In this document: one piece after another, positions 1 through 64,000 of the stretch
Numbering within the stretch: the stretch's first letter is position 1
How the letters are laid out: every line of letters begins with the position of its first letter
Assembly (NCBI GenBank): GCA_964638945.1
Contig: CAZXCC010000001.1
Location: forward strand, 47,945-111,944
Origin: an uncultured Veillonellaceae bacterium
GTDB lineage: Bacteria > Bacillota > Negativicutes > UBA1444
Direction of reading: 5' to 3'
Length of the DNA stretch: 64,000 nucleotides
Program-made: the position numbers and the translations under genes
Notes under the pieces: model-generated
What the model was told of the DNA's origin: nothing
The model's input: the letters and a program-made list of their open reading frames with translations, nothing else
Databases searched by the model: none

Positions 1-13
1 AAGAATTCCAACA

Positions 14-502
14 TTGATCGCCATCACAACCTTGATTCTTGCAGTCTGCGCCACACTGGCTTCTTTCAAGGCAGCCGGGTTCGGCAACAAAATGGTGCTT
101 TCGCAAAGTCAGGCGTCTGACCAATGGGCGTACTATCAAGCAAAGAGCATCAAGGAAACCGCCTATCAGACGCAACGGGATGCAATGGAGCTGGCGCGTC
201 AGTCTTTGACGTCAAACGATGCGGCCTATCGGGAGAAAATTGCGGCTTATGATAAAGAGGTTGCCCGCTACAAGAAAGAGAAAAATGAAATCATGGATGA
301 AGCGAAGAAGCTGGAGGCTGCACGCGATAACTTCCAGATTCACAATAATCGTTTCGGGGAAGCCCTCATATTATTGCAGATAGGCATCCTGTTTTCTTCG
401 CTGTCGACGATCAGCAAGAACCATGTGTACTGGTATGCTGGAGCGGTGAGCGGCATGGCCGGTGTTGCTGCTTTTGTCCGTGCGCTTATACTGGCGCCGT
501 AG
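14..502 (+). CDS. small membrane protein, DUF4337-like; two hydrophobic helices flank a charged coiled segment
   Basis: ORF 162 aa with N- and C-terminal hydrophobic stretches; family assignment from memory of similar small membrane proteins. Confidence 0.45.
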   Translation: MIAITTLILAVCATLASFKAAGFGNKMVLSQSQASDQWAYYQAKSIKETAYQTQRDAMELARQSLTSNDAAYREKIAAYDKEVARYKKEKNEIMDEAKKLEAARDNFQIHNNRFGEALILLQIGILFSSLSTISKNHVYWYAGAVSGMAGVAAFVRALILAP

Positions 503-513
503 CTGCTTTCGGA

Positions 514-2076
514 ATGTGGGGAGAGAATTCTCGGCAAAGGATGGGTGAAATGATTAGTCTGGATGGAAATTCGCTAACGATCGACGAAGTGATCCGCGTT
601 GCCCGGAAATATGAAAAAGTTGCGATTGGTGAAGCTGGCTGCAGGCAAGTTGCAGTGAGCAGAGCCGTGGTCGAAAAACTGCTGGAGTCTGAGCAGCCGA
701 TTTATGGTATATCCACAGGATTTGGAAATCTCAGCACCATCTGGATATCACCGGCGGAAAGGGAAAAACTGCAACGGAATCTGATATTGAGCCATGCCGC
801 CGGCGTTGGGGAATGCCTGCCGGAGGATGTTGTGCGCGCGGCCATGCTAATGAGGGCCAATTCTTTGGCAAAAGGGTATTCCGGAATCCGGCCGGAAACT
901 TTGGAAATGCTGATTGCCCTGCTGAACCACAGGGTGTATCCGGCGGTGCCGTCCAAGGGCTCTGTCGGCGCAAGCGGCGATTTGTCGCCATTATCCCATG
1001 TTGCTCTCGTTTTGATGGGGGAAGGGAAAGCGTTTGTTGAAGGGAAAATCGTGCCGGGCAGGGAGGCTTTGGCCAGTGCCGGATTGCAGCCGATAGCTCT
1101 TGGAGGGAAAGAAGGACTGGCATTGATTAACGGAACGCAGATCATGACAGCCATTGGTGCGCTTGTCTGGTACGATGCTGCGAACCTGATGAAGGCCGCC
1201 GATATTGCGGCAGCCATGTCGCTGGAAGCGCTGCGGGGTACCCGGACCGCTTTTGACGAGCGTATCAGCCGGATACGTCCGCATCCGGGGCAGTTGGCAA
1301 CTTGCAGAAACATGCTGCGACTGACTGCGAATAGCAACATAATGGCATCGCACGAGCATTGCGGAAAAGTACAGGATGCCTATTCGCTGCGTTGCATTCC
1401 TCAGGTTCACGGTGCGTCAAAGGATGCGTTGCAGCGGACTTTGGACACGTTGAATATTGAAATGAATTCAGCAACGGATAATCCTTTGATTTTGCCGGAA
1501 ACAGGCGAAGTGATTTCCGGTGGCAATTTTCACGGACAGCCGGTGGCATTGGTCATGGACCATATGAAAATCGCTGTTGCAGAAATCGGCAGCATTGCCG
1601 AACGTCGCATCAACCGGATGCTTGATGCCCATCTCAGCGATTTGCCGCCATTTCTGACAGCATATCCAGGAGTTGACTCCGGACTGATGATTACGCAATA
1701 TACGGCTGCGGCCCTGGTGTCGGAAAACAAAGTGCTGGCTCATCCGGCTTGTGTGGACTCGATTCCAACCTCGGCGAATCAGGAAGACCATGTCAGTATG
1801 GGTACGATTGCTGCCAGACAGGCAAGGGAAATCCTCGAAAATGTAAGATATGTTGTGGCGATTGAAATGCTGGTTGCAGCCCAGGGGCTGGATTTTCTGC
1901 GGCCGCTTGAGCCGGGAGTCGGAGTTTGTGCGGCGTATCAGACGATCCGGCGGGAGATTCCGCATCTGGAAGAAGACCGGGTACCGGCAGAAGATATTGC
2001 GATTGTATATAAAATGTTGGTTGAAGGGGACATCGTGGAGGCTGCTGAGCGTGCGACAGGCGAGCTGAATGCCTGA
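514..2076 (+). CDS. histidine ammonia-lyase family enzyme (MIO-dependent aromatic amino acid ammonia-lyase); true start likely ATG near 541-550
   Basis: Ala-Ser-Gly MIO-forming triad in GASGDLSPLSHVAL; about 510 aa typical of HAL/PAL; no hutU/hutI nearby, so the substrate is uncertain. Confidence 0.8.
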   Translation: MWGENSRQRMGEMISLDGNSLTIDEVIRVARKYEKVAIGEAGCRQVAVSRAVVEKLLESEQPIYGISTGFGNLSTIWISPAEREKLQRNLILSHAAGVGECLPEDVVRAAMLMRANSLAKGYSGIRPETLEMLIALLNHRVYPAVPSKGSVGASGDLSPLSHVALVLMGEGKAFVEGKIVPGREALASAGLQPIALGGKEGLALINGTQIMTAIGALVWYDAANLMKAADIAAAMSLEALRGTRTAFDERISRIRPHPGQLATCRNMLRLTANSNIMASHEHCGKVQDAYSLRCIPQVHGASKDALQRTLDTLNIEMNSATDNPLILPETGEVISGGNFHGQPVALVMDHMKIAVAEIGSIAERRINRMLDAHLSDLPPFLTAYPGVDSGLMITQYTAAALVSENKVLAHPACVDSIPTSANQEDHVSMGTIAARQAREILENVRYVVAIEMLVAAQGLDFLRPLEPGVGVCAAYQTIRREIPHLEEDRVPAEDIAIVYKMLVEGDIVEAAERATGELNA

Positions 2077-2086
2077 ACTCCGGTTG

Positions 2087-2102
2087 TTGTAAATTCTTAC
2101 AA
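2087..2102. promoter_or_regulatory. inverted repeat TTGTAA-N4-TTACAA, followed by perfect 10-bp palindrome TCATGCATGA at 2106-2115, just upstream of the sigma-54 activator gene
   Basis: read directly in sequence; candidate operator(s); related TTGTAAC motifs recur elsewhere in the window. Confidence 0.3.
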
Positions 2103-2126
2103 TTTTTCATGCATGAGGTGTAACGA

Positions 2127-3725
2127 GTGGCTGATTTTCTGGAAACCCTGATCGAAGCGCTGCCTTTTATCGCACGCATTACAGGCGGATATGCGACAGT
2201 GACGGACAGGGACGGTGTCCGCATACGGACGTATGATTCCGAGGGGCAGGAAATAGTGGAGTGGCGGGGAACGGTCTTTGAGCTGGCGAGGGAAGTTGGT
2301 CAGAACGGCCAGGTCCGGATCGGGCCTTCCCAGATCATTGCCGATGCCGAGGCTTGGGCATTGCCGCTGGGTGAATATGTGATCGCCTCCAGCAATCTGG
2401 AAAGAGTGATGAGGGAGAAGGAGCTGCTTGAATCCTTGAAGTCGGCACTACCTTTTATTGCAAGGGTTGCCGGGGGGGAAGCCGTACTGTTCGACGAGGA
2501 AGGAAAACGCACTGCCAGTGTCGGATATGATGGGCAACCCAATACAAACTTTATCGGGCGAGTCAGTAAAGCTGCTCAAAAAGCCATGAAAACGGGTCGC
2601 CCGGTGATTGGGGAATCCATGTCGGCAAATGGTGCAATTGGTGTGAGGATTCCCATCACTCATAGTTTTGGTCTGGGGTTCAATAATGAGCATGGCGTGA
2701 TGCGGCAGCAGAAATTGATGGAGGAAGTAAAAAAATTTCAGTACGCACGCTATAATTTCACAGACATTGTCGGGAACAGCGAAGCGATTCAAAAAGTGAA
2801 AAGCATGGCCAGTTTTGTAGCAAATGGCATATCATCGATATTGATTCTGGGAGAAACCGGAACAGGAAAAGAGATGTTTGCCCAGTCCATCCATAATTGT
2901 AGCGAACGGCGCAGTAAACCTTTTATTGCGGTCAACTGCGGAGCTTTGCCGGCATCGATAATCGAAAGTTATCTGTTCGGTTATGTTGAGGGAGCGTTTA
3001 CGGGAGCCAAAAAGAGCGGCAGTCCGGGCGCTTTTGAGCAGGCAAACGGCGGAACCATTTTTCTCGACGAGCTTGGGGAAATGGATTTCAATTTACAGAG
3101 CAAATTGCTTAGAGTGCTGCAAGAACGGGAAGTAACGAGGATTGGCGGTTCAAAGCCGCTGCACATCGATGTACGGGTTATCGCTTCAACAAACCGTGAT
3201 TTGAGTGAAATGGTTACGGCGAACAAATTTCGCCAGGATCTATATTACAGGCTCAATGTTGTACAGCTGAAAATCCCGCCTCTGCGGGAACGGACCGAAG
3301 ATATTCCGGCTCTGGTCAAGGGAATGATTGACCGATTTAACAATATGCTTGGCAAATTTGTCGTGGGGATATCCGAAGAATGTATCGCCAAACTTTGTGA
3401 ACACAAATGGCCGGGCAATGTGCGGGAATTGCAGAATTGCGTCGAATATGCCATGAACATTATCGGCATCAATGATAGTGTTATCGAAGTGGAGCATTTG
3501 CCGCATAATATACAAAGTATCGTTCAAAACGGCAAAATTCAGACTGTCGGTACGTTGGCGGAAACGGTATTGCTGGCGGAAAAAGAGGCCATCCTAAAAG
3601 CGCTGGCATTCACCGGCCATGCGAAAAAGGAGACGGCCAGGCTCCTTGGCATCAGTACGACCACGCTATGGCGCAAAATGATTGAAACCGGCATTGAAAA
3701 TGCGCCTCCGCTTCCGGAAAAATGA
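2127..3725 (+). CDS. sigma-54-dependent transcriptional activator (NtrC-family EBP); N-terminus is two tandem copies of an uncharacterised roughly 95-aa sensory domain, then AAA+ sigma-54 interaction domain and C-terminal Fis-type HTH
   Basis: GETGTGKE Walker A, GAFTGA sigma-54 contact motif, C-terminal HTH; internal repeat ALPFIARITGG.. / ALPFIARVAGG..; GTG start with GAGGTG RBS. Confidence 0.85.
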   Translation: MADFLETLIEALPFIARITGGYATVTDRDGVRIRTYDSEGQEIVEWRGTVFELAREVGQNGQVRIGPSQIIADAEAWALPLGEYVIASSNLERVMREKELLESLKSALPFIARVAGGEAVLFDEEGKRTASVGYDGQPNTNFIGRVSKAAQKAMKTGRPVIGESMSANGAIGVRIPITHSFGLGFNNEHGVMRQQKLMEEVKKFQYARYNFTDIVGNSEAIQKVKSMASFVANGISSILILGETGTGKEMFAQSIHNCSERRSKPFIAVNCGALPASIIESYLFGYVEGAFTGAKKSGSPGAFEQANGGTIFLDELGEMDFNLQSKLLRVLQEREVTRIGGSKPLHIDVRVIASTNRDLSEMVTANKFRQDLYYRLNVVQLKIPPLRERTEDIPALVKGMIDRFNNMLGKFVVGISEECIAKLCEHKWPGNVRELQNCVEYAMNIIGINDSVIEVEHLPHNIQSIVQNGKIQTVGTLAETVLLAEKEAILKALAFTGHAKKETARLLGISTTTLWRKMIETGIENAPPLPEK

Positions 3726-3771
3726 TCGTGGGAAAACTGCCGGTACAATGAGTTGACAGGAGTGGATACGG

Positions 3772-4440
3772 GTGAAAGACAACAAGACTTCCCAATCAGC
3801 GGTGCTTTATGATGCCAATGTTCATAAAACAATTCCGCGGTACCATACTTTCCATGATGAGACGATTGAACTGATCCGAATTTTGAGACCGGCTCCGGCG
3901 GCATGGCTGGATACCGGCTGCGGTACAGGAACACTCATCGCAAAAGCAGCAGGTTGCTTTCCTGGAGTGAAATTTGTCGCAGCGGATCCGTCATCGGCGA
4001 TGCTGGAGCAGGCCAGGGAAAAGTTGGCCGGATTGGCGGTGGAATATGTGGAGGCCGGCACCGAGGCGTTTGCCGTGAAGAACAGATTTGATGTCATTAC
4101 TGCAATAATGTCGCACCACTACTTGAATTTCCCAGAGAGGGATACGGCAACGAAAAATTGCTTTGATGCACTGAACGAGGGGGGAGTGTATGTCACATTT
4201 GAAACCATACGGCCTTTTTCGGAACGCGGTACTGAAGTAGGGCTGCAAAGGTGGCGTACACATCAACTGTCAAACGGCAAAGCGCCTGAAGAAGTCGATA
4301 AGCATATCAGCCGTTATGGTATGGAATTATTGCCGATCTCGATTGATAATCATCTCGAATTGCTTCGCCGGGCAGGTTTTTCCACTGTGGAAATCTTGTG
4401 GGTATCTGGTTTACAGGCAGGGTTCTACGCTGTCAAATAG
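3772..4440 (+). CDS. class I SAM-dependent methyltransferase
   Basis: motif I LDTGCGTGTL; 222 aa. Confidence 0.7.
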   Translation: MKDNKTSQSAVLYDANVHKTIPRYHTFHDETIELIRILRPAPAAWLDTGCGTGTLIAKAAGCFPGVKFVAADPSSAMLEQAREKLAGLAVEYVEAGTEAFAVKNRFDVITAIMSHHYLNFPERDTATKNCFDALNEGGVYVTFETIRPFSERGTEVGLQRWRTHQLSNGKAPEEVDKHISRYGMELLPISIDNHLELLRRAGFSTVEILWVSGLQAGFYAVK

Positions 4441-4459
4441 CCGGAACGTGAGCGTGCTA

Positions 4460-4490
4460 TTGACAAAAAGACGGTACTCGTGATAATGTT
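4460..4490 (+). promoter_or_regulatory. possible sigma-A promoter (TTGACA, 16-17 nt, GATAAT with TG extension) followed by a GC hairpin at about 4510-4545
   Basis: pattern reading only. Confidence 0.3.
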
Positions 4491-4595
4491 CGAAATTATA
4501 ACAGTGGCAATGGAGCCGCCGCAAATGCGGTGGCTTTTGCTTTTTATTTTGCGAACCGATGGCGAAAATGTGCTGAGGGGAATTGTCTGATGCAT

Positions 4596-4611
4596 CGGCA
4601 CGATTCTTGCA
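4596..4611 (+). promoter_or_regulatory. sigma-54 (-24/-12) promoter CGGCACG-ATTC-TTGCA upstream of the soluble MCP-like gene
   Basis: GG at 4597-4598 and GC at 4609-4610 with canonical spacing; matches TGGCACG-N4-TTGCW except the first base. Confidence 0.6.
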
Positions 4612-4707
4612 ATAAATCTTGCTGAAACAAAATTTTGTAAAACGGCTACCGGAGATGGAGGCGATCTCCAATCTGGATTTTTTGAAAACAGGGGGGAAGT
4701 TGATACA

Positions 4708-5547
4708 ATGGCAACGTCGGAAGAAATTCTGGAAAGGTTGGTCCATGCACTACCGCTTATTCAGGGGGCTTTGCACGAAGATACAGGGGTTACTTTGACG
4801 AACCGGGAAAATTTTTTGTTCTACAAAGCAGGAAAAAATTTGGACCTAAAGGTTCCGCCCAATGCACAGGTAAAGCCGGGCAGCGGAGTGCACAGGGCCA
4901 TGCAGGAACGACGGCGCGTGGCGCTGCGCTTTGACAGCACGTTATATGGATTGCCTTACACATCTGTAGCGATTCCGGTTTATGATGAATCGCATGAAGT
5001 GATCGGAGCCATTGCCATTACTCAACCTGTGGAACTGCAGGAAAGCATCAAGCGGATGTCCGGCGGATTGTTGGACAATATCAGCGCTTTGGCTGCTACG
5101 AGCGAAGAGATTTCCGCCCAGACGGAAGAGATTGCGGCGTCCAGCCGTGTATTGACGGATATGGCGCATGAGTCACAAAAAAGAGCACAACAAACCGACC
5201 AAGTGTTGGGGTTGATTCGGAACATTGCCAGTCAGACAAATCTTTTGGGTTTGAATGCTGCTATTGAGGCAGCCCGTGTCGGGGAGCAAGGCCGCGGATT
5301 CGGCGTTGTTGCGGAGGAAATAAGAAAATTGGCTGGAACCAGCGCCCAGTCAATCAGCGAAGTGACTTCAATTATTGCAGCGATTCGTAAAGACAGCGAG
5401 GCCACTTACAGCCAGATGAATGAAATGCAGAGTGCAATCGGACAAATTGCCACTGCCGTTAGCCAAATTGCTGAAACAGTGCAAAAAATAACACAAAATG
5501 CATCGCAACTGGATAAGATTGCGGAAGCAATGAATGGGCAAGAATAG
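4708..5547 (+). CDS. soluble methyl-accepting chemotaxis protein-like transducer (no TM, no HAMP), N-terminal uncharacterised sensory domain shared with the sigma-54 activator; YfmS-like architecture
   Basis: MCP signalling core [34 protein letters not shown]; N-terminal about 110 aa alignable to 2127..3725 repeats and to 54187..55032. Confidence 0.8.
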
Positions 5548-5772
5548 TATTATTTCAAAAATGAAATGCGAAGGAATATTTTAAAGGAAATAAAGAATGC
5601 AAAAATAAGCTTTGGTTGATTCTTTTTCTGCAAAACTCGAGAATGAAGATTTGCTGCTGCAAATATGTGAGGGGCAAAAAGCAGGAATAATGCAGGTAGT
5701 GATGAAGAAGACCATTGTGATTATTGCTGTGTTTCTCTTTCCTCAGGGATAAATTCGGTGCGTTGCAATAAT

Positions 5773-5786
5773 GAAATGCGCATTTC
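5773..5786. promoter_or_regulatory. perfect 14-bp palindrome GAAATGCGCATTTC about 160 bp upstream of the sigma-54 promoter; candidate enhancer (UAS) for the sigma-54 activator; a half-site-like TGAAATGCGAAGG lies at about 5560
   Basis: read directly; position typical for EBP binding sites. Confidence 0.4.
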
Positions 5787-5933
5787 TGTTTTGAAATGAA
5801 AATGATAAGTTGACCGCTGAAAATTGATGAAAAAATAAGTGGAATTCCAACCTTGCAATACAATCATACGGCGGACGAATGGCAATGAAGCCTGGCAAGA
5901 GATCTTGCGGGCTTTTTTGTTTGGAAGGCATAT

Positions 5934-5949
5934 TGGCACGGCTCTTGCA
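5934..5949 (+). promoter_or_regulatory. sigma-54 promoter TGGCACG-GCTC-TTGCA, near-perfect consensus, immediately upstream of the RBS/start of the first nicotinate cluster gene
   Basis: GG 5935-5936, GC 5947-5948; exact match to TGGCACG-N4-TTGCW. Confidence 0.75.
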
Positions 5950-5976
5950 TTGGTCTATAAAACGGAGGTGTGCACG

Positions 5977-6450
5977 TTGAATGTTGAAATAACTTGTAGG
6001 ATTAATGGCAAAGAAATTAACATGACGGTTCGGCCTGAAATGCTGTTGGTGGATTTCCTGCGTGATGAACTTGGTTTGACAGGAACGAAGAGAGGCTGCG
6101 GGATCGGTGAATGTGGCGCTTGCACGGTCATAATGGATGGACGCACAGTGGCATCTTGTATTGTTCCTGCCGCTTCGATCGACGGTTCGGATATTTTAAC
6201 GGTGGAAGGGCTGTCTGACGGAGAAAAACTCCATGTCCTTCAGCAGGCTTTCATCGACCATGGCGCAGTACAGTGCGGTTTTTGCACACCTGGGATGCTC
6301 TTGTCGGCAAAGGCTTTATTGGACAAAAATCCAAAACCGACACGGGAAGAGATCCGAGTGGCCATCTCTGGCAATGCATGCCGCTGTACAGGCTATACCA
6401 AAATTGTTGATGCGGTAGAATCAGTGGCAAAACTGGGAGGTGACGTTTGA
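5977..6450 (+). CDS. ndhS: nicotinate dehydrogenase (xanthine dehydrogenase family) 2Fe-2S small subunit
   Basis: two 2Fe-2S motifs CGIGECGAC and CGFCTPG; TTG start 8 nt after GGAGGTG; the ATG at 5839 would include the sigma-54 promoter and is judged less likely. Confidence 0.75.
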   Translation: MNVEITCRINGKEINMTVRPEMLLVDFLRDELGLTGTKRGCGIGECGACTVIMDGRTVASCIVPAASIDGSDILTVEGLSDGEKLHVLQQAFIDHGAVQCGFCTPGMLLSAKALLDKNPKPTREEIRVAISGNACRCTGYTKIVDAVESVAKLGGDV

Positions 6451-7721
6451 TGAACAATGCCGGCATTGGCAGTTCGGTTTTGAAGTCGGATGCGCTTGCC
6501 AAGGTGACGGGGCAGGCGTTATTCGCTGCTGACATGAAACGTCCGGGCATGTTGTTTTGCAAAGTGGTTCGCAACGAAAGCAAAATCGCGCATGCCGTGA
6601 TCGAAGGGATAGATGTGGCGGAAGCAGCGGCAACTCCTGGGGTTGTGGCAGTTTTTACGGCAAAAGACATTCCTGGAACGAACGGCGTCGGCATCATCCT
6701 GAAGGATGAACCGGTGCTCGCGGGGGAAAAAGTCCGTCGCCATGGCGACGCATTGGCTCTTGTCGTGGCTGAAACAGAAGAGATAGCAATTGCAGCAGGC
6801 AAGAAGGTTCGTGCCACATTGAAAGAACTGCCGGCGTATTTTGATCCCATAGCTGCGATGGCTCCTGACGCAGTCAAGATTCACGGATCATCCAATGTGC
6901 TGACCCTGCGCAAGGTTCGCAAGGGGGATGTAGAGGCGGCTTTTGCTGCTTCAAAGGTGATCATTGAAAGACGGTACACTACGCAGACGATTGAGCATGC
7001 CTATATAGAACCGGAAGCGGGATTGGCCGAATACGACGGCAGAATGGTGACGGTTTGGGTTTCAACGCAGAACGCACATTTTGACCGCAAAGAAGTGGCT
7101 CGCAACCTGGGGCTGGGAGTACATCAGGTTCGAATCGTTCAGGCTGTCACCGGCGGCGGGTTTGGCGGCAAACTTGATATTTCGGTGCAATGTTATCTGG
7201 CCCTGGCAGCTTACAAAACCGGGCGCCCGGTGAAAATGGTCTGGCAACGGGAAGAATCCATGATTGCATCAGCCAAGCGGCATCCGTACCTGATCGATTA
7301 CAAGACAGGCGCCGATGCGGACGGCAGGTTGCTGGCCGTGAAAGCAAATATCATTGGCGACTCAGGTGCCTACGCGTCTTATGGGCCGGCTGTGCTGACA
7401 AGGGCCGCGGTTCATGCTACCGGTCCCTATGAAGTGCCCAATGTCCATGTGGACGCATATGCCGTATACACAAATAACCCCCAGGCCGGAGCCATGCGTG
7501 GCTTTGGCGTGCCGCAGATGGCTTTTGCGCATGAGACGCAGATGGATCTTCTGGCGGAAGAACTGGGCCTCTCCCCCTTCGAAGTTCGCAGGAGGAATGT
7601 ATTGCGTCCGGGGGGGACGACTGCGACGGGCCAAGTGCTGGAACATAGTGTGGGCATCGGAATGACGCTGGAACAAGCCTGTAAGGAAGCAGAAAAATTG
7701 TTCCGCACGGGGGTACTGTAA
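6450..7721 (+). CDS. ndhL: nicotinate dehydrogenase molybdopterin subunit, N-terminal half (NdhL-like)
   Basis: aldehyde oxidase/xanthine dehydrogenase a/b hammerhead region; ATGA overlap with ndhS stop. Confidence 0.75.
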   Translation: MNNAGIGSSVLKSDALAKVTGQALFAADMKRPGMLFCKVVRNESKIAHAVIEGIDVAEAAATPGVVAVFTAKDIPGTNGVGIILKDEPVLAGEKVRRHGDALALVVAETEEIAIAAGKKVRATLKELPAYFDPIAAMAPDAVKIHGSSNVLTLRKVRKGDVEAAFAASKVIIERRYTTQTIEHAYIEPEAGLAEYDGRMVTVWVSTQNAHFDRKEVARNLGLGVHQVRIVQAVTGGGFGGKLDISVQCYLALAAYKTGRPVKMVWQREESMIASAKRHPYLIDYKTGADADGRLLAVKANIIGDSGAYASYGPAVLTRAAVHATGPYEVPNVHVDAYAVYTNNPQAGAMRGFGVPQMAFAHETQMDLLAEELGLSPFEVRRRNVLRPGGTTATGQVLEHSVGIGMTLEQACKEAEKLFRTGVL

Positions 7722-8774
7722 ATGAAGAAACGTGGTACAGGAATCGGTTGCATGTGGTATGGCATCGGCAATACGGGGCTTCCCAATCCGGCAGCGGCGT
7801 TTGTCGAATGGCTGGATGACGGGACGGCCAATTTGCTCGTCGGATGCGCGGATATAGGACAGGGATCGGATACCGCACTTGCCCAGATTGTGGCGGAAGA
7901 GCTCGGCATCAGTGCTGAAAACGTCATGGTCACCTCGGCTGACACGATGGTCACCCCTGAAGGCGGCGCTACAAGCGCCAGCCGACAGACTTACATTTCC
8001 GGCAACGCAGCACGCCTGGCGGCCAAGGAAGCCAAGCAGGTGGCGATTGCGGAAGCGAAAGAGATGTTGAAAACAACCGGCAATGTTGATTTTTCCCGTG
8101 GGTTCGTCTTGGTAGACGGAAAACCGGGAGAGCTTTCTGTGAAAGAAGTATTGGGCAGCTGTCGCATGAAGGGAAAACTCACGCTGGGACACGGGTGGTT
8201 CAATCCGGCGACAACAGGACTGGATACTGCCACGGGTGTAGGTTCGCCTTACGGAACATACGCTTTTGCCACGCAGGTGGCTGAAGTGGAAGTGGATACG
8301 GAAACCGGAAAAGTCGAAGTTCTTCGCCTCGTAGCTTCCCATGACGTTGGAAAGGCCATCAATCCCCAACTGGTCCAGGCGCAGATCGAGGGTGGCAGTG
8401 TCATGGGGGTCGGCTATGCCTTACTTGAGGAGATTAACGTTTCTGGCGGCCGCATTACAAATCCCAACTTTGATGCGTATCTTTTGCCCACTGCACTGGA
8501 TACGCCTGAGATTTATTCGTTTATCGTCGAAGATCACGAACCCACCGGCCCTTTCGGGGCGAAAGGCGTCGGGGAACCTGCTCTGATTCCAACTGCGGCG
8601 GCGATTGCCAATGCCGTGTACGACGCAATCGGTGTCAGAATCTATTCCCTGCCGATTTCTCCGGAACGGGTGCTCCAGGCGCTGGCAGAGAAAAAGAATG
8701 AGCAAAAGCCTGGCAACTGCAGTGGACCGGTATATGCGATTTGTTCAATCGGTGTGGAAGAAAGCAAGCCCTAA
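7722..8774 (+). CDS. ndhM: nicotinate dehydrogenase molybdopterin subunit, C-terminal half (NdhM-like)
   Basis: xanthine dehydrogenase family Mo-binding C-terminal region; clean TAA-ATG junction with GGGGGT RBS, mirroring the split 50+37 kDa L/M subunits of the E. barkeri enzyme. Confidence 0.75.
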   Translation: MKKRGTGIGCMWYGIGNTGLPNPAAAFVEWLDDGTANLLVGCADIGQGSDTALAQIVAEELGISAENVMVTSADTMVTPEGGATSASRQTYISGNAARLAAKEAKQVAIAEAKEMLKTTGNVDFSRGFVLVDGKPGELSVKEVLGSCRMKGKLTLGHGWFNPATTGLDTATGVGSPYGTYAFATQVAEVEVDTETGKVEVLRLVASHDVGKAINPQLVQAQIEGGSVMGVGYALLEEINVSGGRITNPNFDAYLLPTALDTPEIYSFIVEDHEPTGPFGAKGVGEPALIPTAAAIANAVYDAIGVRIYSLPISPERVLQALAEKKNEQKPGNCSGPVYAICSIGVEESKP

Positions 8775-8822
8775 TATCCGGGAGGCAGATTCCCGGCAAT
8801 CATGATAAGGAGAGTGACACAA

Positions 8823-9995
8823 ATGGCAAACCTAGTAATTACCAACATCGGCACAATTGTTTCAGGGGACATCGATTCTCCGATTCTCCAGGGTAACACC
8901 ATCGTTATCAAAGACGGAAAAATTGATGCCGTGGGAAATGCGGAACTGGTAGACGCTCTCAAAAAAGAATCGGTCGAATTCAAAACCATTGACGCAGGTG
9001 GTATGACAGTGACCCCGGGTCTGATTGATTCGCATGTTCATCCGGTCATCGGCGACTATACACCGAGGCAAAAGATGTCGGATTTTATCGACAGTTCCAT
9101 TCATGGAGGCGTGACTTCGATGATCTCCGCAGGGGAATGTCATACGCCGGGCCGTCCGACGGATCCGGCCGGTGTAAAAGCTCTGGCCATTCTGGCGAAA
9201 AAATCATTCGCAAATCTTAAGCCGGGCGGTGTGAAAGTTCATGCCGGCTCCGTGATTCTTGAAAAAGGGCTGACGGAAGCTGATTTTGCTGAGATGGCGG
9301 CAGCGGGTGTCAATATCGTCGGCGAGGTGGGCCTGGGTTCGGTAAAGAAGCCTGAAGATGCTGCGCCCATGGTGGCCTGGGCCAAGAAGCACAATATGAA
9401 AGTCATGATGCACACGGGCGGCACTTCGATTCCAGGTAGCTCCACAGTATCTGCAGATGACGTGATCAAAACGGACCCGGACGTAGTATCTCACATCAAT
9501 GGCGGCCCTACGGCGGTTTCATTGAAAGAGGTCGACAGGTTGCTTGACGAGACGCAGTTTGCATTGGAGATCGTACAGTGCGGCAACCCGAAAGTGGCTG
9601 ACTATGTGGCGCGCAAAGCGGCTGCCAAGAACCAGATGCATCGGATTATTTTCGGCAACGATGCTCCTTCCGGCACCGGCGTGATTCCTCTGGGGATTCT
9701 TCGAAACATCTGCCAGATTGCCAGCATATCTGAGATTCCTGCAGAAAAAGCCATTGCGATGGCTTCGGGAAACACTGCCCGTACTTATGGATTGAACACC
9801 GGAGTGATTGCGCCGGGAAAAGACGCGGATCTTGTGATTTTGGACACACCGATGGGCTCGGTCGGCAAGAATGCGCTGGAAGCGATTGAAGCCGGAGATT
9901 TGCCTGGAGTCGCGTTGGTACTTGTTGATGGAGTGATCAAGGTAAACAAGAGCCGCAATACTCCGCCGACAGTGGGAAAAGTAACGGGTGCCTAA
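8823..9995 (+). CDS. ena: enamidase-like amidohydrolase (1,4,5,6-tetrahydro-6-oxonicotinate amidohydrolase)
   Basis: amidohydrolase metal motif GLIDSHVHP; 390 aa, matching the about 386-aa E. barkeri enamidase; cluster context. Confidence 0.7.
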   Translation: MANLVITNIGTIVSGDIDSPILQGNTIVIKDGKIDAVGNAELVDALKKESVEFKTIDAGGMTVTPGLIDSHVHPVIGDYTPRQKMSDFIDSSIHGGVTSMISAGECHTPGRPTDPAGVKALAILAKKSFANLKPGGVKVHAGSVILEKGLTEADFAEMAAAGVNIVGEVGLGSVKKPEDAAPMVAWAKKHNMKVMMHTGGTSIPGSSTVSADDVIKTDPDVVSHINGGPTAVSLKEVDRLLDETQFALEIVQCGNPKVADYVARKAAAKNQMHRIIFGNDAPSGTGVIPLGILRNICQIASISEIPAEKAIAMASGNTARTYGLNTGVIAPGKDADLVILDTPMGSVGKNALEAIEAGDLPGVALVLVDGVIKVNKSRNTPPTVGKVTGA

Positions 9996-10016
9996 GGAAA
10001 CGGGAGGTTTGGAACA

Positions 10017-11525
10017 ATGATCATTGTCAAGAAGGAACTCTGCAAGGCCTGCGGCTTATGTGTCAAGAACTGTCCGGCAAGCGCGGTCAAAGTCATAGAC
10101 AAATTGGCCGTGGTGCAGGAGAATTGCGTCAGTTGCGGCGTCTGCGTCCGTGTCTGCCCTTTTCAGGCAATCATGCGCGAAGTGGAAATTGCTGCAGGCG
10201 CAGTTTCTTGCCGTTCATGCCCGGTCCAATGCGAAATCAAGGCAGGGTTTGAAGGTGCATGCAAACGCTATAGCAACATCAACGGAAAATTGGTGCGAAA
10301 CCGTGAACTGGTACTGGAAAATACCCGGTCTCAGGTGCCGGACCGGACAATCCCGGATAAGCCTCTGATTACTGCCGTAGGTGCGGGTACAGAGTATCCC
10401 TGCTGCCGTCCGGCCCCTCATATTGTCGGTGAGACGATCGACGGCATCGATGTGGTGACCGTAGTGACGGAAGCTCCGCTCAGTTACAGCGGTATCAAGG
10501 TAAAGATTGACGCCAACCGCCACATCGGCGAAGAAGGCGCGAAGATATTCAGGGACGGTGCGCTCGTCGGCATGGTGGACACCGAAGAGTATGGATCAAA
10601 GATGATTTACATCGGCGGAGCGAATATTCTGAGCGGGAAGAATGGATTTGCCGCGGCCCGGACCATTGTCGAACTGGCGAATGAAGAACGAGTGACACTG
10701 CAGGTCGAAAAAGGAAGCAAGCTGGAACTGCAGGTCGGTCACGCACCAATCATTGACGGTGTTGCCGAAAAGAAAATGCGTGTTGGTTGCGGCAGTGCAA
10801 CCGTCGGTATGTTTGCACGTATCATGAGTCAGGCAGTGGATGAAGCCATCGTGCTGGACCATCATGTTATTGGACTTCTGTCGGAACACCGGGCGGGTGA
10901 AGAGGTTGGAATGCGCTGGAGCGGCGTTGTTCCAAACGGCAGAAAAAGTACAAGGGGTAGATATTTCGGGGAGCATGGGCATGGTTGGGGCGGCACTCAT
11001 ATCGAAAAGCCTCTGGATGCAGTCAAGTCTGTAGATATGAGCATCGCCAGACAGGGCATGAAAATATTGGTTACCGAAACTACCGGGCAAAAAGGCGCAT
11101 TGCTGGAAGTGCAAGCGGATGGCAGTGTGCGCGAGATTCCGATGACTCCGGATGCTCAGGCCGCTGTCAACATGATTGTCGACAATTGTGAGGAAGCCAG
11201 GGTATCTGCCGTTTATGTCGGCGGAACCGGCGGCAGTGCGAGAGCAGGCGTGACGACCTATCCCATCAAGCTTTCACGCGCCGTGCATGCAGGGGAAGCA
11301 AAGTTGACAATCGGCGGGGCCATGGCCTACATCCTTCCGGGAGGCGGCATAAATTTTCTGGTGGATGTGGAAAAAGTGGAACCGAAGGCTTTTACCTGGG
11401 TTCCGACTCCTGCAACAGTAGCGCCGGTTGAATATACGATGACCCGCCGCAAATATGAAGAAATCGGTGGACATGTCGAGTCCATCAAACCCCTCTCCAC
11501 GCTCAAAAAGGCGAACAAAAAATGA
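10017..11525 (+). CDS. hnr: 6-hydroxynicotinate reductase-like protein with N-terminal 2x[4Fe-4S] ferredoxin domain
   Basis: CKACGLCVKNCP and CVSCGVCVRVCP motifs plus additional Cys clusters; position and size consistent with Hnr of the E. barkeri pathway. Confidence 0.6.
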   Translation: MIIVKKELCKACGLCVKNCPASAVKVIDKLAVVQENCVSCGVCVRVCPFQAIMREVEIAAGAVSCRSCPVQCEIKAGFEGACKRYSNINGKLVRNRELVLENTRSQVPDRTIPDKPLITAVGAGTEYPCCRPAPHIVGETIDGIDVVTVVTEAPLSYSGIKVKIDANRHIGEEGAKIFRDGALVGMVDTEEYGSKMIYIGGANILSGKNGFAAARTIVELANEERVTLQVEKGSKLELQVGHAPIIDGVAEKKMRVGCGSATVGMFARIMSQAVDEAIVLDHHVIGLLSEHRAGEEVGMRWSGVVPNGRKSTRGRYFGEHGHGWGGTHIEKPLDAVKSVDMSIARQGMKILVTETTGQKGALLEVQADGSVREIPMTPDAQAAVNMIVDNCEEARVSAVYVGGTGGSARAGVTTYPIKLSRAVHAGEAKLTIGGAMAYILPGGGINFLVDVEKVEPKAFTWVPTPATVAPVEYTMTRRKYEEIGGHVESIKPLSTLKKANKK

Positions 11526-12355
11526 TCAGGGAATTGGGGCCGGGCAAGGTTGCGCTTGATTTTGGTCCTACCCAGATGAATATTCATGTTTCCGGCGACA
11601 ATGCCGGTACCGGCATTGCGAAAGAAGCAGCGGATTACGCAATAAAGCTGGTTACGGAACTGGCGGGTTTTAAAACGATTGCAGCCAGGCCGCAAAGCGA
11701 AATCGGCACGCTGGAGGATCTGCCTGTCGTGCTCCAGAGAATGATCGAGTCTGTCAGAAAAACCGGGGATACGGATCTGACCCCCATGGCTGCAGTTGCC
11801 GGAACTCTATCGGACATGACTGCAGACTGGCTTTTTGCCAGAGGCGTCTCGAAGGTTATCGTCAACAATGGCGGCGATATTGCGATAAGACTCTCGGGAG
11901 AACAACGAGCCACGGTTGGCATTGCACCGGCCTTGGGCATGCCGCCGACCCACGTTCTGCATATCGGTGCAGCCGATGGCATCGGCGGTGTGACAACAAG
12001 CGGTTCAGGCGGACGAAGTTTCACCAAAGGAATTGCCACCGCCGCCACCGTTGCGGCAAAAACGGCGTCGATAGCCGACGCCTGCGCCACAAGCATCGGC
12101 AACGCAACCTTTTCTCCCCATCCATCCATCCGCATGGCTAGAGCGGAAGAAATCGATCCATTGACTGACATCGCAGGGCACTGGGTGGTTCGGGACGTGG
12201 GAGAACTGCCGCAGGAAACGGTTCAGGCAGCTCTTGAAAACGGATGGATGAGGGCAAAAAGCTATTTGGACAGAGGGATCATCAAAGGATGCGTTATCTT
12301 TATCGGACAAGCTGGAGTGGTGCTGCCGGAAGGGCTAGTGACTCCCTTGCCGTAA
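11522..12355 (+). CDS. conserved hypothetical protein, Gly/Ala-rich, in nicotinate cluster (possible Hnr accessory)
   Basis: ORF 277 aa translationally coupled (ATGA) to hnr; no motif recognised. Confidence 0.45.
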   Translation: MIRELGPGKVALDFGPTQMNIHVSGDNAGTGIAKEAADYAIKLVTELAGFKTIAARPQSEIGTLEDLPVVLQRMIESVRKTGDTDLTPMAAVAGTLSDMTADWLFARGVSKVIVNNGGDIAIRLSGEQRATVGIAPALGMPPTHVLHIGAADGIGGVTTSGSGGRSFTKGIATAATVAAKTASIADACATSIGNATFSPHPSIRMARAEEIDPLTDIAGHWVVRDVGELPQETVQAALENGWMRAKSYLDRGIIKGCVIFIGQAGVVLPEGLVTPLP

Positions 12356-12376
12356 AAATTAAGAGGAGGGTATATT

Positions 12377-12961
12377 ATGGAACTGGAAATTCGTAAGATT
12401 GTAACTGTTGTGGAAGAAACCTGCAAGGAAGCCGGACGCAAACTGGAAAAACCGACGCGCAAAGCTGCGGCGATGGCTGTTGTTGCCAATCCGTATGCGG
12501 GGCAATATGTGGAAGACCTGAATCCGCTGATTGATGCCTGCCTGCCGCTCGGAGAGCTCTTGACCAAACGTGCAGTGGAAGCATTGGGCATTGCGCCTGA
12601 AAAAGTAGAAAGCTATGGCAAGGCGGCTATCGTAGGCATAAATGGCGAACTGGAGCATGCCGCGGCGCTGCTGCATCCCAAACTCGGGACACCGATCCGC
12701 GATAATGTCGGCGGAGGAAAGGCAATTCTGCCTTCAACCAAAAAAGTCGGTGGACCAGGAACGGCGATCGATGTATCACTCGGATTCAAAAACGCCGCAT
12801 ACGTGCGGACTCACTTCGATGCAATGGAAGTACGGATTGCCGATGCTCCACGGGACAATGAAATTGTCCTTATCGTTGCTGTGACTGATTCGGGCCGTCC
12901 GCTGGCGCGTGTGGGCGGATTGACTGTGGATCAGGTCAAAGGCGAAGACGGATTGCGCTAA
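12377..12961 (+). CDS. amino-acid-synthesis (AA_synth/DUF1185) family protein, function unknown
   Basis: N-terminal MELEIRKIVTVVEE... and length about 190 aa typical of that family (from memory). Confidence 0.5.
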   Translation: MELEIRKIVTVVEETCKEAGRKLEKPTRKAAAMAVVANPYAGQYVEDLNPLIDACLPLGELLTKRAVEALGIAPEKVESYGKAAIVGINGELEHAAALLHPKLGTPIRDNVGGGKAILPSTKKVGGPGTAIDVSLGFKNAAYVRTHFDAMEVRIADAPRDNEIVLIVAVTDSGRPLARVGGLTVDQVKGEDGLR

Positions 12962-12974
12962 ACAAAAAATATAG

Positions 12975-13007
12975 TTGCTAGAACAAGGAAATTCCTTGTT
13001 CTAGCAA
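12975..13007. other. perfect 15-bp stem / 3-nt loop hairpin (TTGCTAGAACAAGGA aat TCCTTGTTCTAGCAA) between cluster genes; U-run lies on the minus-strand side
   Basis: base pairing verified by eye, 15/15 pairs. Confidence 0.6.
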
Positions 13008-13024
13008 AATTGGGGGGAAGAAAG

Positions 13025-13912
13025 GTGCGTATCGGATTTATCGGTATCGGAGCCATGGGAAAACCGATGGCGCTGAACCTTCTAAAGGCTGGCCATGAAC
13101 TGTATGTTTTTGATGTCGTGGCAGCTGCGGTGGCAGACATGGTTGCTCAGGGGGGGCAGGCATGCACGTCGCCCAAAGAGCTTGCGCAGAAGACGGAAGC
13201 AGTTATTACAATGCTGCCCAATGCCAAGATTGTGGAAAGTACACTGACAGGTGAAAACGGGCTTTTAGCCGGCTCACGTCCCGGACAGGTTTTCATCGAC
13301 ATGAGCAGTGTCTCCGCTGGCAGTACGAAACTGATGGCCAAACTCGCCGGTGAAAAAGGGGTCGGCTATGTGGATGCACCGGTAAGCGGCGGGGTGGCTG
13401 GCGCTACGGCTGGAACACTGACCATCATGGTTGGGGGAAGTGTGGATGACGTTGCGAAAGTACAACCCATACTGCAGGCTATGGGGAAAAACATCCACCA
13501 TGTCGGAGAAGTGGGTGCGGGTGATTCCATCAAGGTCGTCAACAATCTGCTGCTCGGGATCAATATGGCAGCGGTTGCTGAAGCGTTGGTGCTCGGAGTG
13601 AAATCCGGCCTGTCGCCCCAGGTCATGCTTGATATCATCAAGGGGAGCTCCGGCCGAAGTTATGCGTTGGAGGCGAAGACTCCGGGCTTTATCCTGAAAA
13701 ATAATTTTGCAGCCGGATTTGCCATCGACCTGCAGTACAAGGATCTGGAACTGGCGGCCGAAACGGCAAAAAGTCTGGGAATGCCGCTTCCGCTGGGATC
13801 CATGGCGCAACAGATTTTTGAAATGGCCAGGGCCAAGGGACTGGGGCGCGAGGATATTTCAGCAGTGATCAAGGTGTGGGAAGAACTGGTCGGCGTGCAA
13901 GTGAGGGAATAG
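13025..13912 (+). CDS. hgd: 2-(hydroxymethyl)glutarate dehydrogenase-like (3-hydroxyisobutyrate dehydrogenase family, NAD-binding)
   Basis: GFIGIGAMGKPMALNL Rossmann motif; about 296 aa; cluster context. Confidence 0.75.
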   Translation: MRIGFIGIGAMGKPMALNLLKAGHELYVFDVVAAAVADMVAQGGQACTSPKELAQKTEAVITMLPNAKIVESTLTGENGLLAGSRPGQVFIDMSSVSAGSTKLMAKLAGEKGVGYVDAPVSGGVAGATAGTLTIMVGGSVDDVAKVQPILQAMGKNIHHVGEVGAGDSIKVVNNLLLGINMAAVAEALVLGVKSGLSPQVMLDIIKGSSGRSYALEAKTPGFILKNNFAAGFAIDLQYKDLELAAETAKSLGMPLPLGSMAQQIFEMARAKGLGREDISAVIKVWEELVGVQVRE

Positions 13913-13919
13913 AAGGTAG

Positions 13920-15344
13920 GTGCAGGGGATGGAGAAGATATATAAGGAATTAAAAGAAAAGAATTTGTTGCCGGGCCAGCTGACTATCGGTGACTGTATT
14001 GGTGTGGCCAAAACAGTCGGAACGAGTGTTGGTGAAGTGATCATTGCCGAAGCGATGGAAGTCGGCAAAATGACCCGGCAGGAAGTGCTGTCGGCCGTGA
14101 TGGCAAGTTTTTCTCACAATCTGTATGCGATAGAAATCGGTACAACAACTGGTTCCAGCTTTCTGATGGGCAACGCGGGGCGGGAACTGACACAGGGAGC
14201 TGCCCCGCAGATTGTGGAAGATACTTTCCTGAACAAGGTGCTGGGATTTACGATTGGGGCACAGGTGGGAAACCATTCGGTCGGTTTGCAGCCTTGCGCC
14301 GGAACTGGCGATTCCTGTACGTATTCGGGTTTTGTCAAAGCCATGTTGGAAGAGGTGGCCGATCAGGAGCTGATTGCCCGTGTTGCGGCTGTCATGCTGA
14401 AAATCGGTACGATATTTCGCGTGGGTAAAACATCAACCGGCTGTAATATGGAAGGATTTGGTGCAGGTTCCGCTGCTTCTGCGGCAGCGTTCATCGAACT
14501 AGCCGGCGGTACACCGGAACAGATGGAGAAGGCCATTGTCCTGGCCTTGTCACCAACGATCGCGGTTCCTTGTACCCCCAGGGTCATGGTGGCCGGAATT
14601 TGCGCCACGCATATCGGCGGTGGCGTAATGATCGGCAAACTGGCGGCGCAGCTTGCGATGCATACCTCCATCCCCATCACCGTTCCTGCAGATGTGATGA
14701 TCGCCATGGCGGCAGCCGTTCATCCGATATCCGCCAAACATGTGGTTCCCACAGTGATTCAGTACATGGAGCCTTTTTTCAAAACCAACCTGGCGGTAGA
14801 AGGCTATATTTCTCCGGAAATAAAGGCGGAGGAAAAGGAGCGGATCGATCAGACTATTGGTCATGCTCTTGCTGAAGCCCGAGAACTGGCCCGCAAATCC
14901 AACCCGATCGTCAAACCGTTCAGTGAGGCGGTTGTAGGCGGAAGCAGCCAAGCTGTCGGTTCCCCGACGAACGCGGCCCGGATTGCGCATTTCCTTGCCA
15001 AAGGCGAAGTGAAGAAAGTCAAAATCGAGCTGTATCCCGAATTATTTGCCAGACGCGGCATCAATGTGCCGGGCATCCTGATGGCGGCAATTTACGGCGC
15101 AGGGACGGATAACAGCAAACTGTATCGTGAAGTCATGGACAAAGTGAAGGCTGCGGGAATCGAAGTGGAAATCCTGCAGGCCAGCGAATCTCAGATGCAG
15201 CGGATTACCGTCGAAGCCAGTGAAAAGAACGGGATGGTGCAGACTCTCAATCGTGGCGGAGCCCGCCTGGTTCTGCAAAAAGCATCCGATTTGGCAGAAG
15301 CATTCCGGATTGCCAAGGACCTTGGCATTGAAACGGTCGAGTAG
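13920..15344 (+). CDS. hmd: 2-(hydroxymethyl)glutarate dehydratase-like (Fe-S L-serine dehydratase family, fused beta+alpha)
   Basis: serine dehydratase-like single-chain architecture 474 aa; cluster context. Confidence 0.7.
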   Translation: MQGMEKIYKELKEKNLLPGQLTIGDCIGVAKTVGTSVGEVIIAEAMEVGKMTRQEVLSAVMASFSHNLYAIEIGTTTGSSFLMGNAGRELTQGAAPQIVEDTFLNKVLGFTIGAQVGNHSVGLQPCAGTGDSCTYSGFVKAMLEEVADQELIARVAAVMLKIGTIFRVGKTSTGCNMEGFGAGSAASAAAFIELAGGTPEQMEKAIVLALSPTIAVPCTPRVMVAGICATHIGGGVMIGKLAAQLAMHTSIPITVPADVMIAMAAAVHPISAKHVVPTVIQYMEPFFKTNLAVEGYISPEIKAEEKERIDQTIGHALAEARELARKSNPIVKPFSEAVVGGSSQAVGSPTNAARIAHFLAKGEVKKVKIELYPELFARRGINVPGILMAAIYGAGTDNSKLYREVMDKVKAAGIEVEILQASESQMQRITVEASEKNGMVQTLNRGGARLVLQKASDLAEAFRIAKDLGIETVE

Positions 15345-15355
15345 GAGGAACGGTC

Positions 15356-16564
15356 GTGAATTTTATAGAAAAATATCTGGCTGCTGCGGCCGGTCTTGAA
15401 AAGGTAAGTGTAGGGCAAGATTTGCGCTGCCGGGTGGATCTGGCACTCAGCCATGACGTTACTGCGCCGATAGCCATTCAACAATTCGAACAGATTGGCA
15501 TCGACCATGTGTTTGATCCAGCCAAAGTGGTCCTGGTCATCGACCACATCTTTCCCGCATCGACCGTCCAGGCCCGGACTTCACATTGGATCATGAAAGA
15601 TTTTGCAGCAAAATTCGGTGTCACACTGTATAGCAAAGGGGAAGGCGTCTGCCACCAGCTCCTGTCGGAGCGGCATCGTTTGCAACCGGGGCAGATTCTG
15701 GTGGGGGCAGACTCACACACTTGTACAGCCGGCGGTTACGGCGTGATCGGAATCCCTGTCGGATCGACGGAACTGGCTGCTGCGATGGCGACCGGTACAA
15801 TCGACCTGGAAGTTCCACCTGTGGTCGAAGTCTTCATGACTGGCGCCCTGAATCCCGGCGTAAGCGGCAAGGACATCGTTCTGAGCCTGATCAAGCGTTT
15901 CGGCGTCGATGGGCTTACAGACAAGGCGGTTGTTTTTACTGGCCCGGGAATTACAGGAATTTCTACAGGGGAACGGATGACGATCTGTAATATGGGAATC
16001 GAGATGGGCGCAATGATTGCCTGCTTTGGAGAGGAAACCAAAGCGGAGGATGTTGCGGAAAGCATTCCGCTGGAGCTGGAAAAACTGGTTCCGCTTGCGG
16101 CCTGTCCGCATTCACCAGCCAATGTTCGCCCGGTTTCCGACCTGAAGGACGTATCGGTAACCCAGGTGGTGGTCGGCAGTTGTACGAACGGGAGACTGAA
16201 CGACATGGAAAAAGTAGTCGATGTGCTCAGAAACCATAAAGTTCATCCCGATGTAAACTGTCTGATAATCCCCGCATCGAAAAACATACTGGATGCGATG
16301 GAAGAACAAGGCTGGTGCAAAATTTTGCGCGATGCCGGCGCTGTGGTGGCAAATCCCGGTTGTGGCCCGTGTTTTGGCGCTCATCAGGGATTGGGCACGG
16401 AACGCGACGTGATCGTATCCACCACGAATCGTAATTTCCCAGGACGAATGGGGCACCGGACCGCGAATATCTATCTTGCTTCACCCGCTACGGCAGCTGC
16501 ATCGGCGGTGACCGGGAAAATTACCGAACCAGGTTCGCTGGCAGCCGGAGGTGATTTGAAATGA
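15356..16564 (+). CDS. dmdA: dimethylmaleate hydratase large subunit (aconitase/LeuC family)
   Basis: GADSHTCTAGG aconitase-family motif; GTG start after GGAGG. Confidence 0.75.
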   Translation: MNFIEKYLAAAAGLEKVSVGQDLRCRVDLALSHDVTAPIAIQQFEQIGIDHVFDPAKVVLVIDHIFPASTVQARTSHWIMKDFAAKFGVTLYSKGEGVCHQLLSERHRLQPGQILVGADSHTCTAGGYGVIGIPVGSTELAAAMATGTIDLEVPPVVEVFMTGALNPGVSGKDIVLSLIKRFGVDGLTDKAVVFTGPGITGISTGERMTICNMGIEMGAMIACFGEETKAEDVAESIPLELEKLVPLAACPHSPANVRPVSDLKDVSVTQVVVGSCTNGRLNDMEKVVDVLRNHKVHPDVNCLIIPASKNILDAMEEQGWCKILRDAGAVVANPGCGPCFGAHQGLGTERDVIVSTTNRNFPGRMGHRTANIYLASPATAAASAVTGKITEPGSLAAGGDLK

Positions 16565-17055
16565 AGACAATCAAGGGTCGTGTATGGGTTTTTGACGACA
16601 ATGTGGATACCGATCAGATACTGCCTGGCTATGCAATGGCCGAGGCTGCAGCTTCCCTGGGACGTTTTGCCATGGCTGGCAGCAAGATTCCGGATTTCTC
16701 CGGCAAGGTTCAAGCCGGTGACATTATTGTCGCAGGCAAAAACTTCGGCTGCGGTTCCAGTCGGGAGCAGGCGCCGGTTGCGCTGAAACTGGCAGGAGTC
16801 AGTCTGCTCATTGCTCCCTCTTTTGCCCGGATTTTTCGCCGGAATTCCATCAATATCGGATTGCCGGTGATGTTGGGAGATATTCGGGAGGAAGTCAAAA
16901 CAGGAGATATTATCGAAGTGGATATTGAAAGCGGCGTTATTGTCGCTGCGGAGAGAAAACTGTCAGCTCAACCTCTGGCGCCCAATGTGCTGGCAACGGT
17001 GCGGGCCGGCGGCCTGATCAACCGTGTCCGCCAAGAACTGGGTATTGCAAACTGA
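16561..17055 (+). CDS. dmdB: dimethylmaleate hydratase small subunit (LeuD-like)
   Basis: 164 aa LeuD-like swivel domain; ATGA overlap with dmdA. Confidence 0.75.
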
Positions 17056-17080
17056 ACGATATACTGCAGGAGGAACCAAA

Positions 17081-18928
17081 ATGCAAGAAAAAACCATGCG
17101 GATTATTACCGAGGACTATGACAGAGTAAAAGCATATTCGGAAACCTTTGCCGTTCCCATGCCGACCCTGGGCAAGGATGGATCGGTGGATGGTCTGCCG
17201 GCTCCATATCCGCGGGAAGTCTGCGGTGTCCAGCGCAGCGGCTACCGGATTTATGAACTGGCACAACAAGCTGAAAAAACAGGGATTCCTGTGCAGAATC
17301 CGATACTTGGGCGCAATACGGCGGAAGAAACCTATAAAGAATCGGTTGAAATGTATAATATGGCCGAAAAACTGGGCATCAAAATATTCCATTTTGTGCA
17401 CTCGGAAGCTACGCGCCATATCGATCCCTTGAACGGACGAGAACTGATCGAACAGTCGCGCGGCAAGGGCGGCATTACGCCGATGGGTGAACGAAAACTG
17501 GTGGAACTGGGCGGAGGCTCGATTCATCCGATGCGGATCAATGCAACAGGGGATACTCCGCATCTTTCGATCATCAACGCCCTGCTGGCCGGATTTGACG
17601 GAACGGACATCGGACCGGTCATTCATGTGCACTTCGGCGGCCGAGGCATCCATGACTACAAGACCAAAGTGGTAAACGGATTCCGCGCCTTGGAAATTTG
17701 TGCCGAGCACAATATGTTCGTGCAAATTGAGTCGCACAAGCACTTGAATAATATCGGCGGAACGGATGGGATGGCTCTGGCCATGTGTCTGCTGGCAGAA
17801 GGCTTGGGCGTTCTTGCCGGTCTGCCTCCGGAACTGAGCGCAGTGCAGATGAATGTGACAGGATTGAACTTGCTCGGAGATCTCGCATCAATGCGTGCCT
17901 TCAAGGAAACCATGTGGAGCAAGAGCCTGATCGTAGTGCCGGAAACCTTCCAGAATCCTCCGGGCGACCTGATTGCTGAATCGGCGCACTTTGCCCGGAT
18001 GGCGATTAGTGCAAAGCTTGGAGGCGCCCACTTCTACCGTCCGAAAGCAGCCGAGTCCGTGGGAATTCCCACTGGCGGCTCCATGGCAAAAGCGATCTGG
18101 GGAACACAAAACGTGTTCGAAAACACGGTGAAAGTGGAAATCCACGATCCGTACATCGAAGTCCGGAAAAATGAAATTCTTGATGAAGCCATGGCGGTGC
18201 TGGAAGGCGTTCTGGGCATCGGCCGTACGCTGGCGCCTGATGAAATCAACGAGAAATTCTGGCGCAAATATGACAAGGATGAACTGAGTGAAAAAATTGT
18301 CACTGCAGGCAAAGCCGGAATAATGGACTGCCCGCGCGCCGGCGGCTGGGATTTGAAACGCCATGTGCGAACGCACCGTGACAAAGACGGTATCAAACGA
18401 TATGTTCCGGGTTTCACTCCGTTGGGCGTGGATTCCGCACGTATGGCGATCACGACGGAACCGGTGGAAGTGCCGGAAGTGAAAAAACCTACCCGCAAGC
18501 AAAAAATGGTGCTGGCGACAGTTGGCGCCGATGCTCACGTCATGGGAATCAACATGATCAAGGAAGCTTTCGAAAAAGCCGGCTACGAGGTGATTTACCT
18601 CCGCGGCATGAACCTGCCGGAAACAGTGGCGGAAGTAGCGGCTGAAGCCAAGGCCGAGATTATTGGCATTACGAACCTTCTCGGGATGGGCCGCGAATTG
18701 TTCCCGAGGGTGCAGAAACGTCTGCAGGAACTGGGGATGAGCGATAAGGTCCTGCTCATCGCTGGGGGCCGGATTGCCGAAAAAGAAGAAGAACATGCCT
18801 ATTTTGAAGAAAAAATCGCCAAAGAAGGTCCGACTTTCCTCGGAGTGGAGAATTTCTTCGGGCCGGGCACCGATCCGGTCAAATGTGTCGAGTGGACCGC
18901 AAAAGCACTTGAAAGGAAGGGTCTGTAA
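17081..18928 (+). CDS. mgm: 2-methyleneglutarate mutase (adenosylcobalamin-dependent)
   Basis: C-terminal B12-binding domain with [12 protein letters not shown] (DxHxxG) motif; 615 aa, same as the E. barkeri enzyme; GGAGG RBS. Confidence 0.8.
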
Positions 18929-20061
18929 TGGGAGATATGCGTCGAATTCCCTGTGTAATTTTGCGTGGCGGCACAAGCAAAGGGATATATCTGAAATCCA
19001 ACCATCTGCCTCAGGATAAAGAAGCGCGGGACAAAGTCATTCTGGAGATTTTTGGCAGTCCGGATGTCCGACAGATTGACGGATTGGCCGGCGCCGACCC
19101 ATTGACAAGCAAAGTGGCAATCATTGGGCCGTCCACTCATCCCGGAGCCGATGTGGACTATACCTTTGGCCAGGTCAGCATCAACGCACCCTATATTGAC
19201 TATTCCGGAAACTGCGGCAATATTTCGTCGGGGGTGGGGCCGTTTGCAATCGACGAAGGTTTTGTCGCTGCGACCGGTTCCATGACCACAGTTCGGATTC
19301 ACAACACCAATACGGGAAAAATTCTGATTGCCGAAGTTCCGACGGAAGACGGTCTCGCAAAAGTAAACGGCGACTGCAAGATCGACGGAGTACCCGGTAC
19401 CGGCGCCCAAATCATGATGGACTTTTCCGGCACGGCGGGTTCGGTGACAAACAAACTGCTGCCGACAGGCAATCCTGTTGATACCATCAACACCAGCGCC
19501 GGCCCTTTGCAAATTTCGATCGTGGATGTGTCCAATCCCTGCGTGTTTGTCAGAGCAAAAGATGTGGGCATGAAAGGCGGCGAGACGCCCCAGGAAGTCA
19601 ACGGGAATCCGAAATTGCTGGGTCTCATGGAGGAAATCCGTGCCCAGGCCTGCGTGATGATCGGCATGGCGCCGGATGTGGCTACCGCCACAGCCAAGAG
19701 CCCGGCATTCCCAATGGTGGCCTATGTGTCCCCTGCGGCGGATTATGTTGATTTCACCACAGGCAAGACCATCAGCAAAGATCAGATCGATTTCATTTCC
19801 CGCATGATGTTCATGCAGGTGCTGCACAAAACCTACCCGGGAACCGGCACGGCATGTACCGGCGCAGCGGCGAAAATTCCGGGAACAATTGTCAACGAAG
19901 CAATCCCGCATATTGACTCCATCAAGATTATCCGCATCGGGCATCCGGCAGGAGTGATCGAGATTGAGGCCGCTTTTGAAAAAGGCGAGTTGTCAAGGGC
20001 TGCGTTTGCCCGAACGGCAAGGCGCATTATGGAAGGGTACGTCTACGTCAGAAATTCGTGA
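18928..20061 (+). CDS. mii: 3-methylitaconate delta-isomerase (PrpF family)
   Basis: PrpF-like N-terminus IPCVILRGGTSKG; 377 aa; TAATG overlap with mgm. Confidence 0.75.
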   Translation: MGDMRRIPCVILRGGTSKGIYLKSNHLPQDKEARDKVILEIFGSPDVRQIDGLAGADPLTSKVAIIGPSTHPGADVDYTFGQVSINAPYIDYSGNCGNISSGVGPFAIDEGFVAATGSMTTVRIHNTNTGKILIAEVPTEDGLAKVNGDCKIDGVPGTGAQIMMDFSGTAGSVTNKLLPTGNPVDTINTSAGPLQISIVDVSNPCVFVRAKDVGMKGGETPQEVNGNPKLLGLMEEIRAQACVMIGMAPDVATATAKSPAFPMVAYVSPAADYVDFTTGKTISKDQIDFISRMMFMQVLHKTYPGTGTACTGAAAKIPGTIVNEAIPHIDSIKIIRIGHPAGVIEIEAAFEKGELSRAAFARTARRIMEGYVYVRNS

Positions 20062-20083
20062 TTCATACGGGGAGTGAAAAGAC

Positions 20084-21520
20084 ATGAAGGCAAACCTTCT
20101 CGTATATGATGTCGGCAGCACCTACACCAAACTGACCGCTTTCCAGCTGGAAAAAGGCGTTCTGGATTATGTTGGCCGTTCCCAGTCCCCGACGACGATT
20201 CAGGATATTGAAATCGGTGTGCAGTCCGCACGGAGTTCGCTCGCGGAACAAGGGTTTGAAATCAGCCGGGATGCTGCTGTGTTTTCTACCAGCAGCGCAG
20301 CCGGCGGCCTCAGAATGGTGGCTCTTGGTTATATGCCGCGGGTTACGGCAAAAGCTGCCAAAGAAGTGGCCATGAGCGCCGGGGCCCGGGTGCTGGAAAT
20401 CGTCAGTTATGAAGATCCGCCGGAATATCGGCTGCAGGTACTTCGGGAAATCAAGCCGGATATCGTTCTCCTCGCTGGCGGCACGGATGGTGGCGATCAG
20501 GATTCCATGCTGGAAAATGCCCGGATCATCGTGCAATCAAAAATCAAGGCCGTCATCATCATTGCCGGGAATAAGGAAGCGCAGGGCGGAGTGGCGGAAA
20601 TCCTGAAACAGGGCGGAGTGGGATATGTCCGCGTGCCAAACGTCATGCCAACAATCCATGAGCTGAAAGTGAAGCCCGCGCGGGAGGCAATCCATGAACA
20701 GTTCATCAAACAGATTACTTTGGCAAAAGGATTAAATAAACTTCTTGATATCGTTTCCGACAAAAAGGTGACTCCGACGCCGGGGGCTGTTCTTTTGGGT
20801 GCAGAATTGCTGGCAAAAGGAACTTTTGAACAGGACGGTGTTGGAGAGGTCCTTGTCATTGACATTGGCGGCGCCACAACCGATATCCATTCCGTGTTGC
20901 CTGACCTTGATAAACTGACAATCGAGGAAAAAGGTCTGGTCATAACGAATGAAAAGCAACCTTCCTACCGGACCGTTGAAGGCAATCTGGGTCTCAGGAT
21001 CAGTGCCACAGGCATCGTGGAGACAGTGGGACCCCAGGGGGTTTTGGCCAAAATCGGCAAAAAGGAGGAAGAGCTGCAGGAAAGACTGACGGAGTACACG
21101 GCTTTCCTGGAAAAGAACCCCGAGCACATCAGCCAGTCTGAAGAAGAAAAGGAATTTGACCTGGCTCTTGCTATTGCCGCCATCGAGGTGGCGCTAAAAA
21201 GACATGCCGGCTATATTTCTCAGGAATTCAATCCGGTTATGGGCATTATTCCGGGAACACCTATCGGCCGAGATCTTCGCCGTGTCAGGCATGTGATCGC
21301 CGTGGGCGGAATCTTTACCCACCGAACTCCGGCAGAAAAATTATATGTATTGGAGCAGGCTTTTGCCAATCCGGGAATCTCGTTGCTTCCTGATGAACCC
21401 CATTTTATAGTGGATGAGCAGTATCTGCTCTACGCGATAGGTGTTCTCGGGCAAAAATACAGTGACGCCTGCCTGGATTTTGCCAGAAGGCAGTTCAATA
21501 TCGAAAAAAAAGGAGACTGA
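20084..21520 (+). CDS. GlmL/MutL-like ASKHA-fold protein, probable B12-mutase reactivating chaperone
   Basis: N-terminal LLVYDVGSTYTKLTAF actin-like phosphate-1 motif; about 480 aa like glutamate mutase GlmL; adjacent to the B12 mutase. Confidence 0.5.
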   Translation: MKANLLVYDVGSTYTKLTAFQLEKGVLDYVGRSQSPTTIQDIEIGVQSARSSLAEQGFEISRDAAVFSTSSAAGGLRMVALGYMPRVTAKAAKEVAMSAGARVLEIVSYEDPPEYRLQVLREIKPDIVLLAGGTDGGDQDSMLENARIIVQSKIKAVIIIAGNKEAQGGVAEILKQGGVGYVRVPNVMPTIHELKVKPAREAIHEQFIKQITLAKGLNKLLDIVSDKKVTPTPGAVLLGAELLAKGTFEQDGVGEVLVIDIGGATTDIHSVLPDLDKLTIEEKGLVITNEKQPSYRTVEGNLGLRISATGIVETVGPQGVLAKIGKKEEELQERLTEYTAFLEKNPEHISQSEEEKEFDLALAIAAIEVALKRHAGYISQEFNPVMGIIPGTPIGRDLRRVRHVIAVGGIFTHRTPAEKLYVLEQAFANPGISLLPDEPHFIVDEQYLLYAIGVLGQKYSDACLDFARRQFNIEKKGD

Positions 21521-21521
21521 C

Positions 21522-22394
21522 ATGAAAAAAACAACGATGCTGAGACAATTGCTGGCTCAGAAAAACATTCTGGTGGCGCCGGGAGCGCATGACGCTCTTT
21601 CGGCAAAAATTGTTGCACAGGCTGGCTTTGATGCGGTCTATTTTACCGGGTACGGTCAGGCGGCAAGCCACTTGGGCGGACCTGACGTCGGACTCATGAC
21701 GATGACCGAAATGGTAATGCGTGCCCGTAATTTTGCGGCTGCAGTCGATATTCCGGTGATTGCCGACGGCGACACGGGGTTCGGCAATGTAATCAACGTG
21801 ATCCGTACAGTAAGGGAATATGAAGCAGCCGGGGTGGCGGCCATACAGCTTGAAGATCAGGTTGCACCGAAGAAATGCGGTCACATGACAGGCAGGCAGG
21901 TTGTGGCGCTGGAAGAAATGGTCGGAAAGATCAAGGCGGCGGTTTCGGCCAGGCAGGATCCTGATTTCGTGATCATCGCCCGTACAGACGCCCGAACGAA
22001 CCTGGGAATTGAAGAAGCGCTGCGTCGAGGGAAGGCGTTTGCCGAAGCCGGTGCGGATGTTCTGTTCATCGAGTCTCCGGAAAGTCTGGAAGAAATGAAA
22101 TTGATCACATCAAGCTTCAATGTTCCTGTATTGGCGAATATGGTCGAAGGGGGCCGTACTCCGCTTATGACGGCAAAAGAACTGCAGGAACTGGGCTACG
22201 GCCTGGTCATCTTCCCCACTTCATCCACATATATTACGGCGCAGGCGGTCACCCGATGCATGCAGGAATTGAAGACCAACGGGACAACAAAAGCGTTGCT
22301 GAACGAGATGATCCCGTTTCAGCAGTTTAACGAACTGGTTGGTTTGCCTGGGGTGCGCGAGATCGAAAACAAATTCCTGCCGCCTCAAAAATAG
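21522..22394 (+). CDS. dml: 2,3-dimethylmalate lyase (isocitrate lyase / PEP mutase superfamily)
   Basis: methylisocitrate-lyase-like sequence, 290 aa; ATG at 21522 with AAAGGAG RBS (the ORF-track start at 21441 is upstream of this). Confidence 0.75.
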   Translation: MKKTTMLRQLLAQKNILVAPGAHDALSAKIVAQAGFDAVYFTGYGQAASHLGGPDVGLMTMTEMVMRARNFAAAVDIPVIADGDTGFGNVINVIRTVREYEAAGVAAIQLEDQVAPKKCGHMTGRQVVALEEMVGKIKAAVSARQDPDFVIIARTDARTNLGIEEALRRGKAFAEAGADVLFIESPESLEEMKLITSSFNVPVLANMVEGGRTPLMTAKELQELGYGLVIFPTSSTYITAQAVTRCMQELKTNGTTKALLNEMIPFQQFNELVGLPGVREIENKFLPPQK

Positions 22395-22413
22395 CCCTGG
22401 AAGGAGGCTGCAT

Positions 22414-23295
22414 ATGAGTTACATGTATTACGCGCCTAGAACCATGTCGGAACTTTTGCAAGTACTGGCCGAAAAGAAGGATGGCGCAATGATCATTGCG
22501 GGTGGAACGGATGTTATGGTCGAAATCCGTGCAGGACATGCGCCACAGAGTCTGGTCGACATTACGAAGATTCCTGAAATGAAAGGAATCAGGCGTGAAG
22601 GGGACAGGATCCACATCGGGCCTGCAACGACTTTTACAGATATCGTGGAATCAAAAATAATCCGTGAGAGTGCTTTTGTGCTGGCTCAGGCGGCTGTATC
22701 TGTTGGTTCTCCCCAGATCCGAAACCGCGGGACTGTTGGCGGAAACATTGTCAAAGGCTCGCCTGCCGCCGACTCGGTTCCGGCTCTGGTAGCGCTCGAA
22801 GCCAGGCTTCGGCTTGTATCCGGGGCTGGTGAAAGGGAACTGGGTATCGAAGAGTTTCTCGTCGGCGTTTGTAAAACAGCCATCCTTCCTGGCGAAGTAT
22901 TGGTCGATATTTCATTCAAGGCTCTGGCCCCAAAGACCGGCAGCGCTTTTGTCAAACTGGGCCGAAGGAATGCGCTCGCTATTTCTCGGGTGAGCGTGGC
23001 CGCAATCATTGGTTACGACGAAGTAGAAATGACCTGTACTGACTGTCGAATTTCCGTGGGCTCTGTGGCAAAAAATCCGTTTCGGGTCAGAACGGCCGAA
23101 GATATCTGGCAGAGCTGCAGTCTTACACATAGCAACCGGGACCTCTGCGTCGAAGCGGCGCTCAGGGAGATTAGCGTGACGCTTGGAGAACGGGCTTCGG
23201 CCGTGTATAAGAAACAGGCGGGTCCTGCCATCATCAGGCGCGCTGTCGATTCGGCGCTGGGACAGGTTTTTGGCGGATGGGAACAAGTTCTCTAA
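22414..23295 (+). CDS. ndhF: nicotinate dehydrogenase FAD-binding subunit (CoxM/XdhB-like)
   Basis: FAD-binding AGGTDVMV motif; 293 aa; GGAGG RBS. Confidence 0.8.
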   Translation: MSYMYYAPRTMSELLQVLAEKKDGAMIIAGGTDVMVEIRAGHAPQSLVDITKIPEMKGIRREGDRIHIGPATTFTDIVESKIIRESAFVLAQAAVSVGSPQIRNRGTVGGNIVKGSPAADSVPALVALEARLRLVSGAGERELGIEEFLVGVCKTAILPGEVLVDISFKALAPKTGSAFVKLGRRNALAISRVSVAAIIGYDEVEMTCTDCRISVGSVAKNPFRVRTAEDIWQSCSLTHSNRDLCVEAALREISVTLGERASAVYKKQAGPAIIRRAVDSALGQVFGGWEQVL

Positions 23296-23348
23296 GCTGA
23301 AGATAGAGACATATTTCCATAGTTTTCTCTAATATAGTTTTTGGACAT

Positions 23349-23362
23349 CATTCGGCCGAATG
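23349..23362. promoter_or_regulatory. perfect 14-bp palindrome CATTCGGCCGAATG upstream of MFS transporter gene; candidate operator
   Basis: read directly. Confidence 0.4.
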
Positions 23363-23447
23363 AAAGGAGTGATTTAGCGCCGCAGAAATGAACAGCAATT
23401 CACTACCAGCAGTAATTATTTCGTAATAAAAAAGGGGGCTCTCAGAG

Positions 23448-24806
23448 ATGTCAACAAAGACAATCACCGCCGAAGAACTAGTCGGCCGGATGGAACGGCT
23501 GCCGTTCTCACGGATGCACAAGAAGATTTATTCCCTGACAGCGGCAGGGTATCTGTTTGATGCATTCGACATTATGCTGCTCAGTTTCGTCATGCCCGCA
23601 CTGGCAAAAGACCTTGGCCTGACGCCGGTGCAAATCGGACTGTCTTTCAGTGTATCCTTCCTGGGCATGTTCGGTGGAGCGCTTTCCGGGGGTATACTGG
23701 CCGACATGTTTGGCAGGTTGAAAATTTTCAAAGTCACGTTGCTTACTTTTTCTGCGGCAACTTTCTTGACCGGCTTCGTAAATAGCTATGAAATGCTGCT
23801 GGTGTTGCGTTTCTTGACTGGTCTCGGTCTGGGGGCGGAACAGCCTGTCGTATTTACATATAACAGTGAAATGATGCCCAGTGCATACCGCGGTCGTCTC
23901 AACGGCATGACTGAAGCTCTCTGGGGCGGCGGAGTGCTGACGGCAGCTGCAGTCTCGCTTTTGCTGGTTCCAACTTACGGCTGGCGCGCAGCGTTTTTCG
24001 CCGGCGTAATTCCTGCCCTGCTGGTCTGGTTCCTGCGCAAAGGAATTCCTGAGTCTCCCCGCTGGTACGTCGTAAAAGGCGATTACAAAGCGGCGGAAGA
24101 ACATCTCTCGCAACTCGAACAAGCCATTGAAGCGGAAACGGGCACGAAACTTCCTGCAGTTCAGGAAGTTGCCAAGGTGCAATCGCAAACCGGCAACAAG
24201 ATGTCTGTCATCTTTAAGCCGACCTATATCCGCCGCACGATGATGCTGTGGATTCTCTGGTTCTTCCTCATGTTCGGGTACTGGGGCCTGAACACCTGGC
24301 TGCCGACGTTGCTGAAAAATTCGGGTTATTCGACATTTGCTGCCATAGGGTATGTGTTGGTTATGAACCTGGTCTGGATTCCGAGCGGTCTGTTTGGTTC
24401 CTATCTTGCGGATAAGATAGGTCGAAAAGTTCCGATTGTGGTGTACCTGATCCTTGCTGGAATCACAGGCGTTCTGTATGGCTGGGCCCTGACCCACAAG
24501 ATGCCGGAGACGATCATGCTGGCGTGCGGTTCGCTATCGGTACTGTTTTTGGCGGGTGCTTACTCTGTCGTATATGCTTATACACCGGAGAACTATCCGA
24601 CAGAAGTGCGCGGCACAGGAACCGGAACGGCGATGTCCTGGGGTCGTATCGGCGGTATTTTGGCGCCTACGGTCGTCGGTTATCTGTATCCGATCATTGG
24701 CCTTTACATGACACTGACAGTCGTCAGTTTGGGCTTTGTAGCCGCAGCTTTGGGAGTTGCATTCCTTGGGACAGAGACGAAAGGCAAAAACCTGGAATCT
24801 TGCTGA
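23448..24806 (+). CDS. MFS transporter (aromatic acid / niacin NiaP-like subfamily), candidate nicotinate importer
   Basis: 12 predicted TM segments, MFS signature GRLKIFK; adjacency to nicotinate cluster. Confidence 0.7.
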   Translation: MSTKTITAEELVGRMERLPFSRMHKKIYSLTAAGYLFDAFDIMLLSFVMPALAKDLGLTPVQIGLSFSVSFLGMFGGALSGGILADMFGRLKIFKVTLLTFSAATFLTGFVNSYEMLLVLRFLTGLGLGAEQPVVFTYNSEMMPSAYRGRLNGMTEALWGGGVLTAAAVSLLLVPTYGWRAAFFAGVIPALLVWFLRKGIPESPRWYVVKGDYKAAEEHLSQLEQAIEAETGTKLPAVQEVAKVQSQTGNKMSVIFKPTYIRRTMMLWILWFFLMFGYWGLNTWLPTLLKNSGYSTFAAIGYVLVMNLVWIPSGLFGSYLADKIGRKVPIVVYLILAGITGVLYGWALTHKMPETIMLACGSLSVLFLAGAYSVVYAYTPENYPTEVRGTGTGTAMSWGRIGGILAPTVVGYLYPIIGLYMTLTVVSLGFVAAALGVAFLGTETKGKNLESC

Positions 24807-24822
24807 CCTAAGAAAACCAAGT

Positions 24823-24877
24823 AAGAAAGCAGGAAGCGTTTCTCGGGAGAGGAACGACATCCTGCTTTCTTTTTTTT
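24823..24877. terminator. bidirectional rho-independent terminator (12-bp stem AAGAAAGCAGGA/TCCTGCTTTCTT plus T-run) between convergent genes
   Basis: perfect stem plus TTTTTTT. Confidence 0.7.
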
Positions 24878-24908
24878 ACGCTATTTCATGTGAATCTAAC
24901 GATAAAAC

Positions 24909-25553
24909 CTACTGCACGATAACGATGCCAGCCAGTACGCCTTTGGGAACACAGGCAGGGTCGGCTCCGCTGCCGATGGGATAAATATCCCAGCCGACAG
25001 AGGCTGCAAGCTTATATACATCAATCCCGACGGCTTCCATGGACGGGCGTGAGGTGAGAGCAAAACGGCATTTTTTTCCTTCCATGGCCGCGCAGGTTTC
25101 CTGCAAACCGCAGAAGCTATGACGGCAGGAACCGGCGCCAAAACCGAAGGCAAGGTAGTGGCCATCATAAAAAGCCAGAGATTCAATCGCGCTGACGGTT
25201 TTGAACACTTGCAGGTAGGCTGCGACACGTTCCTTGATGGTAGACTTGTTGCGGACGATGACTTCCGGCTCGACATCCAAGGTGAAAAAGACTGCCCACT
25301 CGTATTTTTTCAGATGTTCACGCAGTTCTGCCGGTTTCAGCGTATTTGGAGGGCAATGGGCACTCGCGCCGTAACCGAAGCAACGGGGAATCTGGCATTT
25401 CAGCACGACCCGTTCATCTACGGGAATGGCATTGGCTCGAATGATAATGGATCGGCTGGCTCCAAGCTCCAACGCTTTTTGTTCATAACGTTTGAGATGT
25501 TCCGGAAGCAGTGACTGGTTCATGTCAGTGGCAATTTTCTTCAAAAAATCCAT
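24909..25553 (-). CDS. DUF2284-like predicted metal-binding protein
   Basis: Cys-rich conserved hypothetical; start ATG after GGGAGGA RBS (the ORF track extends to 25598). Confidence 0.5.
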   Translation of the reverse strand: MDFLKKIATDMNQSLLPEHLKRYEQKALELGASRSIIIRANAIPVDERVVLKCQIPRCFGYGASAHCPPNTLKPAELREHLKKYEWAVFFTLDVEPEVIVRNKSTIKERVAAYLQVFKTVSAIESLAFYDGHYLAFGFGAGSCRHSFCGLQETCAAMEGKKCRFALTSRPSMEAVGIDVYKLAASVGWDIYPIGSGADPACVPKGVLAGIVIVQ

Positions 25554-25728
25554 TATATCGTCCTCCCTGATGGTTTTGTATCCTGTTTCTCTTATCAACT
25601 TGTTCCTGGGGATATTGTAACATTGTTTTGAAATTTGGTGGAGTGAATTCCAAACTTGCCGGTTGCTGTCACATGATTCCGAAAACTTGAAGGATTTTAA
25701 TCGAACCCCTTTTGGTATATACTGAATA

Positions 25729-28719
25729 TTGAAGTATGTTCAGAGAAGTACTCTGGAAAAGCGGGGAAGGATTTTGAAGAAATTTGTTGATTTGAAGGCG
25801 CGTTTTTCGGGAGTCCATGACCTGATCAAATTCAGGGTTACGGAAATACTATTGATATCTACTGCATATGACGGTTTTGTCCTCGAGGAGGACGGGCAGC
25901 TCACAGAACAGATTTATCATCAGTTCAACGATCTCAGCATTCCGTACATACCCAGGATTCATCGGGTGTCAAACAAGGACGAGGCACTGACCGAACTGCT
26001 GACAAGGCAGATCCATCTGATCATTACCATGTCCCGCATCAATGACACAGGTGCATTTGAAATTGAAACGGCCATACATGAAGCCTACCCGGAAATCCCG
26101 ATCGTGATGCTTTCTTACGATCGGCTGACACCGGAAATGATCGCCCAGATCAGGGATATTTCCTGCATCAACAGGGTATTCCACTGGTCGGGTGACAGCA
26201 AGATTCTGCTGGCCATCATAAAATACATAGAAGACCAGCAGAATGTTGAGGCGGACAGCAGGCTGGGAGTACAGGCAATCCTTTTGGTTGATGATTCTCC
26301 CATCTATTACTCGCAGATTTTGCCGATCATATATACGGAAATCCTGACACAGACGCGGTACCTGGTATTGCATGCCATGAATACCAGCCATGGCCTGCTT
26401 CGTGTTCGTCTGCGGCCGAAGATTCTTCTTGCGGAAACTTATGAAGAAGCAATGTCTATTATCAGCACTTACAGATACAATTTGCTGGGAGTAATTTCCG
26501 ATGTGAGATTTCCCAAGGATGGAGTGCTCAATCCATCCGCCGGTTTTGAACTTGCGCAAAGTGTGAGGGAAATGATCAGCGATTTTCCAGTGCTGCTCCA
26601 TTCGGAAGAGCAGGAAAACGCAGACAAAGCCAAAGCACTAAACATGCATTTTTTGAACAAAAACTCGCCTAACCTGCTGCATGATTTGCGCAACTTCATA
26701 ATGGAAAATTACGGTTTCGGCTCATTTGTGTTCAAGTATCCGGATGGCAGAATTATTGCAGAGGCGTCTGATATTACAAGCCTGGAAAGAATAATTCGTG
26801 ATCTCCCGGATGAGAGCCTGTATTATCACGCTGCCAATAATCATTTCTCACGCTGGTTCCGTGCCCGAACCGAATTTGAAGTAGCAGACAAATTGCGGCT
26901 GGTGGGTACGGAAGAACTGAGCAACATCGCGGACATCCGAACCTATATTCTAAAAGTGCTGAATGATTATTTTCAAAAGTATCAATCAGGCGTAATTCTG
27001 GATTTTGAAGGGCTAGCCAAAAAAGATATGGAGAATGCTTTCATTAAGCTTGGGACGGGTTCTTTGGGCGGAAAGGCCAGAGGAATTGCGTTTATTAATT
27101 CCATGATTGCGAAAGCCTGTCTGACGGATAAATACGAAGATATCAAAGTGAAGGTTCCCCGCTCATTCGTGATTTGCAGCGATGTTTTTGAAAAATTCAT
27201 CGAAGAGAATAACTTGTATCTCTTTTTTGCCAGCGCCCCGCGAGAGGAAGAGATTGCCCGAAAATTTACGGAAAGCGCTTTGCCGGCCACGATTCAGGAA
27301 AATCTGCGGGTTTTGACACAATATATAAAATGTCCGCTCGCAGTGCGGTCCTCAAGTATTTTGGAAGACTCACGCGTATTGCCTTTCGCTGGCATCTATA
27401 ATACCTACGTGGTTCCAAACAGTCATGAAGATCCGGAAATACGCTTTAAACAACTTTCGGACGCGGTAAAACTGGTGTATGCCTCGGTTTTTTACGCATC
27501 TCCTGTTCAATATGCAAAGAATGCGGATATTCGAATTGAAGAGGAAAAAATGGCTGTGCTGATCCAGGAACTCGTCGGAGAACGGTACGGTGACCTCTAT
27601 TATCCTGTCATTTCCGGCGTGGCCCAGTCCTATAACTTTTATCCGTATTATCCGATGAAACCGGAAGAAGGGACGGTAAGCCTGGCACTTGGACTGGGCA
27701 GGGCAATCGTTGACGGGGAACGTGTTTACAGATTTTCGCCGGATCATCCCAAACTGAACCCGCTATTTGCAAGTCCGGATGAATATATGAAAAAATCTCA
27801 AAACGCATTTTATGCCATTAATCTCAATACATCCGCCGATATCACTCTTCGGGCGGACGAAGGCTACACCTATGAAAAATTGTCCATATCCCAGGCAAAC
27901 AAAGATCAATCACTGGAATATATCGGCAGTACATATTCGATTGAAAATGACTGCATCTATGACAATATATATCAACCAGGTCCCAAACTGGTGACATTTG
28001 CTCCAATTCTCAAATATAACAGGCTGCCGCTTACGCAAATTATTAAAGATTTGCTCAGTCTGGGAAAACAATCCTTTGGTGCAAATGTTGAAATTGAATT
28101 TGCCGTCAATATTCCCAAGGATCCGAACAAGCCCAAAGAATTTAATTTCTTGCAAATCAGGCCGATGGTTGTCGGTAGAGAAGCACTTCAGGTCAATCTT
28201 GACGACAGGGAGGAAGCTCTGTGTTTCAGTTGCCGTACCATTGGCAATGGACTTCATAAAAATATCCATGACATAATTTTTGTCAATCCTGAGACGTTTA
28301 CCATACAGGACAGCGTTCAAATCGCGGATGAGATCGGTGAGCTCAACAGCATTCTGTTCAAGGAAGGGCGACGCTGCATACTCATCGGGTTTGGCCGAAT
28401 GGGAACATCGGACCGGTGGTTGGGGATTCCATTGACATGGGCGCAAATGTCTCAGGCACAAATTATCGTGGAAGTCGACCGGAAGGATTTGCGACCCGAA
28501 CCTTCGCTGGGGAGTCACTTCTTTCATAATCTGACCGCCACCAATATGGGATATTTCCACATCCAATACGACAATGAAGCGGAAGGGAAGATAGATTGGG
28601 ATTGGCTGACCAGGCAGCCGATTCTGGAGCAGACGAAACATGTGAAACTGGTTCGAAGGGAGGCGGAATTCAAGGCCAAACTGGATGGGAGAAACTTTAA
28701 AGGAATCGTGTACAAATAA
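25729..28719 (+). CDS. multidomain signalling protein: two receiver-like (REC) domains (first degenerate) then PEP synthase/pyruvate phosphate dikinase N-terminal (PPDK_N, ATP-grasp nucleotide-binding) domain; start uncertain
   Basis: ILLVDDSPIYY receiver motif; LGTGSLGGKARGIAFINSM resembles the PPDK_N ATP-binding region; C-terminal GFGRMGTSDRWLGIP resembles the phospho-His mobile-domain motif but lacks His. Confidence 0.6.
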   Translation: MKYVQRSTLEKRGRILKKFVDLKARFSGVHDLIKFRVTEILLISTAYDGFVLEEDGQLTEQIYHQFNDLSIPYIPRIHRVSNKDEALTELLTRQIHLIITMSRINDTGAFEIETAIHEAYPEIPIVMLSYDRLTPEMIAQIRDISCINRVFHWSGDSKILLAIIKYIEDQQNVEADSRLGVQAILLVDDSPIYYSQILPIIYTEILTQTRYLVLHAMNTSHGLLRVRLRPKILLAETYEEAMSIISTYRYNLLGVISDVRFPKDGVLNPSAGFELAQSVREMISDFPVLLHSEEQENADKAKALNMHFLNKNSPNLLHDLRNFIMENYGFGSFVFKYPDGRIIAEASDITSLERIIRDLPDESLYYHAANNHFSRWFRARTEFEVADKLRLVGTEELSNIADIRTYILKVLNDYFQKYQSGVILDFEGLAKKDMENAFIKLGTGSLGGKARGIAFINSMIAKACLTDKYEDIKVKVPRSFVICSDVFEKFIEENNLYLFFASAPREEEIARKFTESALPATIQENLRVLTQYIKCPLAVRSSSILEDSRVLPFAGIYNTYVVPNSHEDPEIRFKQLSDAVKLVYASVFYASPVQYAKNADIRIEEEKMAVLIQELVGERYGDLYYPVISGVAQSYNFYPYYPMKPEEGTVSLALGLGRAIVDGERVYRFSPDHPKLNPLFASPDEYMKKSQNAFYAINLNTSADITLRADEGYTYEKLSISQANKDQSLEYIGSTYSIENDCIYDNIYQPGPKLVTFAPILKYNRLPLTQIIKDLLSLGKQSFGANVEIEFAVNIPKDPNKPKEFNFLQIRPMVVGREALQVNLDDREEALCFSCRTIGNGLHKNIHDIIFVNPETFTIQDSVQIADEIGELNSILFKEGRRCILIGFGRMGTSDRWLGIPLTWAQMSQAQIIVEVDRKDLRPEPSLGSHFFHNLTATNMGYFHIQYDNEAEGKIDWDWLTRQPILEQTKHVKLVRREAEFKAKLDGRNFKGIVYK

Positions 28720-28946
28720 AGGTGCTTTTGGTGGATTCTTGAGATTACAGTTCTGAGCAAATAAAACCGAAAACCACACATTTGTTACAAAATGATAAAT
28801 AATATCAAAAATTATTCCCAAAAAATAAAATAATATTGTAATGAAACTGAAAATTTTGCTTGTATTGTGTATACAAAATTCAAAACCTGTTATACAATAA
28901 AGGGGAAGAAAATTGATGTGTAAAATGCGTCAGAAGGCGCAAATAG

Positions 28947-30320
<1,374 letters not shown>

Positions 30321-30345
30321 AATAAGTCTGTATGCGTTTGGCTTG

Positions 30346-30385
30346 AAACAAGGGGCTGTTCAGTATTGAACAGCCCCTTGTTTTC
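30346..30385 (+). terminator. rho-independent terminator of gdhA (16-bp stem AACAAGGGGCTGTTCA / TGAACAGCCCCTTGTT plus TTTT)
   Basis: read directly. Confidence 0.8.
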
Positions 30386-30439
30386 GTCGGTAAAGCGGGT
30401 GAGTTATCAACCCGCAATGGAAATTGCTCGAAGGGACTC

Positions 30440-30550
30440 TTGTCAGGTGAAATGTCGGGAGTTATAATAAGCGCAGGGCGTCAGTTTTTTGACACCATCG
30501 GAGCAAAGATGCTCGATTCTCCTATCGGAGGTCGCAGCATCTTTTTTTGA
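30440..30550 (+). ncRNA. candidate small RNA or leader/attenuator: consensus sigma-A promoter (TTGTCA, 17 nt, TATAAT at 30463-30468) and about 75 nt later a hairpin plus T7 terminator (about 30497-30548) just before the PAS sigma-54 activator gene
   Basis: promoter and terminator both read directly; no ORF between them. Confidence 0.4.
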
Positions 30551-30574
30551 TTTACTTCGCGGGGAGGGAATTTT

Positions 30575-32062
30575 GTGGATTTGGAGATGTATGATAAAAA
30601 GACTCGAGAAATTCTGACATCGGGTGATTCGGAACGATTGAAGAATTTTGCTATAGAACTGTTAGGCGGAGTGAACTTACAGCAGGTTCGATGGCAAGGT
30701 TTGCTTGATGTTTTGGAAGAGGCGGTTTGCGTGATTGACGACATGGAAAATGTCATAGGGTGGAACAGAAGAGCGGAAGCTCTTTATGGGATTTCTGCGA
30801 TGGAGATTATCGGACAGCCCATTGAAAAATTTTTTTCGAATTTGCTTTTGACACGGGCCATGAAAGACGGAAAGGTGCTGCGTGAAACCTATCATAAACC
30901 TTGTCCAGGAACCCATGTTCTGATCAATGCGCAACCGATCTATTTTCGTGGAAGAGTTGCGGGGGGGGTATCCGCCGAACGCGAAATTACGGAATTGGTA
31001 AATCTGAACCAGAAACTCTCGCAAGCCAGTCAGGAAGTCCAGACTTTGCGGGAGGAGATTGACAAGATACAAGCCAAAACTGACGAATTCTCCGCTATTT
31101 ATGGACATAGTCCCCTGATTGCCGAAGCTGTCCGTGTGGCACGACGCGTGGCAACCGCCAATGTGCCGATTCTGCTTCGCGGCGAAAGTGGAAGCGGGAA
31201 GGAACTGTTTGCCCGGGCCATCCATGATGCAAGCCATCGCAATGGAAGCTTTGTTGCCATAAACTGCGGCGCAATTCCTGCCAATTTGTTTGAAAGCGAA
31301 TTGTTCGGATATGAATCAGGAGCCTTTACCGGCGCCGACCGCAAGGGGAAATTCGGATTTTTGGAACGGTCCCACGGAGGAACGCTGTTTTTGGATGAAA
31401 TCGGTGAAATGCCGAAGGATATGCAGGTCAAATTGCTCAGAGTTTTGCAGGAACAAATTTTTTACAGAGTTGGCAGCACTAAGCCTGTTCATGTGGATTT
31501 GCGTGTCATTGCTGCGACACATCGCGACCTGGAAAGAATGATAAACCGGGGTGAATTTCGTGAAGACCTATATTACCGGATGAATGTTGTAACGATTCCA
31601 TTGCCCTCGCTGCGGGAAAGGAGGGAAGATATTCCAGAATTAGTGCACCGTGGATTGCGGTATTTTGGAAACCTTCATGCAAAAGTGATCCAACGCATCG
31701 ATCCGGCGGTTATGGCAGCGCTGCTGGATTATGAATGGCCGGGCAATGTCAGGGAATTATTCAATGTATTGGAAAGAATGGTCATTCTTTGTGATGGAGA
31801 CACGCTGAACCCGGAAAATCTTCCGATCAACCTGACGGACGAAAATAGCGCAAAAACCAAATATATGGCATTGTCAGCAGGTGGTTTGAATGCAATGACT
31901 GAAGATATGGAACGCAACCTGATCCAGCGTGTGCTTGAGGAGTCCAATAATAACAAAGCTATTGCGGCGCAAAAACTGGGAATTCCGCGAAGCACCCTTT
32001 ACTATAAAATGAATAGCTTGCGTATTGGAGTCAAGGACCTGACGCAAGTGTCGGAAAACTGA
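30575..32062 (+). CDS. sigma-54-dependent transcriptional activator with N-terminal PAS domain (RocR-like)
   Basis: GESGSGKE, GAFTGA, C-terminal HTH; GTG start after GGGAGGGA. Confidence 0.85.
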   Translation: MDLEMYDKKTREILTSGDSERLKNFAIELLGGVNLQQVRWQGLLDVLEEAVCVIDDMENVIGWNRRAEALYGISAMEIIGQPIEKFFSNLLLTRAMKDGKVLRETYHKPCPGTHVLINAQPIYFRGRVAGGVSAEREITELVNLNQKLSQASQEVQTLREEIDKIQAKTDEFSAIYGHSPLIAEAVRVARRVATANVPILLRGESGSGKELFARAIHDASHRNGSFVAINCGAIPANLFESELFGYESGAFTGADRKGKFGFLERSHGGTLFLDEIGEMPKDMQVKLLRVLQEQIFYRVGSTKPVHVDLRVIAATHRDLERMINRGEFREDLYYRMNVVTIPLPSLRERREDIPELVHRGLRYFGNLHAKVIQRIDPAVMAALLDYEWPGNVRELFNVLERMVILCDGDTLNPENLPINLTDENSAKTKYMALSAGGLNAMTEDMERNLIQRVLEESNNNKAIAAQKLGIPRSTLYYKMNSLRIGVKDLTQVSEN

Positions 32063-32110
32063 CAAAAAAAGAGGCTGTGAAAAAACAAAAACCCATCATG
32101 GATTAATGCG

Positions 32111-32148
32111 AAAACCGGCGCCGTTATAGGCTGAAGCCGGTTTTTTCA
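32111..32148 (+). terminator. rho-independent terminator after the PAS sigma-54 activator gene
   Basis: AAACCGGC...GCCGGTTTTTTCATTT. Confidence 0.65.
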
Positions 32149-32154
32149 TTTGTT

Positions 32155-32170
32155 TGGCATGGTTTGTGCA
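32155..32170 (+). promoter_or_regulatory. sigma-54 promoter TGGCAT-GGTTT-GTGCA about 30 nt upstream of the dehydrogenase operon start
   Basis: GG 32156-32157, GC 32168-32169 with canonical spacing; -12 element GTGCA has one mismatch from TTGCA. Confidence 0.55.
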
Positions 32171-32201
32171 ATTTAGTTTGAAAGGGTTGGAGGTGTGTAA
32201 G

Positions 32202-32507
32202 GTGCGTGTAAATCAACATCCCATATTGGAATTTCCGGTGCGGGAAACAGTGACGTTTTATTTTAACGGAACAGAGTTGCTGGGTTTTGCCGATGAACCC
32301 ATTGCTGCGGCGTTGCATGCGGCTGGAATTCGGACCTTGCGTCATAGCTCGCGGTATCACCGTCCGCGCGGGCTTTTCTGTGCTATCGGCAATTGCTCGT
32401 CTTGCCTGATGACCGTGGATGGTGTGCCGAACGTGCGGGTTTGCGTGGAACCGCTGCGGGCCGGCATGCGGGTGGAGACGCAGGAAGGAAAGGGACGTCT
32501 GATATGA
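32202..32507 (+). CDS. 2Fe-2S subunit (HcnA / sarcosine oxidase alpha N-terminal-like) of a multi-subunit amino acid dehydrogenase
   Basis: Cys motif CAIGNCSSCLMTVDG...VCVEP; GTG start after GGAGG. Confidence 0.6.
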   Translation: MRVNQHPILEFPVRETVTFYFNGTELLGFADEPIAAALHAAGIRTLRHSSRYHRPRGLFCAIGNCSSCLMTVDGVPNVRVCVEPLRAGMRVETQEGKGRLI

Positions 32508-33592
32508 AAGAACCGGATATCGTTGTTGTCGGCGCCGGCCCTGCCGGGTTGATGGCAGCAAAATATGCTGCAGAAATGGGCGCATCCGTTCTTCTTCTCG
32601 AAAGGTCTGCGGATTTGGGCGGTCAACTGGTGAAACAGACTCACAAGTTTTTTGGGTCCCGGGCAGAATTTGCCGGGGAACGGGGCTTTGAAATCGCTCA
32701 CAAGCTGATGGAACAGGTAACAGGACAGCCTCATATTACGGTATGGAAAAATGCAACAGCGCTCGGAGTGTATCCGGATGGAGTCATGACAGTGAAAAAG
32801 GATGAAAGGTTTCGTGTCATCAAACCTCGCAGAATCATTGTGACGACCGGAGCATCCGAGAAGACACTGTCTTTTCCCAATAACGACCTGCCTGGAATCT
32901 ACGGAGCGGGTGCAGTCCAGACCTTGATGAATGTGTATGGCGTGTTGCCTGCAAAACGGGTTGTGATGGTCGGAGCCGGAAATATCGGAGTTATAGTGGC
33001 GTATCAACTGCTGCAGGCAGGTGTGGAAGTGGCTGCAGTGATTGAAGCGGCGCCGCGGATCGGTGGCTATTGGGTACATGCGTCAAAGATCCAACGCTGC
33101 GGCGTTCCAATTTTGACCGGGCATACCATTAAACAGGCCCATGGAGAAAACCAACTGGCAGGAGTCACAATCTGCCGGCTTGACGAAAAATGGGCCATGA
33201 TACCGGGAACGGAACGATATCTGGATGTGGACGGCCTGTGTATAGCGGTGGGACTCAGTCCTCTGACTGAACTTTTGTGGCAGGCGGGATGCAAAATGGA
33301 ATTCGTGCCGGAATTGGGCGGATATGTGCCCTGGCGCGATGCGGAGTTGCGGACAACTCAGCGCAATGTTTTCGTGGCAGGTGATGTCGCAGGTGTGGAA
33401 GAAGCGTCCGCAGCGATGGTGGAAGGAAAACTGGCCGGTCTTGCAGCGGCATTTTCCCTGCACTATCAAGCTGAGAATTTTGCTGCTGAATTTCACGAAG
33501 CCAAAACCCAATTGAACTCGCTGCGGTCCGGCCCTGTTAGCGCCAAGGTTTGCAAAGGCCTGTGTAAAGTGATGTTGGGGGAGGCGGTTTGA
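32504..33592 (+). CDS. FAD/NAD(P)-binding oxidoreductase subunit (HcnB / PDH1 alpha-like)
   Basis: IVVVGAGPAGLMAAKYAAEMG dinucleotide motif and second Rossmann VVMVGAGNIG; ATGA overlap. Confidence 0.65.
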   Translation: MKEPDIVVVGAGPAGLMAAKYAAEMGASVLLLERSADLGGQLVKQTHKFFGSRAEFAGERGFEIAHKLMEQVTGQPHITVWKNATALGVYPDGVMTVKKDERFRVIKPRRIIVTTGASEKTLSFPNNDLPGIYGAGAVQTLMNVYGVLPAKRVVMVGAGNIGVIVAYQLLQAGVEVAAVIEAAPRIGGYWVHASKIQRCGVPILTGHTIKQAHGENQLAGVTICRLDEKWAMIPGTERYLDVDGLCIAVGLSPLTELLWQAGCKMEFVPELGGYVPWRDAELRTTQRNVFVAGDVAGVEEASAAMVEGKLAGLAAAFSLHYQAENFAAEFHEAKTQLNSLRSGPVSAKVCKGLCKVMLGEAV

Positions 33593-33593
33593 T

Positions 33594-34088
33594 ATGCTGG
33601 ATATAGACGGAATTCCTTCTCATTCGGACCTTGCAGCAGTCACTCCGAAGACCGATAGAATGATAGAGGGACCGGTGGCTGTAATCGAATGTTTTCAGGA
33701 AATACCCTGCAATCCTTGCGCAGATGCCTGTCCACAAGGCGCGATAGTCATTCCGGCCAATATCAGCGCCCGTCCTCAATTTGACGAATCAAAATGCAAT
33801 GGATGCGGAATCTGTGTGACGCGTTGCCCGGGACTCGCAATCTTTGTCGTAGATCTTTCCTTGGGGGAAAATGAGGCACTGCTCAAAATCCCTTTTGAAT
33901 TTTGCCCATTGCCGGAGAAGGAAGAAATGGTGGAAACCTTGGACAGAAGTGGGAAGCCCGTTGGAAAGGGTCGAGTGGTTCGTGTGCAAATCCAAGCCAA
34001 CAAGACAACCGTTCTGTGGCTGGCCGTGCCACGGCAAGAAGCGATGGTGGTGCGAAATATACGCCGCAGAAAGGAGGAGACAGAATGA
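33594..34088 (+). CDS. 4Fe-4S ferredoxin-domain subunit
   Basis: CNPCADACP and CNGCGICVTRCP motifs. Confidence 0.55.
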   Translation: MLDIDGIPSHSDLAAVTPKTDRMIEGPVAVIECFQEIPCNPCADACPQGAIVIPANISARPQFDESKCNGCGICVTRCPGLAIFVVDLSLGENEALLKIPFEFCPLPEKEEMVETLDRSGKPVGKGRVVRVQIQANKTTVLWLAVPRQEAMVVRNIRRRKEETE

Positions 34089-34360
34089 ACGACGACATCA
34101 TCATTTGCCGGTGTGAGGACATTACGTTGTCGGAAATCACAGACTGCATAGAAAATGGCGACCGTTCAACGGAAGAGGTCAAACGTTCCTGCCGCTGCGG
34201 AATGGGCCCCTGCCAGGGCCGCACATGCATGCCGCTGGTGGCTCAGGAGTTGGCAAAAGCGACAGGAAAGAATGTGGGAGAAGTCAGTCTTCCCACTTTC
34301 CGCCAGCCTGTAGCGTCGATCAAGCTGGGAGCCTTGGCCGGGGGTGACGGGGATGAGTAA
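34085..34360 (+). CDS. BFD-like [2Fe-2S]-binding small subunit
   Basis: CRCEDIT...CRCGMGPCQGRTC motif; ATG after AAAGGAGGAG, ATGA overlap with upstream gene (the ORF track shows a longer N-terminal extension from 33902). Confidence 0.55.
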   Translation: MNDDIIICRCEDITLSEITDCIENGDRSTEEVKRSCRCGMGPCQGRTCMPLVAQELAKATGKNVGEVSLPTFRQPVASIKLGALAGGDGDE

Positions 34361-35501
34361 AACTGCGGATGTAGTTGTCATTGGCGGTGGAATCATAGGC
34401 TGCTCTACGGCGTACAACTTGGCACGGCTCGGCGCCGGCAGGGTGGTGCTTGTGGAACGTGGTTATCTTGCGAGTGGGGCGACTGGACGTTGCGGCGCCG
34501 GTATGCGAATGCAATGGGGAACGGAGACCAATTGTCTGTTATCTCGTGAGAGTACCCGGATGCTGGAACAATTGCCGGAAATTCTTGATGTGGATATCGA
34601 TATAGAATTAAAACAGGGCGGATATCTGCTTTTGGCCTATACGGAAAAAATGGCCGAGCAATTCAAAAAAAACCTCGTTTTGCAGGCGAAACACGGCATC
34701 CCTTCCTACTGGGTCACACCGGCGCAGGCGAAAGAAATCGTGCCGCATCTAAACACAGAGGGATTGCTTGGCGCAACTTTTTGCCCCAAAGATGGTCACT
34801 GCAATCCTTTTAAAGCAACGGCCGCTTATGCCAAAGCCGCAAGACGGCTGGGGGTGGAGATTCTGACGCATATGGAAGTGACCGGTATCGAGGAGGAAGG
34901 CTGTCGCATTAAAGCAGTGAAAACCAATCAGGGCGAAATCGTTACACCCAAAGTAGTCGTCGCTGCCGGCGGATATACCAAACAACTCGGGCTTATGGTG
35001 GGGGCGGAAATTCCTGTTTATCCGGAGCGTCACGAGATTTTGGTGACAGAACCGGTGGAACCGATGCAGGAGTCGATGGTTATGAGTTTTCATCATAATC
35101 TATATTGCCAGCAGAGTCCACACGGCAGCTTTATCATGGGAATTGGACATCCGGATTTGCCGGAGAGTTTTGATATCCGTTCCAGTTGGCAGTTTTTGCG
35201 TGAGATGGCCGAGAGACTCATCAAAATACTGCCGCCATTGGCTGGACTGAATGTTGTGCGTCAATGGGCCGGACTATATGATATGTCGCCGGATCGTCAG
35301 CCAATACTTGGACCGGCAGGAGATGTGGAAGGATTTCATGTTGCCGCAGGGTTCAGCGGACATGGCTTTATGATCGCTCCGATCACGGGACAGATTGTCG
35401 CGGAACAACTTTTGGGACTCCCCACAACATTGCCTGTCGGCATGCTGGATGCGGGAAGGTTCCGCCGTGGAGACTTGTTTATCGAGCCATCCGTTGTATA
35501 A
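34344..35501 (+). CDS. FAD-dependent amino acid dehydrogenase/oxidase catalytic subunit (DadA/HcnC/PDH1 beta-like)
   Basis: VVVIGGGIIGCSTAYNLAR FAD motif; 385 aa. Confidence 0.7.
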   Translation: MTGMSKTADVVVIGGGIIGCSTAYNLARLGAGRVVLVERGYLASGATGRCGAGMRMQWGTETNCLLSRESTRMLEQLPEILDVDIDIELKQGGYLLLAYTEKMAEQFKKNLVLQAKHGIPSYWVTPAQAKEIVPHLNTEGLLGATFCPKDGHCNPFKATAAYAKAARRLGVEILTHMEVTGIEEEGCRIKAVKTNQGEIVTPKVVVAAGGYTKQLGLMVGAEIPVYPERHEILVTEPVEPMQESMVMSFHHNLYCQQSPHGSFIMGIGHPDLPESFDIRSSWQFLREMAERLIKILPPLAGLNVVRQWAGLYDMSPDRQPILGPAGDVEGFHVAAGFSGHGFMIAPITGQIVAEQLLGLPTTLPVGMLDAGRFRRGDLFIEPSVV

Positions 35502-35528
35502 ATAGAAAAATATAGGGGGAATAATCTT

Positions 35529-37076
35529 ATGTTGACAGAATATCGCAATGAACCGTTCACAAATTTTTCCCTGCCGGAGAACAAGGCTGCGATGGAGGCC
35601 GCACTCGCTCTGGTTGCATCGCAAAAAGGCCGTCACTACCCACTCCGGATTAACGGAGCTTCTGTGGATACGGAGGCCAAAATTACATCGGTCAACCCGT
35701 CCTGTATCAAGGAGGTCGTTGGAACGGTTGCGAGGGCAAACAGTGAACTTGCCGAAAAAGCGGTGCAGGCGGCAGTGACGGCATTCAAAAGCTGGAAACA
35801 GGTTGAGCCGGAAACACGTGCGAGGTTGTTGTTCAAAGCGGCTGCAATTTTACGCCGCCGCAAATTTGAATACTCTGCCTGGTTGGTGGCGGAGGCCGGA
35901 AAGAATTGGGCGGAAGCGGATGCTGACACAGCGGAAGCGATCGATTTCATGGAGTATTATGGGCGCGAAATGCTGCGTTATGCGGAAGGCATGACGGTGA
36001 CGTCCTATCCGGGAGAACAGAATGAGTGTTTTTATATTCCCTTGGGTGTTGGCGTCGTGATTCCGCCATGGAATTTCCCACTGGCCATTTTGGCAGGGAT
36101 GACGGCCGCTGCTGTTGTTACAGGAAATACTGTCATTATGAAACCGGCAAGCAGTACGCCGGTGATTGCCGCGAAACTTATGGAGCTGTTTGAAGAAGCC
36201 GGTGTGCCGGCAGGTGTAATAAATTACCTGCCTGGAAGTGGAGGCAGTATCGGTGACTTTCTTGTAACGCACCCACAGGTTCGTTTTATTAATTTCACCG
36301 GATCGAAGGAAGTCGGCCTGCGAATCAACAAACTTGCGGCTGATGTAGCGCCGGGACAAATCTGGATCAAACGCGTGGTTGCGGAGATGGGCGGCAAAGA
36401 TGCCATTATTGTCGACGAAGAAGCTGATCTGGAGGAGGCGGCTGCAGGCATCGTGACATCGGCTTTCGGTTTTCAGGGGCAAAAATGTTCAGCCTGTTCG
36501 CGTGCGATTGTGGTAAAAAGCGTATATGAAGAACTGGTGGCAAAAGTCGCAGCAAAGGCCAAAGCTCTTCGTGTGGGTCCGGCAGCGGAATTCGGCGTGA
36601 ATCTGGGTCCCGTTGTGGACGAAGGCGCTTATAAAAAAGTGCTTGAATATATTGAAATTGGCAAGAAAGAAGCCCGTCTGGTTGCTGGCGGAAACAAAGC
36701 GGGTGAGGAGGGGTGGTTCATTGAACCGACGGTGTTTGCAGATGCAGCGGCAAAGTCACGAATTGCGCAGGAAGAAATTTTTGGTCCGGTTGTTGCAATC
36801 ATTCCTGCCGATGATTTCGACGACGCACTGGATATTGCAAATGGTACGGAATATGGACTTACCGGCGCAGTCTACTCGAAAAATCGCGCAAAATTGGAGA
36901 AGGCCCGCCGTGAATTTCATGTCGGAAACCTCTATCTGAACCGGAAATGCACGGGAGCATTGGTTGGAGTACAGCCGTTTGGTGGATTCAACATGTCGGG
37001 TACAGATTCCAAAGCCGGTGGTGCAGATTATTTGCTTTTATTCCTTCAAGCGAAAGCAGTGGCGGAAAAATTGTAA
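35529..37076 (+). CDS. rocA: L-glutamate gamma-semialdehyde (1-pyrroline-5-carboxylate) dehydrogenase
   Basis: 515 aa aldehyde dehydrogenase with RocA/PutC-type N-terminus [10 protein letters not shown] and catalytic EMGGK / Cys region. Confidence 0.8.
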
Positions 37077-37094
37077 ATAATTTAAGAAAAACCC

Positions 37095-37123
37095 TTGAAA
37101 AAATAAATATCGAGTATTATAAT
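37095..37123 (+). promoter_or_regulatory. consensus sigma-A promoter TTGAAA - 17 nt - TATAAT driving a 216-nt untranslated leader ahead of the LivJ-like binding protein gene
   Basis: read directly. Confidence 0.55.
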
Positions 37124-37339
37124 CATCATCAAGACCTCTTGTAGTGGACAGATGGCTATAATTTCTCGAAAAGCAAAGAAGCTTTTTGGCTCAATACCGC
37201 CCTGGTATTTTGTCGAAAAGTTTCTTTTTTTCTTCAGCCAACTGCGGATTTGCGCAAATAGATGCGCTAAGTTGTATGAACTGAAGGGAGGCAGAAGTTT
37301 AGTCGTTTCGGGTATTTTAAAGTTTGAAAAAAGATTATT

Positions 37340-38536
37340 TTGGAGGGTGACAAGATGAGAAGAAATGGACTGTTCCTAGCACTTGTTCTTTTGGTTATCG
37401 GAATTTTTGCCGTTGCAGGATGTGGTGGCGGCAGCGCACCGGCAAAGCCTGCCGAATCGAAAGATATTAAAATCGGCGTGGTATATGAACTGACAGGAAA
37501 CACGGCATCCTTCGGCACAGCGGCAAATAACGGAACAAAACTTGCTTTTAAAGAAATCAATGCCGCTGGCGGAGTTCTGGGCAAACAGATCGCCATTGTC
37601 AGCGCGGACAACAAGGGAGAACCTTCTGAGTCAGCCAATGCAATGACAAAAGTAATCACTCAGGATAAAGTGGTTGCCGTAGTTGGTTTCACTACCAGTT
37701 CCAATGGGATTGCCGGCTCGGCTGTCAACGAAGCGAACAAGATTCCTTTCGTAGCAGCGGCTACAACCAATCCGAAAGTGACGGTGGATGAAGCGACAGG
37801 TAAGGCAAAACCATATACTTTCCGGGTTTGTTTTATCGACCCGTTTCAGGGGACGGTGGGCGCCAATTTCGTTCTGAAGGATCTGAAACTGAAAAAAGCT
37901 GTCGTTCTGATTGATAACTCCAGCGATTACAGCAAGGGACTGTCCAAGTTTTTTAAAGAGGCGTACACTAAGGGCGGTGGAACGATTCTCGGCGAAGAAG
38001 CTTATCTGCAAAAAGACAAGGACTTTAAAGCACTGTTAACCAAAATCAAAGGCCTGAACCCTGAAGTGATCTATCTGCCCGGTTATTATGAAGAAGCAGG
38101 CATGATCTCCAAACAGGCGCGTGAACTTGGCATTACCGTTCCCATCGTGGGCGGCGATGGCTGGGATTCTCCCAAATTGGTTGAAATCGGCACGGCTGCC
38201 GGTATGAACAACACATACTTCACCAATCACTATTCACCGGAAGATTCCAGTGCGGCTTCGAAAAAATTCGTCGACGCCTATAAGAAAGAATACGGTGTAA
38301 TGCCTGATGCGATGGCTGTTCTTGGCTATGATGCGGCATATGTCATGGCTGATGCGATCAAACGTGCTGGTGCAGCGGAACCGGCTAAGATTCAGGCCGC
38401 TTTGGTGGCAACGAAAGATTTTCCGGCTGTTACCGGCGCCACTACTCTGAATGATACCCATGATGCAGTGAAGAGTGCTGTTATCATCGAAATGAAAGAT
38501 GGCAAGATGGTTTATAAGACCACTGTCAAACCCTGA
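37340..38536 (+). CDS. ABC transporter substrate-binding lipoprotein, branched-chain amino acid (LivJ/Peripla_BP_6) family; orphan (no permease/ATPase adjacent)
   Basis: lipobox AVAGCGGGS; family-typical sequence; 398 aa. Confidence 0.75.
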   Translation: MEGDKMRRNGLFLALVLLVIGIFAVAGCGGGSAPAKPAESKDIKIGVVYELTGNTASFGTAANNGTKLAFKEINAAGGVLGKQIAIVSADNKGEPSESANAMTKVITQDKVVAVVGFTTSSNGIAGSAVNEANKIPFVAAATTNPKVTVDEATGKAKPYTFRVCFIDPFQGTVGANFVLKDLKLKKAVVLIDNSSDYSKGLSKFFKEAYTKGGGTILGEEAYLQKDKDFKALLTKIKGLNPEVIYLPGYYEEAGMISKQARELGITVPIVGGDGWDSPKLVEIGTAAGMNNTYFTNHYSPEDSSAASKKFVDAYKKEYGVMPDAMAVLGYDAAYVMADAIKRAGAAEPAKIQAALVATKDFPAVTGATTLNDTHDAVKSAVIIEMKDGKMVYKTTVKP

Positions 38537-38558
38537 TTTGTTTTCAACTTACGACAAA

Positions 38559-38608
38559 GGCAGGGAACCAGCCGGGTTTGGCTGGTTCCCTGCCTTTTCT
38601 GCTTTTGT
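38559..38608 (+). terminator. rho-independent terminator (15-bp stem GGCAGGGAACCAGCC / GGCTGGTTCCCTGCC plus T-run)
   Basis: read directly. Confidence 0.85.
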
Positions 38609-38747
38609 CCGCTCCACAATAGTTCACAAAGTTGTAACAAATATGCCATAGTTTTGTAACGACTGCCGTCTATACTCATAAGTGAGTTCCCGTCATTCTG
38701 CAATAGGCAGGAAAATGGAGTTGCATGAGGTGAATGGAGGTAGATTT

Positions 38748-39257
38748 GTGAACAACAGAGCACCAAAAAAAATCGTCTGTTCTTTGTTAATCGGATTGCT
38801 GCAGTTCGGTGGAGGGGCTTATGTCGTTGAAGCGGCAGCAAGGGAAGAGCAACGGACTCAGCTTGCGGCGCCTCAGGATCCGTCAAAATTCGATAGGGCT
38901 CAGCAAGAGCGCTACTGGCAGGAACGTCGACATCTGCAGGAACAGGAACTGAATGAACGTCGCCGGGAAGAAGCTCTACGGCATGAACAGGAACTAAGGC
39001 GGCGCGAACGGGAAGACGAACGGGAATGGAAGAATCGGCAATGGCTGGAGCACCAGCGGATTCAACAACGGAACGAAGAACGCGCACGCAGGCAATGGTG
39101 GGAAAATCAGCGCCACGAAGAGGCAATGCGGCGGTTGGAATATGAAAGTGATCGTGAATGGCATCGGCGGCAATGGCAGGAGAAACAGCGCCATGAAGAA
39201 GCAATGCGTGAAATAGAAATAGGCGTATTAGCCTTGGCGGTACTTCTCGGCAAATGA
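38748..39257 (+). CDS. secreted/anchored low-complexity protein: signal peptide, long Arg/Glu/Gln/Trp-rich repetitive helical region (QRHEEAMR repeats), C-terminal hydrophobic anchor
   Basis: GTG start 7 nt after GGAGG; internal near-identical 27-nt DNA repeats at about 39108 and 39184; the antisense ORF 38512..39204 is judged spurious. Confidence 0.5.
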   Translation: MNNRAPKKIVCSLLIGLLQFGGGAYVVEAAAREEQRTQLAAPQDPSKFDRAQQERYWQERRHLQEQELNERRREEALRHEQELRRREREDEREWKNRQWLEHQRIQQRNEERARRQWWENQRHEEAMRRLEYESDREWHRRQWQEKQRHEEAMREIEIGVLALAVLLGK

Positions 39258-39385
39258 ATAAAGTTGCGTGGGCAGCCCCGGATTGTACCGTGGCTGTTCT
39301 TTTTCACGAGCAAAGGAATAACTGCGGTTTTACAGAATAATCTTCCGTACAAGAGGTCATTTGTTCACAGGGAGATGGAACAGAG

Positions 39386-42253
39386 ATGGGCAAAGTAAAC
39401 CGACGGAATTTTTTGAAAGGATTGGGATGCGCGGCTGCAGTGGTGACCGCATGCAGTGTACCCGGAAAATATCTGCGCCCTGTGACTGGCGCAGCAGCGA
39501 ATACTTTCCACCGCATAAGCCGAGAAAGCGAATATGGACCGTGGGCGGCAGAGTTGTATCTAAATACGGCGAAATGGAATTCGGGGCAAACTGTTGAAGG
39601 GGAAACCGTTCTATATTTGCCTTTTGGGACTCGAGCGGCGATGGAAGCCGACGGCTTCATCCCGGAACGATGGATATGTCTTGTCACGGCTGAGCGGCTG
39701 TTCGATGCAAATGGGGATTTGCGTTTGATTAATGGGGTCGGATGCGCCACCTGTCTGACACCGGGAGGATTGGCCATCGAAGGCGGGGTGCAGGGTGCTT
39801 TGGGTTCTATGGGAGAGAAATCTTTTCGAGCCTATCTGGACGTGTATGTGGAAGCCAAACGTGCTGAGGCGCACGGGGATACCAATGTTGTTGAAACAGT
39901 AAGATTTCCATTCAAATATAAACTGGCTGAAGACATTCCGGCAGGAACAGTAAGGTTGCGTGTTGATTTTGGGATTGGCGAAAACAGGGCCGGACATGTC
40001 GGCCATAGGCATAGCCTCAACGGAGAAGGGTTTGCGCGACGGCAACGCGATGGCTGGTCCGGTTTCTTCTCGGCTCCGATACCAGTGAATATGGAGCCCG
40101 GGAAGAGGCGCATCCCTTGGGTGATTATGTCCCGATGGGGATCAAACGGGCAAAGGGGGATAGTTGCCGAGGAAGATAAAGGCAGATTTGCCTTGTCTCC
40201 CAGACATATTGCTCCTGCTGATCCAATTTTTCCTATGGAGGATTCGGGTGGGAGAAAGCAGGAATATGAGGTCATTCCTGACATACTGGCTTGGAAATCG
40301 GATAAACACCGTCAAATCGAATGGGCAAGCGAGGCGGGCTGGTTTTCTGCGGAGCTGCAGATGCCATCCGGAAAAAATCTGCAATTTGACAATCTGTCCC
40401 TCATTCCCGGTCTGGATGGAACGCTGGCTGTTTCCGATATGAAACGTTGCCGCTGGCGTCCGGAAGAATATGGTGAACATGTGCTGATACTAAGGGGTTA
40501 TTGTGTCGATACATGGGGAAACCATTATGATGGCGGGGGAACATATCGATTTTGGATAGCGGAACGCCTGACGATTGCTACAGCCACTTTTCTGGGTCTT
40601 GCTTTACAGGCCGGCCGGAACTATGGGGCTCCGATCGCCATGAATCCGGCTTTTGCTGGTGAAGTTTCCATTGAACTTCAATTGTATTCTGCATCAGAAA
40701 AACAACGGCGGAAGAATTTCCAATGTTCGGGGAAGAGCAATGAGAGCGGCGTTTTTGGTCCGGCGGAAGGATTGAAGCAATTTACTCTTGATGAACCAGG
40801 AGAGTATATTGCCAGGATCCGGGGAAAAGCCACGGATAAAAAAGGGCGTTTGTGGATGGCATCGTTGACTCATGCCGGGGTCGTGGTTCCTCCGGATACA
40901 ACAATTGAAGCGCGGGGCAAAAAGATTAAAATTGGACGAGCCTATGCACTGCGCGGCGAAACACATTCCGAGGGGTATGTTGAAAAAGGATTGCCGCCGT
41001 TGCCGGCAAATGGGAAGTACTCAAGGGCTGACCTGGCGAGATTCCGGTTTCTTGACCATATCAACTATCCCTGGTTTCCGCTTGACGTGCTTCTTGTCGC
41101 GAGTGAAGGGCAAGGCGCCAACAAGATTGAACCGGTATTAACGTACGTGCGAAAAGGAGAAACGGAAGATTTAAAGCGCGGTACATTGGGAATCGGGTAC
41201 TCCGAACTGCAGTTCCCGCAATGCGAGGGCGGCTGGGACCCCTTCACCCACCCTGAAAAAATAAGGCAAAAAGGCGGATATTGGTACGCAGCGGCACCGA
41301 GGCCAGGATTTATGTCCAGATTTATGGTGGCGACCAATGGCGTATTCGCGCCATACTGGCCTACAAGCAACACCAATTTCGGCGGCCAGGCTGGCGCCTC
41401 GGCAAATGGGGATATGCCTGGTGATATCTATCGTCTGCTCGGCGGTGTCGTTGTGCCGGAAAAAAACGGACCCCCCTCCTATGCCGGCTATTTGGCCAAC
41501 GCAGTCATTTTGCCTGCCGGATCAGGAAACAACCGCATCATATCTCCTGGACTGGAAGATTTGCCAGGACCTGACGGGAAACAGGGACGTTTTTTTCTTG
41601 TTGCGGTTCGTCCGGGAACGGTTTATGGCGCAGACGCCAGATTCACGCCTTTTTTGCAGATTGACCCGGTCGTGCAGGCGCAGGTTCGCTATGAACTGAT
41701 TTCGCCAGCCGGAAAGATTTATAGAGCAGAAGGCATTGGTAACATGGAGGGTTATTTTTTTGGCAGAGAAACCTGGCTGCTCAATGAACCCGGTGTCTGG
41801 ACGTACAGGATACAGGCGGAATTTGACGGAAAGCCCGGACGTATGCCCGGATTGCCGTCAACAGGCGGATGGCTTTTTGTTACTGAAAAGCGGAACGCAA
41901 TGAATGCGGCTAAACTTGATTTGGGAGTGCCTGACAAGTTGCCGTTTGACCCGGCAAAAGGGTTCAAGGTGCAGGGGATTACGACAGGACAGAGCGTGTT
42001 TCTCGCTGCAGTAGTGCCGGGATGTGTAGTGGGTCAATGGGAGATTCCTGTGCGGACAGGCCGGTTTGAATGGCAGTTTGATCCGGGATTCATTCATGAA
42101 AGGGTTCCCGCCTATGATATCAAGCATAGCGCTTCGGGGCGCGCGCAACTCGGGCGAATCGTGCATTTGACATATTTTACACGAACCCTTACCGGTTCAT
42201 GGGAATGGGCGCGAATCATCGTGCGCGGTCCGGTGGCTTTCAACGGAACCTGA
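39386..42253 (+). CDS. large (955 aa) Tat-exported protein of unknown function
   Basis: twin-arginine signal NRRNFLKGLGCAAAVVTA; no catalytic motif recognised. Confidence 0.65.
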   Translation: MGKVNRRNFLKGLGCAAAVVTACSVPGKYLRPVTGAAANTFHRISRESEYGPWAAELYLNTAKWNSGQTVEGETVLYLPFGTRAAMEADGFIPERWICLVTAERLFDANGDLRLINGVGCATCLTPGGLAIEGGVQGALGSMGEKSFRAYLDVYVEAKRAEAHGDTNVVETVRFPFKYKLAEDIPAGTVRLRVDFGIGENRAGHVGHRHSLNGEGFARRQRDGWSGFFSAPIPVNMEPGKRRIPWVIMSRWGSNGQRGIVAEEDKGRFALSPRHIAPADPIFPMEDSGGRKQEYEVIPDILAWKSDKHRQIEWASEAGWFSAELQMPSGKNLQFDNLSLIPGLDGTLAVSDMKRCRWRPEEYGEHVLILRGYCVDTWGNHYDGGGTYRFWIAERLTIATATFLGLALQAGRNYGAPIAMNPAFAGEVSIELQLYSASEKQRRKNFQCSGKSNESGVFGPAEGLKQFTLDEPGEYIARIRGKATDKKGRLWMASLTHAGVVVPPDTTIEARGKKIKIGRAYALRGETHSEGYVEKGLPPLPANGKYSRADLARFRFLDHINYPWFPLDVLLVASEGQGANKIEPVLTYVRKGETEDLKRGTLGIGYSELQFPQCEGGWDPFTHPEKIRQKGGYWYAAAPRPGFMSRFMVATNGVFAPYWPTSNTNFGGQAGASANGDMPGDIYRLLGGVVVPEKNGPPSYAGYLANAVILPAGSGNNRIISPGLEDLPGPDGKQGRFFLVAVRPGTVYGADARFTPFLQIDPVVQAQVRYELISPAGKIYRAEGIGNMEGYFFGRETWLLNEPGVWTYRIQAEFDGKPGRMPGLPSTGGWLFVTEKRNAMNAAKLDLGVPDKLPFDPAKGFKVQGITTGQSVFLAAVVPGCVVGQWEIPVRTGRFEWQFDPGFIHERVPAYDIKHSASGRAQLGRIVHLTYFTRTLTGSWEWARIIVRGPVAFNGT

Positions 42254-42389
42254 GATTGAATCGGAATTGAATATTGAATGTAGTGCAGGAGAAGCAGGCC
42301 TTGATGTGAAATAATTAATAAGAATCGATTTGTACATGGACATGGTTGTCATTTTCGAACGCAAATGCTGGAAAACCGGAGGCGAAACT

Positions 42390-45248
42390 GTGTTTCTTCG
42401 TCTGCGAAAGACTGCAAAAAAAAGTGGCTGGGGCAGCCTGCTTTTGCTGGCTTCGATTTTTTGCGGTCTCATTTTGACAGGGCATCTATCTTTACTGCTT
42501 ACCCCTGTGGCTGCCGGAGAAACTCAGCAACGGATAATCCGCCTTGCTGACGATAAGGGGTATCCACCCTATATTTTCACTAATTCCGCCGGGCAGCCGG
42601 ATGGATTTGAAATGGATTTGTTCCGGCTGATCGAGCAGGATACCGGCCTGAAGTTCGAATGGACGCTGACCGAATTTGACAATGCGGTGAATATGCTGCG
42701 CAACGGCCAGGCAGAAATCGTTCCAGGAATGAATGTGACAGAAGACCGAAAAATGGAATTTGCTTTTTCACGCCCTTATTTGCAGGATAAGGGTGTGCTT
42801 TTTGTACCTGCGGACAGTTATCACATAAGCAGGCTGGACGATCTGGTGGGACGGCGGGTTGGAGTGCAGCAGGGGGAGGTGTCGGAGCAGTATCTGCGGC
42901 AAAACAAGAAACAACTTTCTCTGTATCTTTTTCCCAGTCAACGGGAACTTTTGCAGGCTGTGGTTGAGCGAAAAATTGATGCAGCAATCTGCAATTACTA
43001 TTCGGGACATTATTTCCTACATCAGCTGCAATTGGAGGAAAAAGTAAAGACGATTGGCGAGCCGATTTTTACCCATCCTTTCGCAGTGGCAGCTAGCAAA
43101 GATAATAGAGATGTGCTGGCAATTATAGATGCTTCGATTGAAAAATTGCAGTCAGGCGGCAGACTGGATGCCCTACAGGAAAAATGGTTTGGCGGGCAAA
43201 ATCTGATTTTGGGAATGAGCCGGCAAAAGCTTGGCTTATATGCGGCGGTTGCAACAGCTGGAATCATTGCCGTTGCTTGCGTAACCCTGTTGTTTATCCT
43301 CTTCCTGCGACGGAAAATTGTACAGGCTACCTCCGAGATTGCAGGACAGAGGGATGAACTTCACAAGGCGTATCAGGAAATGGCGGCGCAAAATGAAGAA
43401 CTGCTGGCGCAGGATGAACTGCTGAGTTTTCAGAACCGCACCCTGCAACTGCAGGAGCAAAGATTGACAGAGCGGAATCGAATTTTGGAAGCGTTGCAGG
43501 ATACGACTATCGAGATGCTGCAAATAGACGATGTGGATGAATTGTTTGCGCGCATCCTCAAGAGGGCGGCTCAGCTGGCTGGAACCGAAAGCGCAAAAAT
43601 CGACACATGGGATGCCGCAGGGTCGATGCTTCAGGCACGGGTTGCAATGGGATACGCCGGAAATATTGGACATATTCCGGGGAAAGGCCTTACGGGAGAG
43701 GTTATCCAACACGGAAAAACATTGCTGATAGAAGATTACCAGTCATGGGAAAAGCGTCTCCACGGGCCGGAAACGGACGTGATCCTTTCGGCGCTGGGCG
43801 TGCCGCTCTTGATTCGTGGCAATGTCCGGGGACTTCTCATAATGGACCACACAGAGCAAGGAAAAAGTTTTTCTCCGGAGCAGATTGCGGCAGTGGAGCA
43901 GTTTGCACATATTGCCGCAATTGTCCTCGCAAACGCCGATGACCGAGAAGCTTTGAAAACTATGGCGTATCACGATGCGTTGACGACTCTGCCAAACAGG
44001 CCGGCTCTCATGGAACGTCTCGTGCAGGAACTGGACAGGGCTATACGGGGGGAAACCTCCGGGGCAATCCTGTTGCTGGATCTCGATAATTTCAAGATGG
44101 TGAATGATTCGCTGGGGCATGCCTGCGGCGACTTGCTTTTGCAGGAACTGGGCAGGCGTTTGCATGAAACCGCTGCGGAGGCCGATATGGTTGCCAGAAG
44201 CGGTGGTGACGAGTTTGTGATTTTGTATGGCAATGTGGCTGATGACGGAGTGATTGAGGAATTTGCCGGAAGGATTATGCGATCTGTTTCCCAGCCTTAC
44301 GAGGTATGCGGCCAGCGTATGTACTGTACCATGAGCATGGGAATTGTACGGTATCCGGCTGATGGGACCGTTGCGGAAGAATTGTTCCGGGATGCGGATA
44401 CGGTTCTGCACGAAGTAAAAAGCGCCGGAAAAAATTCCTGGCGCTTCTTTGACTCGGCCATGAGGGACACGGTGTATCGCCGGATGCAGCTTGAGCACAG
44501 CCTGCACCAGGCAATGGGAAATAATGAACTGTTCGTTGTCTATCAGCCGGTTGTGGAGTTGCAGACACATCGTATCGTTGGATTTGAAACGCTGTTGCGT
44601 TGGAATAATCCGCAATACGGAAACGTCTCCCCCGTTTCATTCATCCCGATTGCTGAAGAAACCGGCTGGATTGTTTCCATCGGTCAGTGGGTCATTCGCC
44701 AGGCATGTCATTTTATGCAGAGACTGCGCCAGGATGGAAATGAAGATTTATTCGTGGCAGTCAATCTTTCGCCAAGGCAGTTGCGTCAGAGTGATTTTGT
44801 TGCGATGGTCCAGTCCATATTGCAGGAAACAGCGGTACCTCCTGAATTGCTCGAATTGGAAATCACGGAAACTCTGTTTATGGAATCAGTGGAACCGAAT
44901 CTGCAAAAAATCCGTGAACTGCGCAGTATTGGGGTCAGATTGGCTCTGGACGATTTCGGAACGGGATATTCTTCGTTGACCTATCTGAAGAACTTGCCGA
45001 TCAATACATTGAAAATTGATAAAACATTTGTGGATGATATCGTCGGGAGTTCCGTCAATGCAGCGATTCTTGGCTCGATTATTCAAATGGCTCATGGACT
45101 GGAGCTGACAGTAGTTGCCGAAGGCGTTGAAACGGAAGGGCAACGGAACGAGTTGATCCGACAGGGTTGCGACTTGATGCAGGGATATCTGTTCAGCAAA
45201 CCGGTGTTGGAGAATGAACTTTGCCGGATGTTGACAAAGAAAGCATAG
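42390..45248 (+). CDS. c-di-GMP turnover signalling protein: signal/TM - periplasmic SBP type 3 (PBPb) domain - TM - coiled coil - GAF - GGDEF - EAL
   Basis: GGDEF motif RSGGDEFVIL, EAL-domain motifs ETLLRWN and DDFGTGYSSL; GTG start 7 nt after GGAGG (the ORF-track TTG at 42330 is the alternative). Confidence 0.85.
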   Translation: MFLRLRKTAKKSGWGSLLLLASIFCGLILTGHLSLLLTPVAAGETQQRIIRLADDKGYPPYIFTNSAGQPDGFEMDLFRLIEQDTGLKFEWTLTEFDNAVNMLRNGQAEIVPGMNVTEDRKMEFAFSRPYLQDKGVLFVPADSYHISRLDDLVGRRVGVQQGEVSEQYLRQNKKQLSLYLFPSQRELLQAVVERKIDAAICNYYSGHYFLHQLQLEEKVKTIGEPIFTHPFAVAASKDNRDVLAIIDASIEKLQSGGRLDALQEKWFGGQNLILGMSRQKLGLYAAVATAGIIAVACVTLLFILFLRRKIVQATSEIAGQRDELHKAYQEMAAQNEELLAQDELLSFQNRTLQLQEQRLTERNRILEALQDTTIEMLQIDDVDELFARILKRAAQLAGTESAKIDTWDAAGSMLQARVAMGYAGNIGHIPGKGLTGEVIQHGKTLLIEDYQSWEKRLHGPETDVILSALGVPLLIRGNVRGLLIMDHTEQGKSFSPEQIAAVEQFAHIAAIVLANADDREALKTMAYHDALTTLPNRPALMERLVQELDRAIRGETSGAILLLDLDNFKMVNDSLGHACGDLLLQELGRRLHETAAEADMVARSGGDEFVILYGNVADDGVIEEFAGRIMRSVSQPYEVCGQRMYCTMSMGIVRYPADGTVAEELFRDADTVLHEVKSAGKNSWRFFDSAMRDTVYRRMQLEHSLHQAMGNNELFVVYQPVVELQTHRIVGFETLLRWNNPQYGNVSPVSFIPIAEETGWIVSIGQWVIRQACHFMQRLRQDGNEDLFVAVNLSPRQLRQSDFVAMVQSILQETAVPPELLELEITETLFMESVEPNLQKIRELRSIGVRLALDDFGTGYSSLTYLKNLPINTLKIDKTFVDDIVGSSVNAAILGSIIQMAHGLELTVVAEGVETEGQRNELIRQGCDLMQGYLFSKPVLENELCRMLTKKA

Positions 45249-45299
45249 CTGATTCAGAAATAGAGGTCGCGTGAACCGTCCTTGATTTCGGAGAGTTTC

Positions 45300-46532
45300 T
45301 TACTCTTCTTCATCCAGGATTTCCTGAAGCAGGGGAAAGGGAGAGAGCGCCCTGCGCAGGATGCCCATAAGGGCAGCAATGGCAACGCCATAATTCACGA
45401 TGGGAACACCGGCCTGCTGTACCTCTACGATCCGGGCAAGCATTTCCCGGCGATTTGTCATGCATGCGCCGCAGTGAAGCACCAGTTTGTATTCGCTCAG
45501 ATTTTTCGGGAAGGTCAGGCCGCTGGAGTGGTCGACAGTCAGTTCTCCTCCGACATGCTGGCGCAACCAGCGAGGGATTTTAACAGTGCCGATGTCATCT
45601 TCTACACGGTGATGCGTGCAGGACTCGCTGATCAGTACCTTGTCGCCGGGTTTCAGATGATCGATGGCACGTGCGCCACGCACCATGGTTTCCAGATCCC
45701 CCTTGTAGCGGGCAAACAGAATGGAAAAAGAAGTGAGCAGCACATCAGGCGGGGTATCCGCATCGGCCTTGAGAAAAACCTGTGAATCTGTGATTACGAT
45801 TCTGGGTTTGCGGTTCAGGCTGGCGATACATTCCTTCAATTCCCGCTCTTTGACGGTATAGGCCATGGCGTCATGGTCGAGGATATCGCGGATCATCTGT
45901 ACCTGCGGCAGAATCAAACGCCCTGCGGGAGCTGCCAGATCGATGGGCACTACCAGGACAGCAACATCGCCCGGTTGCAGCAGGTCCCCCACGATGGTCT
46001 GATTGTCCCAACGAGCCGGCGCATGACGGACCATGGCGATTTTCAGATCACCAATGCCGCGTCGTTCGCTGGCGCTGACTGCGACTGCTGCAGCGGCTCC
46101 CAGTTCCGATTTGGCGTTTTCCAGAGCCTCCGCTGCAGGAGTTTCCAAGTCGGTTTTGTTAAATACAAGGAGAAAGGGAATGTTTTGCAGCCGGCACTTT
46201 TCCGCAAGTTCTTTCTCCGGCGCACCTATTCCGAGCGTGGCATCGGTCACCAGCAGCACCAGGTCGGATTTGCGCAGTACCTCCAGAGATTTTTCGATGC
46301 GCAGCTTCCCCAGCTCTCCGACATCGTCCAGACCTGCCGTGTCGATGACGACCACGGGTCCGAGGGGCAGGATTTCCATGGACTTATAGACTGGATCCGT
46401 GGTGGTGCCGGCAACCGAAGAGACGATAGCGAGCGATTGATTGGTCAGTGCGTTGATGAGACTGGACTTGCCGGCGTTTCGGCGTCCAAAGAGGGATATA
46501 TGCAGGCGGTTGCCGCGTGGCGTTTCATTCAT
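45300..46532 (-). CDS. hydF: [FeFe]-hydrogenase H-cluster maturation GTPase
   Basis: N-terminal GTPase G1 GRRNAGKSSLINAL, DTAG; C-terminal Fe-S motifs CTHH and HCGAC characteristic of HydF; 410 aa. Confidence 0.7.
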   Translation of the reverse strand: MNETPRGNRLHISLFGRRNAGKSSLINALTNQSLAIVSSVAGTTTDPVYKSMEILPLGPVVVIDTAGLDDVGELGKLRIEKSLEVLRKSDLVLLVTDATLGIGAPEKELAEKCRLQNIPFLLVFNKTDLETPAAEALENAKSELGAAAAVAVSASERRGIGDLKIAMVRHAPARWDNQTIVGDLLQPGDVAVLVVPIDLAAPAGRLILPQVQMIRDILDHDAMAYTVKERELKECIASLNRKPRIVITDSQVFLKADADTPPDVLLTSFSILFARYKGDLETMVRGARAIDHLKPGDKVLISESCTHHRVEDDIGTVKIPRWLRQHVGGELTVDHSSGLTFPKNLSEYKLVLHCGACMTNRREMLARIVEVQQAGVPIVNYGVAIAALMGILRRALSPFPLLQEILDEEE

Positions 46533-47967
46533 GTCGCGCCTCCTTTGTTTTGGCTGGAGCCGGTTTTTTTATCATGCCCGGACGGGTCAGCATTTCCGGC
46601 CTCAATAGAATTTCCACCTCTTCTTCTGTAAAGAGGTGGCTTGCAACCAAGATTTGCTTGACGGAGGTATCATCGTGCAGAGCCTGCTTGGCGACGACGG
46701 CAGCCCGGTCATAGCCGATTAGCGGTGCAAGAGCCGTTGCAAGAGCTACGCTATGCTCCAGATGAGACAGGCATTTCGCAGGACTGGCGTCGATCCCTGC
46801 AATACAGCGGTCTGCAAATAACTTCATCGCTTTTGTGAGTTCTTCCATCGCCGGCAGCAAGTTGGCGGCAATGAGCGGCAAAAATGCGTTGAGCTCCAGC
46901 TGACCTCCCTGCGCCGCCAGTGTGATAGCCAAGTCGCGTGCTATGGTCTGATATGCAACCTGGGCTAATAATTCGGGCATGACCGGGTTGACTTTGCCTG
47001 GCATGATGGAAGAGCCCGCCTGCAATTCCGGCAGATGGATTTCGGCGAAGCCTCCTTTTGGCCCGGAGGAAAGGAGCCGCAGATCATTGCTGATTTTGAT
47101 CAGAGTTGCGGCACAGGCCTTGAGCAGACCGGAAACCTCAACAAAAACATCGGCATTTTGCGTGGTGTCGATCATGTTTTCATCCCTGGCAAGGCCGATG
47201 CCGGTCAAGGCCCGTAAACGTTCGACAACACCGAAAACATATTTTCTTTCGGCATTCAGGCCGGTACCGACGGCAGTGCCGCCGAGGTTGACCTCGCGCA
47301 AGCGTTCTTCCACTTTATAAAGCCGCCATCGATCACGGGCAACTGCCTCGGCCCAGGCGGAAAATTCCTGTCCGAGGGTGATCGGTACGGCATCCTGCAT
47401 TTCCGTACGTCCCAATTTAAGGATACTTGCAAACTCCGCTTCCTTTTTCTGCAATGCTCCCTGCAGTTGCGCGCAGGCTTCCGAAAGGGGTTGGAGCAGC
47501 CGGATGGCCGCAACGCGCAAAGCTGTGGGATACACGTCATTGGTCGATTGCGACAAATTGACGTGGTCCAGGGGGTGAACCACACGATAGTCTCCTTTTT
47601 GGCCGCCAAGCAGTTCGATGGCCCGGTTGGCTACGACCTCATTGACGTTCATGTTGGTTGAAGTGCCGGCACCTCCCTGCAAGGCGTCTACCGGAAACTG
47701 ATCTGAAAACCTTCCTTCCGACACTTCGGCGGCAGCCTGGAATATCGCCGAACCCAATCGGGGCTCCAGAATGCCGAGAGACATGTTCATTTCCACCGCA
47801 GCCTGTTTGACTGTGGCAATGGCGCGAATGAGCTCCGGGTGAACCGCTTGTCCGGAAACTGAGAAATTTTCCAGTGCCCGCACGGTATGGATGCCATAAT
47901 AGGCTTCGGACGGTACTTGCTTTTCGCCGAGAAAATCGTGTTCTGTCCGGTACATGACGACCTCCAT
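46525..47967 (-). CDS. aspA: aspartate ammonia-lyase (fumarase/aspartase class II family)
   Basis: GSSIMPGKVNP signature; DQFPVDALQGGAGTSTNMNVNEV matches aspartase rather than FumC. Confidence 0.8.
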   Translation of the reverse strand: MEVVMYRTEHDFLGEKQVPSEAYYGIHTVRALENFSVSGQAVHPELIRAIATVKQAAVEMNMSLGILEPRLGSAIFQAAAEVSEGRFSDQFPVDALQGGAGTSTNMNVNEVVANRAIELLGGQKGDYRVVHPLDHVNLSQSTNDVYPTALRVAAIRLLQPLSEACAQLQGALQKKEAEFASILKLGRTEMQDAVPITLGQEFSAWAEAVARDRWRLYKVEERLREVNLGGTAVGTGLNAERKYVFGVVERLRALTGIGLARDENMIDTTQNADVFVEVSGLLKACAATLIKISNDLRLLSSGPKGGFAEIHLPELQAGSSIMPGKVNPVMPELLAQVAYQTIARDLAITLAAQGGQLELNAFLPLIAANLLPAMEELTKAMKLFADRCIAGIDASPAKCLSHLEHSVALATALAPLIGYDRAAVVAKQALHDDTSVKQILVASHLFTEEEVEILLRPEMLTRPGMIKKPAPAKTKEARHE

Positions 47968-47971
47968 ATTT

Positions 47972-48226
47972 TTATTTGCTGCTTAAGGCGGAACGCACCT
48001 GGACTCCGTTTATATTGCCAAGTTGCCCTGTCAGGGACCCAATCTCGTCGGTTGTCCCCTGCACAATCAGGGTAATGACCGATATGCCTGTTTCGTTATG
48101 TTGAATGCGGGGAATACCCATCCTCCCGGCAATGATTTGTCCATGGCGGCTGAGAATGGCATTGATCTCGGGAGCGCGAAGCGGGTCCTCAATCACAATG
48201 CCGATAAAACCAAGTCTTTGTTGCAT
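47972..48226 (-). CDS. small ACT-domain protein of the TM1266 type (putative iron-only hydrogenase system regulator)
   Basis: 84 aa, MQQRLGFIGIVIEDP...; AAGGGGGT RBS; family call from memory. Confidence 0.5.
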   Translation of the reverse strand: MQQRLGFIGIVIEDPLRAPEINAILSRHGQIIAGRMGIPRIQHNETGISVITLIVQGTTDEIGSLTGQLGNINGVQVRSALSSK

Positions 48227-48523
48227 GGAAACCCCCTTGAAAAAATGAGAAGCCTTGCGCAAACCGCGCAAGGCTGATGAACCTCGTGACACAGGAAACA
48301 AGCGTCACTGCGATCATCCCTTGGCGTCAGGCAGCGCCCTGTTCCTCAGGAATCCAGATTTTGTCTTCATTATAAACTTGGGGTCCGATAAAATCAAGTT
48401 GCGAAAAAGAATGAAAATCCGTATCCGCCTTGCAGAGGCGACCAGAATTTTTTCGGAGCAGCATTATCATTGTTCACGCAGGAGGAGTTTGAACAAATGT
48501 GCAGAAAGCCTTAAAAAGAAGAA

Positions 48524-50533
48524 GTGCCAAAGGGAATGAGTAAAGGGGAAATCGTTGTGAAAAGCATTCAGATGAAACTGACGGTTACTATTTTGATTAT
48601 TTTCCTCGGAGCCCTGAGTACCTTGGGTGGGCTGAACTACTGGAAGGCGCGTGAACTCGTCTACACAAGCTCCGTCAACGAAATCAAGATATTGGCCGCC
48701 AATTCGGCCAATGAGGTCAGTGACTGGCTTGAGGCGCACAAATACGAAGTGGCCGGCATGGCCCTGGCACCGACCCTGCAGTCTGGAATCCGGGAACAGA
48801 TTTTGCCTTTCCTGGTTGCTGCAATTAAAGCAAATGGAAGATATGTCTCTTTTGGGTACGTGAATACATCCGGCATCGGGTTTGATTCCAACGCCGTGGC
48901 TGTCAATCTCAGTGCTCGGGAATATATCCAAAAAGCCCTGCGCGGAGAACACTCCATGTCAGACCCTGTAGTTTCGCCTGCAACCGGAGCTCTGGTGGCT
49001 GTCTTTGCTTCTCCTGTCAAGGCTCCGGATGGCAAAGTGACTGGAGTATTTTTCGGGGCCATCGATCTTGGTGAAATATCCAAAAAGGTTGGCGAGGTAA
49101 GAATCGGCAAAACGGGATACGCTTATATGTTGAAAGGCGATGGGATGACGATCGTCAATCCGAATAAAGACCTGGTAATGAAGGACAATCCCTTGAAAAA
49201 TGAGAAACTGCCGCAATCGTTGCGACAAACGGCCGAACGCATGGTCAAGGGAGAAAAGGGCATCACTGTTTATGAGTACAACGGCATGGAAAAAATGGTG
49301 GGTTTTGCACCGGTAAAAAGTGCCGGATGGTCTCTGGCGGTAAGTGCGCCGCTTACTGAGATGACAGAAGGATTGAACGCATTGACGTGGATTTCTCTTG
49401 TCACCATCTTAGTTGTGCTGATTATTGCGGCCCTCATTATCGCCTGGTTTGCAAAGAGTATCGCCAAACCCATACGGATTCTCGAGAAGGCCGTGAACAC
49501 CGTCGCTGCGGGAGATCTGTCCGAAACCAGCATGGGGATCCGTTCCCAAGACGAAATCGGCCGTTTGGCCAGAAGCTTCAAACAGATGGTCGGAAACATG
49601 CGGGCGCTGGTCAAGCAAATTTCCAGCGATGCCGAACATTTGGCAGCTTCCAGCGAGGAGCTCACTGCCAGTGCGGAACAATCTTCCCAGGCGACAAACC
49701 AGGTCGCACTTTCCATCCAGGAAGTTGCAGGCGGTGCGAACGAACAGATGAATGCCGCAAACGAGGCTGCCGCCGTTGTTACAGAGATGTCGGCCGGTAT
49801 CCAACAGATTGCTGCGAATGCATCTTCGGTATCCGAACAGTCTGAAACGGCGGCGGATAAAGCAGTCAAGGGAGGAGCGGCTGTGGATAAAGCCGTCAGC
49901 CAGATGAGCCAGATAGAACAGACTGTCAATACTTCCGCCCAGGTCGTGGCCAAGCTCGGTGAAAGGTCAAAAGAAATCGGACAGATTGTCGATGCCATCT
50001 CAGGGATTGCCGGCCAGACGAACCTGTTGGCTCTCAATGCTGCCATTGAGGCGGCACGGGCGGGAGATGCGGGGCGTGGCTTTGCCGTGGTGGCCGAAGA
50101 AGTGAGGAAGCTGGCCGAACAATCGGAAGAGGCGGCCAAGAAAATCGCCGGACTGATCGGAGAAATCCAGGTGGATACGGACAAAGCGGTTCAGGCAATG
50201 CAACAGGGAACACAGGAAGTAAAAACCGGTGCGGAAGTGGTGAATGCCGCCGGAATATCCTTCCGTGAGATAGCGGATCTGGTGACGGAGGTTTCGGACC
50301 AGGTCGGACAAATCTCCAAAGCGATCCATGAGATGGCTTCGGGGAGTCAGAAAATTGTGGAGTCCGTCAATAAAATCGACGGGCTGAGTAAAAAATCGGC
50401 AGGGGAGGCGCAGAGCGTCTCTGCAGCTACGGAAGAGCAACTGGCGTCAATGGAGGAGATTTCCACTTCAAGCCGGGCGCTTGCTACTTTGGCTCAGGAA
50501 CTTCAGACGGCTGTAGGAAAATTTAAGTTCTAA
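48524..50533 (+). CDS. methyl-accepting chemotaxis protein with double Cache (dCache_1) periplasmic sensor, HAMP and MCP signalling domain; start possibly GTG 48557
   Basis: two TM segments flank an about 250-aa extracellular domain; HAMP; MCP core [35 protein letters not shown]. Confidence 0.85.
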
Positions 50534-50771
50534 CGATTGAAAATGAAGCGAATCTTGGGAGTTGCGATTCCTACCCCGGTTCCCTCCATGGGCGCCGGGG
50601 CTTTTACTTTTCTATCAGAAAATATAACTATCTGGGACATGAGAAACCCACGGCTTCCCCGGCGCAGAGGTTCGGCGCAAGCCATGTTTTCTCAGGCTCA
50701 AGATGAAAACAGCAGGATAAATTCCTCTGGAAGACGAAAACGGGGATGAGGGATTGGCAAGGAGTGAAGTG

Positions 50772-51569
50772 AATATGAATACTCGCTTGTATTATTACAC
50801 CGGTACGGGAAATTCTCTTTGGATAGCACGGCAACTGGCAGGGCGGCTGCAAGGGGAAACTGCGCTGATTTCTTTGGGAACCGGAATCCCAATGCCTGAC
50901 GAGTCCTGCGAGAGAATAGGCATCGTTTTTCCTGTTCATATTTGGGGAGTGCCGCGACGCGTATTAGAATTTGTTGAAAAAATGACGGTACAGCCTGGGT
51001 GTTATTTTTTTGCGATTGCGGTCAATGCGGGGCAAGTGGCGGCGACACTCGTACAGTTGAAAAAGAGTTTGGCAGCCAGGGGTATCCTGCTCGGTTCCGG
51101 GTTCGACTTGAAAATGCCGTCAAACTATATTCCATGGGGTGGTGCACAGCCGGAGAAAAAACAGGAAGAGCTGTTTTCGCAGGCAGAAAAGAAATTGGAC
51201 AAAATTGCCGAAATTGTTCAGCTCCGGGAAAATGAACCGGTGGAAAAAGGTCCGTGGTGGCAGAATTTGCTGTTTTCTTTTGCCAATAAAATGACCTTTG
51301 CGCATGTCCCCAAACTGGACAAGGATTTTTGGGTAGGAGAGCTTTGTAATGGTTGTGGTCTTTGCACCCGGGTGTGTCCGGCAGGAAACATCCGCATGGC
51401 GGCAGGAAAACCTGTCTGGCAGCACCATTGCGAACAATGTCTTGCCTGTCTGCAATGGTGTCCGCAGGAAGCGATCCAATACGCAAAAAAAACGGCAGGG
51501 AAGAAAAGGTACCATCATCCGAAGATTTCAGCGGCTGACATGGTGGGAGCACCTGTTGGCCGGAAATGA
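50772..51569 (+). CDS. EFR1-family ferredoxin (flavodoxin-like domain fused to 2x[4Fe-4S] domain)
   Basis: YYYTGTGNS flavodoxin-like N-terminus; CNGCGLCTRVCP and CEQCLACLQWCP motifs. Confidence 0.6.
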   Translation, partial: NMNTRLYYYTGTGNSLWIARQLAGRLQGETALISLGTGIPMPDESCERIGIVFPVHIWGVPRRVLEFVEKMTVQPGCYFFAIAVNAGQVAATLVQLKKSLAARGILLGSGFDLKMPSNYIPWGGAQPEKKQEELFSQAEKKLDKIAEIVQLRENEPVEKGPWWQNLLFSFANKMTFAHVPKLDKDFWVGELCNGCGLCTRVCPAGNIRMAAGKPVWQHHCEQCLACLQWCPQEAIQYAKKTAGKKRYHHPKISAADMVGAPVGRK

Positions 51570-51652
51570 GAATGCCGGATGACTTTGACAGTAAGGGAGC
51601 GCTCTGTGATATAATGAGAACGGATTTTTGAGAGATAGGGCGGAATGACCTT

Positions 51653-52075
51653 TTGCTAAAGCGTTTTATCAAGTTTTCCATCGTCGGTCTGTCCGGAACT
51701 GTGGTCAACATGGCCGTTTATGCGTTGGCAGTGCAAGGCGGCCTGTATTACATGACGGCGGCGGTGGTTTCTTTTTTGTTTGCTGTGACAAATAACTTTT
51801 ACTGGAATTTTCGCTGGACATTCAGGGGACAGGCGCCGGACCGCAGTTTACGAAATAAATATCTGCGTTTTCTCGGTTTCAGCGTATTGAACCTGGGGGT
51901 AAATTTGGTATTGCTTCGAGTTCTTGTGGAGTCGTTTTCTTTTGATAAAACGTTGGCACAGCTTGTTGCAATTGGCATGGTGAGCATCCTCAACTTTGGG
52001 ATGAACGCCCGGTTTACTTTTGGTGAAAAGAGTGGCGGCCAAATTGTGGCGGAACCTGGCAAGGAGGAGAAGTAG
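51653..52075 (+). CDS. GtrA-family small membrane protein (lipid-linked sugar translocation)
   Basis: 4-TM 140-aa protein, GtrA-like. Confidence 0.6.
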   Translation: MLKRFIKFSIVGLSGTVVNMAVYALAVQGGLYYMTAAVVSFLFAVTNNFYWNFRWTFRGQAPDRSLRNKYLRFLGFSVLNLGVNLVLLRVLVESFSFDKTLAQLVAIGMVSILNFGMNARFTFGEKSGGQIVAEPGKEEK

Positions 52076-52077
52076 GA

Positions 52078-52797
52078 GTGGCCGGACACCTTATTATTAT
52101 TCCAACTTATAATGAACGGGAAAATCTTGAGCAATTGCTGGAACGGATCACCTTGACTGATCCGGTGGCTCACATCCTGATAGTGGATGACAATTCGCCG
52201 GACAGGACGTATGAAATAGTGGAAAGCCTGATGCAAACGAAATATCAAGGCAGGCTTTTTTTATTGAAACGCGCTGGAAAATTGGGCCTGGGAACCGCTT
52301 ATATTGCAGGATTCAAATGGGCACTGGCACGGGATTATGAGTATATTTTTGAAATGGATGCTGATTTCTCCCATGATCCGAAGTATCTGCCGGATTTTTT
52401 GGCTGCCGTTCAAACGAATGATTTGGTTTTGGGAAGCCGGTACGTGCCGGGTGGTGGCGTGAAGAACTGGGGATTTCTGCGGAAACTGATCAGCCGGGGC
52501 GGGAGCTTGTATGCGAGAACGATACTGGGACTGCAGCTGCGTGACCTTACAGGCGGATTCAAGTGCTTTCGGCGTGAAGTGCTGGCGGCTATCAATCTGG
52601 ATGAAGTGAAGTCAAACGGGTATTCGTTCCAGATTGAAATGACGTACCGGGCGTTCCGCAAGGGATTTAGAATTGCCGAAACCCCGATTGTTTTTGAAGA
52701 CAGGACGGCAGGCAAATCCAAAATGTCCCGCAAAATATTTCTGGAGGCTGTGTTGATGGTCTGGCGGCTCCGGCTGGATTCGCGCATTGGTGTATGA
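52078..52797 (+). CDS. GT2 polyprenol-phosphate sugar synthase (Dpm1/GtrB-like)
   Basis: IIIPTYNEREN and DADFSHDP motifs. Confidence 0.8.
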   Translation: MAGHLIIIPTYNERENLEQLLERITLTDPVAHILIVDDNSPDRTYEIVESLMQTKYQGRLFLLKRAGKLGLGTAYIAGFKWALARDYEYIFEMDADFSHDPKYLPDFLAAVQTNDLVLGSRYVPGGGVKNWGFLRKLISRGGSLYARTILGLQLRDLTGGFKCFRREVLAAINLDEVKSNGYSFQIEMTYRAFRKGFRIAETPIVFEDRTAGKSKMSRKIFLEAVLMVWRLRLDSRIGV

Positions 52798-54248
52798 AAG
52801 CGAAGGGTATCGGGCTGCTGGCCGCTGCTTTTCTTGTAAATTCATTTTATAACACTACATTGCCTTTACACTTTGATGAAGCCTACTATTGGGTCTGGTC
52901 CCAGCATCTTCAGTGGTCCTATTTTGATCATCCGCCTTTGATTGCATATCTCATTCATCTGGCAACGCTCTTTGGCCATGCGGAATGGCAGATCCGCCTG
53001 GTGCCGCTGCTCTGCTCGGCAATGACAGGCTGGGGGATTTGGCGCTTGGGCAATGAAATGTTCGGTTCAGAGGTGGGGCTAAAAGCGTTGGTGATTTTCC
53101 TTTTGTCCCCTCTGGCACAGATTGGCTTTGCACTGGCTACACCGGATTCGCCGCTGATTCTTGGCTGGACTGCGGCGATTTTTTTCACCTACAAGGCGGT
53201 ATTTGAGCAAAAAAAAGCCTTTTACATTGCTGCCGGATTCGCTGCCGGATTTTCCCTGCTGGCAAAGTATACAGCCGTTCTGCTATTGCCGGGGTTATTG
53301 CTATTTTTTGTTTTTTCTGCCCGGCGGGACGAATTGAAGAGTCCGTGGCCATATGCGGGAATTCTTGCAGCTCTTTTGATTTTTTTTCCGGTGCTGCTTT
53401 GGAATGCAGGGCACGACTGGGTTTCGTTCCGTTTTCAGCTTGCGCACGGGCTCGCCAATGAACGGGTATTGAATCTGAAAACATTAGGGGAATTTATCGC
53501 AGTACAGGCGCTTGCGTTGAACCCGGTATTTTTCCTTTCCTTTCTTTGGTTTGGAGCGAAACGGTTTCGGGAGGCTTTCGCAGAGGATCGGCAGGCCTTT
53601 CTTTTGTGGCCGTGTCTGTTTGTTCTGGGTTTCTTTGGGTATGCGTCGTTGTTCAAAAGAGTGGAAGGCAACTGGGCTGCTCCGGCTTATGTAACCGGAT
53701 CGATCTTGCTTGCCTATTGGCTGGATGCTTCAAGACAGAAATGGCTTTATAAAACAGGCATCGTCATGGGGCTTGCCATGACGATGCTTTTGAAAGTGCC
53801 GGAACTATTTGATTTTTTGCCTAAACAAATTGTGATGAAAAGACAGGTGCTGGGGTATGATGAAATGTTCCGTTCGGCAGGAAGCCTCATAGCGGATTCT
53901 GAAATGGTACTGGCTGCCGATTATAAACTTGCATCCCTTGCATGGTATTATCTGCCCGGAAACCCGGTGGTGCATGTTGTGACCCAATCGCGGCCGTCGC
54001 AGTATGACTATTGGAGGGGAACGCTTCAGAAGGCAGGCGGGAAAAACGCGGTATTTTTCGGTTCGACCGGGCAAGAGGCAGAGTTGGCCCTCCTGTTTGA
54101 AAAAGTGATCCCCGAGGAATCTCTGTCGTATACGGACCGTTATATTTCCCGGGAAATCAAAGTATATAAATGCTTTACCCTGAAACCTATTCCTGGTTTC
54201 GGGTCAGCGAGTCGGCCATCGAATTCAGAGACCGCGCCATTTCATTGA
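52794..54248 (+). CDS. GT-C fold membrane glycosyltransferase (GT39/ArnT/PMT-like)
   Basis: multi-TM N-terminal region with DE motif FDEAYYW near the first loop. Confidence 0.7.
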
Positions 54249-55032
54249 CTTCCTGAACTGATCCGGCTACCTGGGTAATAGCCTGGGCGATCTGCGGCAT
54301 TACTTCGTCGATGTGCCGGGATTGCTCGTAATTTTTTCGACTGTCATCCCGAATCGTCTGCAAAGTCGATTCTATTTTTTTGATGGATTCCCCGGTGGAG
54401 GCAGCTAATTTGCGTATCTCTTCGGCAACAACACCAAATCCACGTCCCTGCTCGCCAACCCTGGCTGCCTCGATCGCTGCGTTCAGGCCCAGCATGTTGG
54501 TTTGCCCGGCTACGGCTTTAATCAGCCCGATGACCTGATCGGTTTCCTGCAAACGGCCCTGAGATTCGGCAGCGGCCACTGACATGGCCCGACTGACTGC
54601 GCTGACTTCCTGGGTTTGCGCAGAGATTTCTTCGGATGTGCTTGCAAGCAGACTGGTATTGTCTGAAAGCTTTGCCGCCATTTCTTTCAATAAATCCTGC
54701 TGCTCCACGGATTCGATGATGACTGAGCCACCGATGACCTTTCCGGAAGCATCGTGAATCGGTACGGCGGTCGCAATATACGGCAGGCCGAATGTTGCCT
54801 TGTCGCCGCGAACTATGACTCGCCGATTCTCGTTCATGCACCTGTGGACCGCAGTACCGGTTTTAATGGGCGCGCCGGAGGAAATTTTCAGGTCCAGATT
54901 CCGTCCCGGCTTATAGAGCAGGTATTTTTCGCGATCAGTGACGGCTACGCCGATATCGCCTGAGAACATGCTCCCCAGCAGAGGCATAACATGGAGAAAT
55001 TTTTCCAGAATATCATTGTCACTGTCAGACAT
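54187..55032 (-). CDS. second soluble MCP-like transducer with the same N-terminal sensory domain as 4708..5547 and the sigma-54 activator
   Basis: MCP core [37 protein letters not shown]; N-terminal region alignable to 4708..5547. Confidence 0.8.
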
Positions 55033-55101
55033 TAAAACATAGCCCTCCTTCTTGAAATCGAAATCGACAGGCGAACTTTCTTGTCATATAAATAAAAAGA
55101 A

Positions 55102-55117
55102 AGCAAAAACTATGCCA
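55102..55117 (-). promoter_or_regulatory. sigma-54 promoter on the minus strand (reads TGGCAT-AGTTT-TTGCT) upstream of the second soluble MCP-like gene
   Basis: reverse complement of AGCAAAAACTATGCCA; canonical GG-N10-GC spacing. Confidence 0.55.
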
Positions 55118-55320
55118 AAGATATGGTTTGTGAAACAATACGTATTGAAATAAATTTGCAGAGGAAGAAAGACAACAGTCAAGGAAAGACTCATCCATTA
55201 CGTCACAATTGACATTCGGATGCAAAGTCGTCATTTCCTGCAAAAAGAAAGAAAAAATGTTGAGGAGACTAGACAGTGTACAGGAAGAAGGGCAAAGGAC
55301 TAGACAGGTCGGCAGGCTTA

Positions 55321-55349
55321 TTGTCGCATCAGCGACGTTGTAATATAAT
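55321..55349 (+). promoter_or_regulatory. consensus sigma-A promoter TTGTCG - 17 nt - TATAAT for the ABC transporter operon
   Basis: read directly. Confidence 0.5.
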
Positions 55350-55415
55350 CAATACCAAACAAGTCACAAGAGGGATCCGTAGGAAAGAAGCATGGTGTGG
55401 AAAGGGAGAGAGATT

Positions 55416-56501
55416 GTGAAGAAAAGCAGAAAATGGATGGTTATCCCGGTTTTGGCAGCGTTTTTGCTGGGAATGGTGCTTGCAGGTTGTGGCAAGGGGG
55501 CGGAGCCTGCCAAGCCGGAAACTGCGAGACCGGAGGCGCCAAAACAGGCAACGAAAGTCGGCGTAGGGATTCTTAAACTTACAAGTTCGGCACCGATTTT
55601 TATTGGGATGGAGAAAGGTTTTTTCAAAGAGCAGGGAATAGAGATCGACCCGCAGTGGTTTGACGCAGCTCATCCGATAGCAGTGGCCACGGCTTCGAAT
55701 AAAGTACAGGTTGGCGCCACAGGCATCACTGCCAGTCTTTTTAACATGGTGGCCGGGGGACAGAATCTGTCCATAGTGGCGGACAAAGGACGGGAACAGA
55801 AAGGCTACTCCTCTTCTGCCGTGTTGGTACGGACCGACCTTTGGGATGCGGGTGCGAAAAAAATAGAAGACCTGAAAGGAAAACGGATAGGAATCACCCA
55901 AACGGGGTCCACTTTCCATTATATGATTGGCCGACTCCTGGAAGCCAAGGGGCTTACACTGTCGGATGTGGAACTGGTGCCGCTGGGGAAACTCAGTTCC
56001 CTGATGGCTGCGTTGCAGGGAAAACAGGTTGATGCGGTGATTCTGAACGAGCCAAACATCACCAAGGTGCTAAAAGACGGTTATGGAAAGCTCATCACCC
56101 AAGTCGGTGACGTGATTGACTATCAGACTTCCGGAATTTTCTTTGCACCGGAATTCATGAAGAACGAAGACGCGGCTGTAAGATTTCTGATGGCTTATAT
56201 CAAGGCCTCCCGCTACTATTATGATGCGGTTTTGGTACAAAAGGACGGGAAACCGGCACCGGGTGCAAACTATGAAGAAGTGGTCGGCATCATTGCAAAA
56301 TATACTGGTGCTCCGGCTGCAGATGTCAAACTGGGTCTTCCTTACATGGACAGGGACGGCAAACTGCTTGCCAGCGATATTCAGACACAGATCGACTGGT
56401 ACTTCAAAAACAAAATGATTGAAAAACAGGTGAGTGCAGCCCAAGTCGCCGATACGAAACTTTGGGATGCAGCCCTGAAAAAAATCGGCGCCGGCAAATG
56501 A
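55416..56501 (+). CDS. ABC transporter substrate-binding lipoprotein, NMT1/SsuA/TauA family
   Basis: lipobox LAGCGKG; GTG start after GGGAGAG. Confidence 0.75.
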
Positions 56502-57274
56502 GAGTAGTCATTGACCAGGTCAACAAACAGTATGCAGGACCGGACGGCAGTCCGGTCGTTGCTTTGCAAAACATAGACCTGACCATTGAACAGGAAGAAT
56601 TCGTTGTTCTTGTGGGACCCAGCGGTTGTGGAAAGTCGACTTTGCTTAACATGGTGGGCGGGCTGCTTGCACCGACCTCAGGCCGCATCGTGGTGGAAGG
56701 GCTGAGTGAAGACAGGGATCCGTCAGTCGGTATCGTATTTCAGGAAGTAGGCCTTTTCCCCTGGCGCACCGTCGAGGGAAACGTCGGATTTGGCCTCGAA
56801 GAAAGCGGACTTTCTGCTTCCGAACAACAGGAACGAATCCAACAGAACATCGAACTGGTAGGCTTAGTAGGCTTTGAAAAATCCTACCCCCATCAGTTGT
56901 CCGGAGGAATGCGCCAGCGGGCCGGTATTGCGAGGACACTGGCGATACAGCCGGATCTTTTGCTCATGGATGAGCCGTTCTCAGCCCTGGATGCACAGAC
57001 GCGGACCCTGATGCAGGAAGAATTGCTGCGCATATGGGAAACAAAACGGCTCAGCACGCTTTACGTGACTCACAATATCCAGGAGGCTGTATATCTGGCA
57101 GACCGCATCGTAGTATTGTCTCGCCGACCCGGGCGGGTTACCAGTATTTTGCCGATAGATCTGCCGCGCCGCAACCGTGACGGTGCGGAACATGTGGCCG
57201 CATTCAATGCGTATTGTGAAAATATCTGGCGCCTCATCCGCAAAGACGCGGAAGAAGCCCTGCGGGAGGCGTAG
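56498..57274 (+). CDS. ABC transporter ATP-binding protein (SsuB/TauB-like)
   Basis: Walker [10 protein letters not shown], signature LSGGMRQR. Confidence 0.85.
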
Positions 57275-57278
57275 AAAA

Positions 57279-58070
57279 ATGGAGGGTTTTCAAAGAGAAG
57301 TTCGCTTCCGGCTGGCTTTTATGGAACGGAAAGTTTCCAAATGGACCGGGCCGGGCGGCATATTGGCCCTGCTATTGTTCTGGCAGGCAGTATGCATGAC
57401 AGGCTGGGTATCGGAACTCTATCTTCCTGCGCCGACCTCGATAGTAAAAACCGGCTGGACCATGGTTATTAGTGGAGAAATTTCCGTGAATATGCAGGCA
57501 AGCCTGCAACGGATCGGCTGGGGCTTTTTCATCGGCAGCGCTGCCGGCATAGCCATCGGGCTATTGACCGGGTTTTCCCGCCTGGCGGAAGCTGTGGGGA
57601 ATCCGATGATTTACTCGCTGTATCCCATACCTAAAATTGCTTTGCTGCCCTTGATCATACTATGGCTGGGCATCGGAGAAGTTTCCAAGGTCAGCATTAT
57701 CGCCCTCGGGGTATTTTTCCCGGTAGTCATCAATACGTATTCCGGCGTGAAGAATGTGGATCCGTTGTTGCTCAGGGTCGCTGTCAGCTATCGCACATCC
57801 CGGCTGAATATCATTCGCAAGGTTGTGTTGCCTGCGGCATTGCCTGTTATCTTTGCCGGGCTCAAGCTGGCGGCGGGAACCTCTCTGCTGCTGCTGGTGG
57901 CAGCAGAGATGATTGCTGCGAAAGAAGGCATCGGTGCGATGATACTTCACTACGGAGACCTGATGCTTACGACCAAACTCATGGTCGGGGTGCTCGTATT
58001 GTCTTTGCTGGGACTGATTTTTAACCGTTTGCTGGAATGGCTGGAGCACCGCCTGATACCTTGGAAATAA
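57279..58070 (+). CDS. ABC transporter permease (SsuC/TauC-like)
   Basis: 6-TM BPD_transp_1 type; start uncertain. Confidence 0.75.
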   Translation: MEGFQREVRFRLAFMERKVSKWTGPGGILALLLFWQAVCMTGWVSELYLPAPTSIVKTGWTMVISGEISVNMQASLQRIGWGFFIGSAAGIAIGLLTGFSRLAEAVGNPMIYSLYPIPKIALLPLIILWLGIGEVSKVSIIALGVFFPVVINTYSGVKNVDPLLLRVAVSYRTSRLNIIRKVVLPAALPVIFAGLKLAAGTSLLLLVAAEMIAAKEGIGAMILHYGDLMLTTKLMVGVLVLSLLGLIFNRLLEWLEHRLIPWK

Positions 58071-58078
58071 AAAAAACA

Positions 58079-58107
58079 AAAATCCTGCGTAAGGCAGGAT
58101 TTTTTTT
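58079..58107 (+). terminator. rho-independent terminator (AATCCTGC..GCAGGATT plus T7)
   Basis: read directly. Confidence 0.85.
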
Positions 58108-58178
58108 GCCTGAAACGAAAGTAAGAATACTGTAACAATTCTGTATAAACCGTTTTATGAGAAAGGGAGGACGAACAC

Positions 58179-59180
58179 GTGACGAAAAAATGGACTCTGG
58201 TTTCCCTGTTTCTGGTACTGACCATGCTTGCGGTGGCAGGCTGCGGCGGTGGCGCAAAACCTGAGGCAAAGCCGGAAGCGCCCAAGGCAACCTTCCCAAC
58301 GAAAGCAGTTTCAGTCATCGTTCCTTATAACGCCGGCGGCGGCACCGATTTAACCGCACGGGCGCTTGCCAAGGCAAGCGAAAAACATCTTGGCAAACCG
58401 ATCGTCATTGTCAACAAATCCGGCGGAGGAGGGGCCGTTGGGTTTTCTGAAGGCTCAAACGCCAAACCTGACGGCTACACAGTCACCATGGTCACCGTAG
58501 AGCTCACCACTCTGCGCCATCTGGGACTTGCCACCAACAGTTACAAGGATTTCAAGGCAATCGCCCAGATCAACTATGATCCTTCGGCAATTACCGTAAA
58601 AGCTGACTCGCCCTGGAAGAATGCCAAGGAATTCCTGGCTTATGCGAAAGCCCATCCTGGCGAAGTGAAAGAAGGAAATTCCGGCCCTGGGTCAATCTGG
58701 CACTTGTCGGCTGCCGGTGTTGAAAAATCGGCAGGCGTGAAATTCACACATATCCCCTTTGACGGCGCTGCGCCGGCAGTTATTGCCCTCATGGGCGGCC
58801 ATGTCGACGTCGTTTTTGTCAGCCCGGCCGAAGTCAAGGCCCAAGTGGAAGCCGGAAAAATAAGGCCTCTGGCTATTGTTGACTCCAAGCCGTCTGATGC
58901 CCTGCCGGGCGTGAAAACGTTCGAAGAGGAAACCGGCATCAAAACGACCTTTGTAGGTCCTTGGCGCGGCCTCTGCGTACCGAAAGACACCCCAGAGGAT
59001 ATCGCCAAGATTCTGACCGACGCCTTCATGAAAGGGGCGAATGAGCCGGAATTCAAGGACTATATGAAGAAGAACGGCCTCGGCATGGCCATCAAAGATG
59101 GCGCCGGATTCACGAAATTGATGGCGGATAGCGATGCCGCCTTCGCCGAACTGGTACCGGCCCTTGGCCTCAAGAAATAG
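58179..59180 (+). CDS. tctC: tripartite tricarboxylate transporter substrate-binding protein
   Basis: TctC-family sequence, lipobox AVAGCGGG; GTG start. Confidence 0.75.
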   Translation: MTKKWTLVSLFLVLTMLAVAGCGGGAKPEAKPEAPKATFPTKAVSVIVPYNAGGGTDLTARALAKASEKHLGKPIVIVNKSGGGGAVGFSEGSNAKPDGYTVTMVTVELTTLRHLGLATNSYKDFKAIAQINYDPSAITVKADSPWKNAKEFLAYAKAHPGEVKEGNSGPGSIWHLSAAGVEKSAGVKFTHIPFDGAAPAVIALMGGHVDVVFVSPAEVKAQVEAGKIRPLAIVDSKPSDALPGVKTFEEETGIKTTFVGPWRGLCVPKDTPEDIAKILTDAFMKGANEPEFKDYMKKNGLGMAIKDGAGFTKLMADSDAAFAELVPALGLKK

Positions 59181-59229
59181 AGAAGAATTATCAATGTTCC
59201 ACCTTGTTTGAAGCATTCCGTCGACTATC

Positions 59230-59274
59230 GGAGGTCGTTCTCTATGCGTCCCGAGAACGGCCTCCTTCGTTGTT
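59230..59274 (+). terminator. intra-operon hairpin (13-bp stem, one mismatch) plus T-rich tail between tctC and tctB; partial terminator/attenuator
   Basis: GGAGGTCGTTCTC..GAGAACGGCCTCC TTCGTTGTT. Confidence 0.45.
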
Positions 59275-59332
59275 ACACTGATTCTCCAGATTTCATCATG
59301 CCTCTACACTCCATTTGGAAGGACTTGATAAC

Positions 59333-59782
59333 ATGAAGAATGCTGGTGTTTGGTCTGGTATTATAATTATGTGCATCGGAGGGATATTCCTGTGGGGATC
59401 CCTGGGCCTGAAATATTCGAGTCCTGTAGGACCGGGGCCGGGGTTGTTTCCCTTCTGGCTAAGCATTATTTTAATCTGCGTCTCGCCTTTTTACATATGG
59501 GAATCGATAAAAAAAGACGTCATCTTGTTGTCGGATGTAATACCCAGGGGCAAAGAATTGAAAAGTCTTGTCGGCATTGCAATTTCTCCGGTGGTTTTTA
59601 TGGTCCTCGTTCCTTTTACCGGATTTTGCATTGCCGGGACGGTTCTCATGCTGATGCTTCTAATGCGTGAGTATAAATGGCAGTCGGCGTTGGCGATTTC
59701 CCTGATCACAGCGATAGTCACCTTTCTGCTTTTTAATTCTTTTCTGGATGTGCCGCTGCCTGTCAACGCATTCGGTTGGTAA
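59333..59782 (+). CDS. tctB: tripartite tricarboxylate transporter small membrane subunit
   Basis: 150 aa 4-TM protein between tctC and tctA. Confidence 0.65.
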   Translation: MKNAGVWSGIIIMCIGGIFLWGSLGLKYSSPVGPGPGLFPFWLSIILICVSPFYIWESIKKDVILLSDVIPRGKELKSLVGIAISPVVFMVLVPFTGFCIAGTVLMLMLLMREYKWQSALAISLITAIVTFLLFNSFLDVPLPVNAFGW

Positions 59783-59794
59783 GGGGAGAGTAAT

Positions 59795-61291
59795 ATGGAA
59801 CAATGGATCGGCGGCTTCCACACCGCACTTTCGGGATGGAATCTGCTTTATTGCTTAATCGGAGTAACGATTGGCATGCTAATCGGAGTTCTGCCGGGAA
59901 TCGGACCCACAACAGGTACGGCGGTATTATTGCCGATTTCTTTCAGCATGGAGCCGGTATCGGCGATCATCATGCTGGCGGGAATTTATTACGGGGCGAT
60001 GTATGGTGGCACTGTCACCTCGGTGCTTATCAATGTGCCAGGCGAAGCGGCCTCCGTCATCACCTGTCTGGACGGATACCCCATGGCCAAGCAGGGCAGG
60101 GCAGGGGCCGCCCTCGGGATTGCCGGAATCGGCTCGTTTATCGGTGGCACGATTTCCATATTCGGGCTGGCGTTTATCGGTCCACCGTTGGCAAATTTCG
60201 CTCTGAGGTTTGGACCGCCGGAATTCTTCGCCCTCATGGTTTTGGGGATGACGATGGTTATCGGTTTGTTGGGCAAATCTACGATCCGCGGCATCGTTTC
60301 CGCGGTCTTGGGGTTAAATCTCGCGCTCATCGGTCAGGACCCGACCTCAGGCTCCCTCCGGTTTACCATGGGTATACCGTATTTGATGGGCGGCATCGAC
60401 TTTGTGACCGTTGCCATGGGTCTATTTGGATTGTCGGAGATTCTCCTCAGCGCGGAAGCAAGCTATAAAGCCGAAAAACCTGCGGAAATAACAAGTGTTT
60501 TCCCCAAACCCGAAGAATGGATACCCAGTCTGAAGGCTATCGGACGGGGAACGGGCATCGGCTTTCTGATCGGCCTGATTCCCGGCACTAATTCTGTCAT
60601 TCCGGCGATTCTCTCCTATGCGGCCGAAAAGAAGCTGGCCAAAGATCCCTCCCGTTTCGGCAAAGGAGCGATCGAAGGCGTGGCCGGGCCGGAAACAGCC
60701 AACAATTCCTACTGCGGCGGTGCTCTTATCCCCCTGTTCACCTTGGGGATTCCCAGTTCACCGACCATCGCCATCTTGTTTGGGGCGTTCATAATGCATG
60801 GCTTAACCCCGGGGCCGACACTGTTCGTAAACAATCCCGATTTCGTGTGGGGCATCATCGCCAGTATGTTCATCGGAAACGCAATGCTGCTCGTCATGAA
60901 CGTGCCGATGGCCCGCTATTGGGCTAAGATCGCCACAGTGCCATTCGAGTTGCTGTTTCCGATCATCGTGCTTATTTCGGTTGTTGGCGCCTATACCGTC
61001 AATAACAGCCTGTGGGACGTAGGACTGATGGTTGTCTTTGGTATTATGGGCTATTTTATGAAGAAACTTGACATGCCGATGGCCCCCATCGTTTTAACTT
61101 TTGTTTTGGGGAAAATGATGGAAGCCTCCCTGCTTCAATCCCTGACCATGTTCCACGGGAGCTTTCTCGCCATCTTCCAGCGCCCCATTGCTGGCACGCT
61201 TTTGAGTTTGGCGATCCTGATCATCGCTTTTAGCTTGTTTTCAGGCATTAAGAGAAAACGCGACATCTTTTCCAGCGATGTTGAAATGTAA
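59795..61291 (+). CDS. tctA: tripartite tricarboxylate transporter large permease
   Basis: 498 aa multi-TM TctA family. Confidence 0.8.
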   Translation: MEQWIGGFHTALSGWNLLYCLIGVTIGMLIGVLPGIGPTTGTAVLLPISFSMEPVSAIIMLAGIYYGAMYGGTVTSVLINVPGEAASVITCLDGYPMAKQGRAGAALGIAGIGSFIGGTISIFGLAFIGPPLANFALRFGPPEFFALMVLGMTMVIGLLGKSTIRGIVSAVLGLNLALIGQDPTSGSLRFTMGIPYLMGGIDFVTVAMGLFGLSEILLSAEASYKAEKPAEITSVFPKPEEWIPSLKAIGRGTGIGFLIGLIPGTNSVIPAILSYAAEKKLAKDPSRFGKGAIEGVAGPETANNSYCGGALIPLFTLGIPSSPTIAILFGAFIMHGLTPGPTLFVNNPDFVWGIIASMFIGNAMLLVMNVPMARYWAKIATVPFELLFPIIVLISVVGAYTVNNSLWDVGLMVVFGIMGYFMKKLDMPMAPIVLTFVLGKMMEASLLQSLTMFHGSFLAIFQRPIAGTLLSLAILIIAFSLFSGIKRKRDIFSSDVEM

Positions 61292-61456
61292 GTCTGGTAT
61301 ATCATCTGCCTGTTTGCGGAATTATTGCATGACCCGCTTCCGTAGGCGACAGAAATCCAAAGTGTAAAGCTTATTTTAAATTGCAGGGCAGATCCCGATG
61401 CAGGGATTTGTCCTTCTTTTATGGTATTACTCTTGTTAGAGAGGGGGAGTGCGGCT

Positions 61457-63199
61457 ATGTTGCAGCAAATTTCCTGGAAAATCGGCGGGCAACAGGGAGA
61501 AGGAATCGAAAGTGCTGGAGAATTGTTGGCTACAGGACTGAACCAACTGGGGTATTATCTTTATGGGTACCGTGTTTTTTCCTCCCGCATACGAGGGGGA
61601 CATACCAATTACAATATCCGTGTCAGTTCAGTACCGATTGCCTCTGTTGCGGACGGGATAGATGTTTTAATTGCACTGGATCAGGAAACGATTGCTCTAT
61701 GCGCGCGGGAAGTGCACAATGGCGGTCTGATTCTTGCCGATAGTTCTTTTTCTCCTGTGTTGCCGGAAGCGCTCCAGGTATCAATGGTTTCCGTACCACT
61801 GGCAGAATTGGCCGCAAAGGCAGGCAGCGCAAAAATGAAAAATGTTGCAGCAGTGGGGATGACTGTGGCCATGCTCGGGCTGGCGGCGACAAAATGGGAA
61901 AAACCGTTGAATGAGGAATTTGCCCCGAAAGGGGACAAGATTTTGCAGGAAAATTTGGCATCGCTCCAAAACGGCTGGGACTATGCCATGACAATGACTG
62001 ACTTCGCCGGTAGGTGGAAAATGGAAGCTGGAGATGGAATCCCCAGGCTCTACGTAATAGGCAATGAGACGATCAGCCGGGGAGCAGTTGCCGCCGGTGC
62101 GAAATTTATGGCGGCATATCCCATCACGCCGGCATCGGAAATCATGGAAAACATGGTGCAACGACTGCCGGAGCAGGGCGGACGCATGGTACAGACAGAA
62201 GACGAAATCGCTGCCTGCATGATGGCCATCGGAGCCAATTATGCAGGCGTTCGAGCCTTCACTGCCACATCGGGTCCGGGATTGTCCTTGATGGCGGAAT
62301 CGATCGGGCTGGCGGCTATGACGGAAACTCCGCTGGTGGTCATCGATGTGCAGCGTGGAGGACCATCCACCGGTCTGCCGACAAAACATGAGCAGTCTGA
62401 TGTTTTGGCGGCGCTTTTTTCCACTCATGGCGAGGCGCCAAAAATCGTCCTGGCGCCGGATTCCATTGCGGCGGCGTATCAGGATACGATCGAAGCGTTT
62501 AATCTGGCGGAAGAATTTCAATGTCCGGTGATTTTGTTGTCCGATATGCAGCTTTCACTTGGCGTACAGACCATCGCTGCGTTGCCGGACGAGTCGCCGG
62601 AGCAGCGACGCGGGAATTTGATGCCGGCGGATTCTTTGCCTGAATTACCGAAAAACCAGTACTTTCGGAGATACCAGGTAACGCCGGACGGAATATCGCC
62701 GCGAGTCATTCCGGGAACGAAAAATGGCATGCATCACTCGACCGGCCTGGAACACGATGAGACCGGACGACCCTTTGAAGGAACAGCCAACCGGGTTGCA
62801 CAGACTGATAAACGACAGAGAAAATTGGCGACGGTTGTTAAACAATTTTCCCACCCCGTAAAGAGAGATACACCATACGAAGAAGCGGATTTGCTGGTTA
62901 TCGGAGTCGGTGCGTCTTCCGGTCCGATGACGGAAGCGGTGGCGCGATTGCGGCAAGACGGCATTCGTGTCAATCAGGCAGTGATCCGTCTGCTGCAGCC
63001 GTTTCCGACGGATCTGTTGGAGACGGAAATGGTGAAAGCAAAACAGATTGTTGTCGTGGAACACAATGCCACAGCGCAGTTGGCCGCTTTGATCCGGATG
63101 CGCACGACGGTTGGAAGGCCTGTCCACTCCGTATTGAAATATGACGGAAATCCATTTCGGCCGGCGGAAATCGATGCCGGTTGCCGGGAGGTGTTATAA
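61457..63199 (+). CDS. korA: 2-oxoacid:ferredoxin oxidoreductase alpha subunit (gamma-alpha fusion)
   Basis: N-terminal gamma-like domain then POR alpha domain; 580 aa; GAGGGGGAG RBS. Confidence 0.8.
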   Translation: MLQQISWKIGGQQGEGIESAGELLATGLNQLGYYLYGYRVFSSRIRGGHTNYNIRVSSVPIASVADGIDVLIALDQETIALCAREVHNGGLILADSSFSPVLPEALQVSMVSVPLAELAAKAGSAKMKNVAAVGMTVAMLGLAATKWEKPLNEEFAPKGDKILQENLASLQNGWDYAMTMTDFAGRWKMEAGDGIPRLYVIGNETISRGAVAAGAKFMAAYPITPASEIMENMVQRLPEQGGRMVQTEDEIAACMMAIGANYAGVRAFTATSGPGLSLMAESIGLAAMTETPLVVIDVQRGGPSTGLPTKHEQSDVLAALFSTHGEAPKIVLAPDSIAAAYQDTIEAFNLAEEFQCPVILLSDMQLSLGVQTIAALPDESPEQRRGNLMPADSLPELPKNQYFRRYQVTPDGISPRVIPGTKNGMHHSTGLEHDETGRPFEGTANRVAQTDKRQRKLATVVKQFSHPVKRDTPYEEADLLVIGVGASSGPMTEAVARLRQDGIRVNQAVIRLLQPFPTDLLETEMVKAKQIVVVEHNATAQLAALIRMRTTVGRPVHSVLKYDGNPFRPAEIDAGCREVL

Positions 63200-63954
63200 T
63201 GTCGTCTGTTGCAGATTTTCAGTTTAATGTCAAACAAAACTGGTGCCCTGGTTGCGGTGATTACTCCGTACAGGCGGCGATTCAGCGTGCACTCGGCAAT
63301 CTTGGCGTCGGGCCGCATGAAGTGGTCATTGTATCAGGCATTGGCTGTTCCAGCCGGTTGCCGGGATATGTGAACACCTATGGTTTTCACTCTACCCATG
63401 GCCGGTCACTTCCCATGGCGCAAGGCGTCAAGCTTGCCAATCCGGCTTTGACCGTACTGGCGTGCGGCGGTGACGGCGACGGTTTTGCCATCGGGCTTGG
63501 ACACACCATCCATGCCATGCGTCGCAACGTGGACATTACCTACATCGTTATGGACAATCATGTCTATGGATTGACAAAGGGACAGGTTTCGCCGCGCAGC
63601 GATCTGGGTTTCAAGACAAAGACAAGCCCAAATGGTTCTACAGAACCGCCGGTTCCGGCTTTGGAAGTGGCGCTGGCGTCTGGGGCGGGTTTTGTGGCAC
63701 AGGGTTTTTCAAAAGACTTGAATGAGCTTGCTGCGTTGATTGAAGCTGGAATCCGGCATAAGGGCTTTTCCTATATCAATGTCTTCAGTCCCTGTGTTAC
63801 TTTCAACAAGGTAAACACTTACGAATGGTATAGCCAAAGGCTGAAGCGGATTTCCGACATCGACGGATATAATCCGGCAAACCGTGCGGTCGCCATGCAA
63901 TGTGTGATGGAATACGATGGACTGGTTACCGGTCTGGTGTATGAGAGGAAATAA
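63199..63954 (+). CDS. korB: 2-oxoacid:ferredoxin oxidoreductase beta subunit (TPP-binding)
   Basis: TPP motif GDGDGFAIG, Cys motif CPGCGDY. Confidence 0.8.
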   Translation: MSSVADFQFNVKQNWCPGCGDYSVQAAIQRALGNLGVGPHEVVIVSGIGCSSRLPGYVNTYGFHSTHGRSLPMAQGVKLANPALTVLACGGDGDGFAIGLGHTIHAMRRNVDITYIVMDNHVYGLTKGQVSPRSDLGFKTKTSPNGSTEPPVPALEVALASGAGFVAQGFSKDLNELAALIEAGIRHKGFSYINVFSPCVTFNKVNTYEWYSQRLKRISDIDGYNPANRAVAMQCVMEYDGLVTGLVYERK

Positions 63955-63968
63955 ATGATGAAGACCCC

Positions 63969-63996
63969 GGCTCAAAATAGCCGGGGTCTTCATCGG
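63969..63996 (+). terminator. GC-rich hairpin (GAAGACCCCGGCT..AGCCGGGGTCTTC) after korB; T-tail would lie beyond the window end
   Basis: read directly; truncated by window. Confidence 0.4.
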
Positions 63997-64000
63997 GGGG

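What the first reader, a model, noticed from the sequence alone, without database searches (positions are those of the whole stretch)
6450..8774. Molybdopterin subunit split into two genes exactly as in E. barkeri nicotinate dehydrogenase
The Mo-binding large subunit is encoded as 424 aa plus 350 aa separated only by TAA-ATG, with an RBS in front of the second gene. This is not a frameshift. It reproduces the unusual 50 kDa plus 37 kDa L/M split reported for the selenium-containing E. barkeri enzyme, and it is a strong diagnostic that this is a nicotinate (not xanthine or CO) dehydrogenase.
Basis: partly seen in the sequence, partly recalled or inferred. Interest (0 to 1): 0.5.

Follow-up and report, generated by a model that had tools for sequence, protein, structure and literature searches.

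The report
Split nicotinate dehydrogenase molybdenum subunit
The two adjacent genes are real and together encode the molybdenum-binding part of a nicotinate (vitamin B3) dehydrogenase, cut at the same place as in the textbook Eubacterium barkeri enzyme, but this is an ordinary new member of a known system, and it is the surrounding pathway genes, not the split, that identify it.

Summary
Observation confirmed. ndhL (6450-7721, 423 aa) and ndhM (7722-8774, 350 aa) are separated only by TAA|ATG, in the same reading frame, with a G-rich Shine-Dalgarno 9 nt upstream. Their best solved-structure hits are E. barkeri NdhL and NdhM (3HRD A/B; 51-52% identity), and the break is at the homologous residue (both M subunits start MKKRG). 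In 59 fused relatives and an AlphaFold model, the break lies in a variable-length coil between a helix and a strand. The same junction occurs in independent assemblies, so it is not an assembly error.

The nicotinate assignment holds, but it rests on context. All the nicotinate-fermentation genes follow (ena, hnr, hgd, hmd, dmdAB, mgm, mii, dml, ndhF), and several are near-perfect matches to E. barkeri structures.

The claim that the split is "a strong diagnostic" is not supported. Of 23 genome loci with ena/hnr next to the Mo subunit, 20 are fused, including six with the full fermentation cluster. Of 10 split loci, 7 have no ena or hnr in the fetched flanks, and the five in a proteobacterial clade also have different active-site residues. 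Split and fused forms interleave inside the well-supported nicotinate clade.

Unlike E. barkeri, ndhF lies 13.6 kb downstream. Verdict: new member of a known kind, low interest.

The parts
2127..3725 (+). sigma-54-dependent transcriptional activator, likely regulator of the cluster
   Evidence: Pfam Sigma54_activat 1.7e-69, AAA_lid_14, HTH_8. The same gene sits upstream in the syntenic relative L081. The regulatory role is inferred.
5934..5949 (+). sigma-54 promoter-like site TGGCACGGCTCTTGCA (-24/-12 consensus), 28 nt before the ndhS start
   Evidence: It is the only exact match to TGGCAC-N5-TTGCW in the 64 kb window. Function is inferred from its position and the nearby activator gene. With one mismatch allowed, the number of matches is not above chance.
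5977..6450 (+). ndhS, [2Fe-2S] small subunit (157 aa from TTG 5977, GGAGG 8 nt upstream)
   Evidence: Pfam Fer2_2 + Fer2. PDB 3HRD_D NdhS 1.4e-49, tied with 4ZOH_C. The start was chosen from the sequence and from the 157-aa gene call in L081.
6450..7721 (+). ndhL, N-terminal part of the Mo subunit (423 aa): hammerhead domain, MoCoBD_1 and the first helix of MoCoBD_2
   Evidence: PDB 3HRD_A 9.2e-125, query 6-415 on target 8-416. 51% identity. Pfam. The start ATG overlaps the ndhS stop (TGATG).
7708..7724 (+). L/M junction: GGGGG Shine-Dalgarno, in-frame TAA, then ATG immediately after
   Evidence: Sequence. Identical in L082 and L083 and conserved in L081. Both genes are in the same frame.
7722..8774 (+). 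ndhM, C-terminal part of the Mo subunit (350 aa; MoCoBD_2 from profile position 23), carrying the conserved GVGEPAL motif (M282-288) shared with E. barkeri NdhM
   Evidence: PDB 3HRD_B 1.3e-100, query 1-322 on target 1-326. 52% identity. Pfam MoCoBD_2 positions 23-283 of 283. The last ~28 residues form a lineage-specific tail.
8802..9995 (+). ena, enamidase
   Evidence: PDB 2VUN (E. barkeri enamidase) is the only hit, 5.9e-169.
10017..11525 (+). hnr, 6-hydroxynicotinate reductase candidate (N-terminal 2x[4Fe-4S] ferredoxin domain)
   Evidence: Pfam Fer4 families. It co-occurs with ena, the ApbE-like gene and AA_synth in 20+ loci. The name comes from position and homology within nicotinate clusters; there is no solved structure.
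11522..12961 (+). ApbE-like gene (11522-12355) and AA_synth-family gene (12377-12961), conserved companions of hnr
   Evidence: Pfam ApbE 3e-07 and AA_synth 1.3e-75. Conserved order Ena-Hnr-ApbE-AAsyn.
13010..13912 (+). hgd, 2-(hydroxymethyl)glutarate dehydrogenase
   Evidence: PDB 3CKY (E. barkeri) 4e-107; the next hit is 1.7e-66.
13920..15344 (+). hmd, 2-(hydroxymethyl)glutarate dehydratase candidate (serine-dehydratase-like)
   Evidence: Pfam SDH_alpha 5.7e-07. Conserved in the full clusters.
15356..17055 (+). dmdA/dmdB, dimethylmaleate hydratase large and small subunits (aconitase family)
   Evidence: Pfam Aconitase 1.2e-90 and Aconitase_C 1.3e-19.
17024..18928 (+). mgm, B12-dependent 2-methyleneglutarate mutase candidate (ORF limits; the true start is probably an internal ATG)
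   Evidence: Pfam B12-binding 1.1e-15. 65-83% identical homologues in the other clusters.
18928..20061 (+). mii, 3-methylitaconate isomerase
   Evidence: PDB 3G7K (E. barkeri) 7.3e-168. Pfam PrpF.
20084..21520 (+). MutL-family (PF13941) protein, probable mutase accessory or reactivating protein
   Evidence: Pfam MutL 9e-139. It follows mii in the other clusters. The role is inferred.
21441..22394 (+). dml, 2,3-dimethylmalate lyase candidate (probable start at ATG 21522)
   Evidence: Pfam PEP_mutase 5.4e-55 and ICL.
22414..23295 (+). ndhF, FAD subunit (293 aa), displaced to the end of the cluster
   Evidence: Pfam FAD_binding_5 + CO_deh_flav_C. PDB 3HRD_C 9.8e-39, only slightly better than CutM at 9.5e-36. 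Start ATG with GGAAGGAGG upstream.
23448..24806 (+). MFS transporter, possible nicotinate importer
   Evidence: Pfam MFS_1 7.9e-59. The role is inferred from position only.

Best explanation
The region encodes the two-piece molybdopterin subunit (NdhL + NdhM) of a four-subunit nicotinate dehydrogenase (NdhS-L-M plus a distally encoded NdhF). This enzyme hydroxylates nicotinate to 6-hydroxynicotinate as the first step of the anaerobic nicotinate fermentation pathway encoded by the next ~15 kb. The break lies in a short, variable coil after the first helix of the second Mo-cofactor domain. L therefore contributes one helix to M's domain, and the two chains assemble into the same fold as single-chain relatives. 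M is probably translated by coupling or re-initiation at TAA|ATG with its own G-rich Shine-Dalgarno. Shown: the gene structure, the homology, the homologous break point, the coil location in a model of a fused relative, and the pathway context. Inferred: substrate, assembly, translational coupling and sigma-54 control. The split is a lineage trait that has flipped between split and fused several times among nicotinate dehydrogenases. It is not a functional signature of the substrate.
For: Top PDB hits are 3HRD_A and 3HRD_B, end to end, at 51-52% identity. Pfam domains are divided as expected. All split homologues break at the same site, M/V-K-[KR]-[RK]-G. In 59 fused homologues the site is a gap-rich, unconserved linker. 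The AlphaFold2 model of fused relative P0271 (pLDDT 88, pTM 0.90) has helix 402-416, coil 417-425 and strand 426-439, with KKRG at 426. The junction is reproduced in independent assemblies and in an 89%-identical relative. Neighbouring genes match E. barkeri enamidase 2VUN (6e-169), Hgd 3CKY (4e-107) and Mii 3G7K (7e-168), and the remaining pathway families are present. In an NJ tree of L+M the window falls in a clade with E. barkeri and the loci carrying full clusters (bootstrap 96). Thirteen clade-specific residues (L N208, H210, D212, T234, Q247, Y311, R318; M Y13, N17, T18, N22, P23, S85) are shared by the window, E. barkeri and every clade member.
Against: There is no biochemical evidence for this organism. 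Identity to the characterised enzyme is only ~51%. The NdhF and NdhS matches to 3HRD are not clearly better than their matches to CO-dehydrogenase or other family members. ndhF is not in the ndhSLM operon, unlike in E. barkeri. I could not read the 3HRD paper, so the clade-specific residues could not be checked against the published substrate-binding residues. Surface exposure of the linker is inferred from its indel tolerance and coil state, not measured on coordinates.
Confidence: 0.9

Rival explanations
1. The TAA is a sequencing or assembly error, or a recent nonsense mutation (pseudogene), in what is really a single ~774-aa large-subunit gene.
For: L and M are in the same reading frame, separated by one stop codon. 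Fused versions of the protein are common in relatives, including ones in full nicotinate clusters.
Against: The identical junction is found in two other metagenome assemblies. TAAATG is retained in an 89%-identical relative although flanking codons have changed. A proper ATG plus a G-rich SD directly follows the stop. The closest 120 M homologues are all stand-alone proteins. The same break exists in the crystallised, active E. barkeri enzyme (3HRD).
Confidence: 0.02
2. The split L/M architecture is itself a reliable marker of nicotinate specificity.
For: The only biochemically characterised split enzyme found in the PDB search is the E. barkeri nicotinate dehydrogenase. The window, L001, L003 and L005 are split and lie next to nicotinate-pathway genes.
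Against: Twenty of 23 loci with ena/hnr beside the Mo subunit are fused. Seven of 10 split loci have no ena or hnr in the fetched flanks, although L004 and L008 are short contigs. Split and fused forms interleave within the nicotinate clade (bootstraps 96-100). The split proteobacterial clade (L013, L014, L017, L019, L020) sits with GntR, CinA and a LigB-type dioxygenase, and differs at 9 of the 13 clade-specific residues. In the representative library, split and fused hits alternate from 59% identity downward.
Confidence: 0.08
3. The enzyme acts on a different substrate (xanthine or another purine, another pyridine carboxylate, or an aldehyde) and is merely adjacent to the nicotinate pathway genes.
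For: Database names for close homologues are generic or conflicting, for example 'xanthine dehydrogenase family protein', 'selenium-dependent xanthine dehydrogenase' and 'CoxL/CutL-like'. Substrate cannot be read from sequence alone.
Against: The genes are tightly packed on one strand with ena, hnr and the rest of the pathway. The window clusters with E. barkeri NdhL/M at bootstrap 96 and shares all 13 clade-specific residues. The pathway needs a nicotinate 6-hydroxylase, and no other candidate is in the cluster.
Confidence: 0.05

Closest known systems
Eubacterium barkeri nicotinate dehydrogenase NdhF/S/L/M (PDB 3HRD; Alhapel et al. 2006 and Wagener et al. 2009, cited from memory and via PMC10331938)
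   Same: The Mo subunit is encoded as L (~425 aa) plus M (~330 aa), broken at the same residue (M starts MKKRG). The domain content is the same, and the enzyme is embedded in the same nicotinate fermentation gene set (ena, hnr, hgd, hmd, dmdAB, mgm, mii, dml).
   Different: Identity is only 51-52%. ndhF is not upstream of ndhS but 13.6 kb downstream, after dml. M carries a ~28-residue C-terminal tail that E. barkeri and other relatives lack. The stop-start arrangement is an in-frame TAA|ATG. Selenium dependence is unknown here.
Fused (single-chain, ~750 aa) Mo subunits in nicotinate fermentation clusters, e.g. Pseudoflavonifractor capillosus ATCC 29799 (L010), Aequitasia blattaphilus (L011, P0361) and Bacillota MAG L002/P0271
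   Same: They belong to the same clade (bootstrap 96), have the same neighbouring pathway genes, and are 52-61% identical to the window proteins.
   Different: L and M are joined by a 5-15 residue linker where the window has its stop and start codons.
Other xanthine-oxidase-family large subunits with solved structures (D. gigas aldehyde oxidoreductase 1VLB/1SIJ, T. aromatica HcrA 1RM6, R. capsulatus XdhB 1JRO, KdhL 7DQX, CoxL 1N5W)
   Same: The hammerhead + MoCoBD_1 + MoCoBD_2 fold is shared. The AFRGFG-type loop (AMRGFG at L348) and the GVGEPAL motif (M282) are conserved.
   Different: All are single chains across the break point. E-values are 1e-65 and weaker, against 1e-125 for NdhL. The residues at the clade-specific positions differ.
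Split Mo subunits of uncharacterised proteobacterial enzymes (L013, L014, L017, L019, L020)
   Same: The break site is the same (M starts M/V-K-[KR]-[RK]-G), the stop and start overlap, and the order is F-S-L-M.
   Different: There is no ena or hnr within 10 kb. The neighbours are GntR, CinA and a LigB-type ring-cleavage dioxygenase. L identity is 41-43%. Residues differ at L208, 210, 212, 234, 247, 311 and 318 and at M17 and 85. There is no bootstrap support for a shared origin with the nicotinate clade (0-2%).

Membership tests
Xanthine oxidase / molybdenum hydroxylase family (large subunit) | Hammerhead (Ald_Xan_dh_C) + MoCoBD_1 + MoCoBD_2 domains | tested here: met
   Pfam: L = PF01315 (6e-25) + PF02738 (1.1e-88); M = PF20256 (1.7e-73).
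Xanthine oxidase / molybdenum hydroxylase family (large subunit) | Partner [2Fe-2S] and FAD subunits encoded nearby | tested here: met
   ndhS lies directly upstream. ndhF is in the same cluster but 13.6 kb downstream.
E. barkeri-type nicotinate dehydrogenase (NdhFSLM) | Closest characterised homologue is NdhL/NdhM, and the protein falls in the same clade | tested here: met
   3HRD_A 9e-125 and 3HRD_B 1e-100, with the next hits at 1e-65 and 1e-50. NJ clade with E. barkeri at bootstrap 96.
E. barkeri-type nicotinate dehydrogenase (NdhFSLM) | Mo subunit split into L and M at the same position | tested here: met
   L ends 8 residues after the last aligned position (E. barkeri: 9). Both M subunits start MKKRG. 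This feature is not universal in the clade.
E. barkeri-type nicotinate dehydrogenase (NdhFSLM) | ndhF-ndhS-ndhL-ndhM contiguous operon | tested here: not met
   Here the order is ndhS-L-M ... dml-ndhF. The E. barkeri order is taken from PMC10331938. Most other loci have F-S-L(-M).
E. barkeri-type nicotinate dehydrogenase (NdhFSLM) | Co-location with the nicotinate fermentation enzymes (Hnr, Ena, Hgd, Hmd, Mgm, Mii, Dmd, Dml) | tested here: met
   Matches to E. barkeri structures 2VUN, 3CKY and 3G7K.
E. barkeri-type nicotinate dehydrogenase (NdhFSLM) | Nicotinate 6-hydroxylating activity | not testable with these tools
   Needs an enzyme assay.
Selenium-dependent molybdenum hydroxylases (SDMH) | Labile Se ligand on Mo; genomic association with selD and the yqeB/yqeC-type accessory genes (PMC2276186) | tested here: inconclusive
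   No selD or accessory-family gene was recognised among the window ORFs scanned with Pfam. The rest of the genome is not available, and Se content needs chemistry.

The most novel reading that the evidence does not exclude
The linker after the first helix of MoCoBD_2 is a recurrent fission/fusion hot-spot. Within nicotinate dehydrogenases alone the state has flipped at least 2-3 times, and the same site is broken in an unrelated-looking proteobacterial clade. In the window's lineage the two genes remain in frame with a single TAA, one point mutation away from re-fusion. A more exotic variant is that low-level TAA read-through yields both split and fused enzyme; the evidence does not exclude this, but the TAA-A termination context makes it unlikely.
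Probability: 0.5. Interest if true: 0.3.

Novelty: new member of a known kind. Interest (0 to 1): 0.18.

Why it matters
It gives a confident functional annotation: a complete anaerobic nicotinate-fermentation cluster in an uncultured, probably Negativicutes-related bacterium. It also corrects an annotation rule of thumb. The L/M split should not be used to call nicotinate dehydrogenases, because most enzymes in nicotinate-pathway neighbourhoods in this sample are fused, and some split enzymes sit in other contexts. The interleaving of split and fused forms is a small, clean example of gene fission and fusion at a tolerant inter-element loop. It is not a surprise to specialists.

Tried and rejected
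1. Assembly error or pseudogene: rejected on independent assemblies and conservation.
2. I tried to read the primary papers (Wagener 2009 PMC2708692, Self & Stadtman 2000 PMC16524, Alhapel 2006 PMC1562527). None is held. Published active-site residues and the four-subunit purine hydroxylase (54/42/34/20 kDa, from memory) could therefore not be checked. PMC3519856 only mentions 'delta and gamma subunits of purine hydroxylase'.
3. A shared origin of the proteobacterial split clade and the nicotinate clade: no support in L-only or M-only trees (0-2% bootstrap). A single ancient fission cannot be excluded, because the deep nodes are unresolved.
4. Selenium-maturation genes in the window: none recognised.
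5. L022 looked split but is a frameshift-like break in a long-read MAG, and L029 has a ~310-bp insert between L and M. Both dropped out of the counts because their L match was partial (filter).
6. Sigma-70 promoter and terminator scans around the junction gave nothing above shuffled expectation.
Full report
**Observation**

The + strand carries an ORF at 6447/6450-7721 and another at 7722-8774. The junction reads ACGGGGGTACTG-TAA-ATG-AAGAAACGT. The stop (7719-7721) is followed directly by the start (7722), and a GGGGG run ends 9 nt before the ATG. From ATG 6450 the first product is 423 aa. This ATG overlaps the stop of the upstream 2Fe-2S gene as TGATG. The second product is 350 aa. The two genes are in the same frame (1272 nt = 424 codons apart), so only an in-frame TAA separates them. 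It is not a frameshift.

Pfam places the hammerhead domain and MoCoBD_1 in the first protein. MoCoBD_2, from profile position 23 onward, is in the second.

**Is it an artefact?**

The exact 350-aa protein occurs on contigs from two other metagenome samples, with an identical junction (L082, L083). An 89%-identical relative on a 138-kb contig has the same synteny and keeps TAAATG while nearby codons differ (L081). The 120 closest M homologues (61-100% identity) are all stand-alone proteins of 316-355 aa carrying only PF20256. I consider the split real.

**Comparison with E. barkeri**

The best solved-structure matches are 3HRD chain A (NdhL, 425 aa, E 9e-125, aligned 6-415 on 8-416) and 3HRD chain B (NdhM, 330 aa, E 1e-100, aligned 1-322 on 1-326). 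Both M chains begin MKKRG. Identity is 51% for L and 52% for M. The next best hits are single-chain enzymes at E 1e-65 and weaker. The break is therefore at the homologous position.

**Where the break lies in the fold**

I concatenated L+M from the window, E. barkeri and 69 genome loci and aligned them. The break falls between a conserved helix (SVGI-ETLE-A-E-A) and the conserved strand [KR][KR]G-G[IMV]--M-YGIGNTG. The linker between them varies in sequence and differs in length by more than 20 residues among the 59 fused proteins.

An AlphaFold2 model of a fused relative gives the same picture (P0271, 755 aa, 40-sequence alignment, pLDDT 88.2, pTM 0.90). It has helix 402-416, coil 417-425 (WQQTKPGPG) and strand 426-439 starting at KKRG. 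The break therefore does not interrupt a secondary-structure element. Because MoCoBD_2 positions 1-22 lie in L, L donates the first helix of the second cofactor domain. Surface exposure is inferred from indel tolerance; I did not measure it on coordinates.

**What the enzyme is**

The flanking genes make the case.

- ndhS lies directly upstream, probably starting at TTG 5977 (157 aa).
- Downstream genes match E. barkeri structures: enamidase (2VUN is the only PDB hit, 6e-169), 2-(hydroxymethyl)glutarate dehydrogenase (3CKY 4e-107) and 3-methylitaconate isomerase (3G7K 7e-168).
- The remaining pathway families are also present: a ferredoxin-domain protein in the Hnr position, an ApbE-like gene and an AA_synth gene, a serine-dehydratase-like Hmd, aconitase-type DmdA/B, a B12-binding mutase, a PF13941 MutL-type protein and a PEP-mutase/isocitrate-lyase-family Dml.
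- The FAD subunit is ndhF at 22414-23295 (3HRD_C 1e-38). An MFS transporter follows.

This is the full published nicotinate fermentation gene set. The Mo enzyme is its only candidate for the first step.

**Is the split diagnostic?**

I scanned one genome per species with an alignment of M proteins. I then classified each locus using stop-to-stop ORFs and BLASTP with all the window's cluster proteins. The counts for the 69 assessable loci are:

| | with ena/hnr | without |
|---|---|---|
| split | 3 | 7 |
| fused | 20 | 39 |

- Six loci with the full fermentation cluster have a single fused ~750-aa subunit: L002, L006, L007, L010 (Pseudoflavonifractor capillosus ATCC 29799), L011 (Aequitasia blattaphilus) and L012.
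- A search with the fused L002 protein returned 120 fused relatives of 743-932 aa. They come from Sporomusa, Clostridium, Anaerosinus and others.
- In the 50%-identity representative library, split and fused hits alternate from 59% identity downward.

An NJ tree was built from 71 taxa and 739 columns with 100 bootstraps.

- The window, L001-L005, L006, L007, L010-L012 and E. barkeri form one clade at 96%.
- Inside it, split E. barkeri and L005 group at 100% with the fused L006, L007, L010, L011 and L012.
- Fused L002 nests among the split window, L001, L003 and L004 at 78%.
- At least two to three state changes are therefore needed.
- The ena/hnr-linked sister group (Desulfobacterota and Alphaproteobacteria) is entirely fused.

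A separate proteobacterial clade (L013, L014, L017, L019, L020; bootstrap 100) is split at exactly the same residue, mostly with overlapping ATGA or GTGA. In L020 its neighbours are GntR, CinA and a LigB-type dioxygenase. It differs from the nicotinate clade at 9 of 13 clade-specific residues. It shows no bootstrap support for a common origin with the nicotinate clade.

The split is therefore neither necessary nor sufficient for a nicotinate assignment.

**Differences from E. barkeri**

- ndhF is not upstream of ndhS. The E. barkeri order F-S-L-M comes from PMC10331938, and most loci share it. Here ndhF lies after dml, and the nearest genome relative, L001 (Negativicutes MAG, 75% M identity), also has ndhF displaced.
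- NdhM has a lineage-specific C-terminal tail of ~28 residues.
- Selenium dependence cannot be judged. No selD or SDMH accessory gene was recognised in the window.

**Verdict**

This is a genuine, correctly located split of the Mo subunit in an orthologue of a well-characterised enzyme system. It is a new member of a known kind and of low interest. The useful correction is that gene context, not the split, identifies the substrate. The modestly interesting by-product is that this loop has been cut or rejoined repeatedly.

Noticed in passing
window 5934-5949 (+), with 2127-3725 (+): There is an exact sigma-54 -24/-12 consensus (TGGCACGGCTCTTGCA) 28 nt before the probable ndhS start. A one-mismatch copy lies at 4596-4611, before the MCP-like gene. 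A sigma-54 activator gene is 2 kb upstream, which suggests the nicotinate cluster is sigma-54 controlled.
   Followed up: partly
window 22414-23295 (+): The FAD subunit gene ndhF sits at the far end of the cluster after dml, not next to ndhS/L/M. The nearest genome relative, L001, also has it displaced. It is only 31-40% identical to the NdhF proteins of the other clusters, whereas NdhS, L and M are mostly 50-75% identical.
   Followed up: partly
window 2127-3725 and 4708-5547 (+): The N-terminal ~200 residues of the sigma-54 activator have no Pfam hit and appear to contain two copies of a motif (ALPFIAR..GG.A...D..G). The same motif recurs at the N-terminus of the small soluble MCP-signal protein ([12 protein letters not shown]). 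This may be a shared ligand-sensing domain. I read it by eye and did not test it.
   Followed up: no
window 8691-8774 (NdhM residues ~323-350): NdhM ends in a Cys-containing tail (EKKNEQKPGNCSGPVYAICSIGVEESKP) that is absent from E. barkeri NdhM and from the 14 relatives aligned with it.
   Followed up: no
window 39386-42253 (+): A 955-aa ORF has no Pfam match at E <= 1e-3.
   Followed up: no
loci L015, L021, L025-L027, L030, L039, L057 (genome contigs): In Desulfobacterota and Alphaproteobacteria, a compact module occurs without the hgd...dml half of the fermentation pathway in the 10-kb flanks. It consists of a fused Mo subunit plus Ena, Hnr, an ApbE-like gene and AA_synth. This hints at a different downstream route for the ring-opened product.
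   Followed up: no
locus L029, ~1135-1447: In a Pseudorhodoplanes MAG, the L and M homologues are separated by a ~310-bp G/C-rich, repeat-like insert instead of abutting.
   Followed up: no
locus L081 9971-10000: The public gene call for the 89%-identical NdhM relative (P0002, 341 aa) starts at an internal ATG. The conserved TAAATG start lies 10 codons upstream, so database lengths of M proteins are slightly unreliable.
   Followed up: yes
window 514-2076 (+): An aromatic amino-acid (histidine/phenylalanine) ammonia-lyase gene lies just upstream of the regulator. It is conserved in the same position in relative L081.
   Followed up: no

Follow-up and report, generated by a model that had tools for sequence, protein, structure and literature searches.

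The window, a stretch of 64,000 nucleotides from an uncultured Veillonellaceae bacterium of the class Negativicutes, carries a complete nicotinate fermentation cluster of the Eubacterium barkeri type at positions 5839-23295, and all genes discussed here lie on its + strand. Pfam and NCBIfam matches identify ndhF/S/L/M, ena, hnr, hgd, hmd, dmdAB, mgm, mii, a GlmL-like gene and dml. Source names, among them "6-hydroxynicotinate reductase", support these assignments, and so does synteny with Anaeroselena agilis, in which the gene order is the same. The initial annotation rightly saw two unassigned genes inside an otherwise assigned pathway operon: ORF-A (11522-12355, 277 aa) and ORF-B (12377-12961, 194 aa) sit between hnr, for 6-hydroxynicotinate reductase (10017-11525), and hgd, for 2-(hydroxymethyl)glutarate dehydrogenase (13010-13912; NAD_binding_2/11, HIBADH family), and ena, for enamidase (Amidohydro_1/3), occupies 8802-9995. 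Between ORF-B and hgd the sequence contains a 15-bp perfect inverted repeat (12975-13007, assigned to neither strand), which folds as RNA with a dG of -28.1 kcal/mol (z -7.2), has no T-tract on the + strand and marks the border between upper-pathway and lower-pathway genes. ORF-A and ORF-B are genuine conserved parts of the THON-type nicotinate pathway and belong to its "upper" module, which runs from nicotinate via 6-hydroxynicotinate and THON to 2-formylglutarate. Both genes were recorded earlier as conserved unknowns of nicotinate clusters (PMC3511419). They are further members of known families, and their value is in functions that can now be tested.

Both are real genes and not chance ORFs, because ORF-A has 2166 database homologues (top match 100% identity, E 4e-175) and ORF-B at least 8000, together with an end-to-end match to AA_synth/PF06684 (E 1.3e-75, 253 bits against a cutoff of 27) in which residues 5-180 cover model positions 1-175. 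Using a 4-sequence Hnr alignment, we located 82 loci, 76 of them with enough downstream sequence to be informative. In 72 of these 76, ORF-A directly follows hnr on the same strand, and counting a tblastn match (L080) makes it 73. The paired loci cover Firmicutes, Desulfobacterota and Alphaproteobacteria, and the pair is kept even at loci with rearranged or replaced ndh genes or ena. Homologues of ORF-B are present in 67 of the 82 loci. Co-occurrence with hnr, a check that had been proposed beforehand, is therefore borne out, and both genes clearly belong to other nicotinate clusters as well. In three loci (L022, L033, L050) no ORF-A adjoins hnr, which speaks against a role of ORF-A in Hnr maturation; loss of a conserved Ser, Thr or Cys was not seen in their Hnr proteins, a result that says nothing either way.

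ORF-A starts at an ATGA (11522-11525) in which its start codon overlaps the TGA stop codon of hnr. As read from the sequence, this is a translational coupling to the reductase, as had been claimed, and the same 4-base overlap (distance -3) is found again in many lineages. ORF-A would thus be dedicated to hnr and made in step with Hnr. Its description as Gly/Ala-rich holds only mildly, as its G+A content is 25.3%, compared with 21.4% in the other cluster members. The N-terminus, MIRELGPGKVALDFGPTQ, shows no hydrophobic signal and no lipoprotein signal, and ORF-A is cytoplasmic. Hnr, the presumed client, has an N-terminal 2x[4Fe-4S] domain, a cluster site at Cys65/68/72/82 and a nearly invariant Cys258; for its catalytic part, our search found no solved structural relative. 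The idea that this part is a diverged DUF39/HcyBio domain, raised by a "VDVVT" look-alike, was rejected (hhalign probability 0.3%). Some organisms fuse Hnr to a GltD/NfnB-like NAD(P)H module; fusions of Hnr to ORF-A or ORF-B were never found among the Hnr proteins, and an ORF-A-like part is also missing from a 755-aa Hnr-like protein (P0373). The flavin of E. barkeri Hnr is reportedly bound covalently, and we know of no flavin-attachment enzyme assigned to Hnr so far.

Within the ApbE superfamily, ORF-A is an hnr-linked member of the COG2122/UPF0280 (DUF375) branch, which is Pfam PF27030 ("AbpE_bact"), and it has the ApbE fold, two T-fold-like halves with a helical insert. Its match to PF02424, the ApbE/Ftp/FmnB family, is marginal (30.6 bits against a cutoff of 25.6, residues 35-182), and hhalign pairs it with E. 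coli Ftp at a probability of 91% (E 1e-6). Conservation scored across 73 orthologues picks out TPMAAVAG (residues 87-94, 11780-11803), which is invariant in the family and common to DVU1097-type COG2122 proteins; VNNGGDIA (residues 114-121, 11861-11884), which corresponds to the GGD strand of ApbE; and two further motifs, G-x-x-T-S-G-x-x-G-R-S-x-x-x-G-x-A (residues 156-172, 11987-12037) and A-D-A-x-A-T-x-x-x-N (residues 185-194, 12074-12103). S160, D186 and T190 are invariant in all 73 orthologues: S160 aligns with the "TSG" serine of ApbE, and D186 and T190 with the Asp and Thr of the Mg/pyrophosphate site (the ADAWDT motif of Ftp). The roles of these ApbE residues, including V. cholerae Ser241, Asp285, His257 and the Mg-site Thr, have been described (PMC12052999).

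However, ORF-A differs from ApbE in several respects. Sequence identity is only 13-18%, ORF-A is some 50-70 residues shorter, and the loop carrying the general-base His ("HxxDPxTG"; V. cholerae His257) is deleted; the position that aligns with this His is K169, which is variable and argues against flavin transfer. ORF-A also has no lipoprotein signal, although such a signal and an extracytoplasmic site are typical of ApbE proteins and not universal. Some ApbEs are cytosolic and flavinylate soluble reductases (PMC12052999). The canonical flavinylation motif, D-x-x-[ST]-G-A-[ST], occurs in 0 of 82 Hnr sequences and in no Ena, Ndh or other cluster protein of the 82 loci, so that a classical ApbE mechanism for ORF-A is unsupported. 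Also weighing against a flavin role is that Cys- or His-linked covalent flavins mostly form autocatalytically, and Hnr has its nearly invariant Cys258.

To explain this combination of features, we suggest that ORF-A most likely would be an Hnr maturation factor. In the version that we favour, it would bind FAD at the retained Ser/Asp/Thr nucleotide-Mg2+ site and install, or help install, the covalent flavin of Hnr at a non-canonical site; both the client and the flavin chemistry are what we infer from fold, residues and gene pairing. The earlier idea of an assembly factor for Hnr fits ORF-A because ORF-A has the fold of the ApbE flavin transferases, but it does so only in part, since ORF-A lacks the catalytic His and Hnr lacks the canonical target motif.

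ORF-A is also similar in sequence and structure to DVU1097 (PDB 2o34), which together with DvMF_0044 and MA1715 stands for the COG2122 proteins of the DUF39 homocysteine pathway. Alphaproteobacterial orthologues of ORF-A carry the PGAP name "UPF0280 family protein", and among the PRK04334 equivalogs of NCBIfam the best match of ORF-A is NF003322 (194.8 bits, cutoff 290), with three others at 71-81 bits, all of them under the NCBIfam cutoffs. COG2122/UPF0280 is genetically essential for the alternative homocysteine pathway of sulfate reducers and methanogens. We confirmed that DVU-type COG2122 genes are linked to genes for DUF39 (HcyBio) and NIL-ferredoxin, whereas the partner gene of ORF-A is hnr. 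DvMF_0044 and MA1715, the best-studied relatives, act in sulfide-dependent homocysteine synthesis and are said to lack the ApbE flavin-binding region (PMC5764234), which speaks against a flavin role. Our literature search found no prior functional proposal: UPF0280 brought up no papers, and nicotinate is not mentioned in the 15 best-ranked papers on ApbE flavinylation.

This kinship raises an alternative that we consider unlikely: ORF-A could do for Hnr what COG2122 proteins do in the DUF39/NIL-ferredoxin system, which would not be flavin transfer. It might deliver or activate another group (sulfur, an adenylated intermediate), or it might assist a reductase with a ferredoxin domain, either as an accessory protein or in redox coupling. 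Yet the Cys that precedes the TSSG motif in DVU-type proteins, a candidate persulfide site, is replaced by Ala or Thr in the hnr-linked subfamily. No Cys at all is conserved in this subfamily, so that a persulfide carrier is disfavoured. Homology between Hnr and DUF39 went undetected at that same hhalign probability of 0.3, and the Hnr reaction is a plain two-electron C=C reduction without sulfur chemistry. ORF-A further departs from DVU1097-type proteins in its G(H/R)S motif, which has Arg and not His, and in an insertion of about 33 residues (residues ~197-229, 12110-12208), which an alignment of the two subfamilies shows to be specific to the hnr-linked one. We regard this insertion as a candidate Hnr-recognition element.

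The insertion could also be an interface if ORF-A were not a maturation enzyme but stayed bound to the reductase as a structural or regulatory subunit, and strict adjacency together with translational coupling would suggest stoichiometric co-production. We find this improbable: ORF-A diverges much more quickly than Hnr (at rank 120 of the match lists, identity is down to 46% for ORF-A but 64% for Hnr), its catalytic-looking Ser/Asp/Thr/GGD site is nonetheless invariant, and purified E. barkeri Hnr is said to consist of one polypeptide type.

ORF-B follows a Shine-Dalgarno sequence, GAGGAGG (12363-12369), placed 7 nt upstream of its ATG. As the initial annotation proposed, it is a DUF1185/AA_synth (PF06684) protein, and the family tree places it in an enamidase-linked clade, which we call B-hi. 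It matches PDB 2qtp (SPO0826) with E 2.5e-75 and 3byq (BB2672) with E 7e-37; these were the first DUF1185/PF06684 structures, and both proteins are hexameric trimers of dimers in solution (PMC2954203). With the same length, the same clade and about 65% identity as read from the alignment, ORF-B is, judged by sequence, an orthologue of SPO0826. Its invariant residues are R6, K82, E91, E93, H94, H100, R108, R144, H146, D156, E162, R174 and R178, and among 96 family members conservation reaches 95% or more at E91, E93, H94, H100, H146, R174 and R178. In BB2672, His93/98/144/174, Glu90/92 and Arg172/176 cluster in a cavity at the hexamer interface (PMC2954203). This His/Glu/Arg cluster is kept in ORF-B, where R174 and R178 align with Arg172 and Arg176; only the position aligned with His174 falls outside the lists of residues conserved at 85% or more. 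Such a set of invariant Arg, His, Glu and Lys residues is typical of a carboxylate-binding enzyme. Neighbouring ABC-transporter genes had led to a proposed link of SPO0826 and BB2672 with branched-chain amino-acid transport or metabolism (PMC2954203). The context of ORF-B differs, being nicotinate catabolism, and the ABC transporters near SPO0826 and BB2672 are probably substrate importers of nicotinate clusters (PMC3511419).

The presence of ena tracks the clade of ORF-B: B-hi is found in all 50 loci that combine ena with an AA_synth gene of either clade and is absent from all 4 loci in which hydantoinase-type hyuAB replaces ena, where only a second clade, B-lo, occurs. We therefore propose that ORF-B most likely would act at the hand-over from enamidase to Hgd, where it would speed or steer the conversion of 2-(aminomethylene)glutarate, the ring-opened enamine, or of its imine to (S)-2-formylglutarate; alternatively, it might present this labile aldehyde to the next enzyme. 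This proposal is favoured by the copies separated from hnr-orfA, which lie right after ena in 9 cases or, as in L152, in the order ena-orfB-hgd. However, enamidase is described as bifunctional and sufficient for both steps, and only 9 of 90 ORF-B copies lie right after ena, against 45 right after hnr-orfA.

The proposed chemistry, in which an enamine or imine is quenched to a carbonyl, would be of the kind known from RidA/YjgF, and the SCOP fold class of DUF1185 presumably also takes in YjgF/RidA. The resemblance is an analogy at the level of the fold and not one of membership: AA_synth is the sole Pfam match of ORF-B, with no match to Ribonuc_L-PSP, and DUF1185 forms a hexamer with extra strands, not a trimer (PMC2954203). 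A further parallel is TgnF of the Acinetobacter baylyi trigonelline pathway, a member of the same Pfam family encoded in an operon for the degradation of an N-heterocycle (a pyridine carboxylate), beside the hydrolase of the ring product and an aldehyde dehydrogenase. TgnF is described as stimulating TgnE-dependent oxidation of succinate semialdehyde (PMC7913881, citing Perchat et al. 2018). We infer that the trigonelline pathway runs via analogous intermediates, 2-(methylaminomethylene)succinate and 2-formylsuccinate. In trigonelline-type operons, where TgnF is the homologue, a sister clade of ORF-B adjoins genes for an alpha/beta hydrolase and an aldehyde dehydrogenase. TgnF nevertheless differs in pathway and substrate and belongs to an outgroup clade at about 40-45% identity.

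Could ORF-B instead serve the reductase step, for example by tautomerising the primary product to THON, or by stabilising or channelling THON? Its commonest position directly after hnr-orfA would fit, as would the hnr-orfA-AA_synth module that is kept where hyuAB replaces ena, and in a coumarin operon a DUF1185 gene adjoins an ene-reductase of an unsaturated lactone (PMC7913881). That homologue had no measurable effect, in a pathway without enamine or aldehyde (PMC7913881), which also counts against the role that we propose. We nonetheless judge a reductase-step function to be quite unlikely. In hyuAB loci, the copy kept beside hnr-orfA is B-lo and not of ORF-B's clade; in L043 and L069, the B-hi copy follows ena and the B-lo copy follows hnr-orfA; and in Desulfobacterota the operon can begin with the ORF-B orthologue, at a distance from hnr. 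For ORF-B, the data favour the enamidase/Hgd step over the suggested partnership with Hnr or handling of THON.

We see very little chance that ORF-B is a 2-formylglutarate decarboxylase yielding glutarate semialdehyde, a step reportedly required in the aerobic Azorhizobium route: the fermentative route is encoded in full in the window (hgd, hmd, mgm, mii, dmdAB, dml) and keeps all six carbons, so that a decarboxylase would drain the pathway. The trigonelline route needs an analogous step, and its DUF1185 protein is reported to boost downstream aldehyde oxidation (PMC7913881), but such a role suits the alphaproteobacterial B-lo and TgnF clades better.

Taken together, our best explanation, which we hold tentatively and at somewhat less than even odds, is that ORF-A is an Hnr maturation factor and ORF-B a hand-over protein between enamidase and Hgd. 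A bolder reading, to which we give a small chance, would make COG2122/UPF0280 a second class of cytoplasmic, ApbE-derived cofactor transferases acting at non-canonical sites of ferredoxin-dependent reductases, and DUF1185 a new enzyme family. The hnr-linked subfamily would attach the flavin of Hnr and the DUF39-linked one would do the equivalent job in sulfide-dependent homocysteine synthesis; DUF1185 proteins would act on the 2-(aminomethylene)- and 2-formyl-dicarboxylates released by pyridine-ring opening, as deaminase or tautomerase in the enamidase-linked clade and as decarboxylase in the TgnF and B-lo clades.

Three questions meet at this locus: how Hnr acquires its flavin, what the molecular job of COG2122/UPF0280 is, and what DUF1185 does, a family with crystal structures since 2010 whose genes recur in pyridine-ring degradation operons. 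The client enzyme and the small-molecule intermediates of the nicotinate system are defined and assays have been published, so that a few recombinant proteins would suffice for testing each hypothesis. Should the hypotheses fail, both genes would stay ordinary conserved unknowns of a known pathway. If ORF-A does have a flavin role, enzymatic flavinylation would reach beyond the canonical ApbE motif, and if the bolder reading of COG2122 and DUF1185 is true, the molecular role of COG2122 would be resolved.

The initial annotation had picked out two unassigned genes between those for 6-hydroxynicotinate reductase (hnr) and 2-(hydroxymethyl)glutarate dehydrogenase (hgd), and its placement is correct: we find ORF-A (277 aa, 11522-12355) and ORF-B (194 aa, 12377-12961) there, both on the + strand. 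The TGA of hnr shares a 4-base overlap (ATGA) with the start codon of ORF-A, and a ribosome-binding site, GAGGAGG, precedes the ORF-B start by 7 nt. A database search returned 2166 significant homologues of ORF-A, the best with 100% identity. Both are genuine genes. The description of ORF-A as Gly/Ala-rich holds mildly, since these residues make up 25.3% of the protein, but the excess over the neighbouring genes (21.4%) is small.

Both genes lie in a complete nicotinate fermentation cluster of the E. barkeri type (5839-23295, + strand), as assigned with Pfam and NCBIfam, in the order ndhS, ndhL, ndhM, ena, hnr, ORF-A, ORF-B, hgd, hmd, dmdA, dmdB, mgm, mii, a GlmL-like gene, dml and ndhF. Homologues of hnr carry "6-hydroxynicotinate reductase" as their database source name, and the cluster order is identical in Anaeroselena agilis (Negativicutes), the closest named genome. 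The FAD subunit gene ndhF (22339-23295) sits at the far end, beyond dml; most other loci have it next to ndhS. To judge by synteny with Anaeroselena agilis, the genes ahead of the operon (2127-5547) would encode a sigma-54 activator, a methyltransferase and a soluble MCP-domain signalling protein of 279 aa (4708-5547), the last without obvious membrane segments. They may give the nicotinate operon a dedicated regulatory or chemosensory input. Finally, the 48 nt that separate ORF-B from hgd hold a perfect 15-bp inverted repeat (TTGCTAGAACAAGGA/TCCTTGTTCTAGCAA, 12975-13007), which as an RNA hairpin has a dG of -28 kcal/mol (z -7.2). The repeat has no T-tract on the + strand; its - strand reading resembles a terminator, and no gene is evident on that strand. 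It may separate the transcripts of the upper and lower pathway, stabilise the mRNA or bind a regulator.

What kind of protein is ORF-A? Its match to Pfam ApbE is marginal (30.6 bits, cutoff 25.6) and its scores against the NCBIfam UPF0280/PRK04334 models fall under cutoff; its homologues bear the precomputed Pfam label PF27030, "AbpE_bact". By sequence, its sole solved relative is DVU1097 (PDB 2o34, E 1.6e-9). An AlphaFold model built with 60 homologues as input is confident (pLDDT 95.2), and its significant Foldseek matches are DVU1097 and genuine FMN transferases (ApbE/Ftp/FmnB) only. Across 73 orthologues, the invariant motifs are TPMAAVAG (residues 87-94), VNNGGD (114-119), G-x-x-TSG-x-x-GRS-x-x-x-G-x-A (156-172) and ADA-x-AT-x-x-x-N (185-194). 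When ORF-A is aligned with E. coli Ftp by profiles (prob 91%, E 1e-6), S160 falls on the TSG serine, D186 and T190 fall on the nucleotide-Mg2+-site Asp and Thr, and the loop bearing the ApbE general-base His is deleted; the functions of these residues are taken from a review of ApbE (PMC12052999). ORF-A has no signal peptide. By fold and motifs it is a cytoplasmic member of the ApbE superfamily with a conserved nucleotide-Mg-type site.

Its closest characterised relatives are COG2122 proteins of a different pathway. Genetic work has shown that COG2122, DUF39 and a NIL-ferredoxin together form homocysteine out of sulfide and aspartate semialdehyde, the cofitness of COG2122 with DUF39 being 0.98; COG2122 was called "distantly related to ApbE", lacking the region that binds flavin, and was suggested to have a persulfide role (PMC5764234). 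Scanning metagenomes with DVU1097 as query yielded 61 loci (L089-L149), where the UPF0280 gene lies downstream of the NIL-ferredoxin gene in 28 of 52 DVU1097-type loci and downstream of the HcyBio/DUF39 gene in 20. A CstA-family transporter gene comes next in nine. All four ORF-A motifs are common to the DUF39-linked and hnr-linked subfamilies. However, the Cys conserved before TSSG in the former is missing in the latter, which shows no conserved Cys anywhere, replaces the His of the G(H/R)S motif by Arg and carries an insertion of ~33 residues (197-229) that DUF39-linked proteins lack. Hnr itself has no detectable relationship to DUF39.

An Hnr alignment run against one genome per species gave 80 loci, spread over Firmicutes, Desulfobacterota and Alphaproteobacteria; in 76 of them the sequence beyond the 3' end of hnr is 900 bp or longer. 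Here the proposed association of ORF-A with hnr is borne out: a homologue lies immediately 3' on the same strand in 72 of the 76 (73 with a tblastn-only match), frequently with the 4-base overlap. The pair is kept where the dehydrogenase genes differ in type or lie on the opposite strand, and also where the enamidase gene (ena) sits elsewhere or is replaced. Adjacent ORF-A is missing beside hnr in three loci (L022, L033, L050); Hnr retains all invariant residues there, and the missing neighbour is therefore uninformative. Linkage of ORF-A to hnr is near-obligate and translationally coupled. Plasmid-borne ORF-A-like genes are rare (13 records), and those inspected adjoin hnr or a transposon scar. 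On the Hydrogenophaga plasmid pBPS33-1 (L086), a UPF0280 gene directly follows the IS1071 transposase in a duplicated Rieske-oxygenase/TctC cassette, with four matching places in the record; it looks like the remnant of a disrupted hnr cluster.

Quite probably, ORF-A is a partner or maturation factor dedicated to Hnr. It would mature Hnr, and the form we favour is attachment of the reductase's flavin, although we propose flavin transfer as its chemistry only tentatively. E. barkeri Hnr reportedly contains a covalently bound flavin, and ApbE-type proteins are, to our knowledge, the sole enzymatic flavin transferases. Some ApbEs are cytosolic and act on soluble reductases (PMC12052999). Against flavin transfer, the catalytic His is missing from ORF-A, the flavinylation motif D-x-x-[ST]-G-A-[ST] occurs in none of 82 Hnr sequences, and Cys258 of Hnr is nearly invariant. 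Moreover, Cys- or His-linked flavins usually attach themselves. Besides Cys258, conserved residues of Hnr include T151, S311/T312, S407 and T474. We found no solved structural neighbour of the Hnr catalytic part, and structural comparison therefore cannot place its flavin. Some Hnr homologues of ~970-980 aa (P0246, P0247) are fused to a GltD/NfnB-like Fer4_20 plus Pyr_redox_2 module, which suggests that these variants take electrons from NAD(P)H, not ferredoxin.

For ORF-B, the AA_synth/DUF1185-like call of the initial annotation is upheld by a full-length match to Pfam AA_synth (PF06684, E 1.3e-75), in a family with at least 8000 homologues. ORF-B matches SPO0826 (PDB 2qtp) at E 2.5e-75, with ~65% identity read off the alignment, and BB2672 (PDB 3byq) at E 7e-37. 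The DUF1185 structure paper guessed at amino-acid metabolism from adjoining ABC-transporter genes (PMC2954203). Invariant over 96 AA_synth members are R6, N38-P39, K82, E91, E93, H94, H100, R108, R144, H146, D156, E162, R174 and R178, a pattern that fits a carboxylate-binding enzyme. ORF-B evolves slowly, its homologue at rank 120 being ~70% identical, compared with 64% for Hnr and 46% for ORF-A.

AA_synth genes likewise accompany hnr, in 67 of 82 loci. Their tree resolves two clades, with TgnF-like proteins as outgroup: B-hi holds ORF-B, every Firmicutes and Desulfobacterota copy, SPO0826 and the second gene of alphaproteobacterial tandem pairs, whereas B-lo holds the first gene of these pairs and is sister to BB2672. 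The gene 5' of an AA_synth copy is ORF-A in 45 cases, another AA_synth in 17, ena in 9 and hnr in 5. Within 10-kb flanks, B-hi is present in all 50 loci with ena and any AA_synth gene, and only B-lo in 4/4 loci where hydantoinase/oxoprolinase-type hyuAB replaces ena (Fisher p 3e-6, phylogeny ignored). In L043 and L069, B-hi follows ena and B-lo follows hnr-orfA; a Firmicutes MAG has the order ena-orfB-hgd, and two Desulfobacterota orthologues of ORF-B also lie within nicotinate clusters. What is established for ORF-B is its family, that it has an orthologue of solved structure, that its conserved site is enzyme-like and that it occurs together with ena.

Tandem genes, B-lo then B-hi and often overlapping, usually follow hnr-orfA in alphaproteobacterial nicotinate clusters (L035-L081, L083, L087); the two could form a hetero-oligomer, or the extra copy could carry out the decarboxylation of the aerobic route. 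The hyuA-hyuB pair stands in for the enamidase gene in some Alphaproteobacteria (L040, L058, L075, L077, L078, L088), and ena and hyuAB are mutually exclusive (ena only in 57 loci, hyuAB only in 5, both in 0). The replacement points to an alternative, probably ATP-dependent, ring opening of tetrahydro-6-oxonicotinate (THON). Among plasmids, 389 records contain AA_synth. DUF1185 also recurs in another setting, carried by plasmids of rhizobia and roseobacters: a trigonelline-type operon (GntR / AA_synth, alpha/beta hydrolase, flavin reductase, LLM-class oxidoreductase, aldehyde dehydrogenase), seen in L084 and L085 (Leisingera and Rhizobium phaseoli plasmids); this operon matches the described tgn gene set and is widespread on rhizobial plasmids. 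According to PMC7913881, which cites Perchat et al. 2018, the homologue TgnF stimulates succinate semialdehyde oxidation that depends on TgnE.

Does ORF-B work at the junction of enamidase and Hgd? This is the role that we favour, though at somewhat less than even odds. Enamidase converts THON into 2-(aminomethylene)glutarate, and this has to be turned into (S)-2-formylglutarate and ammonia. ORF-B, as a small acid-base enzyme, would act on the ring-opened product: it would tautomerise or hydrolyse the enamine/imine, or else pass the labile alpha-formyl acid on to the dehydrogenase that follows. Such a function would resemble that of RidA, with which the ORF-B family presumably has only its fold class (SCOP) in common. 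By analogy, the trigonelline hydrolase would yield 2-(methylaminomethylene)succinate and 2-formylsuccinate, and a small acid-base enzyme or aldehyde presenter would fit both contexts alike. Two points count against the junction role: enamidase is described as bifunctional, and ORF-B follows hnr-orfA more often than ena. A third is that a coumarin-operon homologue had no effect in assays (PMC7913881). That ORF-B is instead a decarboxylase is unlikely because the window encodes a carbon-conserving fermentative route; this activity fits B-lo and TgnF better.

Neither the two genes and their families nor the co-occurrence with hnr is new: PGAP names the alphaproteobacterial orthologues "UPF0280 family protein" and "amino acid synthesis family protein", beside "6-hydroxynicotinate reductase". 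We found no published flavin-transfer proposal for the hnr-linked UPF0280 protein, nicotinate going unmentioned in the 15 top-ranked papers on ApbE, nicotinate and flavinylation; a search on "UPF0280" returned no papers. What appears to be new is the quantified hnr-ORF-A linkage, the placing of ORF-A as a sister to the COG2122 proteins of homocysteine synthesis that is Cys-less and bears an insertion, the division of AA_synth into two clades with the ena-specific spread of ORF-B's own, and the chemistry in common with trigonelline operons. There is nothing strange in ORF-A and ORF-B themselves: they are real, conserved genes of a known pathway and new members of known families. Rather, the nicotinate system is one well-defined setting in which the route of Hnr flavinylation, the function of COG2122 and the function of DUF1185 become directly testable.

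Follow-up and report, generated by a model that had tools for sequence, protein, structure and literature searches.

A GlmL/MutL-family ASKHA protein in strict synteny with 2-methyleneglutarate mutase: a candidate dedicated cofactor-repair chaperone

[quoted passage not shown] This protein, here called MgmL, falls in a clade of its own, and its gene follows the isomerase gene mii directly in all mgm loci with enough downstream DNA. By analogy with known reactivases of B12 enzymes, MgmL is probably a dedicated, ATP-driven chaperone that repairs Mgm by cofactor exchange. Throughout, the window means the whole stretch of DNA that was analysed (64,000 nucleotides), and positions are counted from its first letter.

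The mgmL gene was called on the plus strand at the position given by the first-pass annotation (Table 1); it starts with ATG and encodes 478 amino acids. The gene order is mgm, mii, mgmL and dml. The mii stop codon (20059-20061) is followed by a gap of 22 nt, and 1 nt separates the mgmL stop codon from the ATG of dml, whose ribosome-binding site AAGGAG sits within the 3' end of mgmL. Mgm is encoded 1.15 kb upstream on the same strand. The description of the gene as adjacent to the mutase therefore needs qualification: both belong to one operon, but they are not direct neighbours because mii separates them. A scan of the operon for promoters and terminators gave counts similar to those of shuffled controls, and the stretch from mgm to dml contained no convincing site. 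The nearest named relatives of MgmL come from Anaeroselena (83% identity) and Sporomusa (80%).

Table 1. Positions of the nicotinate-cluster genes and of the mgmL features in the window.
Feature	Position	Strand	Evidence or remark
Nicotinate dehydrogenase, three subunits	5839-8774
Enamidase	8802-9995
6-Hydroxynicotinate reductase	10017-11525
2-(Hydroxymethyl)glutarate dehydrogenase and dehydratase	13010-15344
Dimethylmalate dehydratase (dmdAB)	15356-17055
2-Methyleneglutarate mutase Mgm, 615 aa, presumed client	17081-18928	+	homologue names, identity to E. barkeri
B12-binding domain of Mgm (PF02310), GADAHxxG base-off/His-on motif	18503-18799	+	Pfam scan
3-Methylitaconate isomerase Mii (PrpF family)	18928-20061	+	PF04303, 416 bits
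Shine-Dalgarno-like GGGAG	20070-20074	+	9 nt before the mgmL ATG, read from the sequence
GlmL/MutL-family ORF, Mgm-linked subfamily (MgmL)	20084-21520	+	translation, PF13941, TIGR01319, clade
ASKHA phosphate-1 motif DVGSTYTK, residues 9-16	20108-20131	+	alignment of 52 clade members
Predicted inserted flavodoxin-like alpha/beta domain, residues ~77-183	20312-20632	+
ASKHA phosphate-2 motif DIGGATTD, residues 260-267	20861-20884	+	same alignment
ASKHA adenosine motif VGGIF, residues 407-411	21302-21316	+	same alignment
2,3-Dimethylmalate lyase Dml (PEP mutase/isocitrate lyase family)	21522-22394	+	PF13714, 187 bits
Nicotinate dehydrogenase, FAD subunit	22339-23295
MFS transporter	23448-24806

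Domain hits show that window positions 5839-24806 hold a full set of genes for anaerobic nicotinate fermentation as in Eubacterium barkeri; the enzyme names in Table 1 combine these hits with the steps of the E. barkeri pathway. The FAD subunit of nicotinate dehydrogenase is encoded 14 kb away from the other three subunits, and dmdAB lies upstream of mgm, whereas it lies downstream of mgm in E. barkeri (L068). Two further genes within the cluster, an ApbE-like gene (11522-12355) and a PF06684 ('Amino acid synthesis') gene (12377-12961), recur in most of the 80 mgm loci described below, with identities of 31-81% and 48-91%, respectively; we know of no nicotinate-pathway step assigned to either. 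The cluster is flanked by a histidine/aromatic ammonia-lyase gene and two genes for sigma-54-dependent activators (514-2076, 2127-3725, 30575-32062). Sigma-54 may therefore control the nicotinate genes, and this would account for the absence of sigma-70-like promoters in the scan. Elsewhere in the window are an ORF of 955 aa without a Pfam match (39386-42253) and one of 996 aa (25729-28719) with a PPDK_N (PEP-utilising, ATP-binding) domain and a weak receiver-like region.

The assignment of the presumed client is solid, since several database entries among the Mgm homologues, which are 615 aa long, are named 2-methyleneglutarate mutase and since Mgm shares 68% identity with the protein of the E. 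barkeri locus over 604 residues. Across the aligned Mgm sequences, D484, H486 and G489 do not vary. Mgm is the sole protein with a B12-binding domain in the 64-kb window, which contains no glutamate mutase (GlmE or a separate GlmS), no second GlmL-like gene and no adenosyltransferase or other B12-handling gene. The mutase ORF (17018-18925) gave a weak match (E=1.7e-4) to a profile of GlmE catalytic subunits, a hint that the two mutases may be distantly related in their substrate-binding parts.

That MgmL belongs to the ASKHA ATPases of the GlmL/MutL family, as had been proposed from its N-terminal motif and its size, was borne out by the profile search that the first-pass annotation had recommended, and the homology is overwhelming. 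Residues 6-468 align with positions 2-447 of the 450 positions of PF13941 (MutL), thus over the full length, with 463.5 bits (E=9e-139) against a cut-off of 27 bits, and this is the sole Pfam match of the protein in a scan at E<=0.01. The NCBIfam model TIGR01319 (GlmL family) gave 312.1 bits against a cut-off of 204. The family match is far beyond chance. The equivalog models were more discriminating: the best of them, NF040745 (GlmL, methylaspartate mutase accessory protein), scored 419.2 bits, below its cut-off of 475, and NF040744 (Or-4, ornithine degradation) scored 303.9 bits, below its cut-off of 600. With a score under the NF040745 cut-off and neither GlmE nor a separate GlmS encoded in the window, MgmL differs on both counts from GlmL in the strict sense. 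The Pfam scan, with PF13941 only, also gave no membership of the DdrA/DdrB or EutA families.

The motif quoted in the first-pass annotation, LLVYDVGSTYTKL, corresponds to residues 5-17 and includes the phosphate-1 motif of the ASKHA fold. Among 52 clade members, D9, G11, S12, T13, T15 and K16 of this motif are invariant, and its G, S, T and T are also invariant across the other GlmL-family subfamilies. The same holds for the phosphate-2 motif, where the clade shows no variation at D260, G262, G263, A264, T265, T266 and D267 and the motif is conserved without exception in the other subfamilies, and for the adenosine motif, where G408 and G409 of the clade correspond to a GG that is invariant elsewhere in the family. 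Since all three motifs are invariant in the clade and beyond it, MgmL is probably an active nucleotide-binding protein.

An AlphaFold2 model based on 52 homologues (mean pLDDT 81, pTM 0.76) predicted an ASKHA core. The first lobe of this core carries an insert of five beta-alpha units (residues ~77-183), and a helical region spans residues ~273-400. Foldseek searches with the model returned nucleotide-binding domains of Hsp70, PilM and sugar kinases with a probability of ~1 and low TM-scores, and sequence searches of the PDB, using both the protein and the 52-member profile, gave no significant match to any chain. The GGTDGG and AGN loops of the insert are invariant family-wide. We considered that the insert might be a diverged B12-binding domain, but hhalign gave this a probability of 1-16%, compared with 99.1% for the control (the B12 domain of Mgm against GlmS), so that the resemblance is one of common fold only. 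No cysteine occurs in the invariant or near-invariant columns of the 52-member alignment, and the Pfam scan found no Fe-S or ferredoxin domain in MgmL. Residues H192, H204 (Arg elsewhere in the family), E281, E282, N289, Q292 and E343 are conserved in the Mgm-linked clade only and are candidates for client recognition.

The link to the mutase was followed in 80 loci from other genomes that encode relatives of Mgm, which were searched with the proteins of the cluster. The mgmL gene stands directly after mii in 76 of the 76 loci with enough downstream DNA, and mii keeps its place between mgm and mgmL throughout; the four remaining loci all end with the contig before that position. The first-pass annotation had named absence of the gene from other mgm loci as grounds for giving up the idea, and the reverse was found, with a copy in every locus in which it could be looked for. 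Two of the 76 copies are not intact: in L034 the locus ends within the gene, and in L061 (11118-11249, from a Clostridiaceae MAG) a stop codon interrupts it after 43 codons, with the similarity continuing beyond. The L061 copy may be a pseudogene or an assembly error.

The loci with mgm, mii and mgmL span four phyla (Bacillota, Desulfobacterota, Spirochaetota and Planctomycetota). They come from Sporomusaceae, Peptococcaceae, Desulfitobacterium, Desulfosporosinus, Moorella, Lachnospiraceae and Tissierellales, and further from Desulfobulbaceae, Adiutrix, Bilophila, a Treponema MAG and two Planctomycetaceae MAGs. In the last three (L045, L077, L078) the block is accompanied by several other cluster genes and Mgm shows 65-71% identity, and their occurrence suggests horizontal spread, or possibly binning errors. 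The gene stays with mgm and mii where dml and dmdAB were not found nearby (L017, L018, L036) and where dml is replaced by another gene (L056, L069); mgmL is thus tied to mgm and mii, not to the rest of the pathway. In a reverse look-up, two clade members with 61% identity to MgmL were both encoded in the order hgd-hmd-mgm-mii-X-dml, where X is the homologue.

The Mgm-linked proteins also stand apart by sequence. A profile-free scan of 1.84 billion representative proteins (E<=0.001) returned 1,813 relatives of MgmL with a sharp break in identity: a small group of matches, which belong to the clade, shows at least 54%, only two or three of them being near full length, and all others show at most 42%. 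In a neighbour-joining tree of 215 sequences, one bipartition unites all Mgm-linked proteins with the representatives of at least 54% identity (bootstrap 100/100); MgmL and its E. barkeri orthologue both fall within it, apart from the other family members, and identity to any outsider is at most 44%. This separate, mutase-linked clade fits the word 'dedicated' that had been applied to the protein at the outset. Eight further Mgm-linked proteins from distant taxa scored 351-407 bits on NF040745, again below the cut-off, whereas among ten non-Mgm representatives six scored 504-648 on this model, one passed the Or-4 model and three fitted neither. The current curated models thus have no equivalog for the Mgm-linked clade, and as a result many database copies of its members have been named 'glutamate mutase L' automatically, a name that is misleading for this clade. 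Some members of the wider family have unusual sizes: P0281 (600 aa) combines a GlmL equivalog with a TetR-type DNA-binding region at its N-terminus, and L084 (5188-7362) and L143 (1391-3931) encode proteins of 724 and 846 aa.

The neighbourhoods of the other subfamilies were surveyed in 80 metagenomic loci of non-Mgm GlmL-family members, within 4 kb of each. GlmE was encoded in 50 of them, together with a B12-domain ORF in 46 and without one in four. Another ten had a B12-domain ORF without GlmE, two of which were OAM-type aminomutases. Loci with glmS and glmE typically also contained genes for methylaspartate ammonia-lyase, citramalate lyase and mesaconase. In NCBIfam the sister subfamilies bear the names of accessory proteins, one for methylaspartate mutase and one for ornithine degradation, and the B12 enzymes with which they pair have the B12-binding domain alone in common. 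What GlmL, Or-4 and the Mgm-linked clade share is a B12 enzyme, not the chemistry of a pathway. The remaining 20 loci, some of them on short contigs, had neither a B12-domain ORF nor GlmE and call for caution in generalising to the whole family.

About ten of these 20 family genes directly follow a gene for a Cys/Met-type PLP enzyme (L088, L091, L097, L103, L117, L131, L134, L148, L154, L160), and no B12-binding gene occurs within 4 kb of them, a setting at odds with the picture of the family as helpers of B12 mutases. An AI-2E-type transporter is encoded downstream in L088 and also in L090, the latter without a PLP gene call. In L096 (2535-5594) and L110 (3150-5600) the family genes stand beside genes for OAM_dimer and B12-binding proteins, aminomutases of the ornithine/lysine type; the family protein of L110 is 816 aa long and is followed by a 4HBT thioesterase-like ORF.

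The functional idea itself was already on record. The E. barkeri GlmL-like protein (WP_090245336 / SDX95646; L068, 13021-14463) is an orthologue with 51% identity and 480 instead of 478 aa, and its gene has the same position between mii and dml. Its UniRef name is 'Putative repair enzyme for 2-methyleneglutarate mutase', and the name presumably goes back to the submission or description of the cluster in 2006. We take the gene to be the one called mgmL in Alhapel et al. (2006). The statement of the first-pass annotation that no such factor had been described for this mutase thus does not hold, at least at the level of a hypothesis, and since the name already states it, the repair hypothesis is not new. 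The gene of the window is an ordinary orthologue, and the proposed function is reasonable and has been strengthened here.

Besides this orthologue, GlmL of glutamate mutase (NF040745) is among the closest known systems. It shares with MgmL the Pfam and TIGRFAM family, the length and the invariant ATP-binding and GGTDGG/AGN motifs, and is likewise encoded with a B12-dependent carbon-skeleton mutase, but the identity is at most about 42% and the two fall in separate clades. The gene for GlmL sits between glmS and glmE and the B12 subunit of its client is a separate protein, whereas the B12 domain of Mgm is fused and mii lies between mgm and mgmL. Or-4 (NF040744) of the ornithine aminomutase operon is another family member with a B12 enzyme as its partner, in this case an aminomutase dependent on both PLP and B12. 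Outside the family, the reactivases of diol and glycerol dehydratase (DdrAB/GdrAB) and EutA free B12 enzymes of damaged cofactor in an ATP-dependent manner (PMC10356863), and reactivases of the DdrAB and EutA type have been grouped with the GlmL family in the actin/ASKHA superfamily (PMC5597319). By analogy, MgmL probably works like these proteins. DdrA/DdrB differ in having two subunits, the small one mimicking a subunit of the client, whereas no conserved small ORF occurs between mii and dml. MeaB and MMAA are G-protein chaperones of methylmalonyl-CoA mutase, a carbon-skeleton mutase with base-off/His-on B12 (PMC10356863); they do the same job for the class of client enzymes closest to Mgm, but are P-loop GTPases with a fold unrelated to that of MgmL.

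Several lines of evidence converge on a role as helper of Mgm. These are the full-length membership of the GlmL family with invariant ASKHA motifs, the synteny in 76 of 76 loci together with the discrete clade (100/100), and the pairing of sister subfamilies with other B12 enzymes. The only B12 protein of the window is Mgm, with no glutamate mutase present, and mgmL is closely packed between its neighbours, with gaps of 22 nt to mii and 1 nt to dml. Moreover, ATP dependence is a feature of the reactivases known for diol dehydratase and ethanolamine ammonia-lyase, which have been grouped with the GlmL family in the actin superfamily, and the depositors of the E. barkeri orthologue named it a putative repair enzyme.

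The help might consist of loading rather than repair. MgmL would then pass adenosylcobalamin from an adenosyltransferase to apo-Mgm and exclude inactive cobalamins, as MeaB and MMAA do for methylmalonyl-CoA mutase but with ATP in place of GTP. The synteny, the clade and the motifs speak for such a gatekeeper as much as for a repair enzyme, and chaperones of this kind are known to serve B12 mutases whose B12 domain is of the same type as that of Mgm (PMC10356863); against it, the window encodes no adenosyltransferase or other protein that handles B12. We regard loading as fairly unlikely to be the role of MgmL, although the present data do not distinguish it from repair and the two may coincide. 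A reductive activator like RACo, which serves the corrinoid iron-sulfur protein, or the HgdC/BcrAD-type 'archerases', which would reduce enzyme-bound cob(II)alamin at the expense of ATP, is very unlikely. Such activators couple Fe-S ligands to an ASKHA ATPase, and MgmL, with neither conserved cysteines nor an Fe-S or ferredoxin domain, lacks these ligands.

Other explanations would detach MgmL from B12 or from Mgm. It could have a role in the nicotinate pathway as a kinase-like enzyme or a regulator acting on a pathway intermediate, or as a partner of Mii. ASKHA proteins do include many sugar and acid kinases, synteny alone cannot tell Mgm from Mii as the partner, and some GlmL-family members have no B12 neighbours. 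The E. barkeri nicotinate pathway comprises nine enzymatic steps, however, and all nine are already assigned to other genes of the cluster; a B12-unrelated role is improbable also because the sister clades belong to chemically unrelated pathways (glutamate, ornithine) and share only the B12 enzyme. Finally, the gene could be an ordinary glmL for glutamate mutase that is present here by chance, given that NF040745 is its best equivalog match and that so many copies carry the automatic name. The score of 419 bits stays below the cut-off of 475, whereas true GlmL representatives reach 504-648, and neither GlmS nor GlmE is encoded in the window. The separate clade (100/100) and the universal synteny with mgm refute this explanation, to which we give practically no weight.

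The preferred reading, a repair chaperone for Mgm, can be formulated as follows; three of its elements, namely which enzyme is the client, that the effect depends on ATP and that the cofactor is exchanged, are inferred from the analogies described above. MgmL would be a soluble ATPase of the actin/Hsp70 (ASKHA) type, with the flavodoxin-like domain inserted in its first lobe, and its gene would be co-transcribed with that of Mgm. Mgm, a radical enzyme, would now and then lose the adenosyl group of its cofactor and be left with a tightly bound, inactive cobalamin. MgmL would bind this dead holoenzyme, and its cycle of ATP binding and hydrolysis would pry the B12-binding domain of Mgm off the substrate barrel. 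The damaged cofactor could then depart and fresh adenosylcobalamin could bind; MgmL itself would carry out no redox chemistry.

The gene as such is no discovery. The question of what the GlmL/MutL proteins do is, to our knowledge, about 30 years old. Reviews call the family a reactivase, and the papers that do so cite work on diol dehydratase or the mechanism of glutamate mutase in support; our literature search found no published biochemical test and no experimental work on the family or on the Mgm-linked gene. Similarly, we found no solved structure for a family of about 1,800 cluster representatives at 50% identity. The repair hypothesis has nevertheless been sharpened: it now concerns a discrete, strictly syntenic clade that the NCBI equivalog models do not cover, with a predicted architecture of an ASKHA core and a flavodoxin-like insert without redox ligands. 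What remains of interest is the mechanism of the whole GlmL/MutL family and the mis-annotation of the Mgm-linked clade.

Going further, the GlmL family might represent a third, independently evolved class of B12 reactivases, next to DdrAB/EutA and the MeaB-type G-proteins. We put this forward tentatively and think it rather doubtful. Such a reactivase would be a single chain in which an ASKHA core is combined with a docking insert; the flavodoxin-like insert would dock in place of, or against, the B12-binding domain of the client and so expel the damaged cofactor, and GlmL, Or-4, MgmL and others would be client-specific lineages. If this is true, MgmL and Mgm, with a client that consists of a single chain, would offer the simplest pair for demonstrating the mechanism.

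Follow-up and report, generated by a model that had tools for sequence, protein, structure and literature searches.

A candidate response regulator with a PPDK-type ATP-grasp output, encoded beside glutamate dehydrogenase in an uncultured Veillonellaceae bacterium

Response regulators that join receiver (REC) domains to a domain of the pyruvate phosphate dikinase (PPDK) type already appear in censuses of regulators (Galperin et al., 2018, PMC5847659; Maule et al., 2015, PMC4395418), one of which records that aspartate-less receivers are enriched with PPDK effector domains (PMC4395418). The available portions of these censuses list the architecture and mention neither its function nor the C-terminal domain, a carrier histidine or a linkage to gdh, the gene of glutamate dehydrogenase (GDH). 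Literature searches on combinations of response regulator, PPDK, phosphoenolpyruvate (PEP) synthase and GDH returned census papers only and no functional or biochemical study of the family, and none was found on DUF5752. Parts of such a protein recall better-described systems. PEP synthase (PpsA) and PPDK comprise a PPDK_N ATP-grasp domain, a swivelling-fold domain with the motif G-G-x-T-S-H, and a PEP/pyruvate barrel. Rifampin phosphotransferase (RPH, PDB 5hv1) and the "PEP synthase-like" PRK06241 kinases have no TIM barrel and carry a His-carrier-like domain at the extreme C-terminus; in RPH this domain has the canonical GG.TSH and is separated from the ATP-grasp by a large rifampin-binding domain. 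In PleD (REC-REC-GGDEF), the enzymatic output follows two tandem receivers, of which one is phosphorylatable and the other serves as an adaptor. Finally, among the PTS proteins Enzyme I and Enzyme I-Ntr, Enzyme I is charged by PEP via a TIM barrel.

The gene described here lies in a window of 64,000 nucleotides from an uncultured Veillonellaceae bacterium (contig CAZXCC010000001.1; Table 1). Like PpsA and PPDK, its product has an ATP-grasp, identical to theirs in the catalytic residues, and after it a domain of swivelling fold (about 700 Foldseek columns aligned to PPDK 1kbl); unlike them, it lacks the PEP/pyruvate barrel, is fused to receivers and has a highly divergent putative His domain, with G-S-H-F-F for G-G-x-T-S-H and longer loops. 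As in RPH and the PRK06241 kinases, there is no TIM barrel and the His-carrier-like domain closes the chain; in contrast to RPH, no rifampin-binding domain intervenes, no sequence model recognises the C-terminal domain, and the chain opens with two receivers and a DUF5752-like domain before it reaches the ATP-grasp. The receiver tandem is that of PleD in reversed order, with the pseudo-receiver first, and leads to a putative phosphotransferase module instead of a cyclase. Whereas Enzyme I takes its phosphate from PEP, the window protein would be charged by ATP via its ATP-grasp. On balance, and with a confidence only a little above even, we regard the gene product as an orphan two-component response regulator with the front half of a PEP-synthase/PPDK-type phosphotransfer machine as its output.

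The reading frame is real: the list of open reading frames and the translation give 996 uninterrupted codons on the forward strand, from a TTG at 25729 to 28719. This mechanical start lies 45 nt upstream of another TTG at 25774, just 5′ of which stands GGGGAAGGA. The homologues are 981 aa long with the N-terminus MxKF.DxK.RF, and their alignment begins at codon 16, which makes the TTG at 25774 the probable true start and 981 aa the probable length. The original prediction had thus delimited the frame correctly and probably overstated the protein at 996 aa. Residue numbers below (D258, H930 and so on) nevertheless follow the 996-aa numbering.

Table 1. Coordinates of the features discussed, in positions of the window.
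Feature	Position	Strand	Residues	Basis
DUF2284 gene	24909-25598	-		neighbour
REC-REC-DUF5752-PPDK_N-swivel protein, CDS	25774..28719	+	981 aa	list of open reading frames, translation, homologue alignment
REC1, aspartate-less pseudo-receiver	25837..26259	+	37-177	(beta-alpha)5 in AlphaFold model; weak Pfam/PDB receiver matches
REC2, canonical receiver	26269..26709	+	181-327	model, conservation, Foldseek matches to PleD and other receivers
Small linker domain of a beta-hairpin and helices, similar to DUF5752 (N-terminal half of the profile)	26719..26988	+		PF19027 Pfam match; confident model region
PPDK/PEP-synthase-type ATP-grasp nucleotide-binding domain	27061..28206	+	445-826	PF01326, E 1.3e-39
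C-terminal domain (~170 aa), swivelling beta/beta/alpha fold, proposed divergent phospho-histidine carrier	28207..28716	+		model
GFGRMGTSDRWLGIP motif, flagged in the original prediction; family consensus GPGRWGSSDPWLGIP	28387..28431	+	887-901	conservation
PSLGSHFFHNLTA, family motif P-S-Q-G-[ST]-H-F-F-[QH]-N, with His930 at nt 28516-28518	28501..28539	+		conservation
NADP-specific GDH gene	28965..30320	+		NF006929, 715.6 bits against a cut-off of 536; Pfam ELFV_dehydrog
PAS/sigma-54 activator gene	30575-32062			neighbour

The architecture was derived from Pfam, NCBIfam and PDB sequence searches together with an AlphaFold model of the full-length protein (pLDDT 89.8, pTM 0.83), with which Foldseek retrieved RPH, PPDK and PleD. 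From the N-terminus it comprises the pseudo-receiver REC1, the canonical receiver REC2, a DUF5752-like linker, the PPDK_N ATP-grasp and the C-terminal domain, that is, receivers fused N-terminally to a PPDK-type domain as in the REC + PPDK_N census category. Because it carries receivers and an intact ATP-grasp and the PEP/pyruvate-binding TIM barrel is absent (no Pfam match to PEP-utilizers_C, PF02896, with its catalytic Cys; the chain stops 170 residues past the ATP-grasp), the product is a signalling protein and not a metabolic PEP synthase, in agreement with the original prediction. Indeed, the NCBIfam PEP-synthase models reach at most 56 bits against cut-offs of 598-1063, the best equivalog scoring 55.8 bits against 883 over a match of only 160 residues. 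The equivalog of RPH (NF041857) stays at 23.2 bits against 999, far below membership, with the ATP-grasp alone aligned, and no PADLOC defence model matches the protein at E<=0.1. It is true that PPDK_N is present and that orthologues with 74-85% identity are named "phosphoenolpyruvate synthase" in several database records; yet with neither the barrel nor a match to the mobile domain PF00391, and with two receivers as N-terminus, the domain content already refutes an ordinary PEP synthase or PPDK, a reading to which we attach next to no probability.

Both receiver-like domains that had been proposed are recovered as complete (beta-alpha)5 units in the model, with which Foldseek retrieves PleD and the REC-REC protein 3luf at probability 1.0. 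With the Pfam receiver model (PF00072) the whole protein scores 29.2 bits, just under the gathering threshold of 30.2, and REC2 by itself reaches 22.9 bits; an extra helix between alpha1 and beta2 of REC2, seen in the AlphaFold model, probably lowers the score. REC1, which had been noted to lack the DD pair, has no phospho-acceptor residue at all: the acidic pair is replaced by S-T, the phospho-Asp by Met and the Lys by Trp, and the corresponding family columns hold S/T-S, Met and, in 92/95 homologues, Trp. Given its receiver fold and these absent residues, REC1 is an aspartate-less pseudo-receiver, conserved as such throughout the family, which fits the enrichment described in the available part of the census (PMC4395418). 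REC2 extends the ILLVDDS seen originally to a full signature, keeping LLVDDS with D188-D189, the predicted phospho-acceptor D258 (nt 26500-26502), S292 and K311, which lie at the ends of beta1, beta3, beta4 and beta5 in the model. In 981-aa numbering the strands are 168-172, 216-220, 237-243, 273-277 and 292-295, with D173-D174, D243, S277 and K296 at their ends. D188, D189, D258, S292 and K311 are found in 94, 82, 85, 87 and 90, respectively, of 95 diverse homologues.

The linker matches PF19027 (DUF5752) at residues 345-419 with 24.3 bits against a cut-off of 23, covering only profile positions 19-107 of 208. The following domain, rightly called a PPDK_N-type ATP-grasp in the original prediction, is intact. 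G447-G448-K449, R540-S541-S542, E546-D547 and Q809 are invariant in the 95 diverse homologues, while E788, E790 and R811 are each present in at least 89 of them; the catalytic Lys, Arg, acidic pair and Gln/Arg of PPDK_N are in place, and the alignment shows all predicted nucleotide- and Mg-binding residues to be conserved. Its best matches by sequence and structure are RPH and the PRK06241 kinases, and in the PDB the PEP synthase ATP-grasp is matched too. With its receivers and intact ATP-grasp, the protein is fairly summarized by the earlier phrase "nucleotide-dependent effector regulated by phosphorylation".

The C-terminal domain required closer scrutiny, as no sequence method ties it to PF00391, the PEP-utilizers mobile domain (GG.T[SC]H). 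Pfam gave this domain no match of any kind, even at E<=10, in the window protein and 40 homologues; phmmer and profile hmmsearch against the PDB returned noise; and hmmsearch with filters off against swivel sequences picked up the N-terminal hairpin repeatedly but weakly, and nothing else. Aligned by hhalign with real swivel sequences (E. coli PpsA and PtsI plus 16 PpsA-like sequences from viral contigs), the family profile stays at noise level (E 0.05-0.2, probability <=1%), so that the counterpart of the catalytic His cannot be fixed at the sequence level. The original prediction had likened GFGRMGTSDRWLGIP to the phospho-His motif, setting GRMGTSD..LGIP against GGRTSH..ELGIP with Asp instead of His. 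The motif is present, and its G, G-R-W-G, D and L-G-I-P are nearly invariant among the 95 homologues. The likeness itself is not above chance: the PpsA/PtsI profile alignment does repeat the pairing, at the values just given, joining GRWGS with GGRTCH and not His with His. The label "degenerate phosphotransfer motifs" therefore applies to REC1 only, since REC2 holds all five signature residues and the Asp-for-His alignment is not significant.

Were the motif truly decayed, with Asp895 replacing the catalytic His, the domain would carry no His phosphate, and the protein might bind nucleotide as a sensor or scaffold, or possibly form an Asp acyl-phosphate. The near-invariance of G-R-W-G and D895, the missing PF00391 match and the sole hhalign alignment to swivel sequences (GPGRWGS..D.WLGIPV with GGRTCH...ARELGIPA) speak in its favour, but this non-significant alignment demands the deletion of the His-bearing helix and of one strand-helix unit, whereas the model has all canonical elements in order. 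By element order, the motif belongs to the loop that follows the first parallel strand, where PpsA has "TDMTDPDW", and thus lies away from the His loop. Furthermore, a distant nucleotidyltransferase-fused paralogue loses LGIP (LGVSV) yet keeps G-T-H-F-F (FGTHFFQD), and invariant GGK, RSS..ED, E.E and Q.R would be unexpected in a dead enzyme. We consider this reading improbable.

At a distance of 35 residues beyond the GFGRMGTSDRWLGIP Asp comes an almost invariant His, in the motif PSLGSHFFHNLTA, whose His and Gly each occur in 94/95 homologues and whose Phe-Phe in 93/95 and 91/95. The high-confidence C-terminal model runs hairpin, helix, strand, helix, strand, loop, helix, strand, helix, strand, strand, and S929-H930 open helix 115-123 after the second parallel strand. 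This order appears to match that of a canonical phospho-His swivel domain, as deduced from the PpsA sequence and the PPDK fold. His930 would thus sit at the N-terminus of the carrier helix, and we propose it as the phosphoryl carrier, which would be equivalent to the swivel His and may reach the ATP site.

The swivelling beta/beta/alpha fold is, however, common to many proteins without phosphotransfer activity. The structural matches include DRTGG, chaperonin apical and transferrin-receptor apical domains and LD-carboxypeptidase, and the scores to His domains are just moderate; Foldseek with the C-terminal model against the PDB found nothing at E<0.03, the top hits being LD-carboxypeptidases (TM 0.39). 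It is therefore possible, though in our judgement unlikely, that the ATP-grasp works alone as a direct kinase or ligase, the C-terminal domain serving in substrate binding, oligomerisation or regulation, with His930 as a binding or general-base residue. A Ser-His-Glu hydrolase (S926/H930/E915) was also considered and rejected as weak, since the resemblance to LD-carboxypeptidase is poor and extends over an enzyme of two domains.

The family is large: more than 1000 cluster representatives at 50% identity match at E<1e-30, nearly all of the best 150 at full length, and matches occur in at least 600 species from at least 12 bacterial phyla plus Thermoplasmatota archaea. The position between the DUF2284 gene and the gdh/sigma-54 genes was confirmed. 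In the window gdh directly adjoins the gene, as it does in 4 of the 5 further Negativicutes loci, the pair occurring in three different orientations; the fifth locus, L003, has no adjacent gdh. Of 80 species-level loci, 24 from at least 12 phyla have gdh as the immediate neighbour (gap <=400 bp), 21 of these on the same strand; among the 47 loci having both flanks the number is 17, and the majority of the 80 have no adjacent gdh. KorAB-type (2-oxoacid:ferredoxin oxidoreductase) genes adjoin the family gene in six further loci of two phyla. The gdh neighbour, overlooked in the original prediction, is thus conserved across phyla and not incidental; while the architecture was known from censuses, this linkage is new here. 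It suggests control of the glutamate/2-oxoglutarate node, although adjacency by itself is no proof of a physical or enzymatic tie to GDH. In other phyla, a REC-less short paralogue consisting of the ATP-grasp and the C-terminal module directly follows gdh as well, so the link belongs to the catalytic module. As regards possible co-transcription with gdh in the window, the 245-bp gap before gdh contains no terminator-like site and no sigma-54 site, a weak sigma-70-like match at 28870-28898 being its sole promoter-like feature; Rfam detects no RNA family in the window.

Taken together, the receiver-gated ATP-to-His phosphotransferase acting at the glutamate/2-oxoglutarate node is in our view the best reading, and slightly more probable than not. 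A histidine kinase encoded elsewhere would phosphorylate D258, and the REC1-REC2 pair may then rearrange in a PleD-like manner, freeing or assembling the catalytic module. The ATP-grasp domain would phosphorylate or pyrophosphorylate His930 of the G-S-H-F-F motif, and the swivel domain would hand the phosphoryl group to an acceptor outside the polypeptide. Since the gene stands beside gdh in at least 12 phyla and beside 2-oxoacid:ferredoxin oxidoreductase in two, the acceptor or controlled process most likely belongs to the glutamate/2-oxoglutarate/ammonium node. The partner kinase search suggested earlier found no histidine kinase among the Pfam-scanned genes from 17 kb to 63 kb of the window, and no kinase cluster conserved across the 80 related loci. 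These scanned genes likewise yielded no acceptor, kinase partner or phosphatase, and no HPr/NPr-like acceptor is encoded nearby.

Receivers can accept phosphate from phospho-His donors, and a putative carrier His and an intact receiver share one chain here. Together with the lack of a linked kinase in the scanned part of the window and in the 80 loci, this could suggest an ATP-His-Asp relay contained in the protein itself: His930~P would pass its phosphate to D258 of REC2, either within one chain or between the subunits of a dimer, and the module would substitute for a histidine kinase, with REC2 as the output. We find this quite improbable: orphan regulators are common, so that an unlinked kinase is the simpler account; the protein has no output domain downstream for REC2; and the REC-less paralogues beside gdh indicate that the ATP-grasp and C-terminal module has a job without any receiver. 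Within the preferred receiver-gated reading, direct modification of GDH is the simplest version of node control. More speculatively, the family may be the catalytic core of an undescribed covalent-control system in which the receiver-gated, ATP-grasp-charged phospho-His domain phosphorylates GDH directly and perhaps also 2-oxoglutarate:ferredoxin oxidoreductase, while in some phyla further activities, modifying and reversing, would come from the nucleotidyltransferase-fused paralogue and an adjacent metallophosphoesterase; we hold this only tentatively and think it unlikely as a whole. The logic would parallel that of AceK on isocitrate dehydrogenase or GlnE on glutamine synthetase.

For annotation, these results imply that "phosphoenolpyruvate synthase" is the wrong name for proteins of this family, a widespread class of response-regulator outputs for which we found no biochemical study. 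If the model is true, the PEP-synthase/PPDK mechanism, in which an ATP-grasp charges a swivelling His, would extend from metabolism and antibiotic inactivation to two-component signalling, and the C-terminal domain would represent a new sequence family of phospho-His carriers missed by current domain libraries. Finally, the cross-phylum linkage to NADP-GDH and 2-oxoacid:ferredoxin oxidoreductase suggests that the carbon/nitrogen branch point is subject to an undescribed form of control, post-translational or metabolic.

The gene under study lies in an uninterrupted 996-codon ORF. Its nearest relatives, in Sporomusaceae and other Negativicutes, are 73–88% identical (85% for the Anaerosporomusa subterranea orthologue), and nearly all close relatives are 981 aa long, with an N-terminus (M-x-K-F-x-D-x-K-x-R-F) aligning with ORF codon 16. 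Since this codon is a TTG at 25774 with GGGGAAGGA just 5′ of it, the true gene, judged from sequence, is most likely 25774–28719. Residue numbers follow the 996-aa ORF unless marked; the 981-aa numbering of the alignments is 15 lower.

In the window protein, Pfam finds neither the PEP-utilizers mobile domain nor the PEP-utilizers_C barrel, and the NCBIfam PEP-synthase, PigC/RedH and rifampin-phosphotransferase equivalogs score 17–56 bits against cut-offs of 500–1350, with matches restricted to about 160 ATP-grasp residues. A true PEP synthase is therefore hardly credible, and the view of this gene as encoding a signalling protein rather than a metabolic enzyme stands. By the same evidence, the database name "phosphoenolpyruvate synthase" on several orthologues is wrong. 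An alignment of 95 diverse full-length homologues (32–81% identity) was the input for an AlphaFold model (mean pLDDT 89.8, pTM 0.83), in which two complete (beta-alpha)5 receiver units (REC1 and REC2) are followed by a small domain made of a hairpin and helices, then by the ATP-grasp and, at the C-terminus, by a compact alpha/beta domain. A Foldseek search of the PDB aligns the C-terminal two thirds with rifampin phosphotransferase, with HpeI, a PEP-synthase-like ATP-grasp that stands alone, and with PPDK (about 700 aligned columns). The N-terminal third matches PleD and the REC-REC protein 3luf, and various single receivers make up a third group of hits.

Features of the protein, the window and two related loci (receiver columns: counts over 95 homologues)
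Feature	Position	Observation
Family ORF	25729-28719 (+)	ORF list, translation
Response_reg		Pfam, below threshold: 29.2 bits vs 30.2
DUF5752	residues 345-419	Pfam, 24.3 bits vs 23; first half of model only
PPDK_N	residues 445-826	Pfam, E 1.3e-39
REC1, after beta1		S/A-S/T; acidic pair absent
REC1, end of beta3		Met commonest, 53/95
REC1, end of beta4		variable; Ser in window protein
REC1, after beta5		Trp, 92/95
REC2, after beta1	D188, D189	E/D in 94/95; 82/95
REC2, end of beta3	D258	85/95
REC2, end of beta4	S292	87/95
REC2, after beta5	K311	90/95
C-terminal model elements (model numbering)	16-38, 45-64, 69-74, 90-93, 96-102	hairpin, helix, strand, short helix, strand; then loop
C-terminal model, continued (model numbering)	115-123, 127-131, 143-147, 151-154	helix, strand, helix, strand; then terminal strands
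PpsA swivel, in order		IIAEGRAIG..GPVKVI, DISEMNRI, DVLVTD, PDWEPIMKK, SAIVTN, RGGRTC-H, AAIIARELG, PAVVG, DATERM, NVTVS, GYVY
Sigma-54 -24/-12 site	5934-5949 (+)	perfect consensus, TGGCACGGCTCTTGCA
Glutamate-mutase-type set	17024-22394 (+)	B12-binding protein, PrpF, MutL (PF13941), PEP_mutase/isocitrate-lyase-like protein
Sigma-54 site	32155-32170 (+)	2 mismatches; just 5′ of Pyr_redox_2/Fer4/DAO genes, which come after a PAS-sigma-54 activator gene
955-aa ORF	39386-42253 (+)	nothing in Pfam, even with E<=1e-3 allowed
SBP_bac_3-GAF-GGDEF-EAL protein	42330-45248	one neighbour of 955-aa ORF; on its other side, a 230-aa - strand ORF without Pfam match
POR/POR_N/PFOR_II gene	61421-63954 (+)	2-oxoacid:ferredoxin oxidoreductase alpha-type; ~33 kb downstream of family gene; overlapping 257-aa ORF next
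L108 (A. subterranea), gdh fragment (102 aa)	4554-4862 (-)	one side of orthologue
L108, complete gdh	8042-9397 (-)	opposite side
L011, gdh and paralogue set	5378-12522

Receiver columns were read against the strands of the AlphaFold model. REC1 is a conserved aspartate-less pseudo-receiver with motifs of its own (Y-D and F-x-W-x-G-D). The original prediction had seen an acidic pair in REC2 and none in REC1, which the column counts bear out; its description of the motifs as degenerate does not hold for REC2, where all five signature positions are kept in 82–94 of the 95 homologues. An additional helix between alpha1 and beta2 probably explains the low Pfam score of REC2. Maule et al. (PMC4395418) describe aspartate-less receivers as enriched ahead of PPDK effector domains; the REC plus PPDK architecture is thus already catalogued, and we found no functional work on it in the literature.

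In the ATP-grasp, G447-G448-K449, R540-S541-S542, E546-D547 and Q809 are invariant, while E788, E790 and R811 are kept in at least 89/95 homologues; rifampin phosphotransferase aligns across PLAVRSSSllED..fAG. We take these residues to be equivalent to Lys22, Arg92, Asp321/Glu323 and Gln335/Arg337 of Clostridium symbiosum PPDK. Such a full catalytic set would not be expected in a nucleotide-binding pseudoenzyme.

Residues 827–996 have no Pfam match even at E≤10, in the window protein and 40 homologues, and PDB searches by phmmer and profile hmmsearch recognise nothing. Foldseek with the C-terminal model gave nothing significant (best E 0.03, LD-carboxypeptidase). In structural comparison, the model scored 6.7 against the NMR structure of the PPDK phosphoryl carrier domain (2fm4; 108/128 residues aligned, 17% identity), 6.5 against both the swivel-type C-terminal domain of Bacillus pyruvate kinase and maize PPDK, 6.0 against rifampin phosphotransferase and 4.9–5.9 against Enzyme I N-domains. 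Interleaved among these matches were DRTGG, chaperonin and transferrin-receptor apical domains, LD-carboxypeptidase and aconitase X, all of them swivelling beta/beta/alpha folds. We consider the assignment of the modelled domain to the swivelling fold solid. That the domain is homologous to the phospho-His domain is likely, though unproven, and gains support from its location: a PPDK_N ATP-grasp directly precedes it, as would be expected of such a domain.

Two blocks are conserved in this domain. Block 1 (consensus Y-L-L-I-G-P-G-R-W-G-S/T-S-D-P-W-L-G-I-P-V-x-W; GFGRMGTSDRWLGIP, residues 887–901, in the window protein) had been read as resembling the swivelling phospho-His motif, with Asp in place of the carrier His. 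Block 2, about 35 residues further on (V-I-V-E ... P-S-Q-G-S/T-H-F-F-Q/H-N), contains His930, found in 94/95 homologues. Using swivel sequences of E. coli PpsA and PtsI plus 16 used of 22 PpsA-like loci (viral contigs), hhalign indeed pairs GRWGS...LGIP with GGRTCH...ELGIP, but not above chance (E 0.05–0.2, probability ≤1%), and this pairing demands deletion of the His-bearing helix; with the invariant ATP-grasp residues, this makes a dead swivel improbable. The order of elements in the model instead matches one-to-one that of the PpsA swivel, whose elements were assigned presumptively after the structures of PPDK and EI. This mapping would place block 1 where PpsA has TDMTDPDW, in the loop that follows the first parallel strand, and would equate the helix that starts with the carrier His in PpsA with the helix starting at S929-H930. 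Weak, recurrent hmmsearch matches tie the N-terminal hairpin to the swivel hairpin, and a distant paralogue retains GPGRWGS and FGTHFFQD but not GIP. From the mapping, the hairpin matches and the retained FGTHFFQD, His930 is probably the phosphoryl carrier. Given His930 and the conserved REC2 residues, the headline of degenerate phosphotransfer motifs was mostly mistaken.

An exhaustive HMMER search yielded 4677 cluster representatives with a cut-off of E≤0.001, of which 1075 reach E<1e-30; the 150 best are almost without exception end-to-end matches of about 1000 aa. Scanning genomes with a pattern, one genome for each species, gave matches in at least 600 species, the matches listed including Negativicutes, Desulfobacterota, Myxococcota, Acidobacteriota, Bacteroidota, Ignavibacteria, Planctomycetota, Spirochaetes, Chloroflexota, Actinomycetota and Thermoplasmatota archaea, among others. 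In some relatives, such as P0234 and P0261 (1523–1639 aa), a single chain contains a tandem of two complete PPDK_N modules.

Clustering of neighbour ORFs for the best 80 of the at least 600 loci gave as dominant partner an NADP-type glutamate dehydrogenase of about 446 aa (Pfam and NCBIfam). Its gene, gdh, is an immediate neighbour (gap ≤400 bp) in 24/80 loci, or in 17 of 47 when the count is limited to loci with at least 1.5 kb on both flanks; in 21 of the 24 it shares the strand of the family gene, and these loci span at least 12 phyla. By our estimate, a given single-copy gene would be an immediate neighbour by chance in the order of 0.1% of cases. Among close relatives, gdh lies directly downstream on the same strand in the window and in a Negativicutes MAG, downstream and convergent in A. 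subterranea and Acetonema longum, upstream and divergent in Sporomusa sp. KB1, and is not adjacent in one Firmicutes MAG. That this adjacency persists while the orientation changes and all other neighbours are exchanged points to functional coupling. The fragment and complete gdh on the two sides of the A. subterranea orthologue hint that the surroundings of the pair were once rearranged or duplicated.

Four Bacteroidales (L035, L046, L055, L075) and two Bacillota loci (L049, L051) have genes for 2-oxoacid:ferredoxin oxidoreductase alpha and beta subunits (korA, korB) beside the family gene. Three of the former have a second family-cluster ORF between the family gene and the kor genes; the latter show the order large GltD-like Fe-S protein, gdh, family gene, korA, korB. 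A further arrangement, seen in several phyla (L011, L022, L054, L058 and L077; Ignavibacteria, Bacteroidota, Planctomycetota), has two paralogues after gdh: first one of 581 aa that lacks receivers and consists of the ATP-grasp and the C-terminal domain, then one of 1062 aa with a C-terminal NTP_transf_2 nucleotidyltransferase domain. A Metallophos phosphoesterase closes the set in L011, L054 and L058 and, in five more loci, lies beside the long paralogue; the whole looks like a modify-and-reverse gene set. In the window, the glutamate-mutase-type genes upstream suggest that the entire neighbourhood is concerned with glutamate catabolism. Sigma-54 consensus matches across the window are, in total, not above chance. 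The proposed search for a partner histidine kinase yielded no linked one in the stretch of the window covered by the Pfam scan (17–63 kb) or in the 80 related loci.

There is nothing unusual about the window gene within its regulator family, which is large and catalogued but uncharacterised; new here are the gdh linkage across phyla and the model-based assignment of the C-terminal domain to a divergent phospho-His-carrier fold in which a His is conserved. As read from sequence and model, the protein combines a phosphorylatable REC2, a catalytically complete ATP-grasp and a swivelling-fold C-terminal domain with no substrate barrel; the near-invariant His stands at a helix N-terminus, and the gene is linked to gdh and korAB. 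A direct kinase or ligase whose C-terminal domain carries no phosphate seems to us doubtful, and a self-contained His to Asp relay very unlikely. We lean modestly towards a receiver-gated ATP to His phosphotransferase, in which an unlinked kinase would phosphorylate D258, the REC1/REC2 tandem would, by analogy with PleD, shift the oligomeric or interdomain state, and the ATP-grasp would charge His930. From the carrier domain, the phosphoryl group would then pass to an acceptor outside the protein, at the glutamate/2-oxoglutarate node; the simplest candidate would be GDH, its direct phosphorylation by the family protein being a tentative proposal and, taken singly, unlikely.
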